Shown: positions 1-64,000 of the stretch, piece after piece | Layout of the letters: each line of letters opens with the position of its first letter | Numbering within the stretch: the stretch's first letter is position 1 | Source of the DNA: Escherichia coli | Lineage (GTDB): Bacteria > Pseudomonadota > Gammaproteobacteria > Enterobacterales > Enterobacteriaceae | Length of the DNA stretch: 64,000 nucleotides | Direction: 5' to 3' (one strand) | Assembly: GCF_003334255.1 (NCBI RefSeq) | Contig: NZ_QOWU01000011.1 | The notes under the pieces: model-generated | Told to the model about the DNA's origin: nothing | The model's input: the letters and a program-made list of their open reading frames with translations, nothing else | The model's database searches: none | Translations under genes and position numbers: made by a program

Positions 1-261
1 CCAGCGTCAGAACGTTTTTGTATTCACCCAGCGTTTTACCTACCACCAGCGGAATCGCATCTTCCAGCGTTTTACGGATTTTCTCGCCGCCGGGAATTTC
101 CCCTACGCCAGTGTGACCAGAATTATCTTTGATAATCACAATATTACGCGTAAAGAACGGTGCGTGTGCACCACTCAGATTCATCAGCATACTGTCATGA
201 CCCGCCACCGGGATAACCTGCATTTCAGTAACAACAGGCGTCGTAAATTGAGAACTCATAT
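1..261 (-). CDS. gudD: Glucarate dehydratase, 5' portion only (gene runs off the window start)
   Basis: Reverse-strand ATG at 259-261 then [32 protein letters not shown]..., enolase-superfamily N-terminus paralogous to the adjacent gudX; recognised from memory as GudD. Confidence 0.85.
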
Positions 262-279
262 TTATGTCCTTTTTCAGAA

Positions 280-1620
280 TCAATGACGGCCGAAAACGGG
301 ACGTTTACGGTCAAAGGTCCAGCCGGGGATCAGGTACTGCATCGGACCTGCGTCGTTACGCGCACCGCCAGGCAGACGTTTATAGGCCTCATGTGCCTTT
401 TGTACCTGTTCCCAGTCCAGTTCCACGCCCAGACCGGGCGCATCAGGAACGGCAATTTTTCCGTTTTTAATCTCCAGCGGATTTTGGGTCAGGCGACAAT
501 CGCCCTCCTGCCAAATCCAGTGGGTATCGATAGCGGTAGGATTACCCGGTGCCGCCGCGCCCACATGGGTAAACATCGCCAGAGAGATATCGAAATGGTT
601 ATTAGAATGGCAGCCCCAGGTCAGCCCCCAGTCGTCGCAAAGCTGCGCCACACGGACTGCACCGGAAAGCGTCCAGAAGTGCGGATCGGCAAGTGGAATA
701 TCTACCGCATTGAGCATCACCGCATGACCCATTTCGCGCCAGTTGGTGGCGATCATGTTAGTCGCGACGGGCAAGCCGGTCGCCCGTCGAAATTCCGCCA
801 TCACTTCACGTCCGGAGAAGCCCTGTTCTGCGCCGCATGGATCTTCGGCATAGGTAAGAACATCATTCAGCCCTTTGCATAAAGAAATGGCTTCATCAAG
901 CAGCCATGCACCGTTGGGATCAACGGTAATCCGCGCATCCGGGAAGCGTTTCTTCAATGCACGAACAGTGTCGATTTCTTGCTCGCCAGGTAACACGCCG
1001 CCCTTAAGTTTGAAATCTTTAAAGCCGTAGCGATCCTGTGAGGCTTCCGCCAGACGCACAACGGCTTCGCTGTTCATTGCTTTCTGATGCCGCAACTGAT
1101 ACCACTCATGGTTGCCCGGCGTATTTTCCACATAAGGAAGATCGGTTTTGGTCCGATCACCGATATAAAACAGATAACCGAGGACGGTAATAGCCTCGCG
1201 TTGCTTGCCTGGCCCTAACAGTTCGCAGACCGGAACATTCAGCGCCTTACCTAGCAGGTCAAGCAAAGCGGCTTCCAGCGCCGCCACGGCGTTAACGCGT
1301 AATTCAAAGGTCCAGGCACCTTTACCGAAGGTATCAAAATCGGCGGCCTGATTACCTTTATGCACCTGCTGGACCACTTTATTCAGTCGCGCAACTTCCT
1401 GGCCCAGAACCATCGGAATAGCATCGACAAGCGTCTGATAAATCACATCTCCGCCCGGCGCTTCACCAATGCCGGTATGCCCGGCGTTATCGGTGAGTAC
1501 CACAATATTGCGGGTGAAATATGCGTTATGTGCCCCACCAATATTAAGCAACATGCTGTCATGCCCGGCCACCGGAATGACTTTCATATCAGTAATAACA
1601 GGACTGGATTGTGTCGCCAT
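280..1620 (-). CDS. gudX: Glucarate dehydratase-related protein (enolase superfamily)
   Basis: ORF 280..1635 trimmed to [29 protein letters not shown] (446 aa); position between gudD and gudP. Confidence 0.9.
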
Positions 1621-1621
1621 C

Positions 1622-2974
1622 TTATTGCCCCGCAACAGGTTTCAACTCGATACGCTTGATATCGCCCACCAGCACCAGGTAGCTCAGTACCGCGATTAAG
1701 GCATGAACACCAACATAAATCAGCGCCCCATTAAACGAGCCAGTCGTGCCAACGATATAACCAATTGCGATTGGCGTGACGATGCCAGAAATGTTACCGA
1801 ACATGTTGAACAGGCCACCGGAAAGACCGCTGATCTCTTTTGGCGCGGTATCTGCCATTACTGCCCAACCCAGCGCCCCGATGCCCTTACCGAAGAAGGC
1901 CAGCGCCATAAAGCCGATGATCATCCACTCAACGTTGACGTAGTTGCAGAACACCATCACCATCGACAGCAACATGCCCATTACGATCGGTGTTTTACGC
2001 GCAATGTTCAGCGATCCCGTGCGGCGCATCAGCCAGTCGGAAATAATCCCACCCAGCACACCGCCGATAAAACCGCAAACCGCCGGAACGGAAGCCACAA
2101 AGCCCGCTTTCAGAATCGACATCCCGCGTGCCTGCACCAGATAAACCGGGAACCAGGTAATAAAGAAGTAAGTCAGGGCGTTGATACAGTACTGACCGAT
2201 ATAAACGCCGATCATCATCCGTGACCCTAGCAGCTGTTTGATCTGCCCCCACTTCACGCTGAACGGCACTTTAACTTTGGTGTTTTGCTGATCCATATTG
2301 ATCAGCGCACCACCCGCGGCGATGTACTCCAGCTCTTTCTTATTTACCCCCGGATGTTGATTTGGCTCGTGGATGACTTTCAACCAGATAAAGCTGATGA
2401 CAATCCCCAGACCGCCCATAAAGAAGAAGACGTGTGACCAGCCCACTTCATGCGTCAGCCAGCCCATAATCGGCGCGAAGATCACCGTTGCGAAGTATTG
2501 AGCGGAGTTAAAAATCGACACCGCCGTTCCCCTTTCCTGCGCCGGAAACCAGGCCGCAACAATGCGACTGTTGCCGGGGAAAGATGGCGCTTCAGCAAGC
2601 CCGACCAGGAAGCGCAGCGTAAACAGGGCAACGATAATGCCGAATCCACTAAAGATATCGACGAAGCCTTGCAGCAAGGTAAACATCGACCAGATAAAGA
2701 TCGACCAGAAGTAGACGCGTTTTGAACCAAAACGGTCCAGCAACCAGCCACCAGGGATCTGCCCGATAACATAAGCCCATGAGAAAGCAGAGAACACATA
2801 GCCCATTCCCACGGGATCAAGGCCGATATCTTTGGCCATTTCCGAACCGGCGATAGAGAGCGTAGCGCGGTCGCCGTAGTTGAAGGATGTGACGATAAAC
2901 AACATCACCACTATCCAGTAACGAGCATTTGTGCGTTTTTCCACACTGCTCGCAGCCTGACTTAAAGAACTCAT
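1622..2974 (-). CDS. gudP: MFS glucarate/galactarate:H+ transporter
   Basis: 450 aa [31 protein letters not shown]..., multi-span hydrophobic MFS profile; first gene of gudPXD. Confidence 0.9.
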
Positions 2975-3299
2975 TGTTGCACTCCTGAAAATTCGCGTTA
3001 GCCACGCTCACTCTGGACTGCGACATCGCCAGGAAATCAGAGGTGACGTAGGGTGTTTTTTGCCGTTTTTATAGGTCGTTCGCCGAATACGGCGCGTGTT
3101 TATATCTGGCAATAGCAGTATAAAAAGCGCGCCATAGCGGCTCACCGTGCAACAACACAACATTAATGCGTTCAATGAGGCCCGATTTTGGCATTAGCCC
3201 TGGACGGTGGAATCCACTTCACGGAAATGAAAACAAGAACAAGAAAGGAAGGGTTAAAACGAAGAAATAAAGAAGAGTATGAAATGGATCGCTTGACTC

Positions 3300-3356
3300 C
3301 AGGCAAACGCCAGTAAAAATCCGCGCTATGAAGCAGTTTTTACTGGCATTTGCCTG
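3300..3356. repeat. 20 bp inverted repeat (19/20 complementary arms, 17 nt spacer) in gudP-yqcA intergenic region
   Basis: Left arm caggcaaacgccagtaaaaa (3300-3319), right arm tttttactggcatttgcctg (3337-3356). Confidence 0.6.
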
Positions 3357-3408
3357 AAAAGATTCGATTCAGCACCGCTAAAACGACATTTACCGCTCGC
3401 TGAACATA

Positions 3409-3858
3409 TCAGGACAACAGCGTGCCCCACTGTTCGACCCACGGATTTGATTCCGTTTCCGGTTCCGGGTTCTCACTGGCGTCAATCAACAGCATTTCGC
3501 CAACCCGCAGAGCGCTCTGTTCCTGCAACAAGGCATCGAACTGTTTGCCGCCATTGCAGAAATTCACATAACTACTGTCGCCGAGCGCAATCACGCCATA
3601 ACGCAGATTCGGCTGGAAGCCCAGACTATCTTTGATTCCCTGAAAGAGTGGCACAATGCTATCAGGAAGGTCGCCCTGCCCGGTCGTGGACGTAACCACC
3701 AGAACATACTTATCCTGATAGGGCAGCCAGTCGCTTAATTCAGGATCTTCAAATACCGTTGCTTTGTGGCCCTGCGCGGTCAGAATCGCTTCCGCTTCTT
3801 CGGCCACTAACAGTGAATTCCCGTACATGGTGCCGACAAAAATACCAATTTCCGCCAT
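3409..3858 (-). CDS. yqcA: Flavodoxin-like FMN-binding protein
   Basis: 149 aa [29 protein letters not shown]..., short-chain flavodoxin pattern. Confidence 0.9.
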
Positions 3859-3875
3859 ACCGTTTTCTCCCTGGA

Positions 3876-4658
3876 TTAGGAACTTATCTCTCCATCCTGA
3901 CCCGATGGCGCACTGAACTCAACCCTTTCATTTTCAGGAAGCAGACCGCGCCAGCCAAATTGTGATAACGCCTGCATCCAGGTGTCGTCCAGGCCCGCGT
4001 GAATAGTCAGCGGCTCGCCAGTAAAAGGATGCGTCAATGACAACTGACTGGCATGTAGCATTAACCGCTGGAGGCCAAAATGCTCAGCACCGCTGCGATT
4101 CTGGCGTAAATCGCCATGTTTGCTATCGCCAATAATCGGATGACGCAAATGGGCAAGATGTCGGCGAAGCTGATGTTTGCGTCCGGTTTTCGGCTCCAGT
4201 TCCACCAGGCCGTAGCGCGTGGTCGGGTAACGTCCGGTCGCTACCGGCATTTCTACGGTCGCCAGACCGCGATAATGCGTCACTGCTGGCTGCGGGCCTT
4301 TATCTTCGCGGGCAAATTTATCAGCGATTTTGTCCAGTTCTTCCACCAGTGGATAATCCAGCACCGCTTCTTCCATCAACCAGCCGCGCACAATCGCATG
4401 GTAACGTTTCTGGATTTGGTGCTGTTCAAACTGTTGTGCCAGCAGCCGTCCGGCCTCGCTGGATAATCCCATCAACAACACACCAGAAGTGGGTCGGTCC
4501 AGACGATGAGCAGTAAAAACATGCTGGCCTATCTGGTCACGCACGGTTTGCATGACCACTACTTTCTCGTCGCGATCCAGCCAGCTGCGGTGAACCAGCC
4601 AGCCGGAGGGTTTATTTACCGCAACCAGCCATTCATCCTGATAGAGTATTTCCAGCAT
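3876..4658 (-). CDS. truC: tRNA pseudouridine(65) synthase
   Basis: 260 aa ORF, RluA-family motif [12 protein letters not shown] with catalytic Asp. Confidence 0.9.
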
Positions 4659-4987
4659 TAGCTCGCATCATCCGCAAAAAGAGCATCCAGTTTTTCCAGC
4701 TCAGCCAGAATAAGCGCGCGTTGCGGATGGTCCGTCGCCAGCGCCATTTCATAATAGGGTGCAACGGCAAAAGCGCCCGGTAACGGCTGTTTGTTATCTA
4801 ACAAATCGTGCATTCGCGGGATCAGCACCCACTGCAACCACTCCAGTGGTTCCATGGTGTCCATAAAGAACGGTTGGGTACTATTAAATTGATGCGGCTG
4901 GGGTTCATCGTTTCGCCAGTGCTGATGTTCACGCAGTAACGCTTCAAGCGCCTGCAACTGGAGACGAACGCGGTCATGAGTGGTCAT
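4658..4987 (-). CDS. yqcC: DUF446 family protein
   Basis: 109 aa ORF MTTHDRVRLQLQALEALLREHQHW...; 1 nt overlap with truC start. Confidence 0.85.
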   Translation of the reverse strand: MTTHDRVRLQLQALEALLREHQHWRNDEPQPHQFNSTQPFFMDTMEPLEWLQWVLIPRMHDLLDNKQPLPGAFAVAPYYEMALATDHPQRALILAELEKLDALFADDAS

Positions 4988-5029
4988 AAAGCAACCTCAA
5001 TAAGAAAAACTGCCGCGAAGGATAGCAGG

Positions 5030-5398
5030 AATAAAAAAAGGGAGCACTGTATTCACAGCGCTCCCGGTTCGTTTCGCAGCATTCCAGCTACTTTTGTTGC
5101 TCCCTGCTCATCCTTGACAACTTTTCCTCTGGCCTTGCGGCCAATCGTTCATCCTGAACTATTGCTTCCTGCTCACACCACCCCGATGTGATACTTCATC
5201 CTGAAGTGTCCCTGGCCTTCCTGACCCACCGAATCATCCTGACCGGTTCTCATTCTCCATCCTGGAGGTGTCCTTTAACGCGTCCTGCGTCATCCTCTTC
5301 GCTTCATCCAGAAGCCTTTCCCTGAAACACCATCCTGGTGTGTCCTGCAGAAGTGTCATCATCCTGATGTTCACTTCGTTGTCTGACTCCCTGTCGAC
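5030..5398 (-). ncRNA. csrB: CsrB small RNA (CsrA-sequestering), about 369 nt
   Basis: Plus strand carries about 9 copies of catcctg (reverse complement of CAGGAUG) plus further GGA variants at irregular spacing in 5100-5370; 5' end reads GUCGACAGGGAGUCAGACAACGAAG on the minus strand; ends with hairpin GGGAGCGCUGUGAAUACAGUGCUCCC plus U7 (plus-strand 5030-5066); no ORF. Confidence 0.85.
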
Positions 5399-5571
5399 GA
5401 AGATAGAATCGTCTTTTTCGCGAAGTCTTACAAGGCGCTTACAGACAATGCCTTAAGGAAAATTTCATATGAAAGTTAAGAATTAACAATCAACATTTTG
5501 ATTTTAAATGAAAATAACGATTCTTATCTTTTTAAGTATTCGCTTATTTCCTGGCGATCTCCTACAGAGTC

Positions 5572-5589
5572 TGTAAGAGATCTCTCACA
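5572..5589. promoter_or_regulatory. 18 bp near-perfect palindrome TGTAAGAGATCTCTCACA upstream of csrB, matches UvrY/SirA response-regulator site
   Basis: Palindrome seen directly, about 180 bp upstream of the csrB 5' end; UvrY/SirA sites of this form are known upstream of csrB. Confidence 0.6.
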
Positions 5590-5608
5590 ACCAGATGGGG
5601 TATTTGGA

Positions 5609-6154
5609 TTACAGAAGAGGCTTAAGTTGATTAAGGAATTCCGCAAGATTTGAGGCTAAATGCGTCCGTTTACGTGTTCCCAGCGTCTCTTTGCACACTT
5701 CACCGGAGAGATTACACACCGAGATGACCTCTAACTCTTCTTCCAGCGTCGCGATAAATAGTGTGGGCGGCAGTTTTAGCCTTTTCTGAGTCACCAGATG
5801 ACCAATCAGATTTTCCTGCACCCGACGGAAGTCGTCTTCACTCCAGGTTTGCAGCAATGTCAGTTTGATATCGCCAAACTGCGCGTGCATATCCCCGGCA
5901 AACTGAGTCGTATAAAAGGTATGAATTGTGGGTTGTATCACAATATCAAAAGCGCGTTCAACCGCGTTTACATTTTGTTCCCCGGTAAACGGCTGGGGTT
6001 GCCAGTATACGGCATCTTCGGTAGTTGAAATAATGCACGGTGAAGGAACACCGTACAGTTCCTCACTTAACGGCCAGCTTTTATGCTCTTCATGCCACGC
6101 ATCGCAGTAGCGTGCAGTAAAATCTTTCAGGGCTTGTGCGGTCAAATCGTCCAC
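5609..6154 (-). CDS. syd: SecY-interacting protein Syd
   Basis: 181 aa [32 protein letters not shown]... Confidence 0.9.
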
Positions 6155-6221
6155 TAATTTCTCTCTTCACTTAAACCAGATACACTTGTCGTTTAGTTTA
6201 TCTGGTTTATGACGGTGAAAC

Positions 6222-7070
6222 ATGTCTTCTTATGCAAACCATCAGGCACTTGCGGGCCTGACTCTTGGAAAATCAACCGATTACCGGGATACCTATGACG
6301 CCAGCCTACTGCAAGGCGTTCCACGCAGCCTGAATCGCGACCCGCTGGGTCTGAAAGCGGATAACCTGCCTTTTCACGGTACGGATATCTGGACGCTGTA
6401 TGAACTTTCCTGGCTGAATGCGAAAGGTTTGCCGCAGGTCGCTGTCGGTCATGTTGAACTTGATTACACCAGCGTAAATCTGATTGAGTCGAAGAGTTTT
6501 AAGCTCTATCTCAACAGTTTTAACCAGACGCGTTTTAATAACTGGGATGAGGTGCGCCAGACGCTGGAGCGCGACTTAAGCACTTGCGCTCAGGGTAAGA
6601 TTAGCGTGGCGTTATATCGTCTTGATGAACTGGAAGGCCAGCCGATAGGTCATTTTAATGGCACTTGCATTGATGACCAGGATATCACTATCGATAACTA
6701 TGAATTCACTACTGACTATCTGGAGAATGCCACCTGTGGTGAAAAAGTAGTGGAAGAGACGCTTGTCAGCCACCTGCTGAAATCAAACTGCCTGATCACC
6801 CATCAACCAGATTGGGGTTCGCTCCAAATTCAGTATCGTGGACGCCAAATTGACAGAGAAAAACTGCTGCGTTACCTGGTCTCATTCCGTCATCACAACG
6901 AGTTCCACGAACAGTGCGTGGAACGCATCTTTAATGACCTGTTACGCTTCTGCCAGCCAGAAAAATTGAGCGTTTACGCACGTTATACCCGTCGTGGCGG
7001 TCTGGACATTAACCCGTGGCGCAGTAATAGCGATTTTGTCCCATCGACCACAAGACTGGTTCGGCAATAA
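6222..7070 (+). CDS. queF: NADPH-dependent 7-cyano-7-deazaguanine reductase (preQ0 to preQ1)
   Basis: 282 aa [34 protein letters not shown]... Confidence 0.9.
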
Positions 7071-7181
7071 ATTTTTTCTCAATTTTGCGTGCTGGATTCA
7101 CGCAGAAGGTTGTGAAAGGTCATCAGGCAGGGCTATTGTAATCAAAGGGAATGACGATATTCGTCCCATAAGGAGTTTTTC

Positions 7182-8546
7182 TTGATTACACATATTAGCC
7201 CGCTTGGCTCCATGGATATGTTGTCGCAGCTGGAAGTGGATATGCTTAAACGCACCGCCAGCAGCGACCTCTATCAACTGTTTCGCAACTGTTCACTTGC
7301 CGTACTGAACTCCGGTAGTTTGACCGATAACAGCAAAGAATTGCTGTCTCGTTTTGAAAATTTCGATATTAACGTCTTGCGCCGTGAACGCGGCGTAAAG
7401 CTGGAACTGATTAATCCCCCGGAAGAGGCTTTTGTCGATGGGCGAATTATTCGCGCTTTGCAGGCCAACTTGTTCGCGGTCCTGCGTGACATTCTCTTCG
7501 TTTACGGGCAAATCCATAACACCGTTCGTTTTCCCAACCTGAATCTCGACAACTCCGTCCACATCACTAACCTGGTCTTTTCCATCTTGCGTAACGCTCG
7601 CGCGCTGCATGTGGGTGAAGCGCCAAATATGGTGGTCTGCTGGGGCGGTCACTCAATTAACGAAAACGAGTATTTGTATGCCCGTCGCGTCGGAAACCAG
7701 CTGGGCCTGCGTGAGCTGAATATCTGCACCGGCTGTGGTCCGGGAGCGATGGAAGCGCCGATGAAAGGTGCTGCGGTCGGACACGCGCAGCAGCGTTACA
7801 AAGACAGTCGTTTTATTGGTATGACAGAGCCGTCGATTATCGCCGCTGAACCGCCTAACCCGCTGGTCAACGAATTGATCATCATGCCAGATATCGAAAA
7901 ACGTCTGGAAGCGTTTGTCCGTATCGCTCACGGTATCATTATCTTCCCTGGCGGTGTGGGTACGGCAGAAGAGTTGCTCTATTTGCTGGGAATTTTAATG
8001 AACCCGGCCAACAAAGATCAGGTTTTACCATTGATCCTCACCGGCCCGAAAGAGAGCGCCGACTACTTCCGCGTACTGGACGAGTTTGTCGTGCATACGC
8101 TGGGTGAAAACGCGCGCCGCCATTACCGCATCATCATTGATGACGCCGCTGAAGTCGCTCGTCAGATGAAAAAATCGATGCCGCTGGTGAAAGAAAATCG
8201 CCGTGATACAGGCGATGCCTACAGCTTTAACTGGTCAATGCGCATTGCGCCAGATTTGCAAATGCCGTTTGAGCCGTCTCACGAGAATATGGCTAATCTG
8301 AAGCTTTACCCGGATCAACCTGTTGAAGTGCTGGCTGCCGACCTGCGCCGTGCGTTCTCCGGTATTGTGGCGGGTAACGTAAAAGAAGTCGGTATTCGCG
8401 CCATTGAAGAGTTTGGTCCTTACAAAATCAACGGCGATAAAGAGATTATGCGTCGTATGGACGACCTGCTACAGGGTTTTGTTGCCCAGCATCGTATGAA
8501 GTTGCCAGGCTCAGCCTACATCCCTTGCTACGAAATCTGCACGTAA
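7182..8546 (+). CDS. ppnN: Pyrimidine/purine nucleotide 5'-monophosphate nucleosidase (LOG family)
   Basis: 454 aa ORF starting at TTG 7182 with AAGGAG 7170-7175 as RBS; [24 protein letters not shown]... (ygdH). Confidence 0.85.
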
Positions 8547-9102
8547 TCTCCGCTCCCCCGGTGACGTTTGTTGCCGGGTTTTCTCGTTTTTGGTCACTTA
8601 CTCATCAACTCATTTCATTTGTTATATGAATGTTTCTTACCACCCTCACGCGACAAATATCATCACAGTTAATATGTCATACAATTTATGTTGCAACGCA
8701 AACGTTTCCCTATTTTCATAAACCGTATTTTATCGCTATGAAAAAGAAATTATCGCCATGATTAACTAAAAGTATTGATTTTTTCAGTTCAACCTACATA
8801 TATTGCGCGCCCCGGAAGAAGTCAGATGTCGTTTAATGGGCAAATATTGCCCTTAAATTCTCTTTTACTTTTGATTTACAGAGTAAAGCGTTGGGATAAT
8901 CTATCTTCCAAGTAGATTATTGTATTTGAGATCAAGATCACTGATAGATACATAACTTGTGTGTATCTTTCCGCCCTCAAATTATTACGGCGGTAAATGA
9001 TTAAGCCATCGCCGATAGACAGATTTCATTTTTACGGTCAGGCACCTTCCCGGGCTGAACTGGCTAAAAGCTGAATTATTTGCATTCCTCCAGGAGAAAT
9101 AG

Positions 9103-10392
9103 ATGGAAACGACTCAAACCAGCACGATTGCGTCGAAAGACTCTCGTAGTGCCTGGCGCAAGACAGACACCATGTGGATGCTGGGCCTTTACGGCACGGC
9201 AATCGGCGCGGGCGTGCTGTTCCTGCCAATCAACGCCGGTGTTGGCGGTATGATCCCGCTGATCATCATGGCTATCCTTGCGTTCCCGATGACGTTTTTT
9301 GCTCACCGCGGCCTGACTCGCTTCGTACTGTCTGGTAAAAACCCGGGCGAAGACATCACCGAGGTTGTAGAAGAACACTTTGGTATTGGCGCAGGTAAAC
9401 TGATTACCCTGCTCTACTTCTTCGCTATCTACCCGATCCTGCTGGTTTATAGCGTGGCAATCACCAATACCGTTGAAAGCTTCATGTCTCACCAGCTGGG
9501 TATGACGCCACCGCCGCGTGCGATTCTGTCGCTGATCCTGATCGTGGGTATGATGACCATCGTTCGCTTCGGTGAGCAGATGATCGTTAAAGCGATGAGT
9601 ATTCTGGTATTCCCGTTTGTTGGCGTACTGATGCTGCTGGCTCTGTACCTGATCCCGCAGTGGAACGGCGCTGCACTGGAAACGCTGTCTCTGGACACTG
9701 CATCTGCAACCGGAAACGGTCTGTGGATGACCCTGTGGCTGGCAATTCCGGTAATGGTGTTCTCGTTCAACCACTCTCCGATCATCTCTTCTTTCGCCGT
9801 TGCGAAGCGTGAAGAGTACGGCGATATGGCAGAACAGAAATGCTCGAAGATCCTGGCATTCGCACACATCATGATGGTGCTGACCGTAATGTTCTTCGTC
9901 TTCAGCTGTGTACTGAGCCTGACTCCGGCAGACCTGGCTGCGGCTAAAGAGCAGAACATCTCGATTCTGTCTTACCTGGCTAACCACTTTAACGCACCGG
10001 TTATCGCGTGGATGGCTCCGATTATCGCGATTATCGCTATCACCAAATCCTTCCTCGGTCACTACCTGGGCGCACGTGAAGGCTTCAACGGTATGGTGAT
10101 TAAATCTCTGCGTGGTAAAGGTAAGTCTATCGAAATCAACAAGCTGAACCGTATCACTGCGCTGTTCATGCTGGTAACGACCTGGATTGTTGCCACCCTG
10201 AACCCGAGCATCCTGGGTATGATTGAAACCCTGGGCGGTCCAATCATCGCGATGATCCTGTTCCTGATGCCGATGTACGCAATTCAGAAAGTACCGGCAA
10301 TGCGTAAGTACAGCGGTCACATCAGCAACGTATTCGTTGTCGTGATGGGTCTGATTGCAATCTCCGCAATCTTCTACTCTCTGTTCAGCTAA
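9103..10392 (+). CDS. sdaC: Serine:H+ symporter (HAAAP family)
   Basis: 429 aa [49 protein letters not shown]..., polytopic membrane profile. Confidence 0.9.
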
Positions 10393-10449
10393 GTCCTTTC
10401 GCGCCGCTTTCGGGCGGCGCTTCCTCCGTTTTAACGCGATGTATTTCCT

Positions 10450-11817
10450 ATGATTAGCGTATTCGATATTTTCAAAATCGGCATTGGCCCTTCCAGTTCT
10501 CATACCGTTGGACCAATGAAAGCGGGTAAACAATTTACCGACGATCTGATTGCCCGTAACCTGCTTAAAGACGTGACCCGCGTGGTGGTTGACGTGTACG
10601 GCTCGCTCTCTCTGACCGGTAAAGGCCACCACACTGATATCGCCATTATTATGGGCCTGGCGGGTAACCTGCCGGATACCGTGGATATCGATTCCATCCC
10701 CAGTTTTATTCAGGATGTGAATACTCATGGTCGCCTGATGCTGGCAAACGGTCAGCATGAAGTGGAGTTCCCGGTTGATCAGTGCATGAACTTCCACGCC
10801 GACAACCTTTCTCTGCATGAAAACGGTATGCGCATTACCGCGCTGGCGGGCGATAAAGTCGTTTACAGCCAGACTTACTACTCTATTGGCGGTGGCTTTA
10901 TCGTTGATGAAGAGCATTTTGGCCAGCAGGATAGCGCACCGGTTGAAGTTCCTTATCCGTACAGTTCAGCAGCCGATCTGCAAAAACATTGTCAGGAAAC
11001 CGGGCTGTCACTCTCTGGCCTGATGATGAAAAACGAGCTGGCGCTGCACAGCAAAGAAGAGCTGGAACAGCACCTGGCGAACGTCTGGGAAGTCATGCGC
11101 GGCGGTATTGAGCGCGGTATTTCCACCGAAGGCGTGTTGCCTGGCAAACTGCGCGTTCCACGCCGTGCTGCGGCACTACGCCGGATGCTGGTCAGCCAGG
11201 ATAAAACCACCACTGACCCGATGGCGGTTGTTGACTGGATCAACATGTTTGCACTGGCAGTGAACGAAGAGAACGCTGCTGGCGGTCGCGTGGTGACTGC
11301 GCCGACTAACGGTGCGTGCGGGATTATCCCGGCAGTTCTGGCGTACTACGACAAGTTTATCCGCGAAGTGAACGCTAACTCACTGGCTCGTTACCTGCTG
11401 GTAGCCAGCGCCATTGGTTCTCTTTATAAGATGAACGCGTCGATTTCTGGTGCTGAAGTGGGTTGCCAGGGTGAAGTTGGCGTGGCGTGCTCAATGGCGG
11501 CGGCTGGTCTGGCAGAACTATTAGGCGCAAGCCCGGCGCAGGTGTGCATCGCGGCGGAAATCGCCATGGAGCACAACCTCGGTCTGACGTGTGACCCGGT
11601 CGCCGGACAGGTACAGGTGCCATGCATCGAGCGTAACGCCATTGCGGCAGTAAAAGCGGTGAACGCCGCACGTATGGCGCTGCGCCGTACCAGCGAGCCG
11701 CGCGTCTGCCTCGATAAAGTTATCGAAACCATGTACGAAACAGGTAAAGATATGAACGCCAAGTACCGCGAAACCTCTCGCGGCGGCCTGGCAATGAAGA
11801 TCGTTGCCTGCGATTAA
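10450..11817 (+). CDS. sdaB: L-serine dehydratase 2 (Fe-S)
   Basis: 455 aa ORF MISVFDIFKIGIGPSSSHTVGPMKAGKQF... Confidence 0.9.
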   Translation: MISVFDIFKIGIGPSSSHTVGPMKAGKQFTDDLIARNLLKDVTRVVVDVYGSLSLTGKGHHTDIAIIMGLAGNLPDTVDIDSIPSFIQDVNTHGRLMLANGQHEVEFPVDQCMNFHADNLSLHENGMRITALAGDKVVYSQTYYSIGGGFIVDEEHFGQQDSAPVEVPYPYSSAADLQKHCQETGLSLSGLMMKNELALHSKEELEQHLANVWEVMRGGIERGISTEGVLPGKLRVPRRAAALRRMLVSQDKTTTDPMAVVDWINMFALAVNEENAAGGRVVTAPTNGACGIIPAVLAYYDKFIREVNANSLARYLLVASAIGSLYKMNASISGAEVGCQGEVGVACSMAAAGLAELLGASPAQVCIAAEIAMEHNLGLTCDPVAGQVQVPCIERNAIAAVKAVNAARMALRRTSEPRVCLDKVIETMYETGKDMNAKYRETSRGGLAMKIVACD

Positions 11818-12684
<867 letters not shown>

Positions 12685-12690
12685 CGGCGA

Positions 12691-12720
12691 GCCGGATACG
12701 CCGCAAACGTCGTATCCGGC
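12691..12720. terminator. Hairpin between convergent xni and fucO (bidirectional terminator or REP-like)
   Basis: gccggatacg / cgtatccggc 10 bp perfect stem with 10 nt loop. Confidence 0.5.
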
Positions 12721-12738
12721 ATTATCACATCAGCGCAT

Positions 12739-13890
12739 TTACCAGGCGGTATGGTAAAGCTCTACAATATCCTCAAGCGTTGCTTCACGCGGGTTGCCAC
12801 CGGTACAAACATCATCCAGTGCCGCCTGCGCCAGTGCCGGAATGTCTTCCTTGCGTACACCAACATCACGCAAATGTGGCGGAATACCGACATCACGGTT
12901 GAGAGCAAACACCGCTTCAACAGCGGCATTACGCGCCTCTTCCAGGCTCATACCTTCCACTTTCACGCCCATAACGCGCGCGATATCGCGGTACTTCTCA
13001 CCGGTAAAGTCAGCGTTATAACGCATGACATGCGGTAACAGGATGGCGTTCGCAACACCGTGTGGAGTGTTATAAAACGCGCCCAGTGGATGCGCCATAC
13101 CATGCACCAACCCTAACCCAACATTCGAGAAGCCCATACCCGCAACATACTGCCCGAGCGCCATTTCTTCTCCGGCATCCTTATCACCAGCAACCGATCC
13201 TCGCAGCGCCCCAGCAATGATTTCAATCGCTTTAATGTGCAGTGCATCGGTTAGCGCCCACGCGCCACGGGTAATATACCCCTCAATAGCATGAGTGAGC
13301 GCATCGACACCCGTCGCAGCTTTCAGCGCTGGAGGCATACCATCCATCATGTCAGCGTCAATAAACGCCACCTGCGGGATATCATGCGGATCAACGCAAA
13401 CAAACTTGCGCCGTTTCTCTTCGTCAGTGATCACGTAGTTAATGGTCACTTCTGCCGCAGTACCTGCTGTGGTAGGAATTGCCAGAATCGGTACACTGGG
13501 TTTATTGGTCGGGGAAAGCCCTTCCAGGCTACGCACATCGGCAAACTCCGGGTTGTTGCTGATAATGCCAATCGCTTTACAAGTATCCTGTGGAGAACCA
13601 CCACCAATAGCGATCAGGTAATCCGCGCCGCTATTCTGGAATACACCGAGCCCTTCTTTGACGACAGTAATTGTTGGGTTGGGCACTACGCCGTCGTAAA
13701 TCGCCCATGCCAGCCCTGCAGCATCCATCTTATCGGTCACTTTCGCCACCACGCCGCATTGCACCAGCGTTTTATCGGTGACGATCAGCGCCTTCTGATA
13801 ACCACGGCGTTTCACCTCATCGGTTAAAGCCCCAACAGCACCCCGACCAAACCATGCCGTTTCGTTCAGAATCATTCTGTTAGCCATCAT
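12739..13890 (-). CDS. fucO: L-1,2-propanediol oxidoreductase (lactaldehyde reductase), iron-type ADH
   Basis: ORF MMANRMILNETAWFGRGAVGAL...; true start may be the second Met at 13887 (382 aa). Confidence 0.9.
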   Translation of the reverse strand: MMANRMILNETAWFGRGAVGALTDEVKRRGYQKALIVTDKTLVQCGVVAKVTDKMDAAGLAWAIYDGVVPNPTITVVKEGLGVFQNSGADYLIAIGGGSPQDTCKAIGIISNNPEFADVRSLEGLSPTNKPSVPILAIPTTAGTAAEVTINYVITDEEKRRKFVCVDPHDIPQVAFIDADMMDGMPPALKAATGVDALTHAIEGYITRGAWALTDALHIKAIEIIAGALRGSVAGDKDAGEEMALGQYVAGMGFSNVGLGLVHGMAHPLGAFYNTPHGVANAILLPHVMRYNADFTGEKYRDIARVMGVKVEGMSLEEARNAAVEAVFALNRDVGIPPHLRDVGVRKEDIPALAQAALDDVCTGGNPREATLEDIVELYHTAW

Positions 13891-13914
13891 CCTTCTCCTT
13901 GTTGCTTTACGAAA

Positions 13915-14562
13915 TTACTCTTCAATTCGTAACCCATAGGTTTTGAATTTCTCCAGCACTACGGCAATCTCTTCATCGCTCAGCACTGGCACCGGGTCCG
14001 TAATCGCCAGGGTCGTCAGGTAAAGTTGCGCCAGCACTTCAACTTCATGCGCCAGCCATAACGCTTTTTCCAGATTCACCTCACAAGCGATAAGCCCATG
14101 ATGTTGTAACAAAGTTGCCTTACGATTTTTGAGAGCCAGCGCAACATGTTCAGAAAGTTCGCGTGTTCCAAAGGTCGCATAAGGCGCGCAAGGAATAGAA
14201 TTACCGCCAGCCGCCGCAATCATGTAGTGAATAGCGGGGATCGATCGGTTAAGAATGGAAACTGCCGTGCAATGAACGGCATGATTGTGAACAACCGCGT
14301 TGGCATCCGGTCTGCTTTGATAGGCTGCCATATGGAAACGCCATTCGCTTGAGGGGAGCTTTCCTTCCTCATGTTTACCGTTGCCATCAATAAAGACAAT
14401 ATGCGACTCCGTCAGTTTTTCATATGGAATGCCTGTAGGCGTAATCAGCATCCCATCCTGATAACGTACACTGACGTTCCCCGCTGTCCCCTGGTTCAGT
14501 CCCAGGCGGGTCATTTCCAGGCAAGTGTCAATAATCTGACGAGCAAGTTTATTTCGTTCCAT
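13915..14562 (-). CDS. fucA: L-fuculose-phosphate aldolase (class II)
   Basis: 215 aa ORF MERNKLARQIIDTCLEMTRLGLNQGTAGNVSVR... Confidence 0.9.
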   Translation of the reverse strand: MERNKLARQIIDTCLEMTRLGLNQGTAGNVSVRYQDGMLITPTGIPYEKLTESHIVFIDGNGKHEEGKLPSSEWRFHMAAYQSRPDANAVVHNHAVHCTAVSILNRSIPAIHYMIAAAGGNSIPCAPYATFGTRELSEHVALALKNRKATLLQHHGLIACEVNLEKALWLAHEVEVLAQLYLTTLAITDPVPVLSDEEIAVVLEKFKTYGLRIEE

Positions 14563-15108
14563 TAGCTACCTCTCTCTGATTCAAAACAGGGCAATAATGT
14601 TGTTCCTTTCACACTATTGAATTAGCCGTTTAATTACCCACCATCTTCTTCCTGATTAACAAGAAAGAAATTCACAAGCTTATATTTTGTGACCTGGTTC
14701 AACTAATCACAGTAAATAACTGCAAGTTCTCTTTTTATAACCCCATTAAAAATGACCGCTCTTAAAAATATTTATCAAAACGGTCATTTTTCTATTCCTC
14801 CAAGCCCGGAATGACCGTTTTCGGCACAAACAATTAATACGGTCATCTGATTTGTGTTTTTTATGATTTATTTTCTGAAACGGGCATGAAATTTCGATTA
14901 TTAAAGTGATGGTAGTCACATAAAGTCACCTTCTAGCTAATAAGTGTGACCGCCGTCATATTACAGAGCGTTTTTTATTTGAAAATGAATCCATGAGTTC
15001 ATTTCAGACAGGCAAATATTCACTGATATGAAGCCCGAACTCGCTGGTTTTGCACTTTTGAAAACATAACCGATTACGTGCTTAAGCTTCTGAACCTAAG
15101 AGGATGCT
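14563..15108. promoter_or_regulatory. Divergent fucAO / fucPIKUR control region with CRP-like sites and TGACCG repeats
   Basis: 546 bp AT-rich gap between divergent operons; CRP-like TGTGAcctggtTCAAC at 14688-14703 and aGTGAtggtagTCACA at 14905-14920; TGACCG/CGGTCA repeats at 14753, 14781, 14812, 14840, 14947. Confidence 0.6.
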
Positions 15109-16425
15109 ATGGGAAACACATCAATACAAACGCAGAGTTACCGTGCGGTAGATAAAGATGCAGGGCAAAGCAGAAGTTACATTATTCCATTCGCGCTGCT
15201 GTGCTCACTGTTTTTTCTTTGGGCGGTAGCCAATAACCTTAACGACATTTTATTACCTCAATTCCAGCAGGCTTTTACGCTGACAAATTTCCAGGCTGGC
15301 CTGATCCAATCGGCCTTTTACTTTGGTTATTTCATTATCCCAATCCCTGCTGGAATATTGATGAAAAAACTCAGTTATAAAGCAGGGATTATTACCGGGT
15401 TATTTTTATATGCCTTGGGTGCTGCATTATTCTGGCCCGCCGCAGAAATAATGAACTACACCTTATTTTTAGTTGGCCTATTTATTATTGCAGCCGGATT
15501 AGGTTGTCTGGAAACTGCCGCAAACCCTTTTGTTACGGTATTAGGGCCGGAAAGTAGTGGTCACTTCCGCTTAAATCTTGCGCAAACATTTAACTCGTTT
15601 GGCGCAATTATCGCGGTTGTCTTTGGGCAAAGTCTTATTTTGTCTAACGTGCCACATCAATCGCAAGACGTTCTCGATAAAATGTCTCCAGAGCAATTGA
15701 GTGCGTATAAACACAGCCTGGTATTATCGGTACAGACACCTTATATGATCATCGTGGCTATCGTGTTACTGGTCGCCCTGCTGATCATGCTGACGAAATT
15801 CCCGGCATTGCAGAGTGATAATCACAGTGACGCCAAACAAGGATCGTTCTCCGCATCGCTTTCTCGCCTGGCGCGTATTCGCCACTGGCGCTGGGCGGTA
15901 TTAGCGCAATTCTGCTATGTCGGCGCACAAACGGCCTGCTGGAGCTATTTGATTCGCTACGCTGTAGAAGAAATTCCAGGTATGACTGCAGGCTTTGCCG
16001 CTAACTATTTAACCGGAACCATGGTGTGCTTCTTTATTGGTCGTTTCACCGGTACCTGGCTCATCAGTCGCTTCGCACCACACAAAGTCCTGGCCGCCTA
16101 CGCATTAATCGCTATGGCACTGTGCCTGATCTCAGCCTTCGCTGGCGGTCATGTGGGCTTAATAGCCCTGACTTTATGCAGCGCCTTTATGTCGATTCAG
16201 TACCCAACAATCTTCTCGCTGGGCATTAAGAATCTCGGCCAGGACACCAAATATGGTTCGTCCTTCATCGTTATGACCATTATTGGCGGCGGTATTGTCA
16301 CTCCGGTCATGGGTTTTGTCAGTGACGCGGCGGGCAACATCCCCACTGCTGAACTGATCCCCGCACTCTGCTTCGCGGTCATCTTTATCTTTGCCCGTTT
16401 CCGTTCTCAAACGGCAACTAACTGA
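15109..16425 (+). CDS. fucP: L-fucose:H+ symporter (MFS)
   Basis: 438 aa ORF MGNTSIQTQSYRAVDKDAGQSRSYIIPFALLCSLFFLWAVANNLNDILLPQF... Confidence 0.9.
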   Translation: MGNTSIQTQSYRAVDKDAGQSRSYIIPFALLCSLFFLWAVANNLNDILLPQFQQAFTLTNFQAGLIQSAFYFGYFIIPIPAGILMKKLSYKAGIITGLFLYALGAALFWPAAEIMNYTLFLVGLFIIAAGLGCLETAANPFVTVLGPESSGHFRLNLAQTFNSFGAIIAVVFGQSLILSNVPHQSQDVLDKMSPEQLSAYKHSLVLSVQTPYMIIVAIVLLVALLIMLTKFPALQSDNHSDAKQGSFSASLSRLARIRHWRWAVLAQFCYVGAQTACWSYLIRYAVEEIPGMTAGFAANYLTGTMVCFFIGRFTGTWLISRFAPHKVLAAYALIAMALCLISAFAGGHVGLIALTLCSAFMSIQYPTIFSLGIKNLGQDTKYGSSFIVMTIIGGGIVTPVMGFVSDAAGNIPTAELIPALCFAVIFIFARFRSQTATN

Positions 16426-16457
16426 ACATATTTTCCGAATAAAGTGAGGAATCTGTA

Positions 16458-18233
16458 ATGAAAAAAATCAGCTTACCGAAAATTGGTATCCGCCCGGTTA
16501 TTGACGGTCGTCGCATGGGTGTTCGTGAGTCGCTTGAAGAACAAACAATGAATATGGCGAAAGCTACGGCCGCACTGCTGACCGAGAAACTGCGCCATGC
16601 CTGCGGAGCTGCCGTCGAGTGTGTCATTTCCGATACCTGTATCGCGGGTATGGCTGAAGCCGCTGCTTGCGAAGAAAAATTCAGCAGTCAGAATGTAGGC
16701 CTCACCATTACGGTAACGCCTTGCTGGTGCTATGGCAGTGAAACCATCGACATGGATCCAACCCGCCCGAAGGCCATTTGGGGCTTTAACGGCACTGAAC
16801 GCCCCGGCGCTGTTTACCTGGCAGCGGCTCTGGCAGCTCACAGCCAGAAAGGCATCCCAGCATTCTCCATTTACGGTCATGACGTTCAGGATGCCGATGA
16901 CACATCGATTCCTGCCGATGTTGAAGAAAAACTGCTGCGCTTTGCCCGCGCCGGTTTGGCCGTCGCCAGCATGAAAGGTAAAAGCTATCTGTCGCTGGGC
17001 GGCGTTTCGATGGGTATCGCCGGTTCCATTGTTGATCACAACTTCTTTGAATCCTGGCTGGGAATGAAAGTCCAGGCGGTGGATATGACCGAACTGCGTC
17101 GCCGTATCGATCAGAAGATTTACGACGAAGCCGAATTGGAAATGGCACTGGCCTGGGCTGATAAAAACTTCCGCTATGGCGAAGATGAAAATAACAAACA
17201 GTATCAACGTAATGCCGAGCAAAGCCGCGCAGTTCTGCGCGAAAGTTTACTGATGGCGATGTGTATCCGCGACATGATGCAAGGCAACAGCAAACTGGCC
17301 GATATTGGTCGCGTGGAAGAATCACTTGGCTACAACGCCATCGCTGCGGGCTTCCAGGGGCAACGTCACTGGACCGATCAATATCCCAATGGTGACACCG
17401 CCGAAGCGATCCTCAACAGTTCATTTGACTGGAATGGCGTGCGCGAACCCTTTGTCGTGGCGACCGAAAACGACAGTCTTAACGGCGTGGCAATGCTAAT
17501 GGGTCACCAGCTCACCGGCACCGCTCAGGTATTTGCCGATGTGCGTACCTACTGGTCACCAGAAGCAATTGAGCGTGTAACGGGGCATAAACTGGATGGA
17601 CTGGCAGAACACGGCATCATCCATTTGATCAACTCCGGTTCTGCTGCGCTGGACGGTTCCTGTAAACAACGCGACAGCGAAGGTAACCCGACGATGAAGC
17701 CACACTGGGAAATCTCTCAGCAAGAGGCTGACGCTTGCCTCGCCGCTACCGAATGGTGCCCGGCGATCCACGAATACTTCCGTGGCGGCGGTTACTCTTC
17801 CCGCTTCCTTACCGAAGGCGGCGTCCCGTTCACCATGACTCGTGTCAACATCATCAAAGGCCTGGGACCGGTACTGCAAATCGCGGAAGGCTGGAGCGTG
17901 GAATTGCCGAAGGATGTGCATGACATCCTCAACAAACGCACCAACTCAACCTGGCCAACCACCTGGTTTGCACCGCGCCTCACCGGTAAAGGGCCGTTTA
18001 CGGATGTGTACTCGGTAATGGCGAACTGGGGCGCTAACCATGGGGTTCTGACCATCGGCCACGTTGGCGCAGACTTTATCACTCTCGCCTCCATGCTGCG
18101 TATCCCGGTATGTATGCACAACGTTGAAGAGACCAAAGTGTATCGTCCTTCTGCCTGGGCTGCGCACGGCATGGATATTGAAGGCCAGGATTACCGCGCT
18201 TGCCAGAACTACGGTCCGTTGTACAAGCGTTAA
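16458..18233 (+). CDS. fucI: L-fucose isomerase
   Basis: 591 aa [33 protein letters not shown]... Confidence 0.9.
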
Positions 18234-18254
18234 TACATTACTCCCTGATGTGAT

Positions 18255-18324
18255 GCCCGGTCGCTCCGGCTACCGGGCCTGAACAAGCAAGAGTGGTTAG
18301 CCGGATAAGCAATGTTATCCGGCT
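18255..18324. repeat. REP-like palindromic elements between fucI and fucK
   Basis: gcccgg..ccgggc and agccggataagcaatgttatccggct palindromes. Confidence 0.5.
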
Positions 18325-18341
18325 ATATTGCAGGAGCGATT

Positions 18342-19760
18342 ATGAAACAAGAAGTTATCCTGGTACTCGACTGTGGCGCGACCAATGTCAGGGCCATCGC
18401 GGTTAATCGGCAGGGCAAAATTGTTGCCCGCGCCTCAACGCCTAATGCCAGCGATATCGCGATGGAAAACAACACCTGGCACCAGTGGTCTTTAGACGCC
18501 ATTTTGCAACGCTTTGCTGATTGCTGTCGGCAAATCAATAGTGAACTGACTGAATGCCACATCCGCGGTATCGCCGTCACCACCTTTGGTGTGGATGGCG
18601 CTCTGGTAGATAAGCAAGGCAATCTGCTCTATCCGATTATTAGCTGGAAATGTCCGCGAACAGCAGCGGTTATGGACAATATTGAACGGTTAATCTCCGC
18701 ACAGCGGTTGCAGGCTATTTCTGGCGTCGGAGCCTTTAGTTTCAATACGTTATATAAGTTGGTGTGGTTGAAAGAAAATCATCCACAACTGCTGGAACGC
18801 GCGCACGCCTGGCTCTTTATTTCGTCGCTGATTAACCACCGTTTAACCGGCGAATTCACTACTGATATCACGATGGCCGGAACCAGCCAGATGCTGGATA
18901 TCCAGCAACGCGATTTCAGTCCGCAAATTTTACAAGCCACCGGTATTCCACGCCGACTCTTCCCTCGTCTGGTGGAAGCGGGTGAACAGATTGGTACGCT
19001 ACAGAACAGCGCCGCAGCAATGCTCGGCTTACCCGTTGGCATACCGGTGATTTCCGCAGGTCACGATACCCAGTTCGCCCTTTTTGGCGCTGGTGCTGAA
19101 CAAAATGAACCCGTGCTCTCTTCCGGTACATGGGAAATTTTAATGGTTCGCAGCGCCCAGGTTGATACTTCGCTGTTAAGTCAGTACGCCGGTTCCACCT
19201 GCGAACTGGATAGCCAGGCAGGGTTGTATAACCCAGGTATGCAATGGCTGGCATCCGGCGTGCTGGAATGGGTGAGAAAACTGTTCTGGACGGCTGAAAC
19301 ACCCTGGCAAATGTTGATTGAAGAAGCTCGTCTGATCGCGCCTGGCGCGGATGGCGTAAAAATGCAGTGTGATTTATTGTCGTGTCAGAACGCTGGCTGG
19401 CAAGGAGTGACGCTTAATACCACGCGGGGGCATTTCTATCGCGCGGCGCTGGAAGGGTTAACTGCGCAATTACAGCGCAATCTACAGATGCTGGAAAAAA
19501 TCGGGCACTTTAAGGCCTCTGAATTATTGTTAGTCGGTGGAGGAAGTCGCAACACATTGTGGAATCAGATTAAAGCCAATATGCTTGATATTCCGGTAAA
19601 AGTTCTCGACGACGCCGAAACGACCGTCGCAGGAGCTGCGCTGTTCGGTTGGTATGGCGTAGGGGAATTTAACAGCCCGGAAGAAGCCCGCGCACAGATT
19701 CATTATCAGTACCGTTATTTCTACCCGCAAACTGAACCTGAATTTATAGAGGAAGTGTGA
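18342..19760 (+). CDS. fucK: L-fuculokinase (FGGY kinase family)
   Basis: ORF 18312..19760; start set at ATG 18342 ([21 protein letters not shown]...) because AGGAG lies 7 nt upstream and the 18312 ATG sits in the loop of a palindrome; 18312 start (482 aa) not excluded. Confidence 0.85.
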
Positions 19761-19761
19761 A

Positions 19762-20184
19762 ATGCTGAAAACAATTTCGCCGTTAATTTCTCCCGAACTA
19801 TTGAAAGTGCTGGCAGAGATGGGACATGGAGATGAAATTATTTTTTCCGATGCTCACTTTCCCGCCCATTCGATGGGACCGCAGGTGATCCGCGCTGATG
19901 GCCTGTTGGTGAGCGACTTGCTCCAGGCGATTATCCCGTTATTTGAACTGGACAGTTATGCACCGCCGCTGGTGATGATGGCGGCGGTAGAAGGTGACAC
20001 TCTCGATCCTGAAGTAGAACGACGTTACCGTAATGCGCTTTCACTACAAGCCCCGTGTCCTGACATCATCCGCATCAATCGTTTTGCGTTTTATGAACGG
20101 GCGCAAAAAGCCTTTGCGATCGTTATCACAGGCGAACGAGCGAAGTACGGGAATATTCTTTTAAAAAAAGGGGTAACACCGTAA
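19762..20184 (+). CDS. fucU: L-fucose mutarotase (RbsD/FucU family)
   Basis: 140 aa [39 protein letters not shown]... Confidence 0.9.
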
Positions 20185-20241
20185 TCTCATACCGGTACGC
20201 CCGCATGACGCGGGCGGTTATCGAATGATGGGGTGAAAAAT

Positions 20242-20973
20242 ATGAAAGCGGCACGCCAGCAAGCGATAGTCGACCTGCTGCTGAACCATACCAGCCTGAC
20301 CACGGAAGCTCTCTCTGAACAGCTAAAGGTCAGTAAAGAAACCATTCGTCGCGATCTCAATGAATTACAGACGCAGGGTAAAATTCTGCGCAATCATGGA
20401 CGCGCTAAATATATCCACCGTCAAAATCAAGACAGTGGCGATCCCTTTCACATCAGGCTGAAAAGCCATTATGCGCATAAAGCAGATATCGCGCGCGAGG
20501 CGCTCGCGTGGATTGAAGAAGGGATGGTGATAGCCTTAGACGCCAGTTCAACTTGCTGGTATCTGGCACGCCAGTTGCCTGACATCAACATTCAGGTCTT
20601 CACCAATAGCCATCCGATTTGCCATGAACTCGGTAAACGCGAACGCATTCAACTGATCAGTTCCGGCGGCACACTTGAGCGCAAATATGGCTGTTACGTC
20701 AATCCCTCGCTGATTTCCCAACTTAAATCGCTGGAAATCGATCTGTTTATTTTTTCTTGTGAAGGGATCGATAGCAGCGGCGCACTGTGGGACTCCAATG
20801 CGATCAACGCTGATTACAAATCGATGCTATTAAAACGTGCCGCGCAATCGTTGTTATTGATTGATAAAAGTAAATTTAATCGTTCAGGGGAAGCCCGCAT
20901 CGGGCATCTGGATGAGGTAACGCACATTATTTCTGATGAGCGCCAGGTTGCAACTTCTTTGGTAACAGCCTGA
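20242..20973 (+). CDS. fucR: DeoR-family activator of the fucose regulon
   Basis: ORF 20233..20973 trimmed to MKAARQQAIVDLLLNHTSLTTEALSEQLKVSKETIRRDLNEL (243 aa); DeoR HTH. Confidence 0.85.
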   Translation: MKAARQQAIVDLLLNHTSLTTEALSEQLKVSKETIRRDLNELQTQGKILRNHGRAKYIHRQNQDSGDPFHIRLKSHYAHKADIAREALAWIEEGMVIALDASSTCWYLARQLPDINIQVFTNSHPICHELGKRERIQLISSGGTLERKYGCYVNPSLISQLKSLEIDLFIFSCEGIDSSGALWDSNAINADYKSMLLKRAAQSLLLIDKSKFNRSGEARIGHLDEVTHIISDERQVATSLVTA

Positions 20974-21016
20974 CGGAAAGGGTAGCAGGCCGGAGACGAC
21001 GCCCCGGCCTTGCCTG

Positions 21017-22117
21017 TTATCGCTCGTCGCGACGACCACCCACCGCAGCCCAGATGCGGCGGACGTGCACCGTCACTTCTTCGCGATCGTGATACAACTG
21101 CCGCGCCTGAATCTGAGCATTTATGCCATGTTCATCAAGCTGTGCCTGAATATACGCCAGATTGTGTGACACTTCTTCGTAGCGTTTTTTCATCGGCAGT
21201 TTGAGGTTGAAAATGGTTTCACGGCACCAGCCATTAACCAGCCACTGCGCCATCAATGCCGCAACTTTCGCCGGTTTTTCAACCATATCGCATACCATCC
21301 AGGAGATATTGCTGCGCGTCGGACGGAATTTGAAACCGTCTTCCCGCAGCCACGTCACCTGTCCGGTATCCATCAGACTTTGCGCCATCGGGCCGTTGTC
21401 GACGGAATAAACCCACATGTTGCGCTTCACCAGTTGGTAGGTCCAGCCGCCAGGGCAAGCGCCTAAATCCACCGCCCACATCCCGTTCGCCAGGCGTTCA
21501 TCCCACTCATCCGCAGGAATAAACACATGAAATGCCTCTTCCAGTTTGAGCGTGGAACGACTCGGCGCATCTGCCGGAAATTTCAGGCGCGGAATGCCCA
21601 TATAGAACGGCGAATTATTGTTGCTGTATGAGTAACCGGTATAGCAGCAGCCTGGTGCAATAAAGAATACATGCACAACCGGACGCTTCGGCGTTTCATA
21701 GTTCGCCAGCACCCCGGCATCGCGCAAGGCAGCGCGTAGCGGAACAGTAAATTTACGGCAGAATTTCAGTAACTCTTTGCTTTCGTTGGTATCGGCAACT
21801 TCAACACGCAGTTCACCGCCCTTCTCTACTACGCCCTGTAACATGCCGACAATGGGGGTAATACGATCTTCTGGCGGCAAATGCTGCAGGAGTTCCCCCA
21901 CCACAAACCACTGGCGGGCAAAAATTAATGAACTGAACGGCAGCTCACGGATTAACTTATCGCCATCATCAGGTTGATAACATTCATAAATGACATAACC
22001 CGCATTCTCTTTCACGCGGGCAAAACCGAAAATTTCCCGCTGGCCGGCTTTATCGGTAATTTCTGCGGCGCACTCTTTTTCAAAGCCCGGACGGCACAGC
22101 AATACAACCTTATTCAT
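21017..22117 (-). CDS. rlmM: 23S rRNA 2'-O-ribose C2498 methyltransferase
   Basis: 366 aa [35 protein letters not shown]... Confidence 0.9.
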
Positions 22118-22505
22118 GACTTACGCCCTTGCGCTTTAAACGGATAGCACCAACTAACATTAACGCCCAGCCCGCGAGGAAGCTCACGCCGCCAACCGGA
22201 GTGACAAACGCCCACAAACGCAGATGGGACAGCGCCAGGCAATAAAGGCTGCCGCTGAACAACACCGTGCCTAACGCGAGGAAAACGCTACTCCAGTAAA
22301 ACCAGATACTGATGCGACGCTGCATTGCCACCGCCAGACCTAAGATCGCCAGCGTATGAAACGCCTGGTATTCGAGGCCGGTCTGGATCCAGCCCATCTC
22401 AACGGCCCCCATGGTTTTACTTAACACATGCGCGCCAAAAGCGCCCAGAGCCACAAAAATGAAGCCGCTAATGGCGGCGAAAATCAGCATAAAACGGCTG
22501 GTCAT
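22110..22505 (-). CDS. ygdD: DUF423 inner-membrane protein
   Basis: 131 aa hydrophobic ORF; 8 nt overlap with rlmM start. Confidence 0.85.
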
Positions 22506-22523
22506 GGTCGTACCCTACGTAAA

Positions 22524-23441
22524 TTATTGTTCATAACGAAAGCGGAATTTTTCTTGTTCAGCAGCGGCTTTCGCCAGGATCCATTGGCGAAAGGCGGCTA
22601 TTTTACCCAGTTCTGCCTGACTGTCATGACAAACCAGATAAAAAGCATTTTTACTGACCAGAACATCATTAAACGGGCAAACAAGACGTCCGGCCTCGAT
22701 TTCAGATTGCGCCATCACGTTATTTGCCAGCGCCACTCCCTGCCCGTGGATAGCCGCTTGCAGCACCATGGCGCTATGGCTAAAAATTGGCCCTTGCTGA
22801 ACGTTGATATGATTTAACCCCAACTGTCGGGTATATGTCTGCCAGTCACGGCGCGAAGCATCATGTAATAACGTATGTTTAGCCAGATCTTCCGGTGTCT
22901 TCAAGGGTTTTTCGCCAGTCAGCAGTAGCGGCGAACACACCGGCAATAAATATTCGGCGTACAGTTTTTCCACCCGTAGCCCCGGCCAGTTGCCCCGACC
23001 ATAAAATATCGCCACATCAACATCATCCGCCAGCTTATCTTCCTGACGATCAACCGCCTGGATTCGAACGTCAATTCCCGGATAAGCTGAATTAAAGCTG
23101 GAAAGTCGCGGAACCAACCAATGAATGGCGAAACTGGGGAGTAAACTGACCGTCAACGCCCCCTTGGCGCTACGGGCCTGGAGTTTACGCGTCGCTTCGG
23201 TTAATTGCGAAAATATCTCTTTGATATCGAGGAAATAGCTTTGCCCTTCCTCGGTCAGCAGGAGTGAACGATTACGGCGGCGGAACAGTTTTAGCCCCAA
23301 AAAATCCTCAAGAGACTTGATTTGATGACTTACTGCGGCTTGGGTCACAAAAAGCTCTTCTGCTGCGCGAGTGAAACTTAAATGGCGTGCTGCGGCATCA
23401 AAAACTCGTAAGGCATTTAGCGGTGGTAATCGTTTAGACAT
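22524..23441 (-). CDS. gcvA: LysR-family regulator of the glycine cleavage system
   Basis: 305 aa ORF MSKRLPPLNALRVFDAAARHLSFTRAAEELFVTQAAVSHQIKSLE... (LysR HTH). Confidence 0.9.
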   Translation of the reverse strand: MSKRLPPLNALRVFDAAARHLSFTRAAEELFVTQAAVSHQIKSLEDFLGLKLFRRRNRSLLLTEEGQSYFLDIKEIFSQLTEATRKLQARSAKGALTVSLLPSFAIHWLVPRLSSFNSAYPGIDVRIQAVDRQEDKLADDVDVAIFYGRGNWPGLRVEKLYAEYLLPVCSPLLLTGEKPLKTPEDLAKHTLLHDASRRDWQTYTRQLGLNHINVQQGPIFSHSAMVLQAAIHGQGVALANNVMAQSEIEAGRLVCPFNDVLVSKNAFYLVCHDSQAELGKIAAFRQWILAKAAAEQEKFRFRYEQ

Positions 23442-23524
23442 GGCTATTAAACTTTGATGTTAAATGAATTTAACAATTAGATCACACTATGTAACCTATT
23501 AGTTTTTTTAATCTGAGCCATTAT

Positions 23525-23553
23525 AAATTGTCCGTTGAGCTTCTACCAGCAAA
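23525..23553 (+). promoter_or_regulatory. sigma70 promoter of gcvB (-35 ttgagc, 17 bp spacer, -10 tatagt)
   Basis: Hexamers read directly; -10 ends 6 nt before the gcvB 5' end; divergent from gcvA. Confidence 0.6.
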
Positions 23554-23559
23554 TACCTA

Positions 23560-23775
23560 TAGTGGCGGCACTTCCTGAGCCGGAACGAAAAGTTTTATCG
23601 GAATGCGTGTTCTGGTGAACTTTTGGCTTACGGTTGTGATGTTGTGTTGTTGTGTTTGCAATTGGTCTGCGATTCAGACCATGGTAGCAAAGCTACCTTT
23701 TTTCACTTCCTGTACATTTACCCTGTCTGTCCATAGTGATTAATGTAGCACCGCCTAATTGCGGTGCTTTTTTTT
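23560..23775 (+). ncRNA. gcvB: GcvB small RNA (Hfq-dependent regulator of amino-acid/peptide transporters)
   Basis: ACUUCCUGAGCCGGAACGAAAAGUUUUAUCGG..., GU-rich stretch GUUGUGAUGUUGUGUUGUUGUGUUUGCA, internal terminator GUAGCAAAGCUACCUUUUUU and final terminator GCACCGCCUAAUUGCGGUGC plus U8. Confidence 0.85.
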
Positions 23776-23791
23776 ACCTTGCGATCGCGAA

Positions 23792-24022
23792 TTACTGATC
23801 CAGTTCGACCATCTCTTTCACGTCAGTACGGTTGATCTGCTGTTTGTTGCCATTAGCGTCTTTATACGAAATCATACCGGTATCGTTATCAGTCTGTGGT
23901 TTGCCGTCAGAGACGATGGTACGTCCGTCATTGGTGTGCATCACATAGTTCGAACCGGAACAGGCGCTCAGGGCAAAAGTCAGCATACAGGCAGAAATAA
24001 TTGCGGCAGTCTTTTTCATCAT
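23792..24022 (-). CDS. ygdI: DUF903 small lipoprotein
   Basis: [46 protein letters not shown]..., lipobox LSAC; start may be second Met (24019). Confidence 0.8.
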
Positions 24023-24210
24023 CTTCTCCTTAAAGCGATTAATAAATCTTAATAGTATTGATTAACAGGCTAAAATTAACGCCTAACACTATTCAGCATA
24101 TGTTACTTACGCGGCTTCGCCAGGATATCCAGATAATTCTGATGGTTAGCACTCTCCTTGTATCAAAGTGAATTTTGCGTCACGATCGGTGCATCAAGCC
24201 GAGGAGTACC

Positions 24211-25416
24211 ATGAACGTTTTTAATCCCGCGCAGTTTCGCGCCCAGTTTCCCGCACTACAGGATGCGGGCGTCTATCTCGACAGCGCCGCGACCGCGCTT
24301 AAACCTGAAGCCGTGGTTGAAGCCACCCAACAGTTTTACAGTCTGAGCGCCGGAAACGTCCATCGCAGCCAGTTTGCCGAAGCCCAACGCCTGACCGCGC
24401 GTTATGAAGCTGCACGAGAGAAAGTGGCGCAATTACTGAATGCACCGGATGATAAAACTATCGTCTGGACGCGCGGCACCACTGAATCCATCAACATGGT
24501 GGCACAATGCTATGCGCGTCCGCGTCTGCAACCGGGCGATGAGATTATTGTCAGCGTGGCAGAACACCACGCCAACCTCGTCCCCTGGCTGATGGTCGCC
24601 CAACAAACTGGAGCCAAAGTGGTGAAATTGCCGCTTAATGCGCAGCGACTGCCGGATGTCGATTTGTTGCCAGAACTGATTACTCCCCGTAGTCGGATTC
24701 TGGCGTTGGGTCAGATGTCGAACGTTACTGGCGGTTGCCCGGATCTGGCGCGAGCGATTACCTTTGCTCATTCAGCCGGGATGGTGGTGATGGTTGATGG
24801 TGCTCAGGGGGCAGTGCATTTCCCCGCGGATGTTCAGCAACTGGATATTGATTTCTATGCTTTTTCAGGTCACAAACTGTATGGCCCGACAGGTATCGGC
24901 GTGCTGTATGGTAAATCAGAACTGCTGGAGGCGATGTCGCCCTGGCTGGGCGGCGGCAAAATGGTTCACGAAGTGAGTTTTGACGGCTTCACGACTCAAT
25001 CTGCGCCGTGGAAACTGGAAGCTGGAACGCCAAATGTCGCTGGTGTCATAGGATTAAGCGCGGCGCTGGAATGGCTGGCAGATTACGATATCAACCAGGC
25101 CGAAAGCTGGAGCCGTAGCTTAGCAACGCTGGCGGAAGATGCGCTGGCGAAACGTCCCGGCTTTCGTTCATTCCGCTGCCAGGATTCCAGCCTGCTGGCC
25201 TTTGATTTTGCTGGCGTTCATCATAGCGATATGGTGACGCTGCTGGCGGAGTACGGTATTGCCCTGCGGGCCGGGCAGCATTGCGCTCAGCCGCTACTGG
25301 CAGAATTAGGCGTAACCGGCACACTGCGCGCCTCTTTTGCGCCATATAATACAAAGAGTGATGTGGATGCGCTGGTGAATGCCGTTGACCGCGCGCTGGA
25401 ATTATTGGTGGATTAA
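24211..25416 (+). CDS. csdA: Cysteine desulfurase / sulfinate desulfinase (PLP, class V)
   Basis: ORF 24175..25416 trimmed to [35 protein letters not shown] (401 aa); motif [10 protein letters not shown]. Confidence 0.9.
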
Positions 25417-25859
25417 TGACAAACCCGCAATTCGCCGGACATCCGTTCGGCACAACCGTAACCGCAGAAACGTTACGCAATACCTTCGCACCGTTGACGC
25501 AATGGGAAGATAAATATCGCCAGTTGATCATGCTGGGGAAACAGCTTCCGGCATTGCCAGACGAGTTAAAAGCGCAGGCTAAAGAGATTGCCGGATGCGA
25601 AAACCGCGTCTGGCTGGGATATACAGTGGCTGAAAACGGCAAAATGCATTTCTTTGGCGACAGCGAAGGGCGCATTGTGCGCGGCCTGCTGGCGGTGTTG
25701 TTGACTGCCGTTGAGGGGAAAACCGCCGCCGAGTTGCAGGCACAGTCACCACTGGCATTGTTTGATGAGCTGGGATTACGTGCGCAGCTTAGCGCCTCAC
25801 GCAGCCAGGGGTTAAATGCGTTAAGCGAGGCGATTATCGCTGCGACGAAGCAGGTTTAA
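25416..25859 (+). CDS. csdE: SufE-like sulfur acceptor for CsdA
   Basis: 147 aa [25 protein letters not shown]..., active-site Cys in GCENRVWL; start overlaps csdA stop (TAATG). Confidence 0.9.
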
Positions 25860-25870
25860 GCACAGAACCG

Positions 25871-25902
25871 GGTCGGATAAGACGTTCGCGTCTCATCCGA
25901 CC
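25871..25902. terminator. Hairpin between convergent csdE and tcdA
   Basis: ggtcggataagacg-ttcg-cgtctcatccgacc, 14 bp stem with one mismatch. Confidence 0.5.
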
Positions 25903-25909
25903 TGATTGT

Positions 25910-26716
25910 TTAACCCTGACGCGCCGCTTTCGCCATCATCTTCTTCAGCGCATGAGAAACCGCAACAAACCCAAAGGTGGCGGTCACCATCGTTGCCGCG
26001 CCAAATCCAGATGCACAATCCATCCGCTTCGGCCCTTCTGCCGTGGCTTTCATCGCACACACCGTACCGTCTGACTGCGGGTACACCAGCGCTTCAGTAG
26101 AAAACACGCAATCCACGCCGAGCTTACCTTTACTGTTTTTCACTACGCCAAAATCGCTTTTCAGGCGCTCGCGCAACTTCGCCGCCAGCGGGTCCTGAAT
26201 CGTTTTCGCCAGATCGGTAACCTGAATCTGCGTCGGATCAATCTGCCCACCCGCGCCACCGGTTGTGACCAGTGGGATTTTATTGCGCCGACAATAAGCA
26301 ATCAGCGCCGCTTTGGGCCGTACACTATCAATGGCATCAATCACGTACGAATAACCCACGCTCATATACTGCGCTACGTTATCCGGCGTCACGAAATCAT
26401 CCACCACCGTTACACGGCACTCCGGGTTAATCTGGCGAATACGCTCCGCCATAACTTCCGCTTTTGCCAGCCCAACGTTATCGCGCAGGGCATGAATTTG
26501 CCGATTGGTATTGGTGACGCACACATCATCCATATCGATAAGCGTGATTGCGCCAATCCCCGTGCGCGCCAGCGCTTCCGCCGCCCAGGAACCGACACCA
26601 CCGATACCAACCACACAAATATGCGCGTCAGCAAACAGTTGCAACGCTTTTTCACCATACAGACGCGCTGTGCCACCAAAACGCTGACGCCATGCATCAC
26701 TAATTACCACAGACAT
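25910..26716 (-). CDS. tcdA: tRNA threonylcarbamoyladenosine dehydratase (ThiF/MoeB-like E1)
   Basis: 268 aa ORF with nucleotide-binding GIGGVGSW. Confidence 0.9.
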   Translation of the reverse strand: MSVVISDAWRQRFGGTARLYGEKALQLFADAHICVVGIGGVGSWAAEALARTGIGAITLIDMDDVCVTNTNRQIHALRDNVGLAKAEVMAERIRQINPECRVTVVDDFVTPDNVAQYMSVGYSYVIDAIDSVRPKAALIAYCRRNKIPLVTTGGAGGQIDPTQIQVTDLAKTIQDPLAAKLRERLKSDFGVVKNSKGKLGVDCVFSTEALVYPQSDGTVCAMKATAEGPKRMDCASGFGAATMVTATFGFVAVSHALKKMMAKAARQG

Positions 26717-26739
26717 AGCACCTCAGAATTAAAAAGGGC

Positions 26740-26919
26740 GAGGTTATCCCTCACCCTAAACGCATAAATGCCTGATGCGCTACGCTTATCAGGCCTACAT
26801 AACTCCTGCAATATTTTGGATTTGCATGATTTGTAGGCCGGATAAGGCGTTCACGCCGCATCCGGCATGAACAACGCGCACTTAGTCAATAATCAGGATG
26901 TGAGGTTACCCCTCACCCT
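26740..26919. repeat. REP pair (BIME-like) flanked by 18 bp direct repeat
   Basis: REP gcctgatgcgctacgcttatcaggcctac (26770-26798) and inverted REP gtaggccggataaggcgttcacgccgcatccggc (26833-26866); flanks gaggttatccctcaccct (26740-26757) and gaggttacccctcaccct (26902-26919). Confidence 0.6.
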
Positions 26920-26954
26920 GTCATATCCGTAAAAACGGCATACAGAATATCACA

Positions 26955-28052
26955 TCAGCCGCTAAAGACGTTACCTGCGCCCGGGGCGGTTTTCAGCACC
27001 CAGACACGTCCATAGTGGTTGTACCAACCTGCGCGGTGTCCGGCTTCCGGCCCGATCCCTTGATAGATATCGAAGTGTTGGCCTTTGATTGCACCACCGA
27101 CATCCAGCGCCACCATCAGACGCAGTTCGTACTGACCATTAAATTTGCCGTTATTATCCAGCAACGGCACTTCTGCCAGCAAGGTAGTACCTGGCGGAAT
27201 AATGGAACGATCAGAGGCAACTGACGCGCGACCAACCAGCGGCACCGCACTTGCCCCTTTCACCGGAGCAAAAGATTGCGGTTTAAAGAAGACGAAAGAC
27301 GGGTTCTGTTCCAGCAGCTCGCGAACCTCGGCTTCACTGTGTGTTTCGCCCCAGTGACGAATCGCCTGCATCGACATATCTTCTTTTTTCACTTCGCCAC
27401 GGTCGATCAGCACCTTACCAATGCTGCGATAGGCATGACCGTTTTTCCCTGCATAGCTGAAAAAGTTAAGCGGACTGCCATCACCAAAGTCGATATACCC
27501 ACTACCCTGCACATCCATAATGAAGTTATCCATCAGGGAGTTACTGTAAGCGAGAATATATTTATCACTCAATGCCCCCGCGTAGATCTCCGCACGAGAC
27601 GGCAGACGACCACGTTTTGGCGGCATACGGTAAATAGGATACTGGAACTCGCCCTGGCGGGTATGGCGCGCCTGAATTACCGGCGTGTAATAACCGGTAA
27701 ACTGCACGTTACCATAGTTGTCGGCACCTTCCATCTGCCAGGCATCAATGCCGAACTGGCGCATATTGCGGGTATCACCGCCTGCGCGCAGCCACTCTTG
27801 CACCGCGTTATAAACATTACTCTGGTTGCCATACAGACGCGGTGACGAATTACGGATATGGTTAATTTGCTCGGCAAAATCACCGGCGTTAATCGGCGCG
27901 CCAACGGCATCTGGCTGGTTCACCAGAGAGAAAGGCTGGGTAAATTTCCCGTCTTTATATTGCTGTCCGCGATCGGTTGGTTTGGAAGAGCAGGCGGCAA
28001 GCATTGCCACAACCGTGCCCATAAGAAGGTACTTTACCCAACGTCCTTTCAT
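26955..28052 (-). CDS. mltA: Membrane-bound lytic murein transglycosylase A (lipoprotein)
   Basis: ORF 26955..28481 trimmed to MKGRWVKYLLMGTVVAMLAACSSKPTDRG (365 aa); lipobox LAACSS. Confidence 0.9.
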   Translation of the reverse strand: MKGRWVKYLLMGTVVAMLAACSSKPTDRGQQYKDGKFTQPFSLVNQPDAVGAPINAGDFAEQINHIRNSSPRLYGNQSNVYNAVQEWLRAGGDTRNMRQFGIDAWQMEGADNYGNVQFTGYYTPVIQARHTRQGEFQYPIYRMPPKRGRLPSRAEIYAGALSDKYILAYSNSLMDNFIMDVQGSGYIDFGDGSPLNFFSYAGKNGHAYRSIGKVLIDRGEVKKEDMSMQAIRHWGETHSEAEVRELLEQNPSFVFFKPQSFAPVKGASAVPLVGRASVASDRSIIPPGTTLLAEVPLLDNNGKFNGQYELRLMVALDVGGAIKGQHFDIYQGIGPEAGHRAGWYNHYGRVWVLKTAPGAGNVFSG

Positions 28053-28219
28053 TGTTCTCTTCTTCAGGTTAAAAAATAAGGCGCAACGAAGATAACAAAC
28101 CGCCGCGTTTAATGAAATGAGCAGCCTCTCCCTGACGCAAATTTTGCACAAAAAATAGGCTTTAGTGATTTGTTTTTGTTCAAAATCATGCCAAATCCGT
28201 GATCGGGGTAAAAAAAAGG

Positions 28220-28247
28220 TTGCATGAAAACGCGAGCGGAGTATAGT
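28220..28247 (+). promoter_or_regulatory. sigma70 promoter for the tRNA-fMet gene (-35 ttgcat, 16 bp spacer, -10 tatagt) with upstream A-tract
   Basis: Hexamers read directly; -10 ends 13 nt before the mature tRNA 5' end. Confidence 0.55.
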
Positions 28248-28260
28248 GCGCATCCACGGA

Positions 28261-28337
<77 letters not shown>

Positions 28338-28345
28338 ATTATTGA

Positions 28346-28368
28346 ACACCCTAACGGGTGTTTTTTTG
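28346..28368 (+). terminator. Rho-independent terminator after tRNA-fMet
   Basis: acaccc-taa-cgggtgt hairpin followed by ttttttt; a second hairpin gcgccattcagcgcc plus T-run follows at 28390-28410. Confidence 0.6.
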
Positions 28369-28410
28369 TTTCTGGTCTCCCATAAAAAAGCGCCATTCAG
28401 CGCCTTTTTA

Positions 28411-29664
28411 TCATCCCCTTCTCGCCAGCGTCGCCCCATCGGCAAAATACGCTTTAATCCCCGCAAGAATAGACTCCGCAACTTCCTGCTGGAAAGTCGC
28501 CGTTTTCAGTTTACGCTCTTCCTCAACGTTACTGATAAACGCCGTTTCGACCAGAATGGAGGGAATATCTGGTGCCTTTAGTACGGCAAACCCGGCCTGT
28601 TCAACTTGATTTTTATGCAGCTTGTTGATTTTACCGAGCTTATTCAGTACCGCTTTACCAAACTTCAGGCTGTCGGCAATGGTCAGCGACTGTACCATAT
28701 CGAACATGGTGTGGTCGACATAGCGGTCACCGCTTTTGCTCACGCCACCAATCAAGTCCGAGGCGTTCTGGGTTTGTGCCAGATATTTTGCCGCAGTACT
28801 GGTTGCACCTTTGGTTGAGAGCGCAAACACAGAGGAACCGCTCGGCTGACGACTGGTAAAGGCGTCGGCATGGATAGAGACAAACAGGTCAGCACGCTGT
28901 TTCTGGGCTTTTGCTACGCGCACTTGCAATGGAATGAAGATGTCTTCATTGCGCGTCATGTACACCTTCATATTGCCCTCTTTCTCGATCAGAGAGCGCA
29001 AACGGCGAGCTATTTGCAATACCACATCTTTTTCGCGCGTTTTGTATTTCCCCACCGCACCGGAGTCTTCGCCACCGTGGCCAGGGTCAAGCATAATGAC
29101 AATCGGACGATCGCGCCCTGCTTTACCCGGTTGTGGACCACTTTGCGCTGGCGGCACCTGCTTTTCGAGGTCGCCTTTGTTGTAATCCTCCAGCAGCGCC
29201 AGCAGCGGGTCCTGCATATCCTGTGCATTGGCCGGATAGAGGTCCATCACCAGACGCTCTTTAAACCCGGCGACCGGCGCAAGGGCAAACAGCTGCGGTT
29301 TTACGTTTTGCTTTAATTCAAAAACCATCCGTACGGTTTGCGGGTCAAATTGCCCGACGCGCGCCGACTTGATGAACGGGTCGTCTGCACGAATTTGTGC
29401 CGCCATCCCCTTGAGTACCGAGTTCAGGTTTACATCTTCGATATCCACCACCACGCGTTCAGGGTTACTCAACGCGAACTGCTTATATTTCAGCTGACGA
29501 TTTGATTCCACCGTCACGCGGGTGTAGCTGGACGCAGGCCAGACGCGCACCGCCACGACCTGGCTGACCGCAGCCAGACTGACCTGACTTACGCTCAATA
29601 GCCACATGGCACCCGCGCCTTGCAGTAAACGACGACGGCTGATTGCAGTGTTGGATCCTGACAT
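28411..29664 (-). CDS. amiC: N-acetylmuramoyl-L-alanine amidase (Tat-exported)
   Basis: ORF 28411..29754 trimmed to [23 protein letters not shown] (417 aa); twin-arginine signal. Confidence 0.9.
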
Positions 29665-29846
29665 GCCTCTCCCGAGCAAAAGAAATCTAAGCTGTGTAAC
29701 AAGTAAACGACTAATTTGACCGGAAACTTTAGCGAAAGACGCATAATCTGTCATCTAATAAACGGTAAACATTCTTTTTATATTCACGGCATTACTGATA
29801 AAAAAGTCGCTCTCGCATAAAATTTACACTTGCACCCTGCGAAAAA

Positions 29847-29883
29847 ACAGAATAAAAATACACTAATTTCGAATAATCATGCA
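29847..29883. promoter_or_regulatory. Two ARG-box-like ArgR operator sites overlapping the argA promoter
   Basis: acagaataaaaatacact and atttcgaataatcatgca resemble the TGAAT-w4-ATTCA ARG box, 13-50 bp upstream of the argA start. Confidence 0.5.
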
Positions 29884-29895
29884 AAGAGGTGTGCC

Positions 29896-31227
29896 GTGGT
29901 AAAGGAACGTAAAACCGAGTTGGTCGAGGGATTCCGCCATTCGGTTCCCTATATCAATACCCACCGGGGAAAAACGTTTGTCATCATGCTCGGCGGTGAA
30001 GCCATTGAGCATGAGAATTTCTCCAGTATCGTTAATGATATCGGGTTGTTGCACAGCCTCGGCATCCGTCTGGTGGTGGTCTATGGCGCACGTCCGCAGA
30101 TCGACGCAAATCTGGCTGCGCATCACCACGAACCGCTGTATCACAAGAATATACGTGTGACCGACGCCAAAACACTGGAACTGGTGAAGCAGGCTGCGGG
30201 AACATTGCAACTGGATATTACTGCTCGCCTGTCGATGAGTCTCAATAACACGCCGCTGCAGGGCGCGCATATCAACGTCGTCAGTGGCAATTTTATTATT
30301 GCCCAGCCGCTGGGCGTCGATGACGGCGTGGATTACTGCCATAGCGGGCGTATCCGGCGGATTGATGAAGACGCGATCCATCGTCAACTGGACAGCGGTG
30401 CAATAGTGCTAATGGGGCCGGTCGCTGTTTCAGTCACTGGCGAGAGCTTTAACCTGACCTCGGAAGAGATTGCCACTCAACTGGCCATCAAACTGAAAGC
30501 TGAAAAGATGATTGGTTTTTGCTCTTCCCAGGGCGTCACTAATGACGACGGTGATATTGTCTCCGAACTTTTCCCTAACGAAGCGCAAGCGCGGGTAGAA
30601 GCCCAGGAAGAGAAAGGCGATTACAACTCCGGTACGGTGCGCTTTTTGCGTGGCGCAGTGAAAGCCTGCCGCAGCGGCGTGCGTCGCTGTCATTTAATCA
30701 GTTATCAGGAAGATGGCGCGCTGTTGCAAGAGTTGTTCTCACGCGACGGTATCGGTACGCAGATTGTGATGGAAAGCGCCGAGCAGATTCGTCGCGCAAC
30801 AATCAACGATATTGGCGGTATTCTGGAGTTGATTCGCCCACTGGAGCAGCAAGGTATTCTGGTACGCCGTTCTCGCGAGCAGCTGGAGATGGAAATCGAC
30901 AAATTCACCATTATTCAGCGCGATAACACGACTATTGCCTGCGCCGCGCTCTATCCGTTCCCGGAAGAGAAGATTGGGGAAATGGCCTGTGTGGCAGTTC
31001 ACCCGGATTACCGCAGTTCATCAAGGGGTGAAGTTCTGCTGGAACGCATTGCCGCTCAGGCGAAGCAGAGCGGCTTAAGCAAATTGTTTGTGCTGACCAC
31101 GCGCAGTATTCACTGGTTCCAGGAACGTGGATTTACCCCAGTGGATATTGATTTACTGCCCGAGAGCAAAAAGCAGTTGTACAACTACCAGCGTAAATCC
31201 AAAGTGTTGATGGCGGATTTAGGGTAA
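29896..31227 (+). CDS. argA: N-acetylglutamate synthase
   Basis: ORF 29830..31227 trimmed to GTG 29896 ([26 protein letters not shown]..., 443 aa) with AGAGG RBS; C-terminal GNAT region. Confidence 0.85.
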
Positions 31228-31241
31228 GCGATGAAAATCGT

Positions 31242-31278
31242 CGGATGCGACATGCGTAACACTCGTACGTCGCATCCG
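31242..31278. terminator. Hairpin between convergent argA and recD (REP-like)
   Basis: cggatgcgac...gtcgcatccg 10 bp stem. Confidence 0.5.
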
Positions 31279-31288
31279 GCAATTACGT

Positions 31289-33115
31289 TTATTCCCGTGA
31301 ACTAAACAACGCCGCCAGACCACTGCGCCGCTCAGTACGAGTGGCGATTGCCGCACTTAATATGCGCTCATCGGCATACAGCGACAGACGGCGACGCGCG
31401 CGGGTCACCGCGGTATAAACCAGCTCTCGCGTTACTACCGGCGTGCGTTGGCTCGGCAAAATCAACGCCGCATGGTCGAACTCCGATCCCTGCGATTTAT
31501 GTACCGTCATCGCCCACGTAGTTTCGTGCTCTGGCAAGCGACTCGGTTGCACAGACTTAATATTGCCGTCCGGCATCGCAAACCAGACGCGCGTCCCCTG
31601 CCCGCGATCCAGCGCAATACCGATATCGCCATTAAACAACCCAAGCGCGCTGTCATTACGGGCAATCATCACCGGTCGACCTTCGTACCAACGAGAGTGC
31701 GGATGACGATGAATTTTGCGCTTCTGTTGCATAAACTGCTCAATTCGCTCATTCAGTCCAGCCACGCCAAACGGCCCTTCCCGCAGGGCGCACAAAAGCT
31801 GGTACTCATTGAACGCCTGAATGATTAAATCCGGCTCGGCACGCGCTTGCAGCAGATCCAGATAACGTCCGTAACCCGCAAGAGCTTCCTCAAGCATCGC
31901 AATATAATCTTCGCCGCTCTGTAAAAGCCGTTTTTCGATATCAGTAAAATCCTGCTGAAAAACGGTTTTCACTGCCGTTTTATCACCACGGTTGATCGCC
32001 GCAGCTAACTGACCAATGCCAGAATCGCTGCCGAAACGATAGCTTTTTTGCAGCAGGCAGAGACTGTCGCGCAAAGATGCCGCTTCTGTGCCGGTTCCTG
32101 CCGGAACGTGAGTCCCCGTCAGGCGGCTTAGCTGCCTGGCACGCTCGGCGGTAAAGCCCGCGTTGGCATAAGCGCAGATATCGCCCAGCACAGCCCCAGC
32201 CTCAACCGAGGCCAGTTGATCACGATCGCCGAGAAAGATCACTCGCGCATGATCGGGCAAGGCGTCGATCAGTCTCGACATCATAGGCAGATCGATCATT
32301 GACGCTTCATCTACCACCAGCACATCAAGATGCAGCGGGTTACCGGCATGATGACGTAAACGCTGGCTACCCGGCTGCGCGCCCAGCAATCGGTGCAAAG
32401 TGCTGGCATCTTCCGGAATGCGTTTCTTTTGTTCATCGGTCAGCGGTAACTGTCGCAAAGCCTTGCCGAGAGATTCGGTTAAGCGCGCGGCAGCTTTACC
32501 CGTTGGTGCAGCCAGACGGATACGGCAGCGTTCGCCGTCGGCCATTTGAATTAACGCTGCCAGCAACTTCGCTACGGTGGTCGTTTTACCGGTGCCAGGG
32601 CCGCCGGAAATCACCGAGATCCGCCGCGTCAGCGCCACTGCCGCCGCAACTTTTTGCCAGTTAATTTCATCGCTTACTGGAAAAAGTTTGTCCAGGGTTT
32701 GCGCCAGTAGAGCTTCATCAACCTCAATGGCATGATTCACTTCGTTGAAAAAGCGTGCCACTGTGCGCTCGTTACACCACATGCGATTCAAATAAAGACG
32801 ATCGCCACAGAGGATCATCGGCGTGGGTTCATCTCCCCTGCTGACCGCTTGAGAAGCCAGCAAGCATTCTTCCCAATTTTGTAGCTCACCGATTTCACTG
32901 ACACAGGTCGCCAACAGCGGATGCGACGCCTCGTTATTTTCCAGTCGTGAAAGCGGCAAACAAACGTGTCCCTCTCCGGCATCATGACTTAACAGTGCCG
33001 CCGCGAGGGTGACGGCAGGATGTTCATCTCCCGCCACGGTCAGGGCAAATTGCACATCCAGCGGGCGTAGCTGTTTGTGCTCCACAGCTTCCAGTAATTG
33101 CTTTTGCAATTTCAT
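31289..33115 (-). CDS. recD: RecBCD helicase/nuclease subunit RecD
   Basis: 608 aa ORF, Walker [12 protein letters not shown]. Confidence 0.95.
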
Positions 33116-36100
33116 TACGCCTCCTCCAGGGTCATACCGGCAAACATCTCATCCATCAGGGCAATCAACCCGGCGTTGGGTCGGGTTGTGTAAATCCCCT
33201 GTTGCGGATGTTCTTTATCAACGCCACGCAGGAACAGATAAATAACGCCGCCAAAGTGGTGCTCATAGTCGTAATCAGCAATGCGATGGCGCAGATAACG
33301 ATGCAGCGCCAGGGTATAAAGCTGATATTGCAGATCATAGCGGTGTGCCTGCATTGCCGCTGCCATAGCCTGTTGGGTGTAAGCCGAACTGTCTTCACCC
33401 AACCAGTTGGATTTATAGTCGAGCAGGTAATAACGCCCTTCGTGGCGGAACACCAGGTCGATAAAGCCTTTTAATATGCCACGTACCTGCATGAACTCCA
33501 GCGGCGGGCAGCCTGCGGATAGCGGGTCAAACTGGCGGATTAACGTATCAAGCTGACTGGCGATAAGCGGTTCACTAATCGGCAGATAAAACTCCATCTC
33601 CACCTGTTTATTGCGGGCGGAAAGTTGACTCAGGCTTACGCCGGTTTCATTGAGAGGTGCCTGGAGGACAGCCGTGATCCACTCGGTCAATACCGGTTCC
33701 CACTGCGATTCAAAGCCGCCGAGTTCCAGTTTTTCCCGCACCCAGTTCGGGTCAACCGGCTGGGTAAAATCCAGGTCTTCAAACAAACTGTGCAAGAACG
33801 TCCCCGGTGACGCACCGCGCGGAAACTGATGTGGTGTTAACGTCGGTTCTTCAACGACGCTGGCAACGCCTGCAGCATCGACATCCAGCCGAGGCATCAA
33901 ATCCTGGGCGATACCGTGACCACGCTGTTGCAAACCAGAGTAGCTGGTGACGCGCCAGTTATCGCCGGGCAATCGTTGTAACGTCTTCGCATTCAGCTCT
34001 GCTGTAGAAACATCATTAACCTGCCAGGGTTGGTTATCACCAGTTTGTGCCGTTTGCCAGGCAATATCATCATCGCATAACGCTTCAATACAGGTGCGAA
34101 GCCCTGCCGCATCTTGCGGTTCCCCTTTTTGCAGCAAACGCCCGAGCGCACTTTGGTGGACGTCGGTGTCACCTTTTTTATCGCCACGACGGCGCACCAG
34201 CGGTGCAACGCCGAGACTGCAATGCCAAACCGAACGTGTCAGCGCCACGTAAAGCAAACGCAGATCTTCCGCCAGACGTTCGGCCTCCGCGAGGTCGACG
34301 CTTTCTGGCGCAGCATTAAGATCCAGAACTGCCTCAAACGAGTGGCGATCGTGATAAAACGCCTGCTCCTGGACGCGGAAATTGGTGATAAACGGCAGCC
34401 AGACCAATGGATATTCCAGCCCTTTCGATTTGTGGATCGTGACAATCTGCACCAGATGTTTATCACTTTCGAGACGCATTTGTTGGCTGGAGGCATTACT
34501 GTCTGGCTCGAGGATATGTTGCGATAACCAGCGTACCAGCGCATGTTCACTTTCCAGCTGCGTTCCGGCTTCTTGTAGCAGTTCGCTGATATGCAAGATA
34601 TCGGTAAGACGCCGCTCACCGCCTGCCGTTGCCAGCAAGTTTTCAGCAATGTTACGCGCCGACATCAGCGCCCGCAGCATCGGCATAACGCCACGTTTGC
34701 GCCAGATTTGCCGATAACCATCGAACTCTTCGACTACCACATCCCACGCATGTTCGTCATTGTTCAGCGTTTCGATATCCAGCGCGTTCAGCCCCATCAT
34801 TGACGTTGCCAGCGCACTACGCAGGGTGTTCTCACGTTCGGGCGTCATCACCGCCTGCAACAACCAAAGCATTTCCTGCGCTTCCAGAGTTTCAAAAACA
34901 CTGTCGCGGTTCGAAAGGTAAACGGAAGGGATTTCCAGCAACGTTAAGGCATCGCGCACCTGGGCGGCCTCCTGGCGGCTGCGCACCAGCACACTGATGT
35001 CCGAAGCACGCACCGGACGCGCGTCGTCGCCGTTCATCAGCAACGCTTCGCCCCGCTGTCCGGCTTGTAGCCAGTCGCGGATTTGCGCAGCACATACCTG
35101 CGCCATGGTACTTTGATAATCGCCAACGCCGCAGCTTTCGCCTTCCATCAGCCACATTTTCATCGCAGGCTGTGTTTCACCTTTAAATACAAAACGTAAC
35201 GCCTGATTTTTCCCGGCTGATTTCACTGGAATAAACGGTATTTCGCGAAACATGAACGCGTCATCAGTCTGGCTGAAAAGCTTATTCACGCTGTTCACCA
35301 TTCCTGGTGCGGAACGCCAGTTGGTGTCTAAAGTGTAGTGGGCGTGAACTTCGCTACGCGCCTTCATATAAGTGAAGATATCCGCACCCCGGAATGCATA
35401 TATGGCCTGCTTCGGGTCGCCAATTAGCAACAATGCGGTTTCCGGCTGATGGTGCCAGATACGGCGAAAAATTCGGTACTGCTGGGGGTCGGTATCCTGA
35501 AATTCATCGATCATTGCCACCGGGAATCGCGTACGGATCGCCGCTGCCAACACCTCACCGCTTTCGCTACGCAGCGCGGAATCGAGCCGACTTAACATGT
35601 CATCAAAACCCAATTCGCCACGGCGGCGTTTTTCACGCGCTACTGTTTCGCGGATCTCAGCCAATGCGCGGGTGATCACCAGATCGCGGATCGACAATGG
35701 TTCTGCAAGCAGTTGATCGATCGCCTCAAACAGTGGATGTCGCGGGGTTTCCCCCCCGGCCTTCGTGCGATCTTCTAAGAAACGCTGGGAGAATTTTTCC
35801 AGCGACTCCGGCAACTGATAACTGTTTGTCTCTTCTTCTGCCCAGGCGCTGATCTTGTCGATCCATTTAGCCTGATTGCTACGGTTAAACTTGCGTCGAT
35901 CAATACCAGAAGATTCGATCAGCGCATCCAGTTCACCCACTGCGTCGCGCCACTGCTGTTTTACCGTATCAATACGCGCCACAATTTGCGCGTGACGGGA
36001 AGCCAGCGTTTCATCATCGGGCGGCGGTGCTTTGATAACCGGCGCTTCGCCTTGCAGATAACGATTAATATCGCGCAGCAACGCCTGCGGCCCTTTCCAG

Positions 36101-36657
36101 GTTTCAAAGACGACCTGGGCTATTTCACGCGGCAGCGGGTAGCAGTGGCGACGCCAGAAATCGGCGCAGGCCTGGTAGCGTAGCAGAGACTCATCTTCAA
36201 TCAGCTGCTGCTCAAACAGCATGCCGGATTCAAAGGCATTCAGGTTGAGCATGCGCTGGCAAAAGCCGTGAATAGTAAAGACTGCCGCTTCATCCATCTG
36301 CCGTTCGGCTAACAACAACCACTGCGCGGCTTGCGCTTTATCGTCGATCTCTTCCAGCAGGCGTTCGTACAGTGGATTGTCGGTGGTTTCACGCAGACAG
36401 GCGATGCGCAACTCGTGGATATTGCTACGGATACGACCGCGCAATTCTGCCGTGGCAGCCTCGGTAAAGGTGACCACCAGCAGTTCTTCAACGGTCAGCG
36501 GGCGGGGAAAGGCGGCGGAACCGCCTAGTCCAAGTAACAGGCGCAAATAGAGCGCCGCAATCGTAAAGGTTTTGCCTGTGCCGGCAGAGGCTTCAATCAG
36601 GCGCTCACCCTGTAAGGGCAAGCGCAAAGGATCTAGTGTCTCGGCGACATCACTCAT
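33115..36657 (-). CDS. recB: RecBCD helicase/nuclease subunit RecB
   Basis: ORF 33115..36666 trimmed to [37 protein letters not shown] (1180 aa); Walker A; stop overlaps recD start. Confidence 0.95.
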
Positions 36658-46841: not shown

Positions 46842-49088
46842 CTATAACCCTCCGCGAATCAGCCCGCCCATGCCGCGACGCTCCATAAAGGCTGCAACCT
46901 GATGGCGAACTTCGGTCGCCAGTTGCGCTTCCAGACTACGCTGCGCAAGATTTTCTGCTTCGGCATAATCAATGCGCCGCAGCAGGTATTTTGCCCGCGC
47001 TACAGAACGTCCGTTCATAGACAGATGGCGATACCCAAGCCCAATGAGGATTGCCACGCACATGGGATCGCCCGCCATTTCACCGCACAAACGGAGATCG
47101 ATTCCATGTATTTCCGCTTCCCGGGCGATCATCGCCAGAGCTCGTAACATTGCAGGATGAAGACTGTCATAAATGTTCGCCACCCGGGTATTGTTGCGAT
47201 CAACGGCCAGAATGTATTGAGTCAGATCGTTGGTGCCAACAGAGATGAAATCGACCCGCTTTGCCAGATGCGGCAGCATAAATACCATTGACGGCACTTC
47301 CAGCATGATGCCGATACGTGGTTTGGGAATTTCGTAACCGATCATCTCCTCGACTTCACGTCCGGCACGTTCAATCAGGCGGCGTGCTTCATCAACTTCA
47401 TCGAGGCTTGTGACCATCGGCAACAGAATATTCAGGTTGCCCGTAGCGGCATTAGCACGCAGCATCGCCCGCACCTGGATCAAGAAGATCTCCGGCTGAT
47501 CGAGCGTAATGCGAATCCCACGCCAACCCAGGCATGGATTCTCTTCGCTGATCGGCATGTAAGGCAGCTGCTTATCTGCTCCGACATCCAGCGTACGCAA
47601 GGTGACGGGTTTATCATTGAACATTTGCAGCATCCCCTGATACTGCGCCACCTGTTCTTCTTCCGACGGGAAACCACTTTGCAGCATGAATGGGATTTCA
47701 GTGCGATAAAGACCGATGCCATCAATACGGCTGCCCAGTTTTTCTTCATGTTCCGGGCTTAAACCAGCATTGAGCATGACTTTTATACGCTCACCGCTTT
47801 TTAACTGCGCGGGTAAATTGACGTCATCTTCCGCCAGACGGCTAAGCTCAATCTCTTCACTAATTAGCCGCTGATATTCTTGCAGCAGTACCGGCTCCGG
47901 ATCGACCAGCAATTCACCGCGATAGCCATCAACGATCAGCGTCCTACGATGCAGCACCGAAGGCTGAATATCCGCGCCCATCACGGTAGGGATCCCCAGC
48001 GCACGTACCATGATCGCAGCATGGGAGTTGGCTGCGCCATCTCGCACGACAACACCGACTAAGCGATCCTGGGGCAGCTCAGCAAGCGTTGTCGCTGACA
48101 GTTCATCTGCCACCAGAATGAAACGTTCCGGCCAGGCGTTCGGCCCTTGATTAGCGTCATCAAGATGAAACAGCAATCGCTGACCCAGCGCACGTAAATC
48201 GCCAGCCCGCTCTTTGAGATAGTTATCACTTAGCGCGGCAAACTGTTCGGCAAATTTTTCAATGACCGTTTTTACCGCCCACTCTGCCACCGAGCCTTTA
48301 TCAACCTCGGCAAACAATTCGCGACGCAGCCGGGTGTCCGAAAGCAGGTGCGAGTAAAGATCGAAAATAGCCGCCGTTTCTTTTTGTGCACCGGCGGCAA
48401 AGCGTTTGCTGTAGCGGCGAAACTCGTTTGCCGCTTCTTCCAGCGCCCCGGTCAGTCGTTCGCGTTCCAGAGCCGGATCCAGCGTTGATGCCTGATACAC
48501 CTGTTCCATTAAAGGTAACGTGGCATCCTGCCAGCCTTCGGCAATCGCCACACCAGGTGCTGCCGGTAATGCGCGGATTCGCGTCTGGCGATATTGCCCA
48601 AACAAGGCAGTCAACTGCGACTGAGAAAGAATAGCTGCCATCTGGGTGGCAAGCGTCACCAGGAAGGATTCTTCACTTTCGTCATACTGGCGCAACTCTC
48701 GTTGCTGTACCACCAGTACACCAAGCAACTGGCGACGTTGAATAATTGGTACGCCTAAAAACGCGCGGAAACGTTCTTCTTTTACGGAGGGGATGTATTT
48801 GAAGCTGGGGTGCTTTTGCGCATCTGCAAGGTTTATCGGTTCCGCCAGCCTGCCAACCAGGCCGACGATCCCTTCATCAAACGCGAGCGTTACAGTGCGA
48901 CCGCGTGGTTTTTTCAGCCCCCGGGTCGCCATCAGGTAGTAACAACGTCGATCATGATCGGCCAGGTAGACCGAACAGACCTCGGTATCCATCGCAAGAC
49001 AGATGTCGGTAACCAGAATATTTAACGCCTCATTCAGGCGTGGTGCGCTGGCTACCTTTTCGACTATTTCGCGCAGGCGAGTGAGCAT
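46842..49088 (-). CDS. ptsP: Nitrogen-PTS enzyme I (GAF domain + PEP-utilising enzyme I)
   Basis: 748 aa ORF MLTRLREIVEKVASAPRLNEALNILVTDICLAM...; active-site His region GAANSHAAIMVRALGIPTV. Confidence 0.9.
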   Translation of the reverse strand: MLTRLREIVEKVASAPRLNEALNILVTDICLAMDTEVCSVYLADHDRRCYYLMATRGLKKPRGRTVTLAFDEGIVGLVGRLAEPINLADAQKHPSFKYIPSVKEERFRAFLGVPIIQRRQLLGVLVVQQRELRQYDESEESFLVTLATQMAAILSQSQLTALFGQYRQTRIRALPAAPGVAIAEGWQDATLPLMEQVYQASTLDPALERERLTGALEEAANEFRRYSKRFAAGAQKETAAIFDLYSHLLSDTRLRRELFAEVDKGSVAEWAVKTVIEKFAEQFAALSDNYLKERAGDLRALGQRLLFHLDDANQGPNAWPERFILVADELSATTLAELPQDRLVGVVVRDGAANSHAAIMVRALGIPTVMGADIQPSVLHRRTLIVDGYRGELLVDPEPVLLQEYQRLISEEIELSRLAEDDVNLPAQLKSGERIKVMLNAGLSPEHEEKLGSRIDGIGLYRTEIPFMLQSGFPSEEEQVAQYQGMLQMFNDKPVTLRTLDVGADKQLPYMPISEENPCLGWRGIRITLDQPEIFLIQVRAMLRANAATGNLNILLPMVTSLDEVDEARRLIERAGREVEEMIGYEIPKPRIGIMLEVPSMVFMLPHLAKRVDFISVGTNDLTQYILAVDRNNTRVANIYDSLHPAMLRALAMIAREAEIHGIDLRLCGEMAGDPMCVAILIGLGYRHLSMNGRSVARAKYLLRRIDYAEAENLAQRSLEAQLATEVRHQVAAFMERRGMGGLIRGGL

Positions 49089-49100
49089 AATTGGCGTGAC

Positions 49101-49631
49101 TTAACCTCTTTTACGTCGATAAGCAGATGCGTTTTGTGGTTTTGGCGTATTTTCCTGCAGTGACATCACCACACTCGCGAACTCTTTCATTACCCTACGG
49201 TAGACATCACGTTTAAATGACACCACCTGTCTGACCGGATACCAGTAACTTACCCATCGCCAGCCGTCAAACTCTGGTGTACTGCTGGTTTGCATATTGA
49301 TTTCTGCATCGCCGCTCACCAGCTGCAAGAGAAACCATTTTTGTTTTTGGCCGATACAAACCGGCTTCGTGTCCCAACGCACCAAACGTTTCGGTAATTT
49401 GTAGCGCAACCAGTTACGCGTTGAAGCAAGGATTCGAACGTCTTTGCGGCTTAATCCTACTTCTTCAAACAATTCACGGTACATCGCCTGCTCTGCGGAT
49501 TCTCCGGGGTTGATTCCGCCTTGCGGAAATTGCCAGGAGTGCTGACCAAATCGCCGGGCCCACATTACCTGCCCCTGGCGATTACAAATCACGATACCTA
49601 CGTTTGGGCGGTAGCCATCGTCATCAATCAC
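49101..49631 (-). CDS. rppH: RNA pyrophosphohydrolase (Nudix)
   Basis: 176 aa ORF, Nudix box [23 protein letters not shown]. Confidence 0.9.
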
Positions 49632-49779
49632 CGGACTACCTCAAAATAAAGCTTTATATACGAATGATTGTTTCATACTCCAGGAAGACGGTAAACCACT
49701 CTCTGCAGGGCATTACACACTAATAACAATTGAATAACTCACAGTTATGTGCAGAGTTATAAACAGAGGAAGGGGTGGA

Positions 49780-50140
49780 TAGCCGTTTTTATTCACCTTT
49801 TCTGTGGATAGAGTTGTGAAGAACTACGGAATTACTACGGGAAAACCCGGAGCATTCTGAATAAGCCCGATATAGACATTTTAAAATATTCATTATCAGT
49901 CAATGCATTACATGTAATTTTAGTAATGAAAAAGAGTAATTCGTGACCCAGGTCACACCTCTCATTTACGGGTTGGCGAAAGATCAACCAATGCCGTATT
50001 TATCCACAGAATGTGCCACTAAGTTAAGCACTGAACCACTAAAAACTGGAGTTTCGTCGCACGTCAAGGCTGTAAATGGAAACAGTAGTGGAGGTTTTTC
50101 ACAGTTATCCCAGCTTTCTGTGGATAACATGGTGTAAGAT
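49780..50140. promoter_or_regulatory. DnaA-box cluster in the rppH-mutH intergenic region, matching DARS2 (DnaA-reactivating sequence 2)
   Basis: Perfect DnaA boxes TTATCCACA at 50000-50008 (+) and 50119-50127 (reverse strand), one-mismatch box tgtggatag at 49803-49811; DARS2 is described near mutH in E. coli. Confidence 0.55.
49991..50137 (+). CDS. ygdT: Small hypothetical protein (48 aa), doubtful coding status
   Basis: MPYLSTECATKLSTEPLKTGVSSHVKAVNGNSSGGFSQLSQLSVDNMV within ORF 49943..50137; the ORF contains two DnaA boxes, so this may be regulatory DNA rather than a gene. Confidence 0.35.
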   Translation: MPYLSTECATKLSTEPLKTGVSSHVKAVNGNSSGGFSQLSQLSVDNMV

Positions 50141-50315
50141 CCTGTTTATTTTCAGTGACCAGATTTGGAAAACCCGTTGCAGTGTTGCGCAACTCGATTA
50201 CCGGCAACCTAAAAAGCAATATAAATCAGAGAATTGAACAACGCATGTGGAAAAAGTTACACTGCGAATATTCGGCACATAATTGCTGTTTGTTTTTTAA
50301 TCAAGGTATCATGAC

Positions 50316-51005
50316 ATGTCCCAACCTCGCCCACTGCTCTCTCCTCCCGAAACTGAAGAACAGTTGTTAGCGCAAGCACAGCAACTTTCTGGTTATACAT
50401 TGGGAGAACTGGCGGCACTTGTCGGGCTGGTTACGCCAGAGAATTTAAAACGCGATAAAGGCTGGATTGGCGTGTTACTGGAGATCTGGCTAGGTGCCAG
50501 CGCAGGGAGTAAACCTGAGCAAGATTTTGCTGCTCTGGGCGTGGAACTTAAAACTATCCCTGTGGATAGTCTTGGTCGTCCGCTGGAAACAACATTCGTT
50601 TGTGTTGCCCCGTTAACGGGCAATAGCGGGGTGACCTGGGAAACCAGCCACGTGCGCCACAAACTCAAACGCGTACTGTGGATACCGGTTGAAGGCGAGC
50701 GCAGCATCCCGCTGGCGCAGCGTCGCGTTGGATCACCGTTGCTGTGGAGCCCGAATGAAGAGGAAGACCGGCAGCTACGCGAAGACTGGGAAGAATTAAT
50801 GGATATGATTGTTCTCGGTCAGGTTGAGCGGATTACCGCTCGTCACGGGGAGTATTTACAGATACGACCGAAAGCAGCGAATGCGAAAGCGCTTACCGAA
50901 GCCATTGGTGCCCGGGGCGAACGGATTCTGACGCTGCCACGCGGCTTTTATTTGAAGAAGAATTTCACCAGTGCACTACTGGCCCGTCATTTTCTGATCC
51001 AGTAG
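50316..51005 (+). CDS. mutH: Methyl-directed mismatch repair endonuclease MutH
   Basis: 229 aa [40 protein letters not shown]... Confidence 0.95.
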
Positions 51006-51073
51006 CCATCGCTTTGACCTGCCGCTTTCCGGGCATATAATTACCGCTTCATTTTTTTGGCAGGGCTTTTTAG

Positions 51074-51787
51074 ATGTTATTTGCATGGATAACCGATCCT
51101 AACGCCTGGCTTGCGCTCGGTACGCTGACGCTGCTGGAGATCGTTCTTGGGATCGACAATATTATTTTCCTTTCTCTGGTGGTGGCAAAGCTTCCCACAG
51201 CACAACGTGCTCATGCGCGCCGTCTGGGGTTGGCGGGAGCCATGGTTATGCGTCTGGCGCTGCTGGCATCAATCGCCTGGGTTACGCGCCTGACAAATCC
51301 GCTTTTTACAATATTCAGTCAGGAAATTTCTGCCCGTGATTTGATTCTGCTTCTGGGTGGCTTGTTCCTTATCTGGAAAGCCAGCAAGGAAATCCACGAA
51401 TCCATTGAAGGTGAAGAAGAAGGGCTGAAAACACGCGTTTCATCATTCCTCGGCGCTATCGTGCAGATTATGCTGCTGGATATTATCTTTAGCCTCGACT
51501 CGGTGATTACGGCTGTGGGTCTGTCAGATCACCTGTTTATTATGATGGCAGCCGTGGTGATTGCCGTAGGCGTGATGATGTTCGCCGCGCGCTCGATTGG
51601 TGATTTTGTCGAACGCCATCCTTCGGTAAAAATGCTGGCGCTCTCTTTCCTGATTCTGGTGGGCTTTACCCTGATTCTGGAAAGTTTCGACATCCACGTA
51701 CCGAAAGGTTACATCTACTTCGCGATGTTCTTCTCTATTGCGGTTGAAAGCCTCAACTTGATTCGCAACAAAAAGAATCCGCTCTGA
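51074..51787 (+). CDS. ygdQ: TerC-family integral membrane protein
   Basis: 237 aa hydrophobic [44 protein letters not shown]... Confidence 0.85.
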
Positions 51788-51924
51788 TACTCCGTACGCT
51801 CTCCTGCGGGAGGGCGTACTCACTCCTTTTACCCTCACAGTTTAAGATTTTCCTGCTTTCAAGATATATAACGTCGGTTTATAAACAGACTATTATCATA
51901 GGTAGGCCAAATGAGGATAACCGG

Positions 51925-52143
51925 ATGAAAAAATGGGCAGTAATAATTTCTGCAGTCGGACTGGCGTTTGCTGTTTCCGGGTGTTCCAGTGATTACGTCA
52001 TGGCGACCAAAGATGGCCGTATGATTTTGACCGATGGAAAACCTGAAATTGATGATGATACCGGGCTGGTGAGTTATCACGATCAGCAAGGTAACGCGAT
52101 GCAAATTAACCGTGATGATGTTTCGCAAATTATTGAACGTTAA
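51925..52143 (+). CDS. ygdR: DUF903 small lipoprotein (paralog of ygdI)
   Basis: 72 aa [75 protein letters not shown]; lipobox VSGC. Confidence 0.85.
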
Positions 52144-52250
52144 CAAATAAGGTCAGCATCCGGCTGGCCTTAAGATTTTTCTCTTTCCCTTTTCCCTTCC
52201 CTCTGCCATTTTTATATTCCTTATGTCGTGATTATAAAAAGGAAACGGCT

Positions 52251-53291
52251 ATGCAATATCACCGTATACCCCACAGTTCGCTGGAAGTCAGCACGCTGGG
52301 GCTTGGCACGATGACGTTTGGTGAACAGAACAGCGAAGCCGACGCCCACGCACAACTCGACTATGCCGTCGCTCAGGGCATTAACCTTATCGACGTTGCC
52401 GAAATGTACCCAGTACCTCCGCGCCCCGAAACGCAAGGGTTAACCGAAACCTACGTCGGCAACTGGCTGGCGAAACATGGCAGCCGCGAAAAGTTAATTA
52501 TCGCCTCCAAAGTGAGCGGACCGTCGCGCAATAATGACAAGGGCATCCGCCCGGATCAGGCGCTGGATCGGAAGAATATCCGCGAAGCGCTGCATGACAG
52601 CCTCAAGCGCCTACAGACTGATTACCTCGATCTTTATCAGGTGCACTGGCCGCAGCGCCCGACCAACTGCTTCGGCAAACTCGGTTATAGCTGGACGGAT
52701 TCTGCGCCTGCGGTTTCGCTGCTGGATACGCTGGACGCACTGGCAGAGTACCTACGCGCGGGAAAAATTCGTTATATCGGCGTGTCGAACGAAACTGCAT
52801 TTGGCGTAATGCGCTACCTGCATCTGGCGGACAAACACGATCTGCCGCGTATTGTCACCATTCAGAACCCTTACAGTCTGTTAAACCGCAGTTTTGAAGT
52901 AGGTCTGGCAGAAGTCAGCCAGTATGAAGGGGTCGAACTGCTGGCCTATTCGTGCCTGGGTTTCGGCACGCTGACCGGGAAATATCTCAATGGTGCAAAA
53001 CCCGCTGGCGCACGTAATACGCTCTTTAGTCGGTTCACCCGCTATAGCGGTGAGCAAACGCAAAAAGCCGTCGCGGCGTATGTTGATATCGCCAGACGTC
53101 ATGGCCTGGACCCTGCTCAGATGGCGCTCGCGTTTGTACGCCGTCAACCGTTTGTTGCCAGCACTCTGCTGGGCGCAACCACGATGGATCAGCTGAAAAC
53201 TAACATCGAAAGTTTGCATCTGGAGTTAAGCGAAGACGTATTAGCTGAAATTGAAGCGGTGCATCAGGTTTATACTTATCCGGCACCATAA
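52251..53291 (+). CDS. tas: Aldo-keto reductase (NADP(H)-dependent)
   Basis: 346 aa ORF MQYHRIPHSSLEVSTLGLGTMTFGEQNSEADAHAQLDYAVAQGINLIDVAEMY... Confidence 0.9.
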   Translation: MQYHRIPHSSLEVSTLGLGTMTFGEQNSEADAHAQLDYAVAQGINLIDVAEMYPVPPRPETQGLTETYVGNWLAKHGSREKLIIASKVSGPSRNNDKGIRPDQALDRKNIREALHDSLKRLQTDYLDLYQVHWPQRPTNCFGKLGYSWTDSAPAVSLLDTLDALAEYLRAGKIRYIGVSNETAFGVMRYLHLADKHDLPRIVTIQNPYSLLNRSFEVGLAEVSQYEGVELLAYSCLGFGTLTGKYLNGAKPAGARNTLFSRFTRYSGEQTQKAVAAYVDIARRHGLDPAQMALAFVRRQPFVASTLLGATTMDQLKTNIESLHLELSEDVLAEIEAVHQVYTYPAP

Positions 53292-53294
53292 GAT

Positions 53295-53316
53295 TAACGC
53301 CGGTTAAAACCGGCGT
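53295..53316. terminator. Bidirectional hairpin between convergent tas and lplT
   Basis: aacgccggtt-aa-aaccggcgtt perfect 10 bp stem flanked by A/T. Confidence 0.55.
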
Positions 53317-53322
53317 TAAATA

Positions 53323-56689
<3,367 letters not shown>

Positions 56690-56755
56690 TCAGTAAAAGC
56701 GAATGGAGGGAGATTACACGAGATAAAGAACGCGAGCGACAGTAAATTAGGTGCG

Positions 56756-56843
56756 AAAAAAAACCTGCGCATCCGCGCAGGTTGGTGCAAGAGACAGGGT
56801 ACGAAGAGCGTACCGAATAATCTCACCAATCAATACCTCTGGG
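56756..56843 (-). ncRNA. omrA: OmrA small RNA (Hfq-dependent, OmpR-regulated)
   Basis: Minus strand reads CCCAGAGGUAUUGAUUGGUGAGAUUAUUCGGUACGCUCUUCGUACCCUGUCUCUUGCACCAACCUGCGCGGAUGCGCAGG plus U8. Confidence 0.85.
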
Positions 56844-56957
56844 ATCTTGATTGTGGTCTGCACGACGACTCTTCGCCAGCGAGAAAACGCAAAGGAATGA
56901 AGGGAAATGCAACGAGGTGTGTAAATTGTCGGTTACTGTTACAGATTGATGACCGGC

Positions 56958-57039
56958 AAAAAAAACCTGCGCATCTGCGCAGGCTGGTGTAATTCATGTG
57001 CTCAACCCGAAGTTGACTTCACCTATCAATACCTCTGGG
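56958..57039 (-). ncRNA. omrB: OmrB small RNA (paralog of OmrA)
   Basis: Minus strand reads CCCAGAGGUAUUGAUAGGUGAAGUCAACUUCGGGUUGAGCACAUGAAUUACACCAGCCUGCGCAGAUGCGCAGG plus U8; same 5' end and terminator as OmrA. Confidence 0.85.
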
Positions 57040-57252
57040 ATCACCACTTTAGCAACCTGAAGCCAAACGCCACCAGCGGTCAATCGCAACAGCGTTTCGC
57101 AAAGTGTAACCAAAGGTTTGCAATCTCTTTTTTTGTCTTACTTATTTGCGTTTGGCTCACATTCCCACGATGAAAACACGCCACCCCTTGAACCAACGGG
57201 CGTTTTCCGTAACACTGAAAGAATGTAAGCGTTTACCCACTAAGGTATTTTC

Positions 57253-58284
57253 ATGGCGACCATAAAGGATGTAGCCCGACTGGCAGGCGTTTCAGTCGCC
57301 ACCGTTTCCCGCGTCATTAATAATTCACCCAAAGCCAGCGAAGCTTCCCGGCTGGCTGTGCATAGTGCAATGGAGTCTCTTAGCTATCACCCGAACGCCA
57401 ACGCCCGTGCGCTGGCGCAGCAGACCACTGAAACGGTCGGTCTGGTCGTTGGTGATGTTTCCGATCCGTTTTTCGGTGCAATGGTGAAAGCGGTCGAACA
57501 GGTGGCTTATCACACCGGTAATTTTTTATTGATTGGCAACGGTTACCACAACGAACAAAAAGAGCGTCAGGCCATTGAGCAACTGATCCGCCATCGCTGT
57601 GCTGCGTTGGTCGTCCATGCCAAAATGATCCCGGATGCTGATTTAGCCTCATTAATGAAACAAATGCCCGGTATGGTGCTGATCAACCGTATCCTGCCTG
57701 GCTTTGAAAACCGTTGTATTGCTCTGGACGATCGTTACGGTGCCTGGCTGGCAACGCGTCATTTAATTCAGCAAGGTCATACCCGCATTGGTTATCTGTG
57801 CTCTAACCACTCTATTTCTGACGCCGAAGATCGTCTGCAAGGGTATTACGATGCCCTTGCTGAAAGTGGTATTGCGGCCAATGACCGGCTGGTGACATTT
57901 GGCGAACCAGACGAAAGCGGCGGCGAACAGGCAATGACCGAGCTTTTGGGACGAGGAAGAAATTTCACTGCGGTAGCCTGTTATAACGATTCAATGGCGG
58001 CGGGTGCGATGGGCGTTCTCAATGATAATGGTATTGATGTACCGGGTGAGATTTCGTTAATTGGCTTTGATGATGTGCTGGTGTCACGCTATGTGCGTCC
58101 GCGCCTGACCACCGTGCGTTACCCAATCGTGACGATGGCGACCCAGGCTGCCGAACTGGCTTTGGCGCTGGCGGATAATCGCCCTCTCCCGGAAATCACT
58201 AATGTCTTTAGTCCGACGCTGGTACGTCGTCATTCAGTGTCAACTCCGTCGCTGGAGGCAAGTCATCATGCAACCAGCGACTAA
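57253..58284 (+). CDS. galR: LacI-family galactose repressor
   Basis: 343 aa ORF MATIKDVARLAGVSVATVSRVINNSPKASEASR... (LacI HTH). Confidence 0.9.
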   Translation: MATIKDVARLAGVSVATVSRVINNSPKASEASRLAVHSAMESLSYHPNANARALAQQTTETVGLVVGDVSDPFFGAMVKAVEQVAYHTGNFLLIGNGYHNEQKERQAIEQLIRHRCAALVVHAKMIPDADLASLMKQMPGMVLINRILPGFENRCIALDDRYGAWLATRHLIQQGHTRIGYLCSNHSISDAEDRLQGYYDALAESGIAANDRLVTFGEPDESGGEQAMTELLGRGRNFTAVACYNDSMAAGAMGVLNDNGIDVPGEISLIGFDDVLVSRYVRPRLTTVRYPIVTMATQAAELALALADNRPLPEITNVFSPTLVRRHSVSTPSLEASHHATSD

Positions 58285-58290
58285 CCGCAG

Positions 58291-59553
58291 TTAAAGCAAT
58301 TCCAGCGCCAGTAATTCTTCGATGGTCTGGCGACGGCGAATCAACCGCGCCTGACCATTATCAAACAGAACTTCTGGTAACAGCGGACGGCTATTGTAGT
58401 TGGATGACATTGATGCGCCATATGCCCCTGTATCATGCAGTACCAGATAATCACCTGCCTTCACTTCCGGCAAGGCGCGGGTTTCAACATTTCCCCCTTC
58501 CTGCTGGGTAAAGACATCGCCCGATTCACATAACGGTCCGGCGACGACGGTTTCCACCGTTGGCGCGTGTTCCAGAGAACGACCATCAGCTGCCAGGGCA
58601 CTGATATGGTGGTAACTACCGTACATTGCCGGGCGCATCAGATCGTTGAACCCGGCATCAACCAGCACAAAGTGGCGGCTCCCCATTTGTTTGACGCTCC
58701 GCACCTGAGTAATTAATACGCCAGACTGCGCTACCAGGAAGCGACCCGGTTCAATTTCCAGTTTCACAGGGTGGCCCAAATGGCGGGCGATTTGCTCACG
58801 CGCGGCATTCCACAGACCATAATAATGTTCGGTATCAACCGCCTCTTCACCCTGTTGATAAGGAACAGAAAGCCCACCGCCCGCAGAAATAGCCTGTAAA
58901 TCCTGACCGAATTCGATGACCTGACGCACCATAGCACCACACACCTGTTCCAGATGGGCATAATCAACGCCAGAACCAATGTGCATGTGAATGCCGACCA
59001 GCTGCAGATGATGACGTTGTATCACGTCCAGTGCGGCGGGCAGATCGGTGTACCAGATACCGTGCTTGCTGTTTTCGCCACCGGTATTGGTTTTTTGGCT
59101 ATGTCCGTGACCAAACCCCGGATTAACGCGCAGCCATACCCGATGCCCTGGCGAAACCTGGCCCAGTTGGTCGAGCATATCAACAGAACCCGCATTCACC
59201 GGAATTTGCAATTCACTGACGCGTTCAAGCGTCGCCTGATCGATAACATCTGCCGTAAAAACAATATCATCGGGGTGCGTTTGCGGATTGTAACCCGCCG
59301 CCAACGCACGCTCTATTTCGCCTAACGAGACGGAATCCACTTTCACGCCCTGCTCACGCATTAAGCGCAAAATATGAATATTGGAACAGGCTTTCTGTGC
59401 AAAGCGCACCACATCAAACTGTTTCAGCGCTGCAATCTGCCGACGAATAATTTGCGCATCGTAGACCCACACCGGGCAGCCAAATTCAGCGGGCAAACGC
59501 AGCAGATTTTCGGCGGTGAGATCGGTATCGGTGCTGAACAGTGAATGTGGCAT
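58291..59553 (-). CDS. lysA: Diaminopimelate decarboxylase (PLP)
   Basis: 420 aa ORF MPHSLFSTDTDLTAENLLRLPAEFGCPVWVYDAQIIRRQIAALKQFD... Confidence 0.9.
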   Translation of the reverse strand: MPHSLFSTDTDLTAENLLRLPAEFGCPVWVYDAQIIRRQIAALKQFDVVRFAQKACSNIHILRLMREQGVKVDSVSLGEIERALAAGYNPQTHPDDIVFTADVIDQATLERVSELQIPVNAGSVDMLDQLGQVSPGHRVWLRVNPGFGHGHSQKTNTGGENSKHGIWYTDLPAALDVIQRHHLQLVGIHMHIGSGVDYAHLEQVCGAMVRQVIEFGQDLQAISAGGGLSVPYQQGEEAVDTEHYYGLWNAAREQIARHLGHPVKLEIEPGRFLVAQSGVLITQVRSVKQMGSRHFVLVDAGFNDLMRPAMYGSYHHISALAADGRSLEHAPTVETVVAGPLCESGDVFTQQEGGNVETRALPEVKAGDYLVLHDTGAYGASMSSNYNSRPLLPEVLFDNGQARLIRRRQTIEELLALELL

Positions 59554-59674
59554 AACAAACTCCAGATAAGTGCTTTTTTATGATTACGCCACATCATAAA
59601 AAGAATAAAAAATATCGATTTATGTCGAGTCTATGCAAAAATGATATGGATTACCGGATTGCGAGAGAGCGCTA

Positions 59675-60610
59675 ATGGCCGCCGTTAACTTACGTCATAT
59701 TGAAATTTTTCATGCGGTAATGACCGCCGGAAGCCTGACTGAGGCGGCACACCTGCTACACACCTCACAGCCAACCGTCAGCCGCGAACTTGCGCGCTTT
59801 GAGAAGGTGATCGGGCTGAAATTGTTTGAGCGCGTACGTGGGCGATTACATCCTACCGTGCAAGGACTGCGTCTGTTTGAAGAAGTGCAACGATCCTGGT
59901 ACGGACTGGATCGCATTGTCAGCGCCGCAGAAAGTCTGCGCGAGTTTCGCCAGGGAGAACTGTCTATTGCCTGCCTGCCGGTCTTTTCGCAATCTTTTTT
60001 ACCGCAGCTCCTGCAACCCTTTCTGGCACGTTATCCCGATGTCAGCTTAAATATCGTGCCCCAGGAATCACCGCTACTTGAAGAGTGGCTCTCGGCCCAG
60101 CGTCATGATTTAGGACTCACTGAAACGCTCCATACGCCTGCGGGAACAGAACGTACCGAATTACTCTCTTTAGATGAAGTGTGTGTGTTACCTCCGGGTC
60201 ATCCGCTGGCGGTAAAAAAGGTATTAACGCCGGATGATTTTCAGGGTGAGAACTACATCAGCCTTTCCCGTACTGACAGCTATCGCCAGTTGCTGGATCA
60301 GCTATTTACTGAACATCAGGTTAAACGACGCATGATCGTAGAAACCCACAGCGCCGCGTCAGTCTGCGCAATGGTACGGGCGGGGGTAGGTGTTTCGGTG
60401 GTTAACCCGCTCACCGCACTAGATTATGCGGCAAGCGGTTTAGTGGTGCGGCGGTTCAGTATTGCGGTTCCGTTCACCGTCAGCCTGATCCGCCCCCTGC
60501 ACCGCCCGTCATCAGCGCTGGTTCAGGCGTTTAGTGGGCATTTACAAGCGGGGTTACCGAAACTGGTCACTTCTCTTGACGCTATTTTGTCGTCAGCTAC
60601 GACAGCATAA
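59675..60610 (+). CDS. lysR: LysR-family activator of lysA
   Basis: 311 aa [46 protein letters not shown]...; divergent from lysA. Confidence 0.9.
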
Positions 60611-61289
60611 AAGCGACAGCATCCTCGGCATGGATCGCCGCGGTATCAAACACAGGCAAAACACTGCGCTCTTCTGGCACCAGTAAACCAATTTCTGTGC
60701 AGCCAAAAATGACGCCCTGTGCGCCCTGTTCTGCAAGGCGAGCAATCACTTGCGCATAATAAGCGCGTGACGCTTCGGTAAATTGCCCCAGACACAGTTC
60801 TTCAAAAATAATCTGATTAATTTTCGCCCGTTCATCCGCTTCAGGAATAAGACAATTGATGGAAAATTGTTCCGTCAGCCGCCCGCGATAAAAATCCTGT
60901 TCCATGGTGTAACGCGTACCCAGCAGCGCCACACGAGTCATTCCGGCCCCGGTAATTGCACGTCCGGTGGCATCCGCAATGTGTAAGAAAGGCAGAGTGC
61001 AACGTGACTCAATGGCATCCGCCACTTTATGCATCGTATTGGTACATAACACAATACCTTCTGCGCCCGCCCGCTGTAAGCCAAGCGCCGCCTCAGCCAG
61101 AATGTCCCCGGTTTTATCCCATTCCCCGCGACGCTGGCACTCTTCTATTTCATGAAAATCGACGCTATGTAGCAGCACTTGCGCAGAGTGAAGCCCACCA
61201 AGCCGCTGTTTAATGCCTTCATTTATCAAACGATAGTAAGGAATGGTGGATTCCCAGCTCATTCCTCCCAGCAAACCAATTGTTTTCAT
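60597..61289 (-). CDS. ygeA: Asp/Glu-racemase-family amino-acid racemase
   Basis: ORF 60597..61358 trimmed to [32 protein letters not shown] (230 aa). Confidence 0.85.
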
Positions 61290-61378
61290 TCCTCTCTCCT
61301 GATGTGTGTTACCGCAACAAGGCTGAATAAGGAACGAGACAAACGCCTCAACGGCCAAGTGCCCAATCTCTATTAACG

Positions 61379-61411
61379 AAAAAAGGGCCGGATGTACAGC
61401 ACATCCGGCCC
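61379..61411 (-). terminator. Rho-independent terminator after araE
   Basis: Plus strand aaaaaa then gggccggatgt-acagc-acatccggccc; on the minus strand a hairpin followed by U6. Confidence 0.6.
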
Positions 61412-61417
61412 GTGAAA

Positions 61418-64000: not shown

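Follow-up and report, generated by a model that had tools for sequence, protein, structure and literature searches.

A candidate 3'-end stem-loop of the yqcC-truC-yqcA transcription unit in the yqcA-gudP spacer of Escherichia coli

Background

Between the genes yqcA and gudP of Escherichia coli lies a long and nearly perfect inverted repeat, and the question raised by this locus is whether the repeat is a DNA site that serves the glucarate operon or a structure that functions in RNA, and in the latter case to which transcript it belongs. The repeat was found at positions 3300-3356 of a window of 64,000 nucleotides, this being the whole stretch of E. coli DNA that was analysed (contig NZ_QOWU01000011.1), and its sequence in the window is CAGGCAAACGCCAGTAAAAA, a spacer of 17 nt, and TTTTTACTGGCATTTGCCTG. 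The initial annotation offered three readings, namely an operator through which CdaR or a similar dimeric regulator would control the gud operon, an RNA structure in the gudP leader, or a palindrome unrelated to REP elements, and it did not regard the repeat as an obvious intrinsic terminator. These readings are weighed below, together with others, using RNA folding, comparison of orthologous loci, and published maps of transcription termination.

Results and discussion

Genomic context and copy number

Coordinates of E. coli MG1655 are obtained by adding 2,919,126 to those of the window. The repeat lies downstream of yqcA and upstream of gudP, just as the initial annotation had stated, and both genes are on the minus strand. 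The flavodoxin gene yqcA (3409-3858, minus strand) is the last gene of the yqcC-truC-yqcA cluster, and its stop codon is located 53 nt upstream of the hairpin described below; gudP occupies 1622-2974 on the minus strand, and the neighbouring truC, yqcC and CsrB RNA (5030-5389) are encoded on the minus strand as well. The RefSeq annotation is empty between yqcA and gudP, and no paper naming yqcA together with gudP was found in the literature searched. The spacer separating the two genes is 434 bp in length, and across nearly the whole set of 5,426 complete E. coli genomes its identity is 99-100%.

The arms of the repeat (3300-3319 and 3337-3356) were confirmed to be complementary at 19 of 20 positions. 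No other inverted repeat in the 64 kb window combines a match of at least 19/20 with a spacer of at most 40 nt, and 30 Markov shuffles yielded none at 18/20 or better. The half-site pattern was matched twice in the window, by the two arms themselves, where about 0.01 matches were expected by chance. Each of the 5,426 complete E. coli genomes carried exactly one copy. The repeat is therefore real, and is neither a chance match nor a dispersed repeat; since it is single-copy, an origin from a dispersed repeat or a mobile element was rejected. Elements of the REP/BIME type occur in many copies with a shared consensus, and this element was found at one place per genome throughout the 5,426 genomes, so that the phrase "REP-unrelated palindrome" is true of it but uninformative. 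Extrusion of a DNA cruciform was also considered as the active form, and was judged unlikely because a 17-nt spacer disfavours extrusion.

Structure of the repeat on the yqcA-sense RNA

On minus-strand RNA, which is sense for yqcA, the 5' arm of the hairpin is CAGGCAAAUGCCAGUAAAAA (3337-3356), which includes an A5 tract at 3337-3341, and the 3' arm is UUUUUACUGGCGUUUGCCUG (3300-3319), the first five bases of which form a U5 tract at 3315-3319. The single mismatch between the arms becomes a G·U pair in this RNA. The full predicted stem-loop extends from 3297 to 3359 on the minus strand and contains, in the minimum free energy (MFE) structure, 27 pairs including G·U and one bulged A. The 63-nt core folded at -39.3 kcal/mol (z = -10.1) and a 121-nt context at -47.9 kcal/mol (z = -6.9). 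When 70-nt windows were slid along the sense strand from yqcA to gudP, the repeat reached -40.3 kcal/mol against a mean of -16.8 kcal/mol (sd 5.7) and was the only strongly structured spot between the two genes; no other terminator-like site was detected on the sense strand of this interval.

The 17-nt spacer (3320-3336, minus strand) holds a weak inner hairpin, CUGC-N8-GCGG at 3321-3336, which has 4 bp, an 8-nt loop and an energy of -3.9 kcal/mol, and which is flanked by the A5 and U5 tracts, both of them inside the arms. Beyond the U5 tract the 3' arm continues for 15 further complementary nucleotides. The full 27-bp stem is followed by GAGUCAAG, which has no U-tract, and the inner hairpin is followed by A and UUUUUAC. 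The observation in the initial annotation that no clear U-tract follows the repeat accordingly holds for the full stem but misses the U5 tract within the 3' arm. A terminator was set aside there too quickly, given this tract and given that the homologous element in other taxa is flagged as terminator-like, although it is correct that the E. coli repeat has no U-rich tail. With 4 bp the inner hairpin falls below the 5-pair rule of the terminator scan used, a rule that homologues elsewhere pass or nearly pass.

Six Escherichia lineages were compared, and in every one the yqcA-sense RNA folded better than its antisense counterpart, the difference being 3.4-11.5 kcal/mol. Across 31 orthologues the sense strand folded better in 21 and the antisense strand in 10 (Wilcoxon p = 0.06, from sequences that are not independent). 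In the Escherichia lineages the advantage of the sense RNA comes from the imperfect positions, namely the arm mismatch together with one inner pair, which read as G·U in minus-strand RNA but as C·A on the plus strand. This strand bias favours an RNA read in the direction of yqcA over a DNA site or a plus-strand RNA.

Position relative to the gudP promoter

The inferred gudP core promoter is located at 3117-3159 on the minus strand. It comprises an invariant TATACT -10 element (3117-3122), a -35-like hexamer GTGAGC (3140-3145) in the arrangement GTGAGC-17-TATACT, and the conserved block TGTGTTGTTGCACGGTGAG (3141-3159). The centre of the repeat lies about 218 nt upstream of the gudP start inferred from TATACT, which places the repeat outside the gudP transcript. 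Of the earlier proposal of an RNA structure in the gudP leader, the first half was retained, RNA structure being the best reading of the repeat; the second half was given up, as the structure falls in the yqcA 3' UTR, upstream of the conserved gudP promoter. Barring an unmapped upstream promoter, a structure in the gudP leader is unlikely. A covarying repeat in the gudP leader is located at approximately 3007-3045.

On the plus strand, an open reading frame at 3227-3316 (MKTRTRKEGLKRRNKEEYEMDRLTPGKRQ) ends in the left arm and was considered as a small protein gene. It was rejected because the frame is not conserved, its length ranging from 3 to 82 aa across orthologues and being 10 aa in one E. 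coli lineage. In one genome, PGAP called a 42-aa hypothetical protein in the region of this frame.

Comparison across the Enterobacteriaceae

A YqcA scan yielded 80 loci from different species, and the order yqcA-then-gudP was kept in most of them. The intervening spacer was found in a long form of about 420-515 nt and a short form of about 280-390 nt. Long-form spacers have a module in common, which is present in Escherichia, Salmonella, the Citrobacter koseri, C. amalonaticus and C. sedlakii groups, Raoultella, Kosakonia, Phytobacter, Superficieibacter, and others. Four parts make up the module: a hairpin in the position homologous to the repeat, a TTTTCAY that usually follows this hairpin, the conserved motif GTCAAGCGAYC..TTTCAYAYTC, and a spacer of 65-66 nt, constant in length and free in sequence, which reaches to the first conserved gudP promoter block. 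Conserved sequence was also found directly 5' of the hairpin (CTGAATCG, window 3365-3372), and a GGCA-N2-TGCC core in the 5' (yqcA-side) arm was invariant in 22 orthologues, even in those where its partner is unpaired.

The arms change in sequence between taxa with their pairing kept, as in GCCAGTAAAA/TTTTACTGGC, GCCTGTAAAA/TTTTACAGGC and GCCCG.../...CGGGC. RNAalifold returned no consensus hairpin for a broad MAFFT alignment of 22 sequences, an alignment that is not structure-aware and that includes several taxa without the stem; support for the manually specified E. coli structure was therefore counted directly. On the same 22-sequence alignment 73.9% of cells were paired, compared with 32-48% when the partners were slid by 1-3 columns, and the covariation score was 0.185 compared with at most 0.12 for the slid partners. 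One pair was seen as A-U (7 sequences), C-G (7) and U-A (3).

The long stem is very strong in Escherichia and in several Citrobacter, where z is -5 to -10. Superficieibacter and Raoultella have a modest stem and Salmonella a weak one (z about -0.5 to -1), and about 12 of 30 orthologues that carry the module have none. The outermost five pairs of the stem (CAGGC/GCCUG) occur in Escherichia only. The core seen in Citrobacter, Raoultella, Superficieibacter and others is a short hairpin with an energy of -4 to -9 kcal/mol and U5-7 directly behind it, and the Citrobacter homologue was flagged by a simple scan as terminator-like on both strands. Since most genera have such a short hairpin with U5-7, the 20-bp arms can be read as an Escherichia-specific lengthening of a weak terminator.

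The module is missing from Enterobacter, the C. freundii group, Buttiauxella, Pluralibacter, and others, all of which keep the gudP promoter blocks. In short-spacer genera (Enterobacter, the C. freundii group, and others) its place is taken by a REP-like palindrome, GCCGGGTAAGGCG..CGCCACCCGGC. A G+C-rich hairpin, CCCTCCC..GGGAGGG, is located right after the yqcA stop codon in all genera except Escherichia. Escherichia has lost this stop-proximal hairpin, and the repeat is thereby left as the only structure 3' of yqcA; the loss fits with the strengthening of the second hairpin in Escherichia. Conservation in enterobacterial gudP upstream regions, on which the initial annotation proposed to check the repeat, is thus seen in part: the module occurs in many genera and its arms covary, but it is absent from genera with the short spacer.

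A regulator-binding site was weighed against these comparisons. According to this reading, CdaR or another dimeric regulator binds the repeat as a DNA operator of the gud operon, and the appeal of the idea lies in the near-perfect dyad symmetry upstream of gudP, in a GGCA-N2-TGCC core that stays invariant regardless of partner pairing, and in the fixed spacing that joins the adjacent GTCAAGCGA motif to the gudP promoter blocks. The half-site nevertheless does not occur between garP and garD or between degP and cdaR in MG1655, where its best matches were 12/20 in garP-garD, which is the chance level, and 10/20 upstream of cdaR; the search upstream of garD and garPLRK that had been suggested for the half-site accordingly gave nothing above chance. 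Comparison of the gud spacer with the gar spacer, by shared 8-mers and by local alignment, likewise gave results at or near chance. An operator is expected to be conserved wherever its promoter is conserved, and the module is gone in genera that keep the gudP promoter and the blocks upstream of it. Furthermore, the arms covary and their sequence is not retained, the 20-bp arms are paired up to the loop and far exceed typical operator half-sites, and the centre of the repeat is at about -218 from the inferred gudP start. An operator for CdaR or another dimeric regulator at this position is, on this evidence, extremely improbable.

The 3' flank and Rho-dependent termination

Directly 3' of the hairpin on the minus strand is a 74-nt putative rut region (3223-3296), which is 80% pyrimidine, C-rich and G-poor (C/G = 4.0), and essentially unstructured, with 70-nt windows over the approximately 80 nt after the hairpin having MFE values of 0 to -5.6 kcal/mol. 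The conserved motif TCAAGCGAYC..TTTCAYAYTC falls within the first 22 nt of this region. C exceeds G in this flank in 31 of 31 orthologues carrying the module, though the sequence of the flank itself is not conserved.

A Rho termination region has been reported at this locus by Adams et al. in 2021, with its best-scoring coordinate at MG1655 2922118 on the minus strand (window 2992; class 'orphan' in Supplementary file 2 of PMC7815308), a Rho score of 3.98 and p = 9e-8. DirectRNA-seq reads upstream/downstream were 114/23 in untreated cells and 112/90 with bicyclomycin (PMC7815308), which corresponds to a rise of the downstream/upstream ratio from 0.20 to 0.80 when Rho was inhibited, based on low counts at coarse resolution. 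The scores were calculated over 800-nt windows and the best position alone was reported, so the resolution is roughly hundreds of nucleotides (PMC7815308); window position 2992 lies 18 nt before the gudP ATG and about 300 nt downstream of the hairpin. Sense-strand transcription across the spacer is stopped largely by Rho, and most of it enters gudP when Rho is blocked. In E. coli the repeat therefore does not work as an efficient intrinsic terminator, and the Rho-independence expected of a canonical terminator of that class was not observed within the limits of these windows and counts. It is not certain that the Rho region can be assigned to yqcA transcripts; its source could equally be basal transcripts of the gudP leader that end prematurely. 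The curated Term-seq tables (PMC7815308) list no 3' end between MG1655 2921000 and 2922999, which is weak evidence since yqcA is weakly expressed. TERMITe and SMRT-Cappable-seq gave no matches for yqcA, gudP or the locus coordinates.

Variation within Escherichia

Seven E. coli genomes were fetched from among the 5,426, and six of them differ from the window. The substitutions in these six fall in the loop and in the flank towards yqcA, none of them in the arms. One further strain-level difference was a rearrangement breakpoint 9 nt outside an arm, in an E. coli strain in which the hairpin is intact. Among Escherichia species and lineages the loop is hypervariable, with changes in 12 of its 17 columns and two unrelated loop versions, and the arms vary in 7 of 40 columns compared with 63 of 377 columns for the remaining intergenic DNA, which is about equal. 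Three mismatches were found in one Escherichia lineage (L002).

Such a pattern raises the prospect that the repeat is a neutral or nearly neutral quasi-palindrome, that is, a decayed terminator whose arms have been kept or perfected by intrastrand template-switch mutation during replication; quasi-palindrome correction is an established process. Consistent with this are the restriction of the long stem to certain lineages and its loss in many genera, the mismatches of L002, the conservation of the Escherichia arms at no more than the level of the surrounding intergenic DNA, and the hypervariable centre, which suggests a mutational hot spot. Several observations speak against it. The arms are invariant in the six sampled variant genomes of E. 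coli, in which single-nucleotide differences fall in the loop and flanks; the mismatches are consistently G·U on the sense strand, a preference not expected from template switching; the flank keeps its skewed composition from genus to genus; and E. coli has no other candidate for a 3' structure of yqcA. A neutral quasi-palindrome is for these reasons considered unlikely.

A 3'-end stem-loop and competing RNA readings

The explanation that best accommodates these results is that the repeat acts as minus-strand RNA, as the 3'-end stem-loop of the yqcC-truC-yqcA transcription unit; it is probably an RNA hairpin that marks and protects the 3' end of the yqcA mRNA ahead of a zone of Rho-dependent stopping. 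The conserved core, with its A-tract, short hairpin and U-tract, may be regarded as a weak two-way intrinsic terminator, which in Escherichia would have been extended by flanking complementarity to a stem of 27 bp. The inner U-tract may halt a minority of polymerases, the inner hairpin appearing too weak to stop most of them. The majority would proceed into the unstructured C-rich, G-poor stretch at 3223-3296, where Rho would load and subsequently terminate transcription before or around the gudP promoter, or over it. The tail would then be trimmed by 3'-to-5' exonucleases back to the hairpin, which would protect the yqcA message and set its 3' end. In such an arrangement the inducible gudP promoter would be shielded from read-through.

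Elements of this type have been described by Dar and Sorek in 2018, who found that Rho-dependent 3' ends sit just after stable stem-loops lacking a U-rich tail, that such stem-loops are directly followed by C-over-G sequence, at which Rho probably loads, that PNPase and RNase II trim Rho-terminated RNA back to the stem-loop, and that REP elements are the protectors at a quarter of Rho-dependent 3' ends (PMC6061677). The repeat resembles them in being a stable sense-strand stem-loop shortly after the stop codon, without a U-rich tail, with an unstructured C-over-G flank and with bicyclomycin-sensitive read-through at the locus. By analogy, its anatomy, together with the REP-like substitution in other genera, would seem to match that description point by point (PMC6061677). 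It differs in having A and U tracts and in a 27-bp stem that is much longer than usual.

Some features argue against the 3'-hairpin model. From the alignments, the arms appear no more conserved than other intergenic DNA of Escherichia, and a strong long stem is confined to Escherichia and some Citrobacter. The A-tract in the repeat is at odds with protective hairpins, which usually have none upstream (PMC6061677). The flanking motifs GTCAAGCGAYC..TTTCAYAYTC with their fixed spacings to the gudP promoter blocks (65/66 nt and 73 nt) fall outside the model, as does the invariant GGCA-N2-TGCC core of the 5' arm; the conserved motif, the core and the spacings may be part of gudP control or of a Rho/NusG function.

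Other known systems were also compared. Two-way intrinsic terminators resemble the core as it is found in most genera, where a short hairpin stands between an A-rich run and a run of U5-7. Unlike such terminators, the E. coli element has an inner hairpin of just 4 pairs and a U-tract that is paired inside a longer stem, its apparent read-through is about 80% with Rho blocked, and the genes flanking it are codirectional and not convergent. REP elements that stabilise mRNA 3' ends are likewise extragenic palindromes located after a gene that could block exonucleases, and a REP-like palindrome occupies the homologous place in Enterobacter and the C. freundii group; unlike REP, the repeat is single-copy, lacks the REP consensus and has an A/T-rich centre.

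A third comparison leads to a distinct reading. In the sib/tI region of phage lambda, as reportedly described by Schmeissner et al. in 1984, the U-tract of a terminator is contained in a longer dyad, and the full duplex can form in read-through RNA only. The repeat has its U-tract nested in the same way, although it is chromosomal and not of phage origin. If retroregulation of this type operated here, through a weak terminator nested in the longer dyad, RNAs stopping at the inner U-tract would end in a short nuclease-resistant hairpin, whereas read-through RNAs would form the 27-bp duplex, in which a putative RNase III cut would sever the yqcA message from the RNA downstream of it and expose it to decay. 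The frequency of termination would in that case set both the stability of yqcA mRNA and the insulation of gudP. The anatomy is suggestive, as U5 lies inside the 3' arm with 15 more complementary nucleotides beyond it, the 27-pair stem exceeds the duplex of about 22 bp that RNase III requires and accommodates, and the extension is derived and maintained in Escherichia. The inner hairpin of E. coli is, on the other hand, so weak (-3.9 kcal/mol) that few transcripts would stop there, and no regulated antitermination is known on the yqcC-truC-yqcA unit. Retroregulation of the sib type is considered quite unlikely here.

The repeat was finally considered as the terminator, or a structural part, of an unannotated small RNA, which might be either a fragment derived from the yqcA 3' UTR, with the conserved stretch CUGAAUCG..GUUAGC, or a plus-strand transcript that leaves the gudP control region and ends at the two-way terminator. 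Weak hints of such an RNA are the conservation of CTGAATCG directly 5' of the hairpin, the terminator-like character of the Citrobacter core on both strands, and a promoter-like TTGACT-16-AAAAAT on the plus strand at 3293-3320. A search of Rfam 15 with permissive thresholds (E up to 5), covering the window and five orthologous loci that included Salmonella, Citrobacter, Raoultella and Superficieibacter, returned CsrB only and left the yqcA-gudP spacer empty in all of them, which counts against a small RNA of a recorded family. No conserved minus-strand promoter was found, the plus-strand RNA folds less well and the open reading frame on that strand is not conserved, and the curated Term-seq tables have no entry for a 3' end at this site (PMC7815308). 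A small RNA at this site is very doubtful.

With the 3'-end stem-loop as the preferred reading, the repeat, which is single-copy and moderately conserved, is best filed under a kind of element that is already known, a 3' stem-loop at a Rho-dependent gene end that descends from a weak intrinsic terminator, of which this is an unannotated member.

Conclusions

The element represents an ordinary kind of gene boundary and will be unsurprising to specialists. The repeat, tempting as it was as a candidate CdaR operator, can be dropped from that role for want of support, and the cross-genus comparison points to the real control elements of gudP, namely the blocks between about 3117 and 3232 and the leader repeat at about 3007-3045. 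A palindrome that is unannotated in E. coli K-12 thereby gains a testable role, as the 3' boundary of the yqcC-truC-yqcA unit and in the insulation of the glucarate operon. For the Enterobacteriaceae, the locus may serve as a small example of how a weak intrinsic terminator was lengthened in one genus, exchanged for a REP-like palindrome in others, and backed by Rho.

Variation within and beside the inverted repeat

The loop (window 3320-3336) of the inverted repeat in the yqcA-gudP spacer (3300-3356) is hypervariable within Escherichia, where 12 of its 17 columns vary. Two unrelated loop versions, CTGCTTCATAGCGCGGA and CTTGCAAATGTGACGGT, occur between identical arms, suggesting a multi-base replacement at the centre of the palindrome. 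The left arm is overlapped by a plus-strand ORF (3188-3316) with a TTG start, which PGAP called in one or more E. coli genomes as a 42-aa hypothetical protein, WP_001296328.1 (L090, 219-347). The reading frame showed no conservation across genera and is probably spurious.

In two E. coli genomes, 2014C-4135 (L089) and EC6563 (hit H15), the gudP-facing side of the spacer has been rearranged or lost; in 2014C-4135 the breakpoint is located 9 nt beyond the arm and the hairpin is intact. Elsewhere in the window, the CsrB small RNA was identified at 5030-5389 (minus strand) by a full-length Rfam match of 380 bits, as expected for this region of E. coli.

Structures downstream of yqcA in other genera

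In Enterobacter and the Citrobacter freundii group, the hairpin module, which comprises the repeat homologue and its flanking motifs, is replaced by a REP-like palindrome (GCCGGGTAAGGCG..CGCCACCCGGC) located approximately 20-60 nt past the yqcA stop codon (loci L008, L016, L025, L030, and L037). A different, G+C-rich hairpin, CCCTCCC-N5/6-GGGAGGG, lies directly 3' of the yqcA stop codon in nearly all genera with a long spacer (L007, L009, L019, L021, L023, L024, L056, and others); it carries a U-rich tail in Salmonella only and has been lost in Escherichia.

Conserved elements upstream of gudP

Four conserved elements are arranged at fixed spacing on the minus strand upstream of gudP (3117-3297). 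The block GTCAAGCGA (3289-3297) lies 65 or 66 nt before TTTCATTTCCGTGAAG (3217-3232), which in turn lies 73 nt before TGTGTTGTTGCACGGTGAG (3141-3159), and the last of these precedes an invariant TATACT (3117-3122). TTTCATTTCCGTGAAG, TGTGTTGTTGCACGGTGAG, and TATACT are retained also in genera without the hairpin, and these three are the better candidates for a CdaR/CRP control region and a -10 element.

A pyrimidine-rich stretch of the spacer (3238-3269, minus strand) resembles a stretch upstream of garD in MG1655 (approximately 7173-7205 of L082, the gar region). The alignment of ATTTCTTCGTTTTAACCCTTCCTTTCTTGTT with ATTTCTGCGTTTAAACTCCTGACATTCTTATT scored 27, while the best of 200 shuffles reached 26, and this apparent resemblance, seen in E. 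coli only, is marginal.

The gudP leader

A second inverted repeat is conserved on the minus strand of the gudP leader (3007-3045), approximately 60 nt upstream of gudP in, for example, L070, L080, and L025. In the orthologue comparison it took the form TCATTCTGA-N20/21-TCAGAATGA in Enterobacter, Raoultella, Buttiauxella, Atlantibacter, and others, and CCTCTGA..CAGAG(T)G in Escherichia, Salmonella, and the Citrobacter koseri group. The concerted variation of both arms points to a role in the control of gudP, either as a structured leader RNA or as an operator. The inferred leader also contains a small G+C palindrome, CGCCGAATACGGCG (3081-3094), which was flagged as terminator-like on the plus strand only and is kept in Escherichia and not conserved in other genera.

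A published Rho termination region maps to window position 2992 (MG1655 2922118, minus strand), 18 nt upstream of the gudP start codon. Read-through from yqcA is one possible source of this signal; another is attenuation of the untranslated gudP leader by Rho when cells are not induced.

Follow-up and report, generated by a model that had tools for sequence, protein, structure and literature searches.

Between yqcC and syd, no feature is present in those RefSeq PGAP records that show 100% identity to the DNA analysed here, a stretch of 64,000 nucleotides from Escherichia coli (contig NZ_QOWU01000011.1 of assembly GCF_003334255.1; hereafter the window). A sequence-only reading, made from the letters alone, had proposed for the minus strand of this interval the CsrA-sequestering RNA CsrB preceded by an activator site. 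We assign positions 5030–5398 of the minus strand to E. coli csrB, a non-coding RNA with a UvrY activator site, and put the probability of this explanation as a whole at about 0.99. The gene and its two neighbours, the latter given for context only, are placed as follows.

5030–5398, minus strand (5' end 5398, 3' end 5030): csrB, a 369-nt non-coding RNA, from the Rfam match and identity to K-12
5609–6154, minus strand: syd (SecY-interacting protein), the upstream neighbour
4658–4987, minus strand: yqcC, the downstream neighbour

The RF00018 (CsrB/RsmB) covariance model matches the locus with 380.4 bits (E-value 1.2e-110) compared with a gathering score of 71, and the match, from 5389 to 5030 on the minus strand, covers model positions 1–356 of 356. 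The covariance-model search that the sequence-only reading had named as a check on its proposal was thus passed by a full-length match far above the gathering score. The window and the K-12 MG1655 chromosome show 0 differences over 669 nt, from −260 to +409 as counted from the annotated 5' end of the ncRNA csrB (b4408, 369 nt, 2924156..2924524, between yqcC and syd), and this identity places csrB at window positions 5398 to 5030. CsrB of K-12 (b4408, RF00018) and the RNA of the window have the same sequence, length, 22 GGA motifs, terminator, neighbours and palindrome at −183/−182. A query with the 1.6-kb locus found it in 5426 of 5426 complete E. coli genomes, in 3214 of them with at least 99% identity; the neighbouring genes are syd, yqcC and truC. 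The locus combines a score above the gathering threshold with a display of GGA motifs, a terminator on a non-coding RNA and the orthologous position between syd and yqcC. The gene, strand and coordinates originally proposed are upheld, the RNA having its 3' end at 5030 and the palindrome discussed below extending as far as 5589.

The most conspicuous property of the minus strand from 5398 to 5030 is its purine-rich composition with repeated heptamers resembling CAGGAUG, which form the following array.

5062–5390, minus strand: GGA array of 22 motifs (6 CAGGAUG, 9 CAGGA[ACU]G), from counts, the Rfam consensus and conservation

The 369-nt RNA contains 22 GGA triplets, 21 of them inside the 360-nt Rfam span, where TCC, the antisense equivalent of GGA, occurs only 2 times. 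For comparison, 360-nt segments taken from this strand across all 64 kb contain on average 4.65 GGA (standard deviation 2.5), and the highest count outside csrB is 13. We used this sliding count over the whole window as the reference in place of dinucleotide-preserving shuffles of the csrB RNA, which are a weak null: about 14 GGA remain after shuffling, because the GG/GA-rich composition of the RNA already carries the motif. The longer motif is less affected, as exact CAGGAUG is expected 0.1 times in the shuffles (maximum 2) and was found 6 times, at window positions 5366, 5337, 5264, 5241, 5203 and 5156 on the minus strand. The relaxed form CAGGA[A/C/U]G occurs 9 times, and so does GGAUG; the earlier count of nine exact CAGGAUG was therefore wrong and fits either of these two patterns, while the estimate of roughly 18 GGA motifs was right about a GGA-rich array and has to be raised to 22 in total. 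Our count agrees with the 22 GGA sequences reported for E. coli CsrB (PMC7652899, PMC5027483), for which about 18 CAGGA(U/A/C)G elements per approximately 18 CsrA subunits have also been described (PMC7652899).

The placement of the GGA motifs was assessed against the Rfam consensus structure, which puts 11 of the 22 into hairpin loops and 9 into unpaired linkers, leaving 2 in stems. GGA is present in 11 of the 12 consensus hairpin loops, the twelfth being the loop of the terminator, and since loop positions make up 12% of triplet positions, the enrichment of GGA in loops is significant with p = 2e-5 by the binomial test. Loop placement had been listed beforehand as a second check, and the 20 unpaired motifs bear it out. 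Averaged over the GGA positions, the probability of being unpaired in the thermodynamic ensemble is 0.80, compared to 0.44 for the whole RNA. The single-sequence minimum free energy (MFE) fold (−120.7 kcal/mol, z = −3.85) is only partly congruent with the Rfam consensus, with only 9 GGA in hairpin loops, 4 others partly paired and some long-range pairing added, and we therefore relied on the consensus structure and on covariation.

To measure covariation, we aligned the RNA of the window and 14 homologues from Enterobacterales (15 rows) with MAFFT, ignoring structure; the homologues were drawn from Citrobacter, E. albertii, Pluralibacter, Enterobacter, Pseudescherichia, Yersinia, Serratia, Edwardsiella, Pantoea, Mixta and Dickeya. 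Base pairs of the Rfam consensus are intact in 91.9% of the alignment cells compared with 35–48% when the 3' partners are slid by 1–3 columns. Compensatory changes on both sides were found in 24 of 54 pairs, and none of 500 shuffles attained the observed values. The motifs themselves are also conserved: identity to the window row is 88% at GGA positions compared with 69% elsewhere in the RNA, 8 GGA sites were found in all 15 species, and the number of GGA per RNA stays at 19–25 while the length of the RNA ranges from 291 to 382 nt.

This pattern of conservation bears on whether the locus could encode a small protein instead, either through a sense ORF of 46 aa with a GTG start (5374..5234) or through one of the antisense ORFs of 45–71 aa. 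Such mechanical ORFs do overlap the gene, and the sense ORF is open both in the window and in E. albertii. However, conservation tracks the GGA triplets and the paired stems and not codons. Among the 14 relatives, the length of the segment corresponding to the sense ORF is not divisible by 3 in 8, in-frame stops occur in 7 and the start is lost in 8; a search of four overlapping ORFs against NCBIfam gave no match at E ≤ 0.1, and no CDS is annotated at csrB in the K-12 or PGAP records. We rejected the coding reading, as the ORFs match no family and are broken in most relatives, and consider it very improbable. The initial description of the interval as being without an ORF holds insofar as no ORF is conserved or matched to a family, and has to be qualified for the mechanical ORFs of 45–71 aa.

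If the product is an RNA, it could conceivably be a different member of the Csr/Rsm clan (CsrC, RsmY, RsmZ etc.), as the clan has in common the GGA-in-loop architecture and an upstream UvrY/GacA site. CsrC is shorter than CsrB, has fewer GGA sites and occupies a different locus. E. coli CsrC (clan CL00106) is likewise a GGA-bearing CsrA sponge activated by UvrY-P, with an upstream inverted repeat at a similar distance, but its repeat is weaker and of different sequence (TGTGAGACATTGCCGATA) and IHF is not needed (PMC4682653). Competition within clan CL00106 retains CsrB, with 380 bits over the full 356-position model, and the length of 369 nt, the syd-csrB-yqcC synteny and the 100% identity to b4408 all point to csrB. 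The CsrC identity was rejected because CsrC is not the best-scoring clan member here and the surroundings are those of csrB, and we regard assignment to any clan member other than CsrB as extremely improbable. GacA is the orthologue of UvrY, and the palindrome upstream of RsmY and RsmZ of Pseudomonas is of the TGTAAG...CTTACA type. RsmY and RsmZ serve as GGA-loop decoys for RsmA/RsmE as CsrB does for CsrA, and at about 120 nt they are far shorter than CsrB, with fewer GGA. RsmY and RsmZ are protected from decay by CsrA-family proteins, and no CsrD orthologue is present (PMC5027483).

With the RNA identified as CsrB, the DNA upstream of it can be compared with the published description of csrB activation. 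Two elements lie far upstream of the 5' end.

5572–5589, minus strand (−191 to −174, centre −183/−182): 18-nt UvrY-P palindrome, reading TGTGAGAGATCTCTTACA in the csrB direction, from sequence and the published footprint
5557–5566, minus strand (−168 to −159): extra UvrY-type half-site TGTAGGAGAT, 5 bp downstream of the palindrome, from the alignment and PMC4682653

The plus-strand form of the palindrome, TGTAAGAGATCTCTCACA, occurs once in the window, at 5572–5589, where 0.03 occurrences are expected by chance with 3 mismatches tolerated. The sequence-only reading was correct about the presence of an 18-bp palindrome, whose symmetry is imperfect, with 8 of 9 pairs formed and positions 4 and 15 unpaired; the distance of about 180 bp also agrees, the centre being 182.5 nt from the K-12 annotated 5' end at 5398. 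The label of UvrY type proved apt, as the sequence and position equal those of the published UvrY site (PMC4682653). At the identical sequence and position, Zere et al. (2015) observed both a UvrY ChIP-exo crosslink and DNase I protection; in vivo binding of UvrY at the csrB palindrome was BarA-dependent, and ChIP-PCR was also reported (PMC4682653). The same study describes a partially conserved TGTAGGAGA located 5 bp downstream of the palindrome (PMC4682653), and in our alignment the T, G, T, G, A and T of this half-site, TGTnnGnnAT, are invariant in 15 species. The 18 positions of the palindrome are near-invariant amid diverging flanks, which is partly by construction because the loci were chosen by the palindrome pattern. 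It is exceedingly unlikely that the palindrome is instead the transcription terminator of syd or a chance occurrence with no role as a protein-binding site for csrB: it does lie directly downstream of syd, whose stop codon is 20 nt upstream of it, but its arms abut without a loop, no T-run follows, a terminator scan finds nothing there, a site of this kind recurs at a similar distance upstream of GGA-rich RNAs in many Gammaproteobacteria, and the direct UvrY-P footprint by DNase I and the ChIP-exo data (PMC4682653), together with the low chance expectation, led us to reject this possibility.

The promoter elements were read from the 220 nt preceding CsrB, aligned for the same 15 species. Beside the palindrome and the TGTnnGnnAT half-site, the conserved islands in this segment comprise four positions of an IHF match, TTG at −35 to −33 and A at −11, and they suggest the following elements.

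5491–5503, minus strand (−105 to −93): IHF consensus match AATCAAAATGTTG (exact to WATCAANNNNTTR), from motif match and alignment
5428–5433, minus strand (−35 to −30): candidate −35 hexamer TTGTAA, with TTG at −35 to −33 invariant in 15 species
5405–5410, minus strand (−12 to −7): candidate −10 hexamer GATTCT, a weak 3/6 match, with A at −11 nearly invariant in 15 species

From these cross-species invariants we infer that the csrB promoter would consist of TTGTAA, a 17-nt spacer and GATTCT. A scan with the sigma-70 consensus upstream of csrB did not find the promoter, and this miss is consistent with a weak, activator-dependent promoter, as would be expected for elements of this kind. Within the IHF match, A−105, A−101, T−95 and T−94 are nearly invariant in otherwise divergent spacer DNA. 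A putative IHF site has been placed between two UvrY crosslinks, and CsrB levels depend approximately 10-fold on IHF (PMC4682653). Transcription of csrB did not occur in vitro from defined components that included UvrY-P and IHF (PMC4682653), which implies that activation needs at least one further factor.

The second UvrY crosslink, from −56 to +25, was detected by ChIP-exo without an in vitro footprint (PMC4682653), and the −35 region falls within it. Two copies of TGTAAG are found here, one at −34 to −29, overlapping the −35 hexamer, and one at 5443..5438 (−45 to −40). In addition, the minus strand contains a perfect inverted repeat of 9 nt, with CTTACAGAC at 5577..5569 and GTCTGTAAG at 5446..5438, which pairs the promoter-side arm of the palindrome and its 3-nt flank with the −48 to −40 region; the latter copy lies within the promoter-proximal crosslink. 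In the 15-species alignment this repeat is conserved only in the Escherichia/Citrobacter group. These observations lead us to speculate, tentatively and on the strength of the sequence, that the TGTAAG copies and the 9-nt inverted copy might be low-affinity UvrY contacts, reached from the −183 site through an IHF-induced loop. If so, such proximal low-affinity contacts would account for a second crosslink that lacks an in vitro footprint.

At the opposite end of the gene, three further features concern termination and decay of the RNA.

5030–5065, minus strand: intrinsic terminator, an 11-bp stem with a 4-nt loop (5065..5040) followed by a T7 tract, from the terminator scan
5068–5074, minus strand: AAACGAA, RNA positions 325–331, unstructured and just upstream of the terminator, from the alignment and PMC5027483
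5083–5103, minus strand: GGA sites 20 (5103..5101) and 21 (5085..5083), upstream of the cleavage site, from the alignment

The stem has 7 G-C pairs among its 11 bp and is followed by TTTTTTT, bearing out the strong terminator described at the outset, and GGA site 22 sits within this stem. The terminator helix (helix 12) is 94.7% paired in the 15 species, with compensatory changes in 5 pairs. For CsrB to decay, RNase E has to cut within a stretch without structure that directly precedes the terminator (Vakulskas et al. 2016, PMC5027483), and the in vitro cleavages were mapped to A327 and A331 and termed the ‘necessary cleavage site’ (PMC5027483). These nucleotides correspond to window positions 5072 and 5068, both within the AAACGAA block, which is invariant in 15 of 15 Enterobacterales. 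GGA sites 20 and 21 are each present in 15 of 15 species; CsrA bound at these two sites blocks the cleavage by RNase E, and CsrD overrides the block (PMC5027483). The RNase E site of the window and the location of GGA site 22 in the stem both agree with that account (PMC5027483).

Taken with the literature, these elements suggest the following course of events at csrB. CsrA binding and its stoichiometry, the UvrY-P footprint, the dependence on IHF and the RNase E/CsrD pathway are literature-based and refer to the identical sequence, while the family, the K-12 identity, the motif counts, the loop placement, the covariation, the promoter conservation and the linkage of palindromes with GGA arrays were computed here. 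UvrY-P, the response regulator of the BarA-UvrY two-component system, which activates csrB transcription (PMC4682653), would bind the 18-nt palindrome at −191 to −174 and act through the IHF-bent spacer (−105 to −93) to render the weak sigma-70-type promoter active. The 369-nt transcript would remain untranslated and fold into successive short hairpins, with GGA exposed in the loops and linkers. With each CsrA dimer taking two GGA motifs, one CsrB could sequester roughly nine dimers, and the mRNA targets would thereby be relieved of CsrA control. According to the account of Liu et al. (1997) given in PMC7652899, CsrB and CsrA purify together, with about 18 CsrA subunits on each RNA, and CsrB acts as an antagonist of CsrA. 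Turnover would begin when RNase E cuts the invariant AAACGAA block, a step that CsrA at GGA sites 20/21 is expected to block and that CsrD together with EIIA-Glc would release by overriding the block.

The relationship between the palindrome and GGA-rich RNAs extends to other genomes. A scan for TGTRAGAGATCTCTYACA in one genome per species (about 100,000 genomes) returned at least 120 stretches, and the taxa among the matches listed were Enterobacterales, Vibrio, Photobacterium, Shewanella, Halomonas/Vreelandella, Alcanivorax, Kangiella and one Porphyromonadaceae MAG. Among the matches listed, 114 of 125 palindrome sites have a GGA-dense side (≥10 GGA per 300 nt), the median GGA count per 300 nt is 22 on the richer side compared to 4 on the other side and 3.5 in the background, and strong arrays start about 160 nt away from the palindrome (median). 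In 17 of 20 taxonomically spread loci sampled, Rfam places CsrB beside the palindrome with a score above gathering. The Rfam match starts 166–197 nt from the palindrome in Enterobacterales and 183 nt from it in the window. The palindrome and a gene for a Csr/Rsm-type RNA go together in evolution, with limited variation in the distance between them.

Several features of these loci deserve separate mention. Of the asymmetric palindromes among the matches listed, 60 read TGTGAGAGATCTCTTACA toward the RNA and 16 the reverse, with 20 palindromes being perfect; these are raw counts uncorrected for phylogeny. A GGA-rich RNA of approximately 130–170 nt with an intrinsic terminator and a palindrome about 165–185 nt upstream is present in five Halomonas/Vreelandella loci (L048, L046, L007, L064, L060), and the same short, terminated, GGA-rich RNA with an upstream palindrome is seen in three loci of Alcanivorax (L005, L016, L056) and one of Kangiella (L026). 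Rfam assigned no family at E ≤ 0.01 to L048, L046 and L005. A relaxed-threshold Rfam run on nine palindrome loci lacking either a gathering-level match or a GGA array gave no match at the Halomonas/Vreelandella, Alcanivorax, Kangiellaceae and Salinicola loci searched. The RNAs of Halomonas/Vreelandella, Alcanivorax and Kangiella are probably Csr/Rsm-type decoys that the Rfam models miss; a literature search on Rsm RNAs of Halomonas found nothing specific, and we do not claim novelty for them.

Two Shewanella loci (L080, 4896–5813; L019, 7671–8954) contain two tandem CsrB-like RNAs each, with scores of 47–67.5 bits and E-values from 1e-9 to 7e-16, and as these scores fall just under the gathering score of 71, default Rfam annotation would miss them. 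Two palindromes 500–790 nt apart were found in three Photobacterium loci (L062, L073, L027) and one of Shewanella (L069). In L062, L073 and L069 a GGA array accompanies each copy, resembling tandem csrB paralogues; in L027 an array is visible at one copy only because the other copy is located at the end of the locus. In a Kangiellaceae MAG (L036) and in Salinicola (L061), the palindrome has no GGA-rich RNA within 420 nt, and in the Porphyromonadaceae (Bacteroidota) MAG (L044) it is accompanied by a modest GGA cluster of 11 per 300 nt. These three palindromes could have arisen by chance, mark other targets of UvrY/GacA or stem from contamination.

Apart from csrB, the window gives further Rfam matches to small RNAs that score above gathering.

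23570–23775, plus strand: GcvB, Rfam 199 bits
56756–56843 and 56958–57039, minus strand: the OmrA/OmrB pair, Rfam 96.6 and 86.1 bits
26791–26833, minus strand: ES036/CssrF, Rfam 46.5 bits compared to a gathering score of 37.6

The placement of GcvB and OmrA/OmrB relative to csrB fits the K-12 map save for one difference: the distance from csrB to gcvB is that of K-12, whereas the distance from gcvB to omrA is 220 nt shorter, which equals two tRNA copies. The csrB locus itself is without differences between the two genomes, and elsewhere the window has a single gene for initiator tRNA-Met, at 28261–28337 on the plus strand between mltA and amiC, where K-12 carries a tandem array of three (metZ, metW and metV) spaced 110 nt apart. 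Two copies of the initiator tRNA gene are present in the best-matching E. coli genomes among the matches listed, and a query with the tRNA region was covered in one place by only 226 of 5426 E. coli genomes. Either the copy number truly differs in this genome, or the tandem repeat was collapsed during assembly.

Among the records compared, the curated one of K-12 MG1655 is alone in having csrB annotated. The missing csrB feature in the PGAP records is an annotation gap and no argument against the gene: the protein-centred annotation of these records leaves approximately 620 bp of seemingly ‘empty’ DNA from syd to yqcC. The biology of csrB described here is ordinary and already known in detail, and csrB itself offers nothing new; its recognition from raw sequence serves as a positive control only, the object being a textbook protein-sponge RNA together with its activator site. 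CsrB is the founding example of a small RNA that acts through protein sequestration instead of base pairing. CsrA, the protein whose activity CsrB sets, globally regulates carbon metabolism, biofilm formation, motility and virulence.

What the first reader, a model, noticed from the sequence alone, without database searches (positions are those of the whole stretch)
14745..14960. Alternating TGACCG / CGGTCA repeats in the divergent fucAO-fucPIKUR control region: candidate FucR operator array
The hexamer TGACCG or its complement recurs five times in about 200 bp (about 14753, 14781, 14812, 14840, 14947), partly embedded in longer matches (aaTGACCGctctt, aCGGTCAttttt, aaTGACCGttttc, aCGGTCATctg, gTGACCGccgtcat). 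DeoR-family regulators such as FucR typically bind multiple repeated half-sites. Two CRP-like sites lie in the same region.
Basis: seen in the sequence. Interest (0 to 1): 0.45.

Follow-up and report, generated by a model that had tools for sequence, protein, structure and literature searches.

The report
Known FucR operator sites, fuc regulon
The repeated TGACCG/CGGTCA hexamers between the E. coli fucose genes are real binding sites for the fucose activator FucR, already published, except that one of the five belongs to a CRP site and one genuine variant site was missed.

Summary
All five hexamers are at the stated coordinates. About 0.1 would be expected in this AT-rich 546-bp spacer. The window is the E. 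coli fucAO/fucPIKUR control region.

Four hexamers (14753, 14781, 14812, 14840) fit the published FucR motif (..AAACGG[T/G]CATT). Two of them are the sites OFucR3 and OFucR2, whose mutation lowered fucose induction of PfucAO (Zhang et al. 2024).

The fifth hexamer (14947) lies inside the published CRP site OCrp0. It scores poorly as a FucR site, and its CCG is not conserved.

A true fifth site, CGGGCA at 14881, was missed. It reads CGGTCA in most other genera.

In 47 Enterobacterales fucA-fucP spacers the sites form rigid inverted pairs, TGMCCG-N22-CGGKCA. This pattern occurs 71 times in 1.35 Mb, always upstream of fucA. Site 5 lies exactly 29 bp from OCrp1 in 36 of 36 spacers. The linker between the two pairs varies.

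The fixed 28-bp half-site spacing and the two-module layout are the only parts I did not find in the literature I could read.

The parts
14751..14765 (-). FucR site 1 = published OFucR3 (ttaagagCGGtCAtt on the fucA strand; core 14753-14758). Left half of inverted pair 1. Centre 60 bp from the OCrp2 centre, at -130.5 from the PfucAO start.
   Evidence: Exact match to the published sequence. Its mutation cut induced PfucAO activity more than 50-fold (PMC11011485). Conserved as TGMCCG in most genera. PWM rank 5 of 127,962 positions.
14774..14788 (+). FucR site 2 (atcaaaaCGGTCAtt; core 14781-14786). Right half of inverted pair 1. Its sequence is not given in either paper I could read.
   Evidence: Best PWM score in the whole window, with a matrix trained without Escherichia. 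Conserved as CGGKCA in all 23 aligned genera. Lies 28 bp from site 1. The published -206 truncation removes it and keeps about 70% of PfucAO activity.
14810..14824 (-). FucR site 3 = published OFucR2 (ccgaaaaCGGtCAtt; core 14812-14817). Left half of inverted pair 2.
   Evidence: Exact match. Mutation lowered induced PfucAO activity by about 30%. Conserved as TGMCCGTTT. PWM rank 7.
14833..14847 (+). FucR site 4 (attaataCGGTCAtc; core 14840-14845). Right half of inverted pair 2. Centre 70 bp from the OCrp1 centre.
   Evidence: PWM rank 2. Conserved as CGGKCA. Lies 28 bp from site 3 and 41 bp from site 5.
14874..14888 (+). FucR site 5, a variant core CGGGCA (14881-14886; tctgaaaCGGGCAtg). Centre 29 bp from the OCrp1 centre.
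   Evidence: Aligned column reads aaaCGGTCAt in most genera and CGGGCA in Escherichia, Kluyvera and others. Found 41-42 bp after pair 2 in 36 of 47 spacers, and exactly 29 bp from OCrp1 in 36 of 36. Direct repeat of site 2 (D1). PWM rank 13.
14748..14791 (.). Inverted pair 1 (TGACCG-N22-CGGTCA, 14753-14786), extended in E. coli to a 44-bp palindrome. Part of module A, whose position is fixed relative to the fucAO promoter.
   Evidence: Inverted repeat I1, 22-nt arms, 82% complementary, no gap. Pattern match. OCrp2-to-site-1 distance is 59-60 bp in 24 spacers.
14812..14845 (.). Inverted pair 2 (TGACCG-N22-CGGTCA). Part of module P, whose position is fixed relative to site 5, OCrp1 and OCrp0.
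   Evidence: (I6). A pair with at most one mismatch is present in 45 of 47 spacers.
14942..14963 (.). CRP site OCrp0 (aagTGTGAccgccgTCATAtta). It is not a FucR site.
   Evidence: Identical to the published, mutated OCrp0 (PMC11894529). TGTGA and TCATA are conserved, while the CCG varies (CCG 17, CCA 10, CTG 6, TTC 5, CAA 2). FucR PWM score 0.6, rank 368.
14902..14923 (.). CRP site OCrp1 (taaaGTGAtggtagTCACAtaa), centre 14912.5, 40 bp from OCrp0.
   Evidence: The sequence matches the CRP consensus and is strongly conserved. The papers place OCrp1 on the fucA side of the IS5 target CTAG.
14685..14706 (-). CRP site OCrp2, essential for PfucAO, centred at -70.5.
   Evidence: Exact match to the published sequence. 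Conserved.
14595..14616 (-). CRP site OCrp3 in the fucA 5' untranslated region (accessory).
   Evidence: Exact match to the published sequence.
14625..14625 (-). PfucAO transcription start (5'RACE, 63 nt upstream of the fucA ATG).
   Evidence: PMC11011485. The base on the minus strand is C, as published.
14933..14936 (.). IS5 target CTAG (-374 to -371 from the fucA ATG), between OCrp1 and OCrp0.
   Evidence: PMC11894529. Coordinates checked.
13915..14562 (-). fucA (L-fuculose-phosphate aldolase), first gene of fucAO.
15109..16425 (+). fucP (fucose permease), first gene of fucPIKUR.
20242..20973 (+). fucR, the DeoR-family L-fucose operon activator that reads the sites.
   Evidence: NCBIfam NF007720, 508 bits against a cut-off of 259. 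Pfam HTH_DeoR plus DeoRC.

Best explanation
The hexamers at 14753, 14781, 14812 and 14840, plus a variant CGGGCA at 14881, are the operator array of FucR, the DeoR-family activator of the fucose regulon.

Each site is an asymmetric element of about 12 bp, AAAACGG(T/G)CATT, of the size one winged-helix domain reads. When FucR carries its inducer fuculose-1-phosphate it occupies the array. Together with cAMP-CRP at the flanking CRP sites it switches on the two weak, divergent promoters PfucAO and PfucPIKUR.

Shown by others: sites 1 and 3 are needed for fucose induction of PfucAO, and that induction requires CRP at OCrp2.

Shown here:
- All five sites are conserved across Enterobacterales.
- Sites 1+2 and 3+4 are inverted pairs with an invariant 22-bp spacer.
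- Pair 1 keeps a fixed distance to OCrp2.
- Pair 2 and site 5 keep fixed distances to OCrp1 and OCrp0.
- The linker between the two pairs varies.

Inferred, at about 0.55:
- One FucR oligomer (a dimer or a dimer of dimers) contacts both halves of a pair across AT-rich DNA.
- The array is therefore two promoter-anchored modules.
- Sites 4 and 5 are the main FucR input to PfucPIKUR.

The hexamer at 14947 is not part of the array. It is the TGTGA-proximal half of CRP site OCrp0.
For: - Locus identity.
- FucR family.
- Published consensus, and mutagenesis of OFucR2 and OFucR3, which map exactly to 14810-24 and 14751-65.
- Enrichment.
- Conservation of five CGGKCA columns in a 23-genus alignment.
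- In 47 spacers, adjacent '< >' sites are 28 bp apart 67 times and 29 bp apart 4 times; '> >' spacing is 41-42 bp 36 times.
- TGMCCG-N22-CGGKCA occurs 71 times in 1.35 Mb, all within 800 bp upstream of fucA and none elsewhere. Spacers of 8-44 bp other than 22-23 give 0 or 1 inside that zone.
- Site 5 to OCrp1 is 29 bp in 36 of 36 spacers. OCrp2 to site 1 is 59-60 bp. The inter-pair linker is 12 or 24-31 bp.
- A matrix trained without Escherichia ranks the five sites 1, 2, 5, 7 and 13 of about 128,000 window positions.
- Citrobacter-type loci, where fucA follows a LacI-type regulator and an ABC transporter, have no pairs.
- No sigma-70 consensus promoter in the spacer, as expected for activator-dependent promoters.
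Against: - No direct FucR-DNA binding data for sites 2, 4 and 5 were available to me. The DAP-seq paper is not held, and the 2025 paper calls the fucPIKUR-side operators 'putative'.
- Against the pair as an obligatory unit: the published -206 truncation ends at window 14768. It keeps only site 1 (the left arm of pair 1) and still gives about 70% of induced PfucAO activity. Site 2 is therefore dispensable in that reporter.
- A 28-bp centre-to-centre distance is about 2.7 helical turns, so the two half-sites do not face the same side of straight B-DNA.
- The oligomeric state of FucR is unknown to me.
Confidence: 0.85

Rival explanations
1. The sites are FucR sites, but each works alone and by orientation. 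Sites whose CGGTCA reads towards fucA (14753, 14812) serve PfucAO, and those reading towards fucP (14781, 14840, 14881) serve PfucPIKUR. On this view the inverted 'pairs' are only two interleaved sets of directional sites.
For: - The two sites validated for PfucAO both point towards fucA.
- The -206 truncation, with site 1 alone, keeps about 70% of activity.
- The authors assign two operators to each promoter.
- Both same-orientation sets are 59 bp apart in E. coli.
Against: - Across 47 spacers the only invariant distances are within a pair (28 bp, 67 times). The distance between same-orientation sites changes with the variable linker (12, 24-31 bp).
- Site 2 therefore keeps no fixed distance or helical phase to the fucP promoter, nor site 3 to the fucA promoter. 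That is hard to square with independent, directional activation.
Confidence: 0.3
2. The cluster is a chance or compositional effect of a hexamer that is common in E. coli DNA.
For: TGACCG is twice as frequent in the window as shuffles predict (62 against 31.6).
Against: - The spacer is AT-rich and expects 0.11 copies. Four or more arose in 0.005% of simulations.
- The sites share longer flanks, are conserved across genera, and two have a mutant phenotype.
Confidence: 0.01
3. The repeats are read by another protein (CRP half-sites, SrsR, a nucleoid protein), or they act as a DNA cruciform or an RNA structure rather than through FucR.
For: - One hexamer (14947) really is part of a CRP site.
- Pair 1 is a 44-bp palindrome that could extrude as a cruciform.
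- The region is AT-rich and described as transcriptionally repressed.
Against: - The motif equals the FucR consensus obtained in vitro, as quoted.
- The mutant phenotype appears only under fucose induction.
- The pairs occur only next to fucA in loci that also carry fucR, and are absent where a LacI-type regulator replaces that context.
- The array lies between the PfucAO start (14625) and the fucP promoter, so it should not be transcribed.
- No Rfam match.
- Spacer sequences are not conserved as a stem would be.
Confidence: 0.03

Closest known systems
Published FucR operators OFucR2 and OFucR3 and the FucR DAP-seq consensus (Baumgart et al. 2021 as quoted by Zhang et al. 2024, PMC11011485; 'OR0-OR3' in Zhang et al. 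2025, PMC11894529)
   Same: Same protein, same locus, same core CGG(T/G)CA with an A-rich 5' flank. Sites 1 and 3 here are identical to OFucR3 and OFucR2.
   Different: The papers give sequences for only two sites and count four in all, two of them 'putative'. The comparative data here show five conserved sites, a fixed N22 inverted-pair geometry and two promoter-anchored modules. I did not find these in the texts I could read. Figures are not held, so I cannot say which of sites 2, 4 and 5 are OR0 and OR1.
GlpR and DeoR operators of E. coli (DeoR/GlpR family; from my own knowledge, not tested here)
   Same: Same regulator family (HTH_DeoR plus DeoRC). Several operators per control region, oligomeric regulators, sugar-phosphate effectors.
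   Different: Those proteins are repressors released by their effector, and they read contiguous 16-20-bp palindromes with half-sites about 8-10 bp apart. FucR is an activator that needs its effector, and its half-sites are 28 bp apart, centre to centre.
Sugar-specific activator plus CRP at weak promoters (AraC/CRP at araBAD, RhaS/RhaR with CRP, MelR/CRP at melAB; from my own knowledge)
   Same: A pathway-specific activator and CRP are both required. The promoters lack consensus elements. A shared divergent control region.
   Different: In those systems the specific activator sits next to the -35 element and CRP lies upstream. Here CRP is promoter-proximal (OCrp2 at -70.5; OCrp0 and OCrp1 next to the fucP promoter), and FucR lies further upstream, at -130 or beyond for PfucAO. 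FucR probably works through CRP, as Zhang et al. propose.
CRP binding site (for the 14947 hexamer only)
   Same: TGTGA-N6-TCATA, identical to the published OCrp0, whose mutation abolished the IS5 fusion promoter.
   Different: None. It is that site.

Membership tests
FucR operator (E. coli fuc regulon) | Matches the published FucR consensus (A-rich flank, CGG, T/G, CA, T) | tested here: met
   Sites 1-5 read gagCGGTCAtt, aaaCGGTCAtt, aaaCGGTCAtt, ataCGGTCAtc and aaaCGGGCAtg. Consensus quoted. The 14947 copy reads cggCGGTCAca and scores 0.6.
FucR operator (E. coli fuc regulon) | Lies in the control region of FucR-dependent operons, in a genome that encodes FucR | tested here: met
   fucA/fucP spacer. 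fucR at 20242-20973 reaches the NCBIfam equivalog cut-off.
FucR operator (E. coli fuc regulon) | Mutation of the site reduces fucose-dependent activation | not testable with these tools
   Published for sites 1 and 3 only (PMC11011485). No data for sites 2, 4 and 5. The -206 truncation suggests site 2 is dispensable for PfucAO.
FucR operator (E. coli fuc regulon) | Direct binding of FucR (footprint, EMSA, DAP-seq peak) | not testable with these tools
   The DAP-seq paper is not held. Only its consensus, as quoted, was available.
FucR operator (E. coli fuc regulon) | Conserved in orthologous fuc control regions and absent elsewhere | tested here: met
   Five conserved columns. 45 of 47 spacers have a pair. 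71 of 71 N22 pairs lie upstream of fucA in 1.35 Mb. FucR identity goes down to 60%.
Classical DeoR/GlpR-type operator (contiguous palindrome, half-sites about 8-10 bp apart) | Two half-sites adjacent within 16-20 bp | tested here: not met
   Each site is asymmetric: CGGTCA and its complement agree at 2 of 6 positions. The partner lies 28 bp away. The family description comes from my own knowledge.
CRP site (for the hexamer at 14947) | 22-bp site with TGTGA-N6-TCACA symmetry, with the conservation falling on those pentamers | tested here: met
   aagTGTGAccgccgTCATAtta is the published OCrp0. The pentamers are conserved and the CCG varies.
Dispersed repeat (REP/BIME, transposon end) | Copies at many unrelated loci | tested here: not met
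   No N22 pair outside the fuc spacer in the window or in 80 loci.
Structured RNA element | Transcribed, with a match to an RNA family or compensatory changes in a stem | tested here: not met
   No Rfam match at E <= 1. The array lies upstream of both promoters. The spacer has low information content.

The most novel reading that the evidence does not exclude
FucR reads a rigid 34-bp inverted repeat (AATGMCCGTTTT-N14-AAAACGGKCATT) whose half-sites are 28 bp apart. This geometry is unlike the contiguous palindromes of DeoR and GlpR.

The fuc control region would then be two promoter-anchored modules joined by a free linker:
- OCrp2, site 1, site 2
- site 3, site 4, site 5, OCrp1, OCrp0

Site 2, the best-scoring site, and site 5, fixed 29 bp from OCrp1, would be functional operators that have not been studied. 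Site 5 would be the key FucR input to PfucPIKUR.
Probability: 0.5. Interest if true: 0.35.

Novelty: already known. Interest (0 to 1): 0.18.

Why it matters
As a scan result this is a correct rediscovery. FucR operators with a CGGTCA core in this spacer were proposed from DAP-seq in 2021, and two were validated by mutation in 2024. It does not open a new question.

The comparative result is a modest refinement. It covers five conserved sites, an invariant 22-bp spacer within pairs, an invariant 29 bp from site 5 to OCrp1, and a variable linker between the modules. It offers clear, cheap tests of how a DeoR-family activator cooperates with CRP at two divergent promoters. It also shows which sites to mutate on the still 'putative' fucPIKUR side.

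It may also help people who use the fuc promoter as a fucose biosensor, or who study IS5 activation of fucAO.

Tried and rejected
- A strong matrix hit inside fucK (19494-19513), upstream of fucU and fucR, looked like a possible autoregulatory site. It encodes EKIGHF, the glycine third base drifts freely, and only 6 of 50 orthologues keep CGGKCA. Rejected as chance.
- A hit at 48257-48276 lies inside a 748-codon ORF and has no N22 partner. Rejected.
- The sigma-70 and terminator scan of the spacer found nothing. This is uninformative beyond showing that the promoters are weak.
- Rfam at E <= 1 found nothing.
- The PDB sequence search with FucR gave no hit at E <= 0.001, so there is no structural guide to the distance between the helix-turn-helix domains.
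- The DAP-seq paper (Nat Methods 2021) is not held. The positions of the 'putative OR0 and OR1' appear only in figures, so I could not map them.
- The fucose biosensor paper has no operator information.
- One literature search failed for lack of capacity. Its repeat gave nothing specific on wide-spaced DeoR-family operators.
- I considered that the sites serve promoters purely by orientation. I kept this as the main rival rather than rejecting it.

Full report
**Observation.** Reading the window shows TGACCG at 14753-58, 14812-17 and 14947-52, and CGGTCA at 14781-86 and 14840-45, exactly as reported.

- The hexamer is generally common in this window: 62 copies against 31.6 in shuffles.
- No other place has more than 2 copies per 100 bp or 3 per 200 bp. 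With the 62 copies placed at random, the chance of 4 or more in 100 bp is 0.008.
- The spacer is 546 bp at 36% G+C, against 52% for the window. First-order Markov simulations of it expect 0.11 copies, gave 4 or more in 0.005% of 20,000 runs, and never gave 5.

**Locus.** The window is the E. coli fuc regulon.

- fucO is at 12739-13890 (-) and fucA at 13915-14562 (-).
- The spacer is 14563-15108.
- fucP starts at 15109, followed by fucI, fucK and fucU. fucR is at 20242-20973.
- FucR reaches the NCBIfam equivalog 'L-fucose operon activator' at 508 bits against a cut-off of 259. It has HTH_DeoR and DeoRC domains.

**What is already published.** Zhang et al. 2024 (PMC11011485) quote a FucR consensus from the DAP-seq study of Baumgart et al. 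2021, with CGG and CA as the most conserved bases.

- They name two sites, OFucR2 (ccgaaaaCGGtCAtt) and OFucR3 (ttaagagCGGtCAtt). Mutating OFucR3 lowers fucose-induced PfucAO activity more than 50-fold, and mutating OFucR2 lowers it by about 30%.
- These sequences map exactly to window 14810-24 and 14751-65 on the fucA strand.
- The same paper places the PfucAO start 63 nt upstream of the fucA ATG (window 14625, C on the minus strand). It validates CRP sites OCrp2 (14685-14706) and OCrp3 (14595-14616).
- Zhang et al. [quoted passage not shown] They give OCrp0 as taaTaTGAcggcggTCACActt, which is window 14942-14963.

**The fifth hexamer.** The copy at 14947-52 is the TGA of the CRP pentamer TGTGA plus the next three bases of OCrp0.

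- It lacks the A-rich 5' and T-rich 3' flanks of the other four.
- It scores 0.6 with a FucR matrix, rank 368 in the window.
- In orthologous spacers TGTGA and TCATA are fixed, while the three bases after TGTGA vary (CCG 17, CCA 10, CTG 6, TTC 5, CAA 2). CGG is the most conserved part of the FucR motif, so this copy is a by-product of the CRP site.

**Comparative evidence.** A scan of one genome per species with FucA returned 80 loci. Forty-six of them have the divergent fucA/fucP arrangement with fucR downstream. FucR identity runs from 98% down to 60%, from Escherichia to Yersinia and Photorhabdus.

- A 23-genus alignment shows five conserved blocks of the form aaaCGG(T/G)CAtt.
- The fifth is at window 14881-86. 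It reads CGGGCA in E. coli and CGGTCA in most other genera.
- The repeat finder independently reports this fifth site as a direct repeat of site 2 (D1). It also reports pair 1 as a 44-bp palindrome, 14748-14791, 82% complementary.
- A position matrix built only from non-Escherichia half-sites ranks sites 2, 4, 1, 3 and 5 at places 1, 2, 5, 7 and 13 among 127,962 window positions.

**Architecture.** With the degenerate core, adjacent sites in the order TGMCCG then CGGKCA are 28 bp apart, start to start, 67 times, and 29 bp apart 4 times. Two successive CGGKCA sites are 41-42 bp apart 36 times.

- The pattern TGMCCG-N22-CGGKCA occurs 71 times in 1.35 Mb (the window plus 80 loci). All 71 lie within 800 bp upstream of fucA and none lies elsewhere. 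Spacers of 8-44 bp other than 22-23 give 0 or 1 matches inside that zone and 0-8 chance matches outside it.
- In the window the pattern occurs twice, against 0.02 expected.
- Site 5 lies exactly 29 bp, centre to centre, from OCrp1 in 36 of 36 spacers where both are found. OCrp2 lies 59-60 bp from site 1 in 24 spacers.
- The distance from the right half of pair 1 to the left half of pair 2 takes the values 12, 24, 26, 27, 28, 29, 30 and 31 bp.
- Information content is high in the hexamers and in CCGTTTT/AAAACGG, and low in the middle of the spacers.

I read this as two modules, each fixed to one promoter, joined by a linker without helical phasing: OCrp2, site 1, site 2; and site 3, site 4, site 5, OCrp1, OCrp0.

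**Natural negative control.** In Citrobacter-type loci, fucA follows a LacI-family regulator, a ribose-type ABC transporter and an FGGY kinase on the same strand. These loci have no pairs upstream of fucA or anywhere else in the locus. Edwardsiella loci have a different transporter but keep fucR, and they keep the pair-plus-site-5 layout.

**Mechanism.**

- Shown by others: FucR and CRP are both needed; OCrp2 is essential; site 1 is essential for induction and site 3 is accessory. The authors propose that FucR helps CRP to bind, and CRP then recruits RNA polymerase.
- Consistent here: neither promoter matches the sigma-70 consensus. The FucR sites lie upstream of the CRP sites, with site centres at -130.5 to -258.5 from the PfucAO start.
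- Inferred: each pair is contacted by one FucR oligomer, and sites 4 and 5 feed PfucPIKUR.
- If the fucP start is the T at 14994, OCrp0 sits at -41.5, OCrp1 at -81.5 and site 5 at -110.5. I infer this start from class II spacing. The papers show it only in a figure.

**Evidence against an obligatory pair.** The published truncations end at -270 (window 14832, sites 1-3, full activity), -206 (window 14768, site 1 only, about 70%) and -166 (no induction). Site 2 is therefore dispensable for PfucAO in that reporter, even though it is the best-conserved and best-scoring site. The main rival is that the sites act singly and by orientation. The variable linker argues against that rival, because it removes any fixed phase between site 2 and the fucP promoter, and between site 3 and the fucA promoter. 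I put the pair model at about 0.55 and the identification of the sites as FucR operators at 0.95 or above.

**Comparison with known systems.** Membership in 'FucR operator' is met for motif, location and conservation. It rests on published mutagenesis for two sites, and direct binding could not be tested here. Relative to the family prototypes DeoR and GlpR (my own knowledge), FucR differs in being an inducer-dependent activator and in having half-sites 28 bp apart instead of a contiguous palindrome. A dispersed-repeat origin and an RNA element are excluded.

**Verdict.** The finding is real, correctly interpreted and already known. The corrections are that one hexamer belongs to CRP site OCrp0 and that one variant site (14881) was missed. 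The only part I did not find in the literature I could read is the conserved N22 pair geometry and the modular layout. That is a modest refinement which gives direct experimental tests.

Noticed in passing
L081 (E. coli strain c1-17, NZ_CP189959.1); insertion point about window 15143: An IS1B element sits in the 5' end of fucP, about codon 12, in a human blood isolate. RefSeq annotates a shortened fucP after it. This differs from the classical IS5 insertion at CTAG 14933-36 that activates fucAO.
   Followed up: partly
L031 1634-8648 (Citrobacter youngae CCUG 30791), and similar loci L032-L039, L054, L061: A second kind of fucA-fucO locus. fucA is preceded on the same strand by a ribose-type ABC transporter, an FGGY pentulose kinase and a LacI/FruR-type regulator, with fucI about 7 kb away. 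There are no FucR-type pairs. It is probably a different sugar regulon that borrows a FucA/FucO pair.
   Followed up: partly
window, whole 64 kb: TGACCG and its complement are twice as frequent as dinucleotide shuffles predict (62 against 31.6, with no shuffle above 41). Nearly all copies are in coding DNA. This is probably a codon-pair effect (e.g. CTG-ACC-G) and is unrelated to FucR.
   Followed up: no
window 14300-15400 against 5,426 complete E. coli genomes: 189 genomes have no match to this region. A further 179 match at only 80-90% identity and 15 at 60-80%. The fuc control region is therefore absent or strongly divergent in a minority of E. coli lineages.
   Followed up: no
window 14970-15003: The block ttttttatttgaaaatgaatccatgagttcat, just downstream of OCrp0, is almost invariant across genera, more so than a -10 element alone would need. 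It probably covers the fucP -10, the transcription start and the beginning of a 115-nt leader. Further conserved patches (gaactcac, about 15034; cttctgaac, about 15087) lie in that leader, where an SrsR site has been proposed.
   Followed up: no
window 20233-20241: The mechanical ORF for fucR starts at a GTG three codons upstream of the ATG (20242). The ATG gives the 243-residue protein that matches the NCBIfam model end to end.
   Followed up: yes
window 19494-19513 and 48257-48276: Two single high-scoring FucR-matrix hits lie inside coding regions (fucK and a 748-codon ORF). The fucK hit is explained by the peptide EKIGHF and is not conserved at the DNA level. The second has no partner half-site.
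   Followed up: yes

Follow-up and report, generated by a model that had tools for sequence, protein, structure and literature searches.

The ygdI and ygdR loci

The window, a stretch of 64,000 nucleotides of Escherichia coli DNA, is collinear with two annotated E. coli chromosomes (99.97-99.99%) and carries two small lipoprotein genes on opposite strands. The ygdI coding sequence (23792..24019, minus strand) encodes a prolipoprotein of 75 aa, as identified from the open reading frame, the RefSeq annotation 'YgdI/YgdR family lipoprotein' and the Pfam and NF033216 models. On the same strand lie its signal peptide (24019..23963), the lipobox L-S-A-C at residues 17-20 (23971..23960), the mature protein Cys20-Gln75 of 56 aa (23962..23795) and the stop codon (23794..23792). 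The ygdR coding sequence (51925..52143, plus strand) encodes a prolipoprotein of 72 aa, identified from the open reading frame, the RefSeq entry 'lipoprotein YgdR' and Pfam; here the signal peptide occupies 51925..51981 with the lipobox V-S-G-C at residues 17-20, followed by the mature protein Cys20-Arg72 of 53 aa (51982..52140) and the stop codon (52141..52143), all on the plus strand.

An earlier, sequence-only reading of this DNA had described two lipobox-containing proteins of about 72-75 aa, which agrees with both gene products, and its span for ygdR (51925-52143) coincides with the plus-strand frame of 72 aa. Its span for ygdI (23792-24022) marks the correct locus but is 3 nt too long. 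That span corresponds to the longest open reading frame (minus strand, 76 aa, beginning MMKK), whereas the RefSeq start is the second ATG at 24019, the better placed of the two relative to the Shine-Dalgarno sequence and the sole ATG kept in the aligned orthologues. The opposite orientation of the two genes goes unmentioned in the earlier reading. According to the E. coli annotation, the genes between ygdI and ygdR include csdAE, tcdA, mltA, tRNA-fMet, amiC, argA, recD, recB, ptrA and recC, as well as ppdCBA/ygdB, thyA, lgt, ptsP, rppH, mutH and ygdQ.

Paralogy, fold and age of the duplication

The full-length proteins are identical at 43 of 72 positions (60%, E=1e-31 by BLASTP) and their signal peptides at 12 of 19. 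As the mature domains alone match at 31/53 positions (58%, E=5e-23), the similarity extends beyond the signal peptide, and the alternative of a resemblance confined to that region, which a pairwise alignment had been proposed to expose, fails. The core motifs listed earlier (S[DN]YVM, T[KN]DGR, DGKP, DTG and INR.DV) were all found in both proteins. Pfam DUF903 (PF06004) is matched over its complete model, 1-49 of 49, by YgdI (E=8.7e-24) and YgdR (E=2e-24), and NCBIfam NF033216 scores 113.2 and 105.9 bits, respectively, against a cutoff of 42. BLASTP and both family models agree with the paralogous DUF903 identity proposed for the pair, and these sequence comparisons support the assignment of ygdI and ygdR as true paralogues within the DUF903 / YgdI-YgdR lipoprotein family. 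The two are catalogued paralogous lipoproteins, and the observation is a correct but already known and ordinary one; it is not a discovery, since the pair has already been annotated and structurally solved.

Seven PDB entries represent the family (2JN0, 3FIF, 5CAI, 2RA2, 2RD1, 3BDU and 2RB6), and residues 21-72 of YgdR are identical to 2JN0/3FIF, which are the solved structures of E. coli YgdR (SCOP family b.38.1.6). The mature fold is a small beta-barrel as in these structures, with six strands and no N-terminal helix in the model. In each mature protein the barrel begins 3-4 residues past the lipid anchor, which places the mature domain directly at the membrane surface. Both precursors carry a positively charged, hydrophobic signal peptide of 19 residues followed by the lipobox Cys20, as outer-membrane lipoproteins do. 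Position +2 is occupied by Ser in each and not by Asp, the inner-membrane retention signal, and under the +2 rule for lipoprotein sorting both proteins are therefore expected at the outer membrane. In published work, YgdI is entered as a 'DUF903 family verified lipoprotein' (PMC8767339), outer-membrane and vesicle preparations contained tagged YgdI, and both YgdI and YgdR were detected by membrane-fraction proteomics.

Neither mature protein shows enzyme-like features. The family-wide conserved positions are mostly turns (Gly13, Gly20-Lys21-Pro22, Thr28-Gly29 and Gly38), with few conserved polar residues (Asp12, Asp25, Tyr33, Asp35 and Glu53), and the two mature E. coli domains are acidic, with net charges of -3 and -6. 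The AFDB50 matches listed for the family are single-domain proteins; among the top Foldseek matches listed there were family members and gene-call fusions only, and no informative multidomain relatives. A reading of the pair as Hfq-like, RNA-binding Sm proteins was rejected as having virtually no probability. A signal peptide and lipobox imply export away from RNA, identity to Hfq is 6-12%, the six-stranded model lacks the N-terminal helix that in Sm proteins precedes five bent strands, and the Pfam search of both proteins gave no LSM or Hfq match. In addition, crystal entries in the PDB contain anything from 1 to 8 chains, giving no hint of a fixed ring, and a published small-barrel survey doubts the homology.

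The description of the two genes as bracketing the rec/thy/ptsP block, about 28 kb apart, is accurate, but nothing functional was found in the arrangement. An inverted pair of homologues at the two ends of a 28-kb block could suggest a recent segmental duplication of which the pair is a remnant, or a mobile or invertible segment whose ends it marks; these possibilities can be regarded as refuted for all practical purposes. Nucleotide identity between ygdI and ygdR is 59% in aligned codons and confined to coding sequence, third codon positions have reached saturation (26/72 identical), and comparison of the flanks of the two genes revealed no homology. The housekeeping block is collinear in both annotated E. 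coli genomes compared directly, and the ygdI and ygdR regions at its two ends occur in 5426/5426 complete E. coli genomes. In distant genera, too, the gene order around each copy is conserved and specific to it: ygdR adjoins tas in all 80 Enterobacteriaceae loci among the best 80 matches, all of them YgdR orthologues, and the mutH-ygdR adjacency is kept in Rouxiella, while the order csdA-ygdI-gcvB-gcvA is kept in Erwiniaceae, Franconibacter, Enterobacter and others. Given the saturated third positions, unlike flanks, opposite strands and separate synteny of each copy, the duplication is ancient, and since each copy has a long-conserved neighbourhood of its own, the bracketing is without demonstrated meaning.

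A neighbour-joining tree of 53 mature domains on ~55 columns was too poorly resolved to date duplications, and the event was therefore dated by synteny. It is older than the divergence of Enterobacteriaceae, Erwiniaceae and Yersiniaceae, a date that is added by the present analysis. Both copies are under strong purifying selection, with dN/dS of ~0.03 for ygdR and 0.065-0.12 for ygdI; the evolutionary rate of YgdR is about 2-3 times lower than that of YgdI, and YgdR is more constrained than its neighbours.

Promoters, regulation and phenotypes

The conserved upstream blocks differ between the two genes. A putative ygdI promoter lies at 24095..24122 on the minus strand, with a -35-like TGGCGA (24122..24117), a 16-nt spacer and a -10 TATGCT (24100..24095); these are the blocks conserved in an alignment of the csdA-ygdI intergenic region from 8 Enterobacterales loci. 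The -10 fits the sigma-S-type pattern TAYRCT, and this resemblance suggests a sigma-S promoter. For ygdR, a conserved block, TTTAAGATTTTCCTGCTTT (51841..51859, plus strand), has its centre ~43 nt 5' of the inferred start of transcription. Its columns are 85-95% or more conserved across 82 distinct ygdR upstream regions, and its exact sequence occurs once in the window. It resembles the RcsAB box TAAGAATATTCCTA, with one base fewer between the half-sites than in that consensus, and by this pattern is a candidate RcsB-type activator site. The likeness of the conserved upstream block TAAGATTTTCCTG at ygdR to the RcsB consensus, and of the TATGCT -10 at ygdI to that of sigma-S, is one of pattern only. 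The second conserved block in the 82-region alignment, GGTTATTACT, contains a putative -10 hexamer TATAAA (51880..51885, plus strand), a position that reads TATTAC in most other genera.

A terminator scan identified an intrinsic terminator-like hairpin with a T-run directly 3' of ygdR (52148..52172, plus strand), so that ygdR forms a monocistronic unit. At the other locus ygdI converges on gcvB (23570..23775, Rfam match of 199 bits), the two genes lying tail-to-tail 16 nt apart, an arrangement kept in 4 other genera. The GC-rich hairpin between them (23747..23768) is the gcvB intrinsic terminator, with its T-run on the plus strand; read on the ygdI strand, the same hairpin is preceded by A8 and has no U-tract (RNA fold -18.9 kcal/mol, z=-3.45).

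Published data assign the two genes to different regulators. Expression of ygdI is RpoS-dependent, the locus serves as a reporter in RpoS-related colony studies, and ygdI is down in a cpxRA mutant, while ygdR is induced via Rcs on peptidoglycan damage (PMC5105897). An inhibitor of LolCDE raises ygdI 25-53-fold and ygdR 8-12-fold (PMC5105897), and cathelicidin raises both. Acid resistance of the ygdI deletion is that of the wild-type, and the only fitness signal found is that trimethoprim and sulfamethoxazole favour ygdI insertions. This signal may stem from polarity of the insertions on neighbouring gcvB/gcvA. As a practical caution, phenotypes of ygdI insertions should be read with gcvB and gcvA in mind, since with gcvB only 16 nt away they may really be effects of these genes. 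A role of YgdR in the uptake of the cell-penetrating pentapeptide KLPVM was considered and set aside, as E. coli YgdR was the subject of none of the 10 papers listed among 22 that mention the peptide.

Plasmid-borne relatives, possible role and known systems

Relatives of YgdR are carried by 368 plasmid records (tblastn). DNA related to a plasmid-type A+B pair was found in 264 records, mostly from clinical Enterobacter, Klebsiella and Salmonella, and 256 of these are mobilizable. The plasmids examined, of 2.5 kb from Enterobacter and 4.1-4.4 kb from Enterobacter and Salmonella, are of the ColE1 type and carry one DUF903 gene or a tandem pair, which is the only recognisable annotated cargo in them; one such plasmid, of 4,448 bp and type PTU-E3, has been described (bioRxiv 10.1101/2023.01.12.523727). 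Diverged DUF903 pairs are in tandem on plasmids, in a chromosomal element by mipA and in Halopseudomonas, and lie 28 kb apart in E. coli. Their recurrence hints that two different copies might work together, for instance as a heteromer on an outer-membrane target.

The neighbourhoods of distant family members contain an S8 peptidase/DUF2541 in Aeromonas, feoAB-BOF-DUF903-YfaZ in Pantoea, ruvA/GST in Niveibacterium, a GGDEF-EAL gene in Halopseudomonas and mipA plus a two-component system at one further locus (L089). No recurring partner gene was found among the neighbourhoods examined, and as these differ between lineages they give no consistent functional hint. The single mipA adjacency (n=1), taken with mltA 3 kb from ygdI, was considered as a clue and set aside as too thin.

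It is plausible, with a probability of roughly 0.55, that ygdI and ygdR are an ancient pair of non-catalytic, stress-induced outer-membrane binding modules divided by regulation. Each prolipoprotein would be exported, lipidated on Cys20 and freed of its signal peptide, yielding a lipoprotein of 53-56 residues at the outer membrane; its single six-stranded small beta-barrel (Sm/SH3-like), on the membrane surface and of periplasmic or outward orientation, may dock onto another component of the outer membrane or envelope, or shield it, under envelope stress. With ygdI presumably wired to Cpx and to RpoS, the sigma factor of general stress and stationary phase, and ygdR to Rcs, the phosphorelay that responds to envelope damage, both copies may have been kept because they answer different alarm systems. 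Counting against a binding module, neither gene has a mutant phenotype that points to a function, and the conserved residues are largely structural turns compatible with any small barrel.

Two other explanations compete with this regulated binding pair. The proteins may instead act outward, surface-exposed or shed in vesicles, protecting the cell against external agents (cationic peptides, phage, bacteriocins or contact-dependent toxins) or serving the biofilm matrix, as a self-sufficient and horizontally mobile protection module. We consider this rather unlikely, even though tagged YgdI is enriched in outer-membrane vesicles after H2O2, both genes respond to cathelicidin, the mature E. coli domains are acidic, a DUF903 gene or tandem pair is the sole recognisable annotated cargo on the plasmids examined, and a Serratia pangenome study reported a correlation between a DUF903 cluster and a T6SS type. 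PADLOC gave no defence-model match for the five proteins tested, PHROG matches for YgdI were weak only and started at residue 1 in the signal peptide, and no toxin, phage or secretion gene adjoins chromosomal ygdI or ygdR. Types A and B from the plasmids may also differ in role, being 44-65% identical to YgdI/YgdR (approximate values, as three signal peptides were cut at an earlier lipobox-like motif in the pairwise table). It is still more doubtful that the genes are redundant backups, a tolerated duplicate without division of labour, although they share fold, size and lipobox, are 58% identical in their mature domains and are both induced by LolCDE inhibition and cathelicidin. The two genes have persisted, each at a locus of its own, at least since Enterobacteriaceae, Erwiniaceae and Yersiniaceae shared an ancestor, and such long retention under strong purifying selection is not predicted from neutral redundancy; their upstream blocks and reported regulators differ, as do their evolutionary rates.

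A broader and highly speculative proposal is that the DUF903 barrel is a stand-alone, horizontally mobile envelope-protection module, with ygdI and ygdR as its resident form, wired to stress responses. If so, a DUF903 pair would stop something from outside the cell, for example a phage, bacteriocin or cationic peptide. The small plasmids provide a convenient way to add or remove the function of the family. As a genome-scan finding the pair carries little weight, with both genes annotated in all complete E. coli genomes searched, two family models and seven PDB entries. Its residual value is that YgdI and YgdR are core, strongly conserved, stress-induced outer-membrane proteins of known structure without an assigned job; to this are added here the age of the duplication, the constraint on YgdR above its neighbours, the conserved upstream block of each copy and the cargo of the widespread miniature plasmids.

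As the name-giving members of the DUF903/YgdI-YgdR family, the two proteins show no difference from it, having the full model length, the lipobox, 72-75 aa and a single small beta-barrel. Their likeness to Sm-like small beta-barrels (Hfq, LSm; SCOP b.38.1) and to WYL/SH3-like barrels is one of fold only: identity is 6-19%, YgdI and YgdR are exported, lipid-anchored and free of the N-terminal helix, and nothing points to assembly into rings or to binding of nucleic acid. Among the Lol-inhibitor-response proteins of PMC5105897, the lipoproteins MliC, YbaY and YjbF, the periplasmic OsmY and OsmE (labelled a transcriptional activator in that paper's table) are likewise small envelope proteins of unknown or partly known role that carry a signal peptide and lipobox, respond to RpoS and/or Rcs and rise strongly upon a block of lipoprotein trafficking; they are unrelated to YgdI/YgdR in sequence and fold, and MliC differs in having a defined ligand, lysozyme. 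The pairs on Col440I/ColRNAI plasmids (such as the 4,448-bp PTU-E3 plasmid and the 2,495-bp pEho7-6) share family, size and lipobox with YgdI/YgdR. Their proteins are separate sequence types (A, CSSNQ...SELDN; B, CTRTSYAIH...SEIPH), encoded in tandem 21 nt apart on high-copy mobilizable plasmids and not 28 kb apart as ygdI and ygdR are, but these plasmids, like E. coli, keep two diverged copies of the family together.

Identity, gene order and age of the ygdI/ygdR pair

The two lipoprotein genes lie on opposite strands: ygdI (23792..24019, minus strand, 75 aa; RefSeq 'YgdI/YgdR family lipoprotein') and the 72-aa ORF ygdR (51925..52143, plus strand; RefSeq 'lipoprotein YgdR'). The sequence-only reading placed ygdR identically, and its upper boundary of 24022 for ygdI corresponds to the longest ORF (23792..24022, minus strand, 76 aa, MMKK...). 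RefSeq starts at the second ATG (24019), whose Shine-Dalgarno spacing is better and which is the sole ATG kept across orthologues. By BLASTP the two proteins are identical at 43 of 72 positions (E=1e-31), and the similarity persists when signal peptides are removed (31/53, E=5e-23), which supports the paralogy proposed earlier and rules out a resemblance restricted to the signal peptide. Both proteins match Pfam DUF903 (PF06004) over the entire model and NCBIfam NF033216 well over the cutoff. PDB entries 2JN0/3FIF are identical to residues 21-72 of YgdR, and five more structures of the family are present in the PDB. The earlier description of ygdI and ygdR as paralogous DUF903 lipoproteins is thus correct in both observation and interpretation.

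The window is a part of the E. coli chromosome. Matches of 95-100% identity to the 2-kb piece around ygdI and to the 3-kb piece around ygdR are present in 5426/5426 complete E. coli genomes, and the window is collinear with two annotated E. coli strains (99.97-99.99%). The sole indel relative to strain 720632 (99.97% identical) is due to tRNA copy number, as one initiator-type tRNA-Met (CAT) gene is found at 28261-28337 in the window and three tandem copies (metZWV) in that strain. According to transferred annotation, which bears out the earlier account of the intervening block, the genes between ygdI and ygdR are csdA, csdE, tcdA, mltA, tRNA-fMet, amiC, argA, recD, recB, ptrA, recC, ppdC-ygdB-ppdB-ppdA, thyA, lgt, ptsP, rppH, ygdT, mutH and ygdQ. 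One of these, lgt (45816-46691, minus strand), encodes prolipoprotein diacylglyceryl transferase, the enzyme for the first step in lipidating lipoproteins, YgdI and YgdR among them; its position is taken as a coincidence. Rfam matches in the window include CsrB (5030-5389, minus strand, 380 bits), OmrA and OmrB within the spacer between aas and galR (56756-56843 and 56958-57039, both minus strand), and ES036/CssrF in the tcdA-mltA interval (26791-26833, minus strand).

The duplication is old. Aligned codons of the two genes are 59% identical in DNA, third positions are saturated (26/72 identical), the same codon is used at 20 of the 43 identical residues, and no homology outside the coding region was detected by BLASTN within 600-nt flanks. 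Among the 80 best matches of a contig scan for ygdR, all from Enterobacteriaceae, tas directly follows ygdR in 80/80 loci and ygdQ precedes it in 68/80; in the other 12, mostly from Enterobacter, Lelliottia and Leclercia, ygdQ is absent from the 4 kb upstream. The order lgt-ptsP-rppH-mutH-ygdR is kept in Rouxiella (Yersiniaceae), where an orthologue approximately 68% identical follows mutH with lgt-ptsP-rppH alongside. The csdA-ygdI-gcvB/gcvA order was found in an Erwiniaceae genome, Franconibacter, Enterobacter and several metagenomic Enterobacteriaceae, and a 57%-identical ygdI relative on a short contig also adjoins csdA. YgdI-type proteins of 76-83% identity occur in Serratia, Erwinia, Mixta and Izhakiella among the AFDB matches listed. 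Given these separate conserved loci and distant orthologues, the split between the ygdI and ygdR lineages predates the divergence of these families. The 28 kb between the genes merely reflects an inherited order of the chromosome: the 'bracketing' of a rec/thy/ptsP block stands as a description of gene order, and no functional meaning in it was found in flanks, synteny or neighbour genes.

Selective constraint and predicted structure

Median dN/dS versus E. coli is 0.026 for ygdR (52 unsaturated comparisons) and 0.065-0.12 for ygdI; both genes are clearly functional. YgdR is more strongly conserved than the products of its flanking genes (ygdR loci L002-L081; e.g. L003, 4001-4216); between Citrobacter amalonaticus and E. 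coli the YgdR protein is 100% identical despite a dS of ~1.2, compared with 93-95% for YgdQ and Tas.

For mature YgdI, AF2 predicts with confidence (pLDDT 91) a barrel of six strands, the first of which starts at mature residue 5, leaving a tether of just 3-4 residues between the barrel and the acylated cysteine. Given so short a tether, the barrel as modelled must rest on the surface of the membrane. In a set of 43 diverse mature domains the most conserved positions are the turn residues Gly13, Pro22 and Gly38 (at least 95%), and the polar positions Asp12, Lys21, Asp25, Thr28, Tyr33, Asp35 and Glu53 are conserved as well. YgdI carries a net charge of -3 and YgdR one of -6, and neither charge, conservation across these domains nor the AF2 model gave any sign of catalysis.

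Regulation and the ygdI-gcvB junction

The putative ygdI promoter (24122..24095, minus strand) consists of conserved blocks TGGCGA and TATGCT separated by a 16-nt spacer, the latter fitting the sigma-S-type -10 pattern TAYRCT. Upstream of ygdR, the block TTTAAGATTTTCCTGCTTT (51841..51859, plus strand), which includes TAAGATTTTCCTG (51843-51855, plus strand), is 85-95% or more conserved across 82 upstream regions; it resembles the RcsAB/RcsB box, but its half-site gap is one base shorter. A -10-like hexamer lies ~23 nt downstream of this block, and ygdR has a terminator of its own at the 3' side.

Separate wiring of the two genes has been reported. ygdI depends on RpoS according to reports on E. 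coli, Salmonella and Citrobacter (PMC5105897 among them), and its expression is lowered in a cpxRA mutant; a ygdI::yfp cassette was the fluorescence reporter in work on colony evolution that had an rpoS mutant among its strains. ygdR is listed among Rcs-induced genes upon peptidoglycan damage (PMC5105897). A LolCDE inhibitor raised ygdI 25-53 fold and ygdR 8-12 fold (PMC5105897), and both genes are up with a cathelicidin and after an acid shift; acid resistance is normal in a ygdI deletion. Both proteins were detected in membrane fractions of O157:H7, and tagged YgdI was found in preparations of the outer membrane and of vesicles, and H2O2 raised its packaging into vesicles.

The gene for the sRNA GcvB (23570..23775, plus strand) converges with ygdI, whose stop codon lies at 23792..23794 (minus strand), with 16 nt between the 3' ends. 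The hairpin common to both (23747..23768), which is the gcvB terminator, has a T-run solely on the gcvB side, and read-through from ygdI would therefore be antisense to gcvB. This tail-to-tail layout is kept in four other genera with gaps of 9-43 nt. In a TraDIS study, ygdI insertions, like hfq insertions, were favoured under trimethoprim and sulfamethoxazole (PMC8767339); as ygdI and gcvB stand tail to tail with one hairpin, the effect may be a polar one on gcvB/gcvA.

Wider family, plasmid-borne relatives and proposed role

When 1.84 billion representative proteins were scanned in full with HMMER, only 264 family clusters emerged, nearly all of them 65-80 aa lipoproteins or fragments, with named members in Enterobacterales, Aeromonas, Pseudomonas/Halopseudomonas and the betaproteobacterium Niveibacterium; AFDB extends the family to Piscinibacter and others among the matches listed. 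Gene-call artefacts are common among database 'representatives' (P0121-P0142; AFDB A0A377C4Z9), which may be N-terminally extended, frameshifted or fused, such as a 455-aa 'Protein tas' in which ygdR is fused to tas, and family diversity therefore looks inflated.

Extra DUF903 paralogues are common. Pseudocitrobacter vendiensis, which carries ygdR too (L049), has a third copy flanked by a yaaU-like MFS gene and kefF (L093, 5001-5234); a Pantoea copy lies within feoAB-BOF-DUF903-yfaZ (L085, 5001-5237), with further Pantoea relatives on ~180-kb plasmids; and Halopseudomonas has a tandem pair (L105, 3544-4219). A metagenomic Enterobacterales-like contig (L089) carries a tandem of the two plasmid sequence types, A and B (4753-5231), downstream of mipA and a two-component system and beside an integrase/TraI element. 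By tblastn, YgdR relatives occur on 368 plasmid records. The tandem pair DNA matches 264 records (256 mobilizable), including 182 from Enterobacter, 41 from Klebsiella and 19 from Salmonella; many of those listed are ~2.5 kb with type B alone, and the full pair is present in 41, on plasmids from ~4.1-4.4 kb upward. Three miniature ColE1/Col440I-type mobilizable plasmids were examined: NZ_CP066114.1 (2495 bp), NZ_CP030009.1 (4096 bp; lipoprotein gene(s) at 2079-2561) and CP093106.1 (4448 bp; 936-1418). On the 4.1-4.4 kb plasmids the paired genes are 21 nt apart, beside a divergently oriented ORF of 122 aa that has one transmembrane helix. One such plasmid was published without functional comment (bioRxiv 10.1101/2023.01.12.523727).

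It is plausible, with a probability of roughly 0.55, that YgdI and YgdR are non-catalytic, stress-made binding modules at the outer membrane, divided by regulation. We infer that both would be made under envelope stress and held flat against the outer membrane, and the two copies may have been kept because each answers a different alarm, RpoS/Cpx for ygdI and Rcs for ygdR. Gene identity, the fold, the lipid anchor, the selection and the separate wiring come from the analysis itself or from published work. An outward-facing protective role is the main alternative and seems rather unlikely: the lipoprotein gene(s) are the sole recognisable annotated cargo, besides replication and mobilisation functions, of the miniature plasmids examined, which lends it some support, but none of five family proteins tested matched a defence system or a clear phage family (PADLOC, PHROGs). 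The binding role is preferred. The pair itself was known before, with annotation and a solved structure, and the points worth further attention are solely the function of the family and its plasmid-borne relatives.

What the first reader, a model, noticed from the sequence alone, without database searches (positions are those of the whole stretch)
26740..26919. REP pair flanked by an 18 bp direct repeat (gaggttaYccctcaccct) between tcdA and mltA
Two inverted REP units sit between near-identical 18 bp direct repeats (17/18 identical, 162 bp apart). REP/BIME elements are common, but flanking direct repeats suggest insertion with target duplication, or a composite repeat family.
Basis: seen in the sequence. 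Interest (0 to 1): 0.35.

Follow-up and report, generated by a model that had tools for sequence, protein, structure and literature searches.

The report
BIME-1 insertion duplicated a terminator hairpin
A known 150-bp repeat element (BIME-1) sits in the mltA terminator, which was copied to both sides of it on insertion; the same hairpin-sized duplication flanks many other copies and gives a rare clue to how these repeats spread.

Summary
GAGGTTAYCCCTCACCCT occurs only twice in the window (26740-57 and 26902-19), and the repeat extends to 20 nt. Between the copies lies one complete BIME-1/RIP element: Y-REP, 34-nt linker, Z-REP and conserved non-REP arms, with the left arm truncated.

The repeated unit is the intrinsic-terminator hairpin downstream of mltA, not a repeat family. 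About half of complete E. coli genomes (2755 of 5426) carry this allele. The rest have an intergenic region exactly 162 bp shorter, with one hairpin. Salmonella and another enterobacterial outgroup also have one hairpin and no BIME-1. A metagenome scan found the 18-mer only at this locus, plus scattered unrelated singletons.

The pattern is general. Full-length BIME-1 is a constant 152-153 bp unit. In 20 of 46 single full-length copies (E. albertii, Escherichia, Pseudocitrobacter), a locus-specific GC-rich hairpin of 15-30 nt is directly repeated against both ends, versus 0.25% of shuffled pairings. In all five loci compared, the empty allele has one hairpin.

The best reading is structure-directed insertion at terminator hairpins that duplicates the whole hairpin. 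The enzyme is unknown. I found no description of this footprint for REP/BIME elements in the papers I could reach.

The parts
25910..26716 (-). tcdA coding sequence (context; its start codon lies 19 nt from the foot of the left hairpin stem)
   Evidence: ORF; annotated as tcdA in identical E. coli records
26725..26757 (-). Left (tcdA-proximal) hairpin copy with its T-run: AGGGTGAGG-GATAA-CCTCGCCCT followed by TTTTTAATT, a terminator-like site for transcription coming from mltA
   Evidence: Terminator scan; RNA fold -17.2 kcal/mol, z -4.7
26738..26757 (.).
26758..26899 (+). The inserted BIME-1/RIP element as a whole (142 bp). Together with one 20-nt repeat it makes the 162-bp presence/absence polymorphism.
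   Evidence: Filled versus empty alignment; comparison with 46 full-length copies
26758..26769 (+). Remnant of the left arm (AAACGCATAAAT, the last 12 of about 23 nt of the family consensus GAGACTGATGACAAACGCAAAAT)
   Evidence: the same truncation is seen in E. albertii L035 and in L105
26770..26799 (+). Y-type REP (palindromic unit) GCCTGATGCGCTACGCTTATCAGGCCTACA
26800..26831 (+). Long (L) linker of BIME-1, overlapped by the Rfam ES036/CssrF match at 26791-26833 (minus)
   Evidence: 46.5 bits against a gathering score of 37.6; the linker resembles that of other copies
26832..26868 (+). Z-type REP TGTAGGCCGGATAAGGCGTTCACGCCGCATCCGGCAT
   Evidence: (I1, I3)
26869..26899 (+). Right arm GAACAACGCGCACTTAGTCAATAATCAGGAT (family consensus GAACAAAGCGCACTTTGTCAGCAATCTG)
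   Evidence: Paralogous copy at rsmS-mscK; family alignment
26900..26919 (.). It forms a weaker hairpin and has no T-run on the minus strand.
   Evidence: fold -11.3 kcal/mol
26955..28052 (-). mltA coding sequence (context; the duplicated hairpin is its downstream terminator)
   Evidence: Annotation in identical records; stop codon at 26955-26957

Best explanation
The tcdA-mltA spacer originally held one GC-rich stem-loop followed by a T-run, the intrinsic terminator of mltA. A BIME-1 element inserted at this hairpin. BIME-1, also called RIP/RIB and a REPIN-type element, consists of a left arm, Y-REP, L linker, Z-REP and right arm, and is 152-153 bp when complete. The insertion left one copy of the hairpin on each side (a duplication of about 20 nt).

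Shown directly:
- the anatomy of the element;
- the exact 162-bp filled/empty difference;
- the single hairpin in empty alleles and in outgroups;
- the same whole-hairpin duplication abutting both ends of many other full-length BIME-1 copies at unrelated loci, with a length that follows the size of the local hairpin (15-30 nt).

Inferred:
- The two strands of the target were opened at opposite feet of the stem-loop (extruded hairpin or cruciform). The stagger was therefore set by the structure and not by a fixed spacing in an enzyme, and gap repair copied the whole hairpin.
- The catalyst is unknown. [quoted passage not shown]
- Because both copies survive, termination is kept. The T-run stays with the distal copy in each direction, so the element ends up inside the 3' UTR. 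This would explain why BIME-1 sits at 3' ends of transcription units and is tolerated.
- The two repeats also allow precise loss, which fits the roughly 50:50 presence/absence in E. coli.
For: - Anatomy of this locus.
- Population: 2755 of 5426 complete E. coli genomes are filled. The others cover the query in two pieces spanning 129 bp instead of 291.
- Empty alleles: UTI89 and five others carry one hairpin. The UTI89 hairpin is a perfect 9-bp stem followed by UUUUU, -17.7 kcal/mol.
- Outgroups: Salmonella enterica and an unidentified enterobacterial contig have a single orthologous hairpin and no BIME-1.
- The 18-mer is confined to this locus in metagenomes.
- Family-wide test: full-length copies measure 147-154 bp, mostly 153. 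In 20 of 46 single copies (42 independent loci) an ungapped direct repeat lies within 0-3 nt of both ends, against 5 of 2000 shuffled left/right pairings. The repeats score at 14-29 nt, or 15-30 with the base shared with the right arm in 17 of 20. Each folds as a hairpin of -5 to -18 kcal/mol, and 26 of 46 copies have strong hairpins against both ends.
- Four more filled/empty comparisons (yfcC-yfcD, uvrB-yvcK, metE-ysgA, yddM-fdnI) each show one hairpin in the empty allele and a size difference equal to the element plus the repeat.
- At yfcC-yfcD and metE-ysgA all 5426 E. coli genomes are empty and only one sister lineage is filled, which points to insertion.
Against: - No insertion event was observed, and no enzyme was tested.
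- At this locus the left arm lacks 11-12 nt, and the right repeat copy lacks the outer two G's of the stem, so the junctions are not canonical.
- E. albertii shares the insertion, so the E. coli polymorphism may reflect loss rather than gain.
- Only 43% of full-length copies have a clean ungapped repeat (about two thirds if diverged or gapped pairs are counted by eye). Seven of 46 copies have no strong hairpin against either end.
- IS200/IS605-type Y1 transposases, the relatives of RayT, make no target duplication (PMC3333891, PMC2817692), so the favoured enzyme does not predict the footprint.
Confidence: 0.8

Rival explanations
1. Replication or repair origin rather than transposase-made staggered cuts. 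A fork or repair polymerase stalls at the terminator palindrome, switches template to a BIME-1 elsewhere, copies it, and returns upstream of the hairpin, so the hairpin is copied twice.
For: - The left junction varies. Arms are truncated by 7-23 nt with the repeat abutting the truncated end, here and in L040, L029 and L102/L127, while the right junction is nearly invariant. This suggests a polar, imprecise second joining.
- Variable duplication length is unusual for transposases.
- Y1 transposases do not make duplications (PMC3333891).
Against: - Most copies have sharply defined ends with the same terminal bases (GAGACTG... and ...AATCTG) and a constant 152-153 bp length.
- No microhomology between the element ends and the many different targets is evident.
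Confidence: 0.15
2. The polymorphism at this locus is loss, not gain. The insertion predates the split of E. coli from E. albertii, and the one-hairpin alleles of B2 and other lineages arose by precise deletion between the 20-nt repeats. This is compatible with the best explanation for the origin of the repeats; it concerns only which state is derived within E. coli.
For: - E. albertii (L035) and the genome titled E. coli E69 (L105) carry the element with the same left-arm truncation.
- Empty alleles come in three hairpin haplotypes, (T,C), (T,T) and (C,T). The (C,T) type equals the left copy joined to the right flank, as expected from a crossover between the repeats.
Against: - The (T,C) and (T,T) haplotypes cannot be made from the present filled allele by a single crossover.
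- Outgroups have the (T,T)-like or C-type single hairpin, so retained ancestral empty alleles or recombinational replacement are also possible.
Confidence: 0.5
3. The two 18-mers are independent or pre-existing tandem hairpins (for example separate terminators), and the BIME-1 simply landed between them without duplicating anything.
For: Intergenic regions often hold more than one stem-loop; a further small hairpin, CCGTAAAAACGG, lies at 26928-26939.
Against: - No allele or outgroup without the element has two copies.
- The size difference is exactly the element plus one repeat.
- 17/18 identity is far beyond chance.
- The same arrangement recurs with different hairpins at 20 or more loci.
Confidence: 0.02
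4. The 18-mer plus REP pair is a composite mobile repeat family that carries its own flanking hairpins.
For: None beyond the local appearance.
Against: - The 18-mer occurs only at this locus in the window, in the fetched loci and in metagenomes, apart from unrelated singletons.
- Hairpins flanking other BIME-1 copies are all different and locus-specific.
Confidence: 0.01

Closest known systems
BIME-1 / RIP / RIB elements of E. coli (Y-L-Z1 palindromic-unit mosaic, about 140 bp, IHF-binding linker, present or absent among isolates)
   Same: One Y-type and one Z-type REP lie head to head across a long linker of about 34 nt. The copy is single and extragenic, at the 3' end of a gene, and polymorphic among strains (descriptions in PMC3333891 and PMC1187871).
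   Different: Nothing in the element itself, apart from a left arm truncated by 11-12 nt. What the papers I could read do not describe is the flanking duplication of a whole terminator hairpin.
REPIN/RAYT system (REP doublets mobilised by a domesticated IS200-like Y1 transposase)
   Same: Two inverted REPs with GTAG feet fold into one long hairpin (-55 kcal/mol, z -4.4). The element is non-autonomous and multi-copy, and rayT is present in K-12.
   Different: IS200/IS605-type transposition makes no target duplication, and REPs are said to lack MITE signatures (PMC3333891, PMC2817692, PMC3184786). Here a long, variable duplication is the rule. The REPs flanking K-12 rayT lack the BIME-1 arms.
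Stem-loop-targeted transposition in the IS1182 family (IS1272)
   Same: The target is a stem-loop recognised by structure, not sequence, and its size varies. [quoted passage not shown]
   Different: IS1272 itself replaces (deletes) the stem-loop and is an autonomous DDE element of Gram-positive bacteria. BIME-1 duplicates the stem-loop, has no transposase, and no autonomous partner with the same ends was found.
Classical MITEs (ERIC, Correia, Nezha and others)
   Same: Short, non-autonomous, with imperfect terminal inverted repeats (the arms), flanked by direct repeats, with filled and empty sites in relatives.
   Different: MITE duplications are short and of fixed length (2-10 bp). Here the duplication is 15-30 nt and always a complete hairpin.
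CRISPR spacer integration by Cas1-Cas2, and casposons (recalled from general knowledge, not tested here)
   Same: Staggered attacks at the two borders of a partly palindromic repeat duplicate the whole repeat. IHF is involved in E. coli, and BIME-1 carries an IHF site.
   Different: The inserted DNA (33-bp spacers), the enzymes and the fixed repeat length all differ. This is an analogy only.

Membership tests
BIME-1 (RIP/RIB) | One Y-type and one Z-type palindromic unit in inverted, head-to-head orientation | tested here: met
   Y at 26770-26799 and Z at 26832-26868; inverted repeats I1 and I3; exact match to the anchors CTTATCAGGCCTAC...GTAGGCCGGATAAGG
BIME-1 (RIP/RIB) | Long L linker (about 34 nt) between the units, similar among copies | tested here: met
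   34-nt linker; Rfam ES036 match above the gathering score; similar to the rsmS-mscK copy and to the 33-36-nt linkers of other copies
BIME-1 (RIP/RIB) | IHF binding to the linker | not testable with these tools
   By eye the linker shows only a degenerate IHF-like sequence; no binding data
BIME-1 (RIP/RIB) | Single copy at an extragenic site at the 3' end of a transcription unit, present or absent among strains | tested here: met
   One unit downstream of mltA; present in 2755 of 5426 genomes
BIME-1 (RIP/RIB) | Conserved non-REP arms outside the two units | tested here: inconclusive
   The right arm is complete; only 12 of about 23 nt of the left arm are present
REPIN (RAYT-mobilised REP doublet) | Two inverted REPs with GTAG/CTAC feet able to form one long hairpin | tested here: met
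   GTAGGCC and GGCCTAC feet; fold -55.2 kcal/mol, z -4.43
REPIN (RAYT-mobilised REP doublet) | Mobilisation by the cognate RAYT | not testable with these tools
   rayT exists in K-12, but its flanking REPs lack the BIME-1 arms; no activity data
REPIN (RAYT-mobilised REP doublet) | IS200/IS605-like insertion without target duplication | tested here: not met
   Duplication of 15-30 nt at 20 of 46 full-length copies, and at this locus
MITE (DDE-transposon derived) | Terminal inverted repeats | tested here: met
   Family consensus arms GAGACTGATGAC... and ...GTCAGCAATCTG are imperfect inverted repeats; the left one is truncated in the window
MITE (DDE-transposon derived) | Short target duplication of fixed length | tested here: not met
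   Length 14-29 (15-30) nt, tracking hairpin size
MITE (DDE-transposon derived) | An autonomous IS with the same ends | tested here: inconclusive
   The arm query against the plasmid collection hit only BIME-1-like sites, mostly with no annotated gene and none a transposase; no genome-wide search was possible
Structure-directed (stem-loop) target choice, IS1182-like | Targets share structure, not sequence | tested here: met
   42 independent loci with unrelated hairpin sequences
Structure-directed (stem-loop) target choice, IS1182-like | IS1182-family DDE transposase responsible | not tested
   No candidate was examined
Intrinsic (rho-independent) terminator (the duplicated unit) | GC-rich stem-loop immediately followed by a T-run, downstream of a gene | tested here: met
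   Left copy on the minus strand; UTI89 single copy -17.7 kcal/mol followed by UUUUU. The right copy has lost the T-run.
Intrinsic (rho-independent) terminator (the duplicated unit) | Termination of mltA transcripts in vivo | not testable with these tools
   No transcript data

The most novel reading that the evidence does not exclude
Whole-hairpin target duplication of variable length is the general, so far undescribed footprint of BIME-1/REPIN insertion in Enterobacteriaceae. These elements integrate by a structure-directed reaction at the two feet of intrinsic-terminator stem-loops. This explains their 3'-UTR location, their harmlessness (a terminator is kept on both sides) and their reversible presence/absence. 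It also gives the first concrete, testable target for the unknown REP dissemination mechanism.
Probability: 0.35. Interest if true: 0.75.

Novelty: new variant of a known kind. Interest (0 to 1): 0.58.

Why it matters
REP/BIME elements are the most abundant repeats of E. coli, yet recent papers still call their dissemination mechanism unknown (PMC8266576; bioRxiv 10.64898/2026.03.23.713779). Reviews state that they lack transposon signatures (PMC3184786).

A consistent footprint narrows the possible mechanisms: one complete, locus-specific terminator hairpin copied to each side of a sharply bounded 152-153-bp unit. It points to hairpin or cruciform recognition with cuts at both feet.

It would also explain three things:
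- why BIME-1 lies at the 3' ends of genes;
- why insertion does not abolish termination;
- why copies can be lost precisely.

It supplies a simple computational rule for polarising and dating insertions, and suggests a trap assay with a strong bidirectional terminator as bait.

For this locus alone the result is ordinary: a known element, polymorphic in the species.

Tried and rejected
- Rfam scan of 25.5-29.5 kb: found only the tRNA, the BIME-1 linker family ES036 and weak REP-like naRNA4 hits. Nothing specific to the 18-mer.
- Promoter scan of the spacer: no sigma-70-like site, so no support for the repeats being promoter parts.
- 'Composite repeat family' and 'common motif' readings: rejected by window, loci and metagenome searches.
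- Autonomous partner for the arms: the plasmid-collection search returned only BIME-1-like sites, some in chromosome-sized records mislabelled as plasmids. Inconclusive.
- RayT locus of K-12: flanked by REPs without the BIME-1 arms, so it does not look like the parent of the 152-bp unit.
- Frequency of the odd GPEC464 allele via a junction query: uninformative, because BLAST joined the two halves in normal alleles.
- Older primary papers that may bear on prior knowledge (Bachellier 1997, PMC1207841; Gilson 1991, PMC333889; Boccard and Prentki 1993, PMC413762): not held.
- Papers that could be read (PMC3333891, PMC2817692, PMC3184786, PMC3337134, PMC8266576, PMC3733652, PMC1187871, PMC2884548 and three preprints): none mentions a hairpin duplication flanking BIME/REP.
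- The contig with TcdA at 97% identity (L200) was too short to show the spacer.

Full report
**1. The observation**

The sequence at 26740-26919 is as described. The repeat finder returns the 18-nt pair at 26740-57 and 26902-19, 94% identical and 162 bp apart, with two REP palindromes between them. Allowing three mismatches, these are the only two hits in the 64-kb window, against 0.07 expected. The repeat extends two bases further left, to 20 nt. The flanking ORFs are tcdA (25910-26716, minus) and mltA (26955-28052, minus), as annotated in identical E. coli records.

**2. What lies between the repeats**

It is more than two REPs. From left to right:
- a 12-nt non-REP stretch, AAACGCATAAAT;
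- a Y-type unit;
- a 34-nt linker, which matches Rfam ES036/CssrF above its gathering score;
- a Z-type unit;
- a 31-nt non-REP stretch, GAACAACGCGCACTTAGTCAATAATCAGGAT.

The right-hand stretch has close paralogues elsewhere in E. coli. One is the BIME-1 between rsmS and mscK. That copy is itself flanked by two versions of a different hairpin (GGGGCCGCTAAATGTCCCC and GGGGCAACTAAATGTCGCCCC). The inserted unit is therefore a complete BIME-1 (Y, L, Z1, about 140 bp, as summarised in PMC3333891 and PMC1187871).

**3. What the repeat is**

On the minus strand, the sense strand of mltA, the tcdA-proximal copy reads AGGGTGAGG-GATAA-CCTCGCCCT followed by TTTTTAATT. The terminator scan picks it up and it folds at -17.2 kcal/mol. 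The mltA-proximal copy folds more weakly (-11.3 kcal/mol) and has no T-run. The repeated unit is thus the stem-loop of the mltA terminator.

**4. Population and outgroups**

Of 5426 complete E. coli genomes, 2755 carry the full 291-nt query. The others match in two pieces spanning 128-129 bp, exactly 162 bp less. UTI89 and five other such strains have one hairpin between tcdA and mltA. In UTI89 it is a perfect 9-bp stem followed by T5 (-17.7 kcal/mol).

The single copies differ at the same two positions that distinguish the two repeat copies in filled strains, giving haplotypes (T,C), (T,T) and (C,T).

Salmonella enterica and an unidentified enterobacterial contig (TcdA 93% identical) also have one orthologous hairpin and no BIME-1. 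The single hairpin is therefore ancestral and the filled state is derived.

E. albertii and a genome titled E. coli E69 carry the element with the same truncated left arm. The insertion is old, and some E. coli empty alleles may be precise secondary deletions between the repeats. I cannot decide this without a phylogeny and give it about even odds.

**5. Is the 18-mer a motif of its own?**

No. A scan of 241 million metagenomic records found 62 stretches. Forty-two are this locus: 26 single-copy sites between the tcdA and mltA flanks, 12 with the BIME-1, and 4 partial. The other 20 are unrelated singletons in diverse contexts, none carrying a tcdA, mltA or BIME-1 flank. Among all fetched loci, the 18-mer occurs only in tcdA-mltA loci and these metagenomic hits.

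**6. Is the arrangement general?**

I used the single genome-collection scan on a BIME-1 pattern (CTTATCAGGCCTAC, 25-45 nt, GTAGGCCGGATAAGG). They come mainly from E. albertii, two Pseudocitrobacter species, three Escherichia genomes and a few Citrobacter, Kosakonia and Salmonella.

An unconstrained test on 90-nt flanks already showed an excess of left/right repeats: score 12 or more in 42 of 123 true pairs, against 13 of 600 shuffled pairs.

Inspection showed a constant unit:
- left arm GAGACTGATGACAAACGCAAAAT;
- Y-REP;
- linker of about 35 nt;
- Z-REP;
- right arm GAACAAAGCGCACTTTGTCAGCAATCTG(A).

The whole measures 147-154 bp, mostly 153. The arms are imperfect inverted repeats.

Fifty of 130 pattern hits have both arms. 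Among 46 single full-length copies, representing 42 independent loci:
- 20 (43%) have an ungapped direct repeat within 0-3 nt of both ends, usually 0, against 5 of 2000 (0.25%) shuffled pairings;
- the repeats are 14-29 nt, and in 17 of 20 they extend one base into what I had called the right arm, so the element is 152 bp and the duplication 15-30 nt;
- each repeat folds as a hairpin of its own locus (-5 to -18 kcal/mol), most of them GC-rich; in 14 of 20 an A-run of 2 or more precedes the left copy and in 9 of 20 a T-run of 2 or more follows the right copy, the shape of a bidirectional intrinsic terminator;
- several more copies have diverged or gapped pairs, and 26 of 46 have strong hairpins against both ends;
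- several pattern hits without the arms (Citrobacter, Kosakonia and Salmonella types) showed no such repeats by inspection; this group was not scored separately.

**7. More filled/empty pairs**

Four further loci were compared with the E. coli collection.

| Locus | Filled in | Empty in | Size difference |
|---|---|---|---|
| yfcC-yfcD | one non-coli Escherichia | all 5426 E. coli | 166 bp |
| metE-ysgA | E. albertii | all E. coli | 171 bp |
| uvrB-yvcK | polymorphic in E. coli | polymorphic in E. coli | 174 bp |
| yddM-fdnI | 2070 of 5426 E. coli | the rest | 178 bp |

In every case the empty allele has exactly one hairpin, and the size difference equals the element plus the repeat. With tcdA-mltA, that makes five loci out of five.

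**8. Mechanism**

Shown: a sharply bounded unit, a locus-specific duplication that is always a whole stem-loop, and a duplication length that follows the stem-loop.

Inferred: the target is recognised by structure and opened at opposite feet on the two strands, so that repair copies the hairpin. A fixed-stagger DDE reaction would give a constant length, which is not seen.

The IS200/IS605 chemistry of the RayT relatives gives no duplication (PMC3333891, PMC2817692). Either RayT acts on both strands of a cruciform, or another activity or a replication-based route is responsible.

The closest published idea concerns IS1272 and the IS1182 family, which choose stem-loops as targets. The model in PMC5678879 states that joining at the 5' feet would duplicate the whole stem-loop, although IS1272 itself deletes it.

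One asymmetry is worth noting. The right junction is almost invariant. The left arm is shortened by 7-23 nt, with the repeat abutting the shortened end, at this locus and in L040, L029 and L102/L127. This hints at a polar or two-step joining.

A functional consequence follows from the anatomy. The T-run stays with the distal copy in each direction, so termination is retained and the element becomes part of the 3' UTR.

**9. Prior knowledge**

The element, its position at 3' ends and its presence/absence among isolates are known (PMC3333891, PMC1187871). None of the eleven papers and preprints I could read mentions a flanking duplication. A review says REPs lack MITE signatures (PMC3184786), and recent work calls the mechanism unknown (PMC8266576). 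The older primary papers were not available, so an earlier mention cannot be excluded.

**10. Verdict**

The locus itself is an ordinary polymorphic BIME-1. The flanking repeat is a real target duplication of the mltA terminator hairpin, and it appears to be one case of a family-wide footprint of possible mechanistic value.

Noticed in passing
L003:1277-1507 (E. coli GPEC464, tcdA-mltA locus): An odd allele. A left-type hairpin and the mltA-side flank are followed by a 231-bp pseudo-copy of the mltA 3' end, joined at ...CAG|ATTTGTAGGCC to the Z-REP. Then come the right arm, the right hairpin and intact mltA. This is a REP-bounded duplication of a gene fragment, annotated as a '3D domain' pseudogene.
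   Followed up: partly
window 28261-28337: There is only one initiator tRNA-Met gene between mltA and amiC, where K-12 has three in tandem (metZ, metW, metV). This is copy-number variation of a 110-bp tandem unit.
   Followed up: partly
window 26758-26769; L040, L029, L102, L127, L035, L105: The left junction of BIME-1 is variable: the arm is shortened by 7-23 nt, with the hairpin repeat abutting the shortened end. The right junction is nearly invariant. This may be a sign of a polar or two-step insertion.
   Followed up: partly
L135 (E. coli IAI1, uvrB-yvcK): This BIME-1 copy keeps only the right hairpin, while the E69 genome has both and another strain has the empty site. After insertion, one repeat copy can be lost.
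   Followed up: no
L016:6973-7478 (E. albertii): Four tandem BIME-1-like units with a period of about 147 bp, including arm sequences, although BIME-1 is described as occurring singly.
   Followed up: no
L017, L039, L053: In older insertions the two hairpin copies have diverged (17/21, 17/21 and 22/29 identical), yet each still folds strongly (-12 to -20 kcal/mol). This suggests that both copies are kept as stem-loops.
   Followed up: no
L198:1400-1460 (Salmonella enterica, tcdA-mltA spacer): Salmonella has the single orthologous hairpin followed by a different palindrome (GCCCGATAGCGATCGCGTTATCGGGC) at the same spot. The spacer has been a repeated landing place.
   Followed up: no
window 25871-25915: A weak REP-like match (Rfam naRNA4, E = 0.069) lies between csdE and tcdA.
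   Followed up: no
L059, L113, L114, L129, L125-L127: Exact E. coli-type BIME-1 sequences occur on tiny, low-coverage contigs of genomes titled Desulfosporosinus, Alkalicoccobacillus, Oceanobacillus and a Collinsella MAG. This is most likely enterobacterial contamination of those assemblies.
   Followed up: no
plasmid collection, e.g. NZ_CP141089.1 (4.9 Mb), NZ_OL790696.1 (4.8 Mb): Chromosome-sized E. coli records are filed as plasmids. They show 19-29 arm-bearing BIME-1 sites per genome.
   Followed up: no

Follow-up and report, generated by a model that had tools for sequence, protein, structure and literature searches.

Four systems are known to control whether DnaA carries ATP or ADP, and thereby to time the replication of the Escherichia coli chromosome; DARS2 is one of them. 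Fujimitsu 2009 is reportedly among the studies on the DARS2 of E. coli K-12. It is this K-12 element (Kasho 2014; Miyoshi 2021; Kasho 2025) that the locus considered here resembles most closely, sharing with it the sequence, the location between rppH (formerly ygpD) and mutH, and all of the named sub-sites; the element itself is unchanged relative to the published one, and what we add is a comparative view of its right half. [quoted passage not shown] DARS1, from the bioD–uvrB intergenic region of MG1655, shares this core geometry in the form of box I (+), 5 bp, box II (−), 3 bp and box III (−), laid out as TTATCCACT-ATTCC-TGTGGATAA-CCA-TGTGTATTA. Both elements are upstream of a DNA-repair gene, with the LexA box CTGTTTTTTTATCCAG at uvrB being paralleled by a LexA-type box on the mutH side. 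DARS1 differs from DARS2 in spanning just 101 bp, in having a perfect box II and in working independently of both IHF and Fis.

Two further systems invite comparison. The datA locus likewise consists of clustered DnaA boxes in non-coding DNA, includes an indispensable IHF site and acts as a cell-cycle-timed switch of the DnaA-bound nucleotide; however, it promotes the hydrolysis of DnaA-ATP, features head-to-tail ATP-DnaA boxes and is Fis-independent. The DnaA-oligomerisation region of oriC resembles DARS2 in that perfect boxes seed the cooperative filling of weak neighbouring sites by ATP-DnaA and in that IHF bends the DNA. In contrast to DARS2, it unwinds DNA and loads the helicase, whereas DARS2 is devoid of an unwinding element and has head-to-head ADP-DnaA as its key contact.

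The DARS2 element between rppH and mutH

In the window, namely the whole 64-kb stretch of E. coli DNA that was analysed, the gap between rppH (49101-49631, −) and mutH (50316-51005, +) measures 684 bp, and the locus is identical, base for base, to that of E. coli K-12 MG1655 (NC_000913.3) over 3 kb. All 27 published DARS2 primers and oligos have exact matches in this gap, and they delimit the element, its core, boxes IV-VI, IBS1-2, FBS1, FBS2-5 and FBS6. Thus, primers MutH-4 and MutH-2 (Kasho 2014), which match exactly at 49766-49784 and 50202-50220, bound an element of 455 bp. The conservation counts given below refer to 79 species of Enterobacteriaceae, with Proteus (Morganellaceae), represented by chromosomes filed within a plasmid collection, as the outgroup. 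The sites of the element are the following:

49766-50220: full DARS2 element of 455 bp, corresponding to MG1655 2,969,112-2,969,566; experimentally defined and placed by primer mapping
49766-49998: minimal active DARS2 (the "delta-Right" construct), the minimal sequence according to the literature, which has neither perfect DnaA box (V, VI)
49789-49823: DARS2 core, the 35 bp removed in the published delta-Core deletion (primer MutH-14 ends at 49788 and MutH-15 begins at 49824)
49789-49797, + strand: core DnaA box I, TTATTCACC, one mismatch; head-to-head with box II over a 5-bp spacer; kept in 78/79 species
49803-49811, − strand: core DnaA box II, CTATCCACA, one mismatch; kept in 79/79 species
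49815-49823, − strand: core DnaA box III, TTCTTCACA, one mismatch; head-to-tail with box II over a 3-bp spacer; kept in 75/79 species
49856-49864, − strand: DnaA box IV, TTATTCAGA, one mismatch; the nine bases swapped by primers Ksh-30/Ksh-31; reported dispensable
49882-49910: IHF sites IBS1-2, TAAAATATTCATT-ATC-AGTCAATGCATTA; the 29-bp block moved in the traIR/traIL primers
49934-49948: Fis site FBS1, GAGTAATTCGTGACC, within oligo FIS-1U (49926-49956); fits 6/6 specified bases of GnnYAnnnnnTRnnC; reported dispensable
49978-49998: the "crucial 21-mer" with Fis sites FBS2-3, given by the difference between primers MutH-11 and MutH-17
50000-50008, + strand: DnaA box V, TTATCCACA, perfect; the nine bases swapped by primers Ksh-32/Ksh-33
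50119-50127, − strand: DnaA box VI, TTATCCACA, perfect; the nine bases swapped by primers Ksh-34/Ksh-35
50176-50190: Fis site FBS6, GTTGCAGTGTTGCGC; reported dispensable and poorly conserved (mean identity 0.45)

The core, which reads TTATTCACC (+), TTTTC, CTATCCACA (−), AGT, TTCTTCACA (−), is 35 bp long in all 79 species, with 26 of its 35 columns invariant; box IV shows moderate conservation (mean identity 0.70) and not one invariant column. Each 13-mer of IBS1-2 fits 8 of the 9 specified bases of TAAnnnnTTGATW, with the PciI site at 49910 falling, as published, beside IBS. The FBS2-5 oligo maps to 49970-50021, and the 21-mer within it contains an invariant GATC, the stretch GAAAGATC being invariant across the 79 species. 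The binding of proteins to these sites and the need for both IBS1-2 and FBS2-3 in DARS2 activity are known from the literature.

That the DnaA boxes form a real cluster, far above chance, is plain from their distribution. The two perfect TTATCCACA boxes, with 110 bp between them, are the only ones in the 64 kb (shuffled sequences lead one to expect 0.53), and the gap, which makes up 1.07% of the sequence, the fraction used for the binomial expectation, holds four of the window's nine perfect matches to the consensus TTWTNCACA (binomial p = 1.6e-6) and, when up to one mismatch is allowed, 10 of the window's 104 (p = 2e-7). Two further perfect-consensus boxes, TTTTTCACA (50095-103) and TTTTCCACA (50246-54), are unconserved beyond Escherichia and Citrobacter and are probably incidental.

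The core geometry, the 455-bp sequence with its map position, and the IHF and Fis sites at fixed distances all mark the locus as a DARS, and no evidence contradicting the DARS2 assignment was encountered in the analysis. We hold, with a probability of about 0.96, that the rppH–mutH region is DARS2, a non-coding nucleoprotein scaffold acting through the mechanism described in the literature, and that the overlapping ygdT reading frame is, as argued here, a by-product of its DNA elements. DARS2 and its role at this position are already known and well studied, and the identification changes nothing in the field.

The original prediction, made from the bare sequence, had noted two perfect opposed boxes about 110 bp apart, a one-mismatch box about 200 bp upstream and an rppH–mutH gap of about 680 bp, and had called the location DARS2-like. 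These readings hold up, the one-mismatch box being box II, 189 bp before the first perfect box, and the locus turns out to be DARS2 itself, given the MG1655 identity and the 27 exact primers and oligos. The alignment to the core and the search for flanking IHF and Fis sites that it proposed likewise agree with the published element, in boxes I-III and in IBS1-2 and FBS2-3, respectively. It was right that the cluster is real, and one point needs amending: the perfect boxes are V and VI, which are outside the minimal element, and the ADP-releasing core is built around the one-mismatch box II. Boxes I, III and IV had gone unnoticed in that scan, which was limited to TTATCCACA-like 9-mers.

The mechanism, as drawn from the literature on the identical sequence (Kasho 2014; Miyoshi 2021; Sugiyama 2019; Kasho 2025), runs as follows. 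Core boxes I-III are occupied by ADP-DnaA; the protomers on the first two boxes, which are opposed and separated by 5 bp, make a head-to-head contact through their AAA+ domains, and box III contributes a head-to-tail protomer. IHF at IBS1-2 bends the DNA sharply, allowing Fis at FBS2-3 to meet the core complex; ADP is then released and the apo-DnaA takes up ATP, such that ATP-DnaA rises before initiation at oriC. The rising ATP-DnaA in turn nucleates on box V and spreads across three weak boxes (V-a, V-b, V-c), displacing Fis and switching DARS2 off. In the identical sequence, direct experiments have tied ADP release, the regeneration of ATP-DnaA and the initiation phenotypes to the core, IBS1-2 and FBS2-3, and box V is described as seeding an ATP-DnaA oligomer that evicts Fis in a negative feedback (Miyoshi 2021). 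RNA-seq detects very little transcription of DARS2, whose activity is abolished when transcription is forced across it (Frimodt-Moller 2016).

Conservation and candidate sites in the right half

Box V and box VI are both invariant in 79/79 species. Box II and box V are 197 bp apart in every one of them, and 119 bp separate box V from box VI in 77 of the 79, with Proteus showing the same spacing in both cases. The most conserved part of DARS2 is the stretch 50051-50175, which includes box VI, with about 125 bp being near-invariant across genera; the register of this right half is fixed, at 119 bp to box V, 316 bp to core box II and roughly 197 bp to the start codon of mutH. The half called dispensable by deletion analysis is thus the one most strictly kept by evolution, with exact spacing even in Morganellaceae. 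In the literature, the right half is reported to be dispensable in plasmid and in vitro assays, only box V within it has so far been given a function (2021), and box VI has no assigned role and is dispensable on a plasmid. The published DARS2 model leaves this most conserved part unexplained. The conserved block has no second copy elsewhere in E. coli, with a median of one place per genome. A word-indexed search with MutH for distant relatives recovered Enterobacteriaceae only, and the MutH representatives at 53-58% identity come from loci with neither rppH nor a DARS-like triad. The following sites were singled out in this region and its surroundings, along with the site facing mutH:

49942-49957: candidate CRP-type palindrome, CGTGACCCAGGTCACA, overlapping FBS1; 9/10 bases of TGTGA-N6-TCACA
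50068-50087: candidate LexA-type (SOS) box, GGCTGTAAATGGAAACAGTA, inside the ultra-conserved block 50051-50090
50105-50139: degenerate DARS-core-like triad, TTATCCCAG (+), 5 bp, box VI (−), 3 bp, TCTTACACC (−)
50256-50283, + strand: proximal mutH promoter-like site, GTTACA, 16 bp, CATAAT, by consensus match only

DARS-core geometry occurs at just two sites in the window, one of them being the triad at box VI, whose spacing is kept in 79/79 species and Proteus. This triad is also, unexpectedly, the window's best match to the DARS1 core (28/41 positions, ungapped), which is thus closer to it than to the canonical DARS2 core (24/41). The LexA-type box displays CTGT-N8-ACAG, the palindrome of LexA operators, with an A/T-rich centre, as CTGTAAATGGAAACAG at 50070-85, and CTG-N10-CAG is retained in 79/79 species and Proteus. 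A Salmonella study described the orthologous box as a single LexA site at 228 bp from the ATG of mutH, with a heterology index of 12.99, and a 3.58-fold increase of mutH with nalidixic acid; the end of the box seen here, at 50087, plus 228 gives 50315. The LexA-type box, likewise 228 bp from the start of mutH, is overlapped by no promoter-like site, and scanning both strands, together with inspection by eye, turned up no convincing −10/−35 elements near either this box or box VI. The mutH promoter-like site is the only sigma-70-like match in 49500-50450, and both of its hexamers are promoter-like in other genera.

The CRP-type palindrome retains GTGA-N6-TCAC in 79/79 Enterobacteriaceae with a variable centre, is within one mismatch of the full motif in 72 of the 79, and was not found in Proteus. 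A variant of it, TGTGATGATCATCACA, occurs in other genera. We considered a hairpin or terminator at 49942-49957 and rejected it: the arms are conserved, but the inner pair shows combinations of C/A and T/G that are unlike those of a maintained stem. The data agree better with a dimeric protein site than with a hairpin. A matS site, bound by MatP, has a centre of 3 bp, and that identification was rejected on account of the 4-bp centre of this palindrome. No literature linking CRP to DARS2 was found, and none of the three candidates (the triad at box VI, the LexA-type box, the CRP-type palindrome) is described in the DARS2 literature examined.

From these patterns in the sequence, we tentatively suggest, as a possibility to which we give rather less than even odds, that the right half (~50051-50175) may be a second, ancient module. 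In it, the DARS1-core-like triad at the invariant box VI, together with a LexA-type operator 49 bp away, could couple the reactivation of DnaA or the transcription of mutH to DNA damage, with the CRP-type site, which is specific to Enterobacteriaceae and placed amid the IHF and Fis sites, perhaps providing a link to carbon status.

The same conservation can be read in other ways. The box cluster might serve mainly as a titration sink for DnaA, or as a set of DnaA operators for mutH and/or rppH, instead of being mainly a nucleotide-exchange element. One point in its favour is that the "mutH promoter" had reportedly been isolated among five loci with high affinity for DnaA (Roth and Messer 1998) when DARS2 was yet to be defined; others are the perfect and invariant state of boxes V and VI and the retention of DARS2 with mutH, not with rppH, in Proteus, with box VI at 197-198 bp from the mutH ATG in most species. 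However, nucleotide exchange and initiation phenotypes have been directly demonstrated for the identical sequence (core, IBS1-2, FBS2-3), and the only mutH promoter-like site is about 130 bp downstream of box VI. We hence deem titration or operator function an unlikely main role; it is compatible with DARS2, and the right half could carry it out alongside nucleotide exchange instead of replacing it. A still less probable reading, which we would accept only with great reluctance, is that the conserved block encodes a small RNA or serves as a structured leader, with the boxes being incidental. Near-invariance across genera over about 125 bp is indeed typical of some sRNAs, yet the block has no Rfam match, either at the gathering score or even at E = 1, and neither of its strands folds better than shuffled sequence does (z = -0.25, -0.94), and on these two grounds a structured RNA was rejected. 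Moreover, no promoter-like site is present in the block, the only terminator-like hits of the gap are outside it (49942-49957, 50273-50288), the former carries the hairpin-breaking C/A combinations, and the reported transcription is very low.

The ygdT reading frame

The original prediction had also observed that a 48-codon frame, ygdT, spans both perfect boxes and had suggested that it may be an annotation artefact. The frame is there as described, and the suspicion gains support from the test of codon-level conservation that the prediction itself had put forward:

49984-50130, − strand: ygdT (b4610), an annotated 48-codon ORF of MG1655, with its ATG at MG1655 2,969,476

Its ATG coincides with the 3-bp spacer beside box VI and its stop codon is inside FBS2-3. 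The identity at the first, second and third codon positions is 0.794/0.775/0.826 for ygdT, as against 0.929/0.971/0.634 for rppH and 0.844/0.91/0.45 for mutH; thus, ygdT displays no codon periodicity, with its third positions being the most conserved. In six of seven close comparisons its pN/pS is 0.58-1.65 (rppH and mutH, 0.014-0.10), reaching about 1 or above against Salmonella and Citrobacter, where the neighbouring genes show 0.03-0.10, and its pS is 3- to 13-fold below theirs. The seventh comparison, with E. albertii, gave one synonymous and no non-synonymous change, the counts within Escherichia being too small to decide.

An ATG followed by an open frame of at least 47 codons is present in only 21 of the 79 Enterobacteriaceae species, even as the length of the DNA stays constant throughout. 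The start codon is gone in 18 of the 79 and premature stops occur in 53 of the 79 (at codons 10, 11, 13, 23, 25, 36 or 39), leaving the frame broken or startless in 58; where lost, the start is replaced by CTG, GGG, TAC, GAG or AGG, the last being the state in Proteus. E. coli, E. albertii and two other lineages of Escherichia have an intact frame, as do some Salmonella and Citrobacter. With neither purifying selection nor a kept start and open frame across species, we judge that ygdT gives, at the comparative level, no indication of protein-coding selection. Because the box spacings are fixed, the codon-position identities and pN/pS values are unlike those of genes, and the frames are broken, selection would seem to act on the DNA and not on a protein. 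We infer that the ORF is a by-product of the DARS2 elements, whose sequence and exact spacing, not a protein, are maintained.

The opposite view would be that ygdT is a genuine small-protein gene with the DnaA boxes as its transcriptional or translational controls, the overlap with DARS2 being a case of dual use. The ORF is certainly intact in E. coli and the sampled Escherichia lineages, begins with an ATG preceded by a plausible AGGA 9 nt ahead, and is annotated by PGAP (NCBI) in essentially all 5,425 E. coli genomes. Against this, the lack of periodicity, the pN/pS relative to Salmonella and Citrobacter, and the loss of frame or start in most species and Proteus at unchanged DNA length are hard to reconcile with a gene. 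Furthermore, YgdT matches no family in NCBIfam or Pfam, its relatives amount to only 71 clusters of 36-76 aa, and no promoter-like site was detected upstream of it on the minus strand in the scan. DARS2 is transcribed only at a very low level, and transcription crossing the element harms its function; no literature on a function of YgdT was found, the sole apparent mention being a misprint for YdgT. We therefore regard a genuine gene as very improbable, with a young, lineage-specific peptide in E. coli being possible. Under the favoured interpretation of the frame as a by-product of DARS2, a label (b4610/ygdT) that automatic annotation has spread to more than 5,000 E. coli genomes now faces clear comparative evidence against coding selection, and mutating "ygdT" amounts to mutating DARS2.

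DARS2 and the DnaA boxes of the rppH–mutH gap

The gap between rppH and mutH measures 684 bp, in DNA identical to that of E. coli K-12 MG1655 (NC_000913.3) across the 3 kb compared (MG1655 coordinate = window coordinate + 2,919,346). The original prediction had read it as a DARS2-like cluster, DARS2 being the DnaA-reactivating sequence 2, and all its factual statements are correct: the non-coding gap of about 680 bp, two perfect DnaA boxes in opposite orientation, a one-mismatch box upstream and a 48-codon frame spanning both perfect boxes are present. We mapped the sub-sites by locating in the window the published DARS2 primers and oligonucleotides of the Katayama and Løbner-Olesen laboratories, all of which match exactly; the window also carries ygdQ.

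Features of the rppH–mutH locus (window coordinates)
46842-49088, minus strand: ptsP
49101-49631, minus strand: rppH
49766-50220: full DARS2 (455 bp; primers MutH-4 to MutH-2)
49766-49998: minimal active DARS2 ("delta-Right" construct), without both perfect boxes
49789-49823: core (35 bp; delta-Core deletion)
49789-97, plus strand: box I, TTATTCACC
49803-11, minus strand: box II, CTATCCACA, one mismatch
49815-23, minus strand: box III, TTCTTCACA
49856-64, minus strand: box IV, TTATTCAGA
49882-49910: IBS1-2 (IHF sites)
49934-48: FBS1 (Fis site)
49942-49957: CRP-type palindrome, CGTGACCCAGGTCACA, which overlaps FBS1 and lies between the IHF and Fis sites
49978-98: crucial 21-mer with FBS2-3
49984-50130, minus strand: ygdT (b4610), 48-codon annotated ORF
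50000-08, plus strand: box V, first perfect box, TTATCCACA
50068-50087: LexA-type SOS box, GGCTGTAAATGGAAACAGTA (core motif CTGTAAATGGAAACAG at 50070-85)
50119-27, minus strand: box VI, second perfect box, TTATCCACA
50176-90: FBS6 (Fis site)
50316-51005, plus strand: mutH

The reading of the gap as DARS2 is borne out by these exact matches together with the geometry of the core, in which box I (+) is separated by 5 bp from box II (-), and the latter by 3 bp from box III (-). The literature likewise describes DARS cores with boxes I and II in opposite orientation across a 5-bp space and a single mismatch in box II of DARS2, and the DARS1 core of MG1655 shares this geometry (TTATCCACT-ATTCC-TGTGGATAA-CCA-TGTGTATTA). 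Both checks proposed for this reading, comparison with the DARS2 core and a search for flanking IHF and Fis sites, located their targets (the published delta-Core region, and IBS1-2 and FBS2-3, respectively). Thus, the observation is confirmed and its interpretation as an already known element is supported, with one correction: the two perfect boxes are not central to DARS2, both lying outside the minimal active fragment, and the catalytic core is the triad of boxes I-III, which includes the one-mismatch box of the original prediction.

The two perfect TTATCCACA boxes are the only ones in 64 kb (0.53 expected from shuffles), and the gap, at 1.07% of the sequence, holds four of the window's nine perfect matches to TTWTNCACA (p = 1.6e-6). 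When up to one mismatch is allowed, the window has 104 matches, 10 of them in the gap (p = 2e-7). Two further perfect TTWTNCACA matches lie beyond the six named boxes, namely TTTTTCACA (50095-50103, plus strand) and TTTTCCACA (50246-50254, minus strand), the latter adjoining the -35 of a mutH promoter-like site; their conservation is limited to Escherichia and Citrobacter.

According to published work on the identical sequence, ADP-DnaA assembles on boxes I-III, where head-to-head contact of the box I and II protomers through DnaA Gln208 leads to ADP release, and box III supports the DnaA oligomer. In vitro and in vivo, DARS2 needs IHF at IBS1-2 and Fis at FBS2-3, whose positions matter; IHF binding is stabilised by negative supercoiling, and Fis contacts DnaA. 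Negative feedback comes from ATP-DnaA, which nucleates at box V, goes on to occupy the weak boxes V-a, V-b and V-c, and dislodges Fis. A plasmid assay found boxes IV-VI, and likewise the right half of the element, "dispensable for initiation stimulation".

Other uses of the gap can be weighed against this. A structured RNA is not supported by an Rfam search or by folding against shuffled sequence; the known RNA genes of the window found by a gathering-threshold Rfam scan (5030-5389, 23570-23775, 26791-26833, 28261-28334 and 56756-57039: CsrB, GcvB, ES036, a tRNA and the OmrA/OmrB pair) all lie elsewhere. The conserved blocks contain no promoter-like sites, the only one found being proximal to mutH (50256-83); RNA-seq reports very low transcription of DARS2, and transcription forced through the element abolishes its activity. 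The data would also fit boxes V and VI acting in titration or as operators, as an addition to the DARS function and not a replacement for it. Earlier work had recovered this locus as a high-affinity DnaA site named "the mutH promoter".

A conserved right half at fixed register

We aligned the gap of the orthologous rppH–mutH locus from 79 Enterobacteriaceae species. Its best-conserved part is the very half published as dispensable (the right half, 50051-50175), where the blocks 50051-50090 and 50104-50175 show a mean identity of 0.91, with 68 of 112 columns invariant; the corresponding mean is 0.595 for minimal DARS2, and a near-neutral baseline of 0.45-0.63 comes from the third codon positions of rppH and mutH. 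None of the 79 species departs from the sequences of boxes V and VI. Distances are rigid as well: 197 bp separate boxes II and V in 79/79 species, although the DNA in between is only about 55% identical; 119 bp separate boxes V and VI in 77/79; and 197 bp lie between box VI and the mutH ATG in 65/79. Boxes II and VI are 316 bp apart, about 30 helical turns. In 78 of the 79 species the gap as a whole measures 678-688 bp. The sole large indel, a GC-rich insertion of ~124 bp in Intestinirhabdus alba (L019 in our set), maps near aligned window position 49710, which is rppH-proximal and outside DARS2.

Centred on box VI is a second core-like triad (50105-50139), comprising TTATCCCAG (+), 5 bp, TTATCCACA (-), 3 bp and TCTTACACC (-), the last termed box III'. 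The DARS-core geometry occurs at two sites only in the 64 kb, the canonical core and this triad; the chance expectation for such a triad is about 0.0015 with the two perfect boxes only and 0.08-0.09 with all 104 near-boxes. It is also the window's best ungapped match to the DARS1 core (28/41, as against 24/41 for the canonical DARS2 core) and the top local alignment between the DARS1 and DARS2 intergenic regions. All 79 Enterobacteriaceae species retain the triad, as does Proteus.

The candidate LexA-type box retains CTG-N10-CAG in 79/79 species and Proteus, and its position coincides exactly with the LexA box given for Salmonella mutH in an SOS study, which reported a 3.58-fold rise of mutH on nalidixic acid and a single LexA box at 228 bp from its ATG (heterology index 12.99); we could not assign a promoter to the box. 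The CRP-type palindrome keeps GTGA-N6-TCAC in 79/79 Enterobacteriaceae with a free centre, reading TGTGATGATCATCACA in some genera and carrying GATC at its centre in many; we found no CRP–DARS2 link in the literature.

In Proteus mirabilis (NZ_OL790812.1; Morganellaceae), core to box V is 197 bp, box V to the box VI triad 119 bp, and from there to the mutH ATG 198 bp. The LexA-type box lies 49 bp before box VI, in the same register as in E. coli, and box III' (TTTTGCACT) is better than that of E. coli; P. mirabilis lacks both the CRP-type site and a start codon for ygdT. As the register is kept although the left neighbour encodes a 386-aa protein and is not rppH, DARS2 travels with mutH; by the same token, the right half is ancient. 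Judging from sequence and conservation, the triad around box VI could form a functional module together with the LexA-type box, the two being held at fixed register. The DARS2 literature found assigns no function to either, and the 2023 Katayama laboratory review does not mention box VI, FBS6, mutH or LexA; this module is the one lead worth passing to a DnaA specialist.

Two GATC (Dam) sites, at 49983-49986 within FBS2-3 and at 50138-50141 within box III', are invariant in the 79 species. The 10-mer GGAAAACCCG is present twice, once just past the core (49841-49850) and once where the conserved right block ends (50167-50176), both copies being well conserved across genera. The plasmid collection includes multi-megabase records of E. 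coli, Klebsiella and Proteus (H21-H29 and the P. mirabilis record, L088; up to 5.4 Mb), which are chromosomes labelled as plasmids.

The ygdT reading frame

The suggestion that ygdT is an annotation artefact is supported by the comparison. The frame is 147 nt long in 77/79 species, the start codon is missing in 18 and premature stops occur in 53, such that an ATG and an open frame coexist in only 21. Codon periodicity is absent: the three codon positions score 0.794/0.775/0.826 for identity to E. coli, highest at the third, as against 0.929/0.971/0.634 for rppH and 0.844/0.91/0.45 for mutH. The proposed codon-level check detects no purifying selection on the amino acids, with pN/pS (Nei-Gojobori) of 0.58-1.65 versus other Escherichia, Salmonella and Citrobacter (neighbouring genes, 0.014-0.10); a seventh comparison, with E. 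albertii, shows one synonymous and no non-synonymous change. "Synonymous" divergence is 3- to 13-fold below that of the neighbouring genes. The constraint here is on DNA, not on protein, a useful annotation correction.

NCBIfam and Pfam hold no family matching YgdT, whose relatives comprise only 71 clusters (36-76 aa) among 5.8 billion, and no functional paper emerged from the literature searched, one apparent mention being a misprint for YdgT. That it encodes a young Escherichia-specific peptide is improbable; ygdT has the appearance of a frame that constraint on the DNA has left open, its start lying inside the 3-bp spacer adjoining box VI, its codons 2-4 coinciding with box VI and its stop falling inside FBS2-3.

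Follow-up and report, generated by a model that had tools for sequence, protein, structure and literature searches.

The locus

Two small RNA (sRNA) genes lie side by side on the minus strand of the window (the whole 64,000-nt stretch of Escherichia coli DNA that was analysed), and they raise the question of why two neighbouring genes should be the same at both ends and unlike in the middle, and what such ends mean for the stability of the pair. Rfam cmscan of the whole window at the gathering threshold gave two full-length minus-strand matches to OmrA-B (RF00079; gathering threshold 40 bits, with the score over the full model as criterion). The downstream copy, adjoining aas, is omrA (b4444, formerly rygA; 88 nt; 56756-56843), with 96.6 bits, E 6e-18 and model positions 1-87 of 87, and the upstream copy, adjoining galR, is omrB (b4445, formerly rygB; 82 nt; 56958-57039), with 86.1 bits, E 2e-15 and the full model. 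Both are members of RF00079, as each spans the full model and neither match is truncated. In the curated K-12 record NC_000913.3, omrA and omrB are annotated as ncRNAs on identical bases, between aas and galR. The window contains 1701 nt of this record verbatim, which fixes both genes at the limits given above, and the window copies are 100% identical to those of K-12 MG1655. The PGAP-annotated MG1655 record gives no sRNAs at the omrA/omrB locus. An Rfam search had been set beforehand as the refuting test for the initial annotation, which named the known sRNAs OmrA and OmrB; with RF00079 matched twice and the annotated limits exact to the base, the naming stands, and so does the claim of two tandem minus-strand sRNA genes. 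Their spacing is 196 nt from 5′ end to 5′ end and 202 nt from 3′ end to 3′ end, with an intergenic gap of 114 nt.

The conserved flanks are aas on the downstream side (54509-56668, minus strand) and the divergently oriented galR on the upstream side (57253-58284, plus strand), both assigned from ORFs, annotation and synteny in other Enterobacterales; the same layout recurs in Citrobacter, Enterobacter, Kosakonia, Kluyvera, Pluralibacter and E. albertii. Of 5426 complete E. coli genomes, 5424 contain the 701-nt omrAB region, 5327 of them at an identity of at least 99%. In the same collection, two matches to the aas-omrAB-galR region were on records labelled plasmid, and at least one genome had the region in two places.

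It is nearly certain that the locus consists of omrA and omrB, two independently transcribed, OmpR-activated and Hfq-dependent sRNAs that arose by tandem duplication, to which recurrent deletion can now be added. The genes and their modular structure are already known from a literature that runs from 2001 to 2026.

Identical ends and divergent cores

The two genes start with an exact 15-nt prefix (CCCAGAGGTATTGAT), and 20 of their first 21 nt are identical, which confirms the identical 5′ seed that had been proposed; the conserved 5′ end CCCAGAGGUAUUGAU is exact in both window copies. The 15-mer occurs at two places only within the window, both in omr genes, at a chance expectation of ~1e-4. 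Identity starts at -3 (GAT), which extends the prefix to an 18-nt perfect direct repeat (GAT + CCCAGAGGTATTGAT, -3 to +15) at 56829-56846 in omrA and 57025-57042 in omrB, both on the minus strand. These repeats hold the seed and form the two arms of a 196-nt deletion, as judged from alignments, predicted pairing and the natural deletion junctions described below.

At the 3′ end, the last 18 nt are identical and the last 35 nt agree at 32 positions. The terminator scan detected a 9-bp G+C-rich hairpin followed by a T-run in both genes, at 56762-56783 and 56964-56985, in line with the near-identical terminators of the initial annotation. The Rho-independent terminator of omrA (56756-56783, minus strand) has a 9-bp stem, a GGAT loop and a U8 tail, and that of omrB (56958-56985, minus strand) has a 9-bp stem, an AGAT loop and a U8 tail; both are backed by the terminator scan, helix covariation and deletion junctions (of the A29 type for omrA). 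The last 18 nt of the omrA terminator are one arm of a 202-nt deletion, and the omrB terminator provides the other.

Between these ends, the central 29-35 nt are unalignable, as the claim of a differing centre requires, and 59 of 88 alignment columns are identical overall, in agreement with the published identity of 68%. The divergent centre holds a hairpin specific to each gene: GGTACG...CGTACC in omrA (56798-56814, minus strand), found by folding and as a stem in the terminator scan, and TCAACT...GGTTGA in omrB (57002-57016, minus strand), found by folding. The folds of OmrA and OmrB beat shuffled controls (z-scores -2.7 and -2.9); nt 1-15 are unpaired in the OmrA fold, and some seed nucleotides are paired in the minimum-energy fold of OmrB. 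The lengths of 88 and 82 nt, and the identical ends with a divergent centre, have been described before (PMC12692685 and PMC13425233).

Promoters of omrA and omrB

The -10 hexamer of omrA is CACAAT (-12 to -7; 56850-56855, minus strand), with -12C, and that of omrB is TAAAGT (-12 to -7; 57046-57051, minus strand), with -12T; the positions were computed, CCACAAT being conserved in 23 PomrA-class promoters and the omrB hexamer within the PomrB class. The two hexamers agree with the published -12C/-12T determinant, according to which omrA is sigma-S dependent via -12C and omrB has -12T (review PMC12692685). OmpR-P activates both omr promoters in vitro, and an omrA template covering -114 to +50 was activated by OmpR-P, with -60 to +50 as the non-OmpR-regulated control (PMC5175337). 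Multicopy RstA activates omrB specifically (PMC13425233).

Further upstream, conservation in the 23 promoters outlines an activator region for omrA (56876-56943, minus strand) with TGTAACAG at -100 to -93, GTTGCA at -70 to -65, TTTGCG at -50 to -45 and GCTGG at -37 to -33. The corresponding region of omrB (57073-57110, minus strand), outlined by conservation in 29 PomrB-class promoters, has GTTACA at -71 to -66, GTTGCG at -51 to -46 and GCTGG at -38 to -34.

Taken whole, the two E. coli promoters are marginally similar. Their best ungapped 40-nt window has 24/40 identities; one shuffle in 1000 reached as many, and so did the best of 112 unrelated control segments of the window. Their local alignment (match +2, mismatch -3) scored 14 against a shuffle mean of 13.9. 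When the profiles of the 23 PomrA-class and 29 PomrB-class promoters were compared, 18 of 24 doubly conserved positions were identical at a 1-nt offset (-1), against 2-10 at the other offsets tested. The boxes common to both are GTTrCA at -70/-71, TTGCG 20 bp downstream in each (-49/-50) and CTGG at about -36, and PomrA has the additional conserved TGTAACAG at -100. The common boxes resemble what we take to be OmpR half-sites, and are offered as a lead only. A reading in which the promoters share no homology was considered and dropped: the ungapped scan is marginal, and the profile comparison gives 18/24 in the conserved boxes.

Two expectations of the initial annotation thus hold in part. An alignment of the upstream regions was expected to reveal shared OmpR boxes; conserved common boxes are there, the whole promoters are marginal, and the OmpR boxes are candidates. 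The pair had also been called a clean case of local duplication and divergence; the tandem duplication stands and "clean" is a simplification, as the duplicated unit is in essence the transcript with a few short promoter boxes.

Predicted pairing with targets

Using RNAduplex, nt 1-9 of OmrA/B were predicted to form 9-bp duplexes with ompR at -18 to -10 (-19.4 kcal/mol) and with ompT at +12 to +20 (-19.9 kcal/mol). Both are within the strongest 2.4% when set against 41 background leaders from the window, and both beat at least 99% of shuffled seeds. The ompT site, which was predicted blind, is the experimentally validated site of PMC2588501. For cirA, also a validated target, the duplex has -15.9 kcal/mol, and 24% of the background leaders score as low by duplex energy alone. 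Both sRNAs are bound by Hfq. Compensatory mutations have established that their 5′ end mediates the repression of ompT, cirA and ompR-envZ, and this repression depends on Hfq and RNase E (PMC2588501).

An AsompR antisense RNA is annotated opposite the start and leader of ompR (NC_000913.3 3536438-3536775; L123 439-776) and covers the segment that pairs with OmrA/B. Within the window, ATCAATACC at about 29953-29961 (plus strand), inside the argA coding sequence, is a perfect complement of OmrA/B nt 7-15; its duplex (-20.8 kcal/mol) is the strongest of the 41 background leaders, the leader in question having been called from an internal ATG. This complement is probably a chance match.

Homologues in Enterobacterales and the identical ends

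An exact-match scan with the 15-mer, using one genome per species, gave at least 120 stretches. Outside Enterobacterales, those among the matches listed were mostly chance 15-mer matches, none with a full-length nhmmer match, and no Salmonella, Klebsiella or Yersinia locus was among the 15-mer matches listed. From the matches listed, we assembled 71 copies from about 45 Enterobacterales genomes. As the loci were retrieved with the exact seed 15-mer, an invariant seed is in part built into this set; in two-copy loci the second copy could vary freely, and it has the exact 15-mer in all but one case. The 15-nt 5′ end is exact in both copies of 24 of 25 tabulated two-copy genomes, the exception being Erwinia endophytica with one substitution in one copy.

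Across the 71 copies the ends are kept and the core varies in sequence and length. The GGUG/CACC stem is invariant, and the terminator helix is 99.9% paired in the 66 distinct sequences, with three compensatory pairs (UA/CG, GC/AU and CG/UA); its covariation score was reached by no shuffle, and the slid controls collapse. Folding predicts a core hairpin of at most -3 kcal/mol for 63 of the 71 copies despite their differing sequences, and all 15 seed nt are unpaired in the minimum-energy fold of only 25 of the 71.

The identical ends could be kept alike by separate purifying selection on each gene or by ongoing gene conversion between the tandem copies (concerted evolution). The few variable positions at the ends bear on this choice. 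At column 16, T prevails among the downstream copies (19 of 25) and A among the upstream ones (17 of 25), with a similar split at columns 81 and 95, and in the 25 two-copy genomes a copy differs in its end regions by 4.56 positions from its own paralogue and by 3.7-3.8 from same-type copies of other genomes. These positions track gene type rather than genome, and thus the ends look like products of selection on each gene rather than passive remnants. In addition, the two terminators within one genome are clearly unlike in the Enterobacter cloacae group and in Pantoea. Concerted evolution would find its best examples in Serratia grimesii and both Edwardsiella species, where the compensatory terminator stem CCTACGC/GCGTAGG is present in both copies and the ends differ at 1-2 positions, and in Mangrovibacter and Pluralibacter, whose paralogues differ at one end position; moreover, the natural deletion junctions demonstrate that the omr repeats are able to recombine. 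The states common to both copies in Edwardsiella and Serratia fit independent duplications equally well, however, because the cores there classify as neither A nor B. We therefore regard gene conversion as an unlikely general cause of the identical ends. Judged from these comparisons, purifying selection on each gene would mostly explain them, with homogenisation or independent duplication possible in Edwardsiella, Serratia grimesii, Mangrovibacter and Pluralibacter.

Some loci in this set have arrangements of their own. Pantoea and Erwinia have two OmrA-B genes about 2 kb apart; in P. stewartii (L030 200-5010), a gene for an FtsI-like protein (a PBP3 paralogue; 687 bits, below the subfamily cutoff of 737 bits) lies between the omr copies, and a gene for a BisC-family S/N-oxide reductase lies between galR and the first omr copy. 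Both tandem copies of Mangrovibacter yixingensis (L092 1699-1986) are B-like in the core, with one end difference, and the downstream copy has a promoter unlike both PomrA and PomrB; a recent re-duplication could account for the pair, as could conversion.

Collapse of the pair within E. coli

Precise omr deletions of 196 or 202 nt are present in 16 of the 5426 complete E. coli genomes, and these 16 make up most of the 18 genomes that cover less than 80% of the 701-nt query. The 196-nt class was searched with an artificial junction joining PomrB (-40 to -1) to OmrA (1 to 45), which normal genomes match in two pieces; nine complete E. coli genomes match it as a single piece at 100%. Their galR-aas spacer is 388 nt, against 584 nt in normal genomes, and that of EC21Z-137 equals the in-silico 196-nt deletion with 0 differences. 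For the 202-nt class, the query ran from the omrB body through its terminator into the sequence that flanks omrA downstream, and it was matched as a single piece at 100% in seven further genomes, which have omrB alone and a spacer of 382 nt, the crossover lying in the last identical 18 nt. In one representative genome of either class, Rfam detected a single OmrA-B gene, scoring the same as K-12 OmrA and K-12 OmrB, respectively.

Over the 1200 nt compared, several haplotypes can be told apart in the flanks of the collapsed genomes, with a divergence of up to about 2-3%. The class with the 5′ crossover is on two flank haplotypes and the class with the 3′ crossover on four; since neither product can be derived from the other, these amount to at least six independent events. 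For the two 5′-class groups that were checked, normal two-copy genomes with 99.9% identical flanks exist. The PomrA::OmrB junction, the marker of a triplication by unequal crossing-over, had no single-piece match among the matches listed.

As assemblers sometimes collapse tandem repeats, and as deposited assemblies rather than reads were used, the single-copy alleles might be artefacts of assembly. We consider this very improbable. The units are alike over 18-35 nt at their ends only, with 114-nt spacers and unalignable cores, which leaves little to collapse, and the 16 records, all of them complete genomes, come from different laboratories. Close relatives isolated from different sources have the same allele (Rb-23, 1002W03 and TUM14697; PE164 and E105), both junctions are those of the in-silico deletion products (0 and 3 differences), and both collapsed architectures are fixed in other genera.

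It is somewhat more likely than not that the 18-nt repeats, kept identical by selection, make omrAB a recurrent deletion hotspot with at least six collapses, which would also explain why PomrB is retained. A limited literature search, which included papers on OmrA/B, found no earlier description of omrAB collapse.

Single-copy loci in other species

Both collapsed architectures are also seen outside E. coli. A PomrB-like promoter in front of an A-type transcript was identified in Lelliottia, Superficieibacter, Enterobacter sp. BIGb0383 and MGH24, and Pseudescherichia vulneris, and OmrB alone in Shimwellia and Pseudocitrobacter. In Enterobacter sp. BIGb0383 (L027 5962-8853), about 2.8 kb separate the chimeric omr gene from aas, which indicates an insertion there.

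It has been reported that single-copy species keep the omrB promoter, a pattern given without a mechanism (PMC13425233). Whenever a segment is deleted between direct repeats, the upstream promoter is bound to stay, and thus PomrB is the one retained. The E. coli junctions place the collapse at the 5′ or the 3′ direct repeats, and deletion at these repeats would explain the published pattern. There is one exception: Siccibacter colletis (L080 3940-4460) has a single A-type omr gene with a PomrA-like promoter and no PomrB boxes up to galR, and on its sequence it departs from the reported retention of the omrB promoter.

Other features of the window

Three other sRNAs were detected by Rfam at the gathering threshold: CsrB (5030-5389, minus strand; 380 bits), GcvB (23570-23775, plus strand; 199 bits) and ES036/CssrF (26791-26833, minus strand; 46.5 bits). 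The initiator tRNA-Met (CAT) at 28261-28337 (plus strand; upstream region 28040-28260) is present as a single copy, whereas NC_000913.3 has three tandem copies (metZ, metW and metV) with a 110-nt period. The window is thus 220 nt shorter at this point and not strictly collinear with the MG1655 reference, and the mapping of K-12 coordinates is valid only from the tRNA-Met site onward. Two copies are present in the best-matching complete genomes among the matches listed; like omrAB, this tandem array differs in copy number between genomes.

Discussion

Small proteins encoded by the omr repeats, as the GTG/TTG-initiated minus-strand ORFs of 38 and 39 codons that span omrA and omrB (56747-56863 and 56994-57113) and have the peptide IPEVLIGE in common might suggest, have next to no chance of being the explanation and were rejected, because that peptide merely follows from the common nucleotides, 1- and 2-nt core indels among homologues would shift the frame (omrA has 88 nt in E. 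coli and 87 nt in Citrobacter werkmanii), and the homologues are conserved in the manner of RNA helices, with compensatory changes.

In the model that fits best, the 5′ end of OmrA/B (nt 1 to about 21) pairs with the translation-initiation regions of targets such as ompT, cirA and ompR-envZ and represses them, and repression of ompR closes a negative feedback loop on the activator of the sRNAs themselves. The variable core hairpin, which differs between the paralogues, may give each its own targets, and the common Rho-independent terminator with its U-tail would, going by its sequence, serve as the 3′ module to which Hfq usually binds. Divergence has also reached the promoters (-12C and sigma-S for omrA, -12T for omrB), and thus the same seed is deployed under different signals. 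The 18-nt perfect repeats at both ends would also be the substrates for precise deletions that leave one gene under the omrB promoter. Gene identity, module boundaries, terminator covariation, conserved boxes and in-silico pairing come from the present analysis; control by OmpR, RpoS and RstA, the dependence on Hfq and RNase E, and target repression come from the literature.

For the known pair itself there is nothing new here, and the recombination result is a modest extension that will concern specialists. OmrA in the chimera would be driven by the omrB promoter instead of its own, sigma-S-dependent one (-12C), a natural rewiring of sRNA input, and deletion between short conserved ends would be a mechanism by which sibling sRNAs are lost or fused. 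The constraint that preserves the seed and the terminator would then carry a cost in genetic stability. Natural strains with OmrA under the omrB promoter, or without omrA, are material for separating the contributions of paralogues and promoters.

Set against the single-copy and chimeric omr loci of other Enterobacteriaceae (PMC13425233), the window has the two-gene form, and E. coli has both of the other architectures as well, as rare alleles. Set against K-12 omrA/omrB (RF00079), the window is the same in sequence, coordinates, strand, flanking genes and lengths, with no difference. PrrF1 and PrrF2 of Pseudomonas aeruginosa are likewise adjacent, same-strand, duplicated base-pairing sRNAs with overlapping regulons, and they differ from OmrA/B in family, regulator (Fur) and sequence. 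Compared with PrrF1/PrrF2, OmrA and OmrB are distinguished by the conservation of the ends only and by promoters that have diverged.
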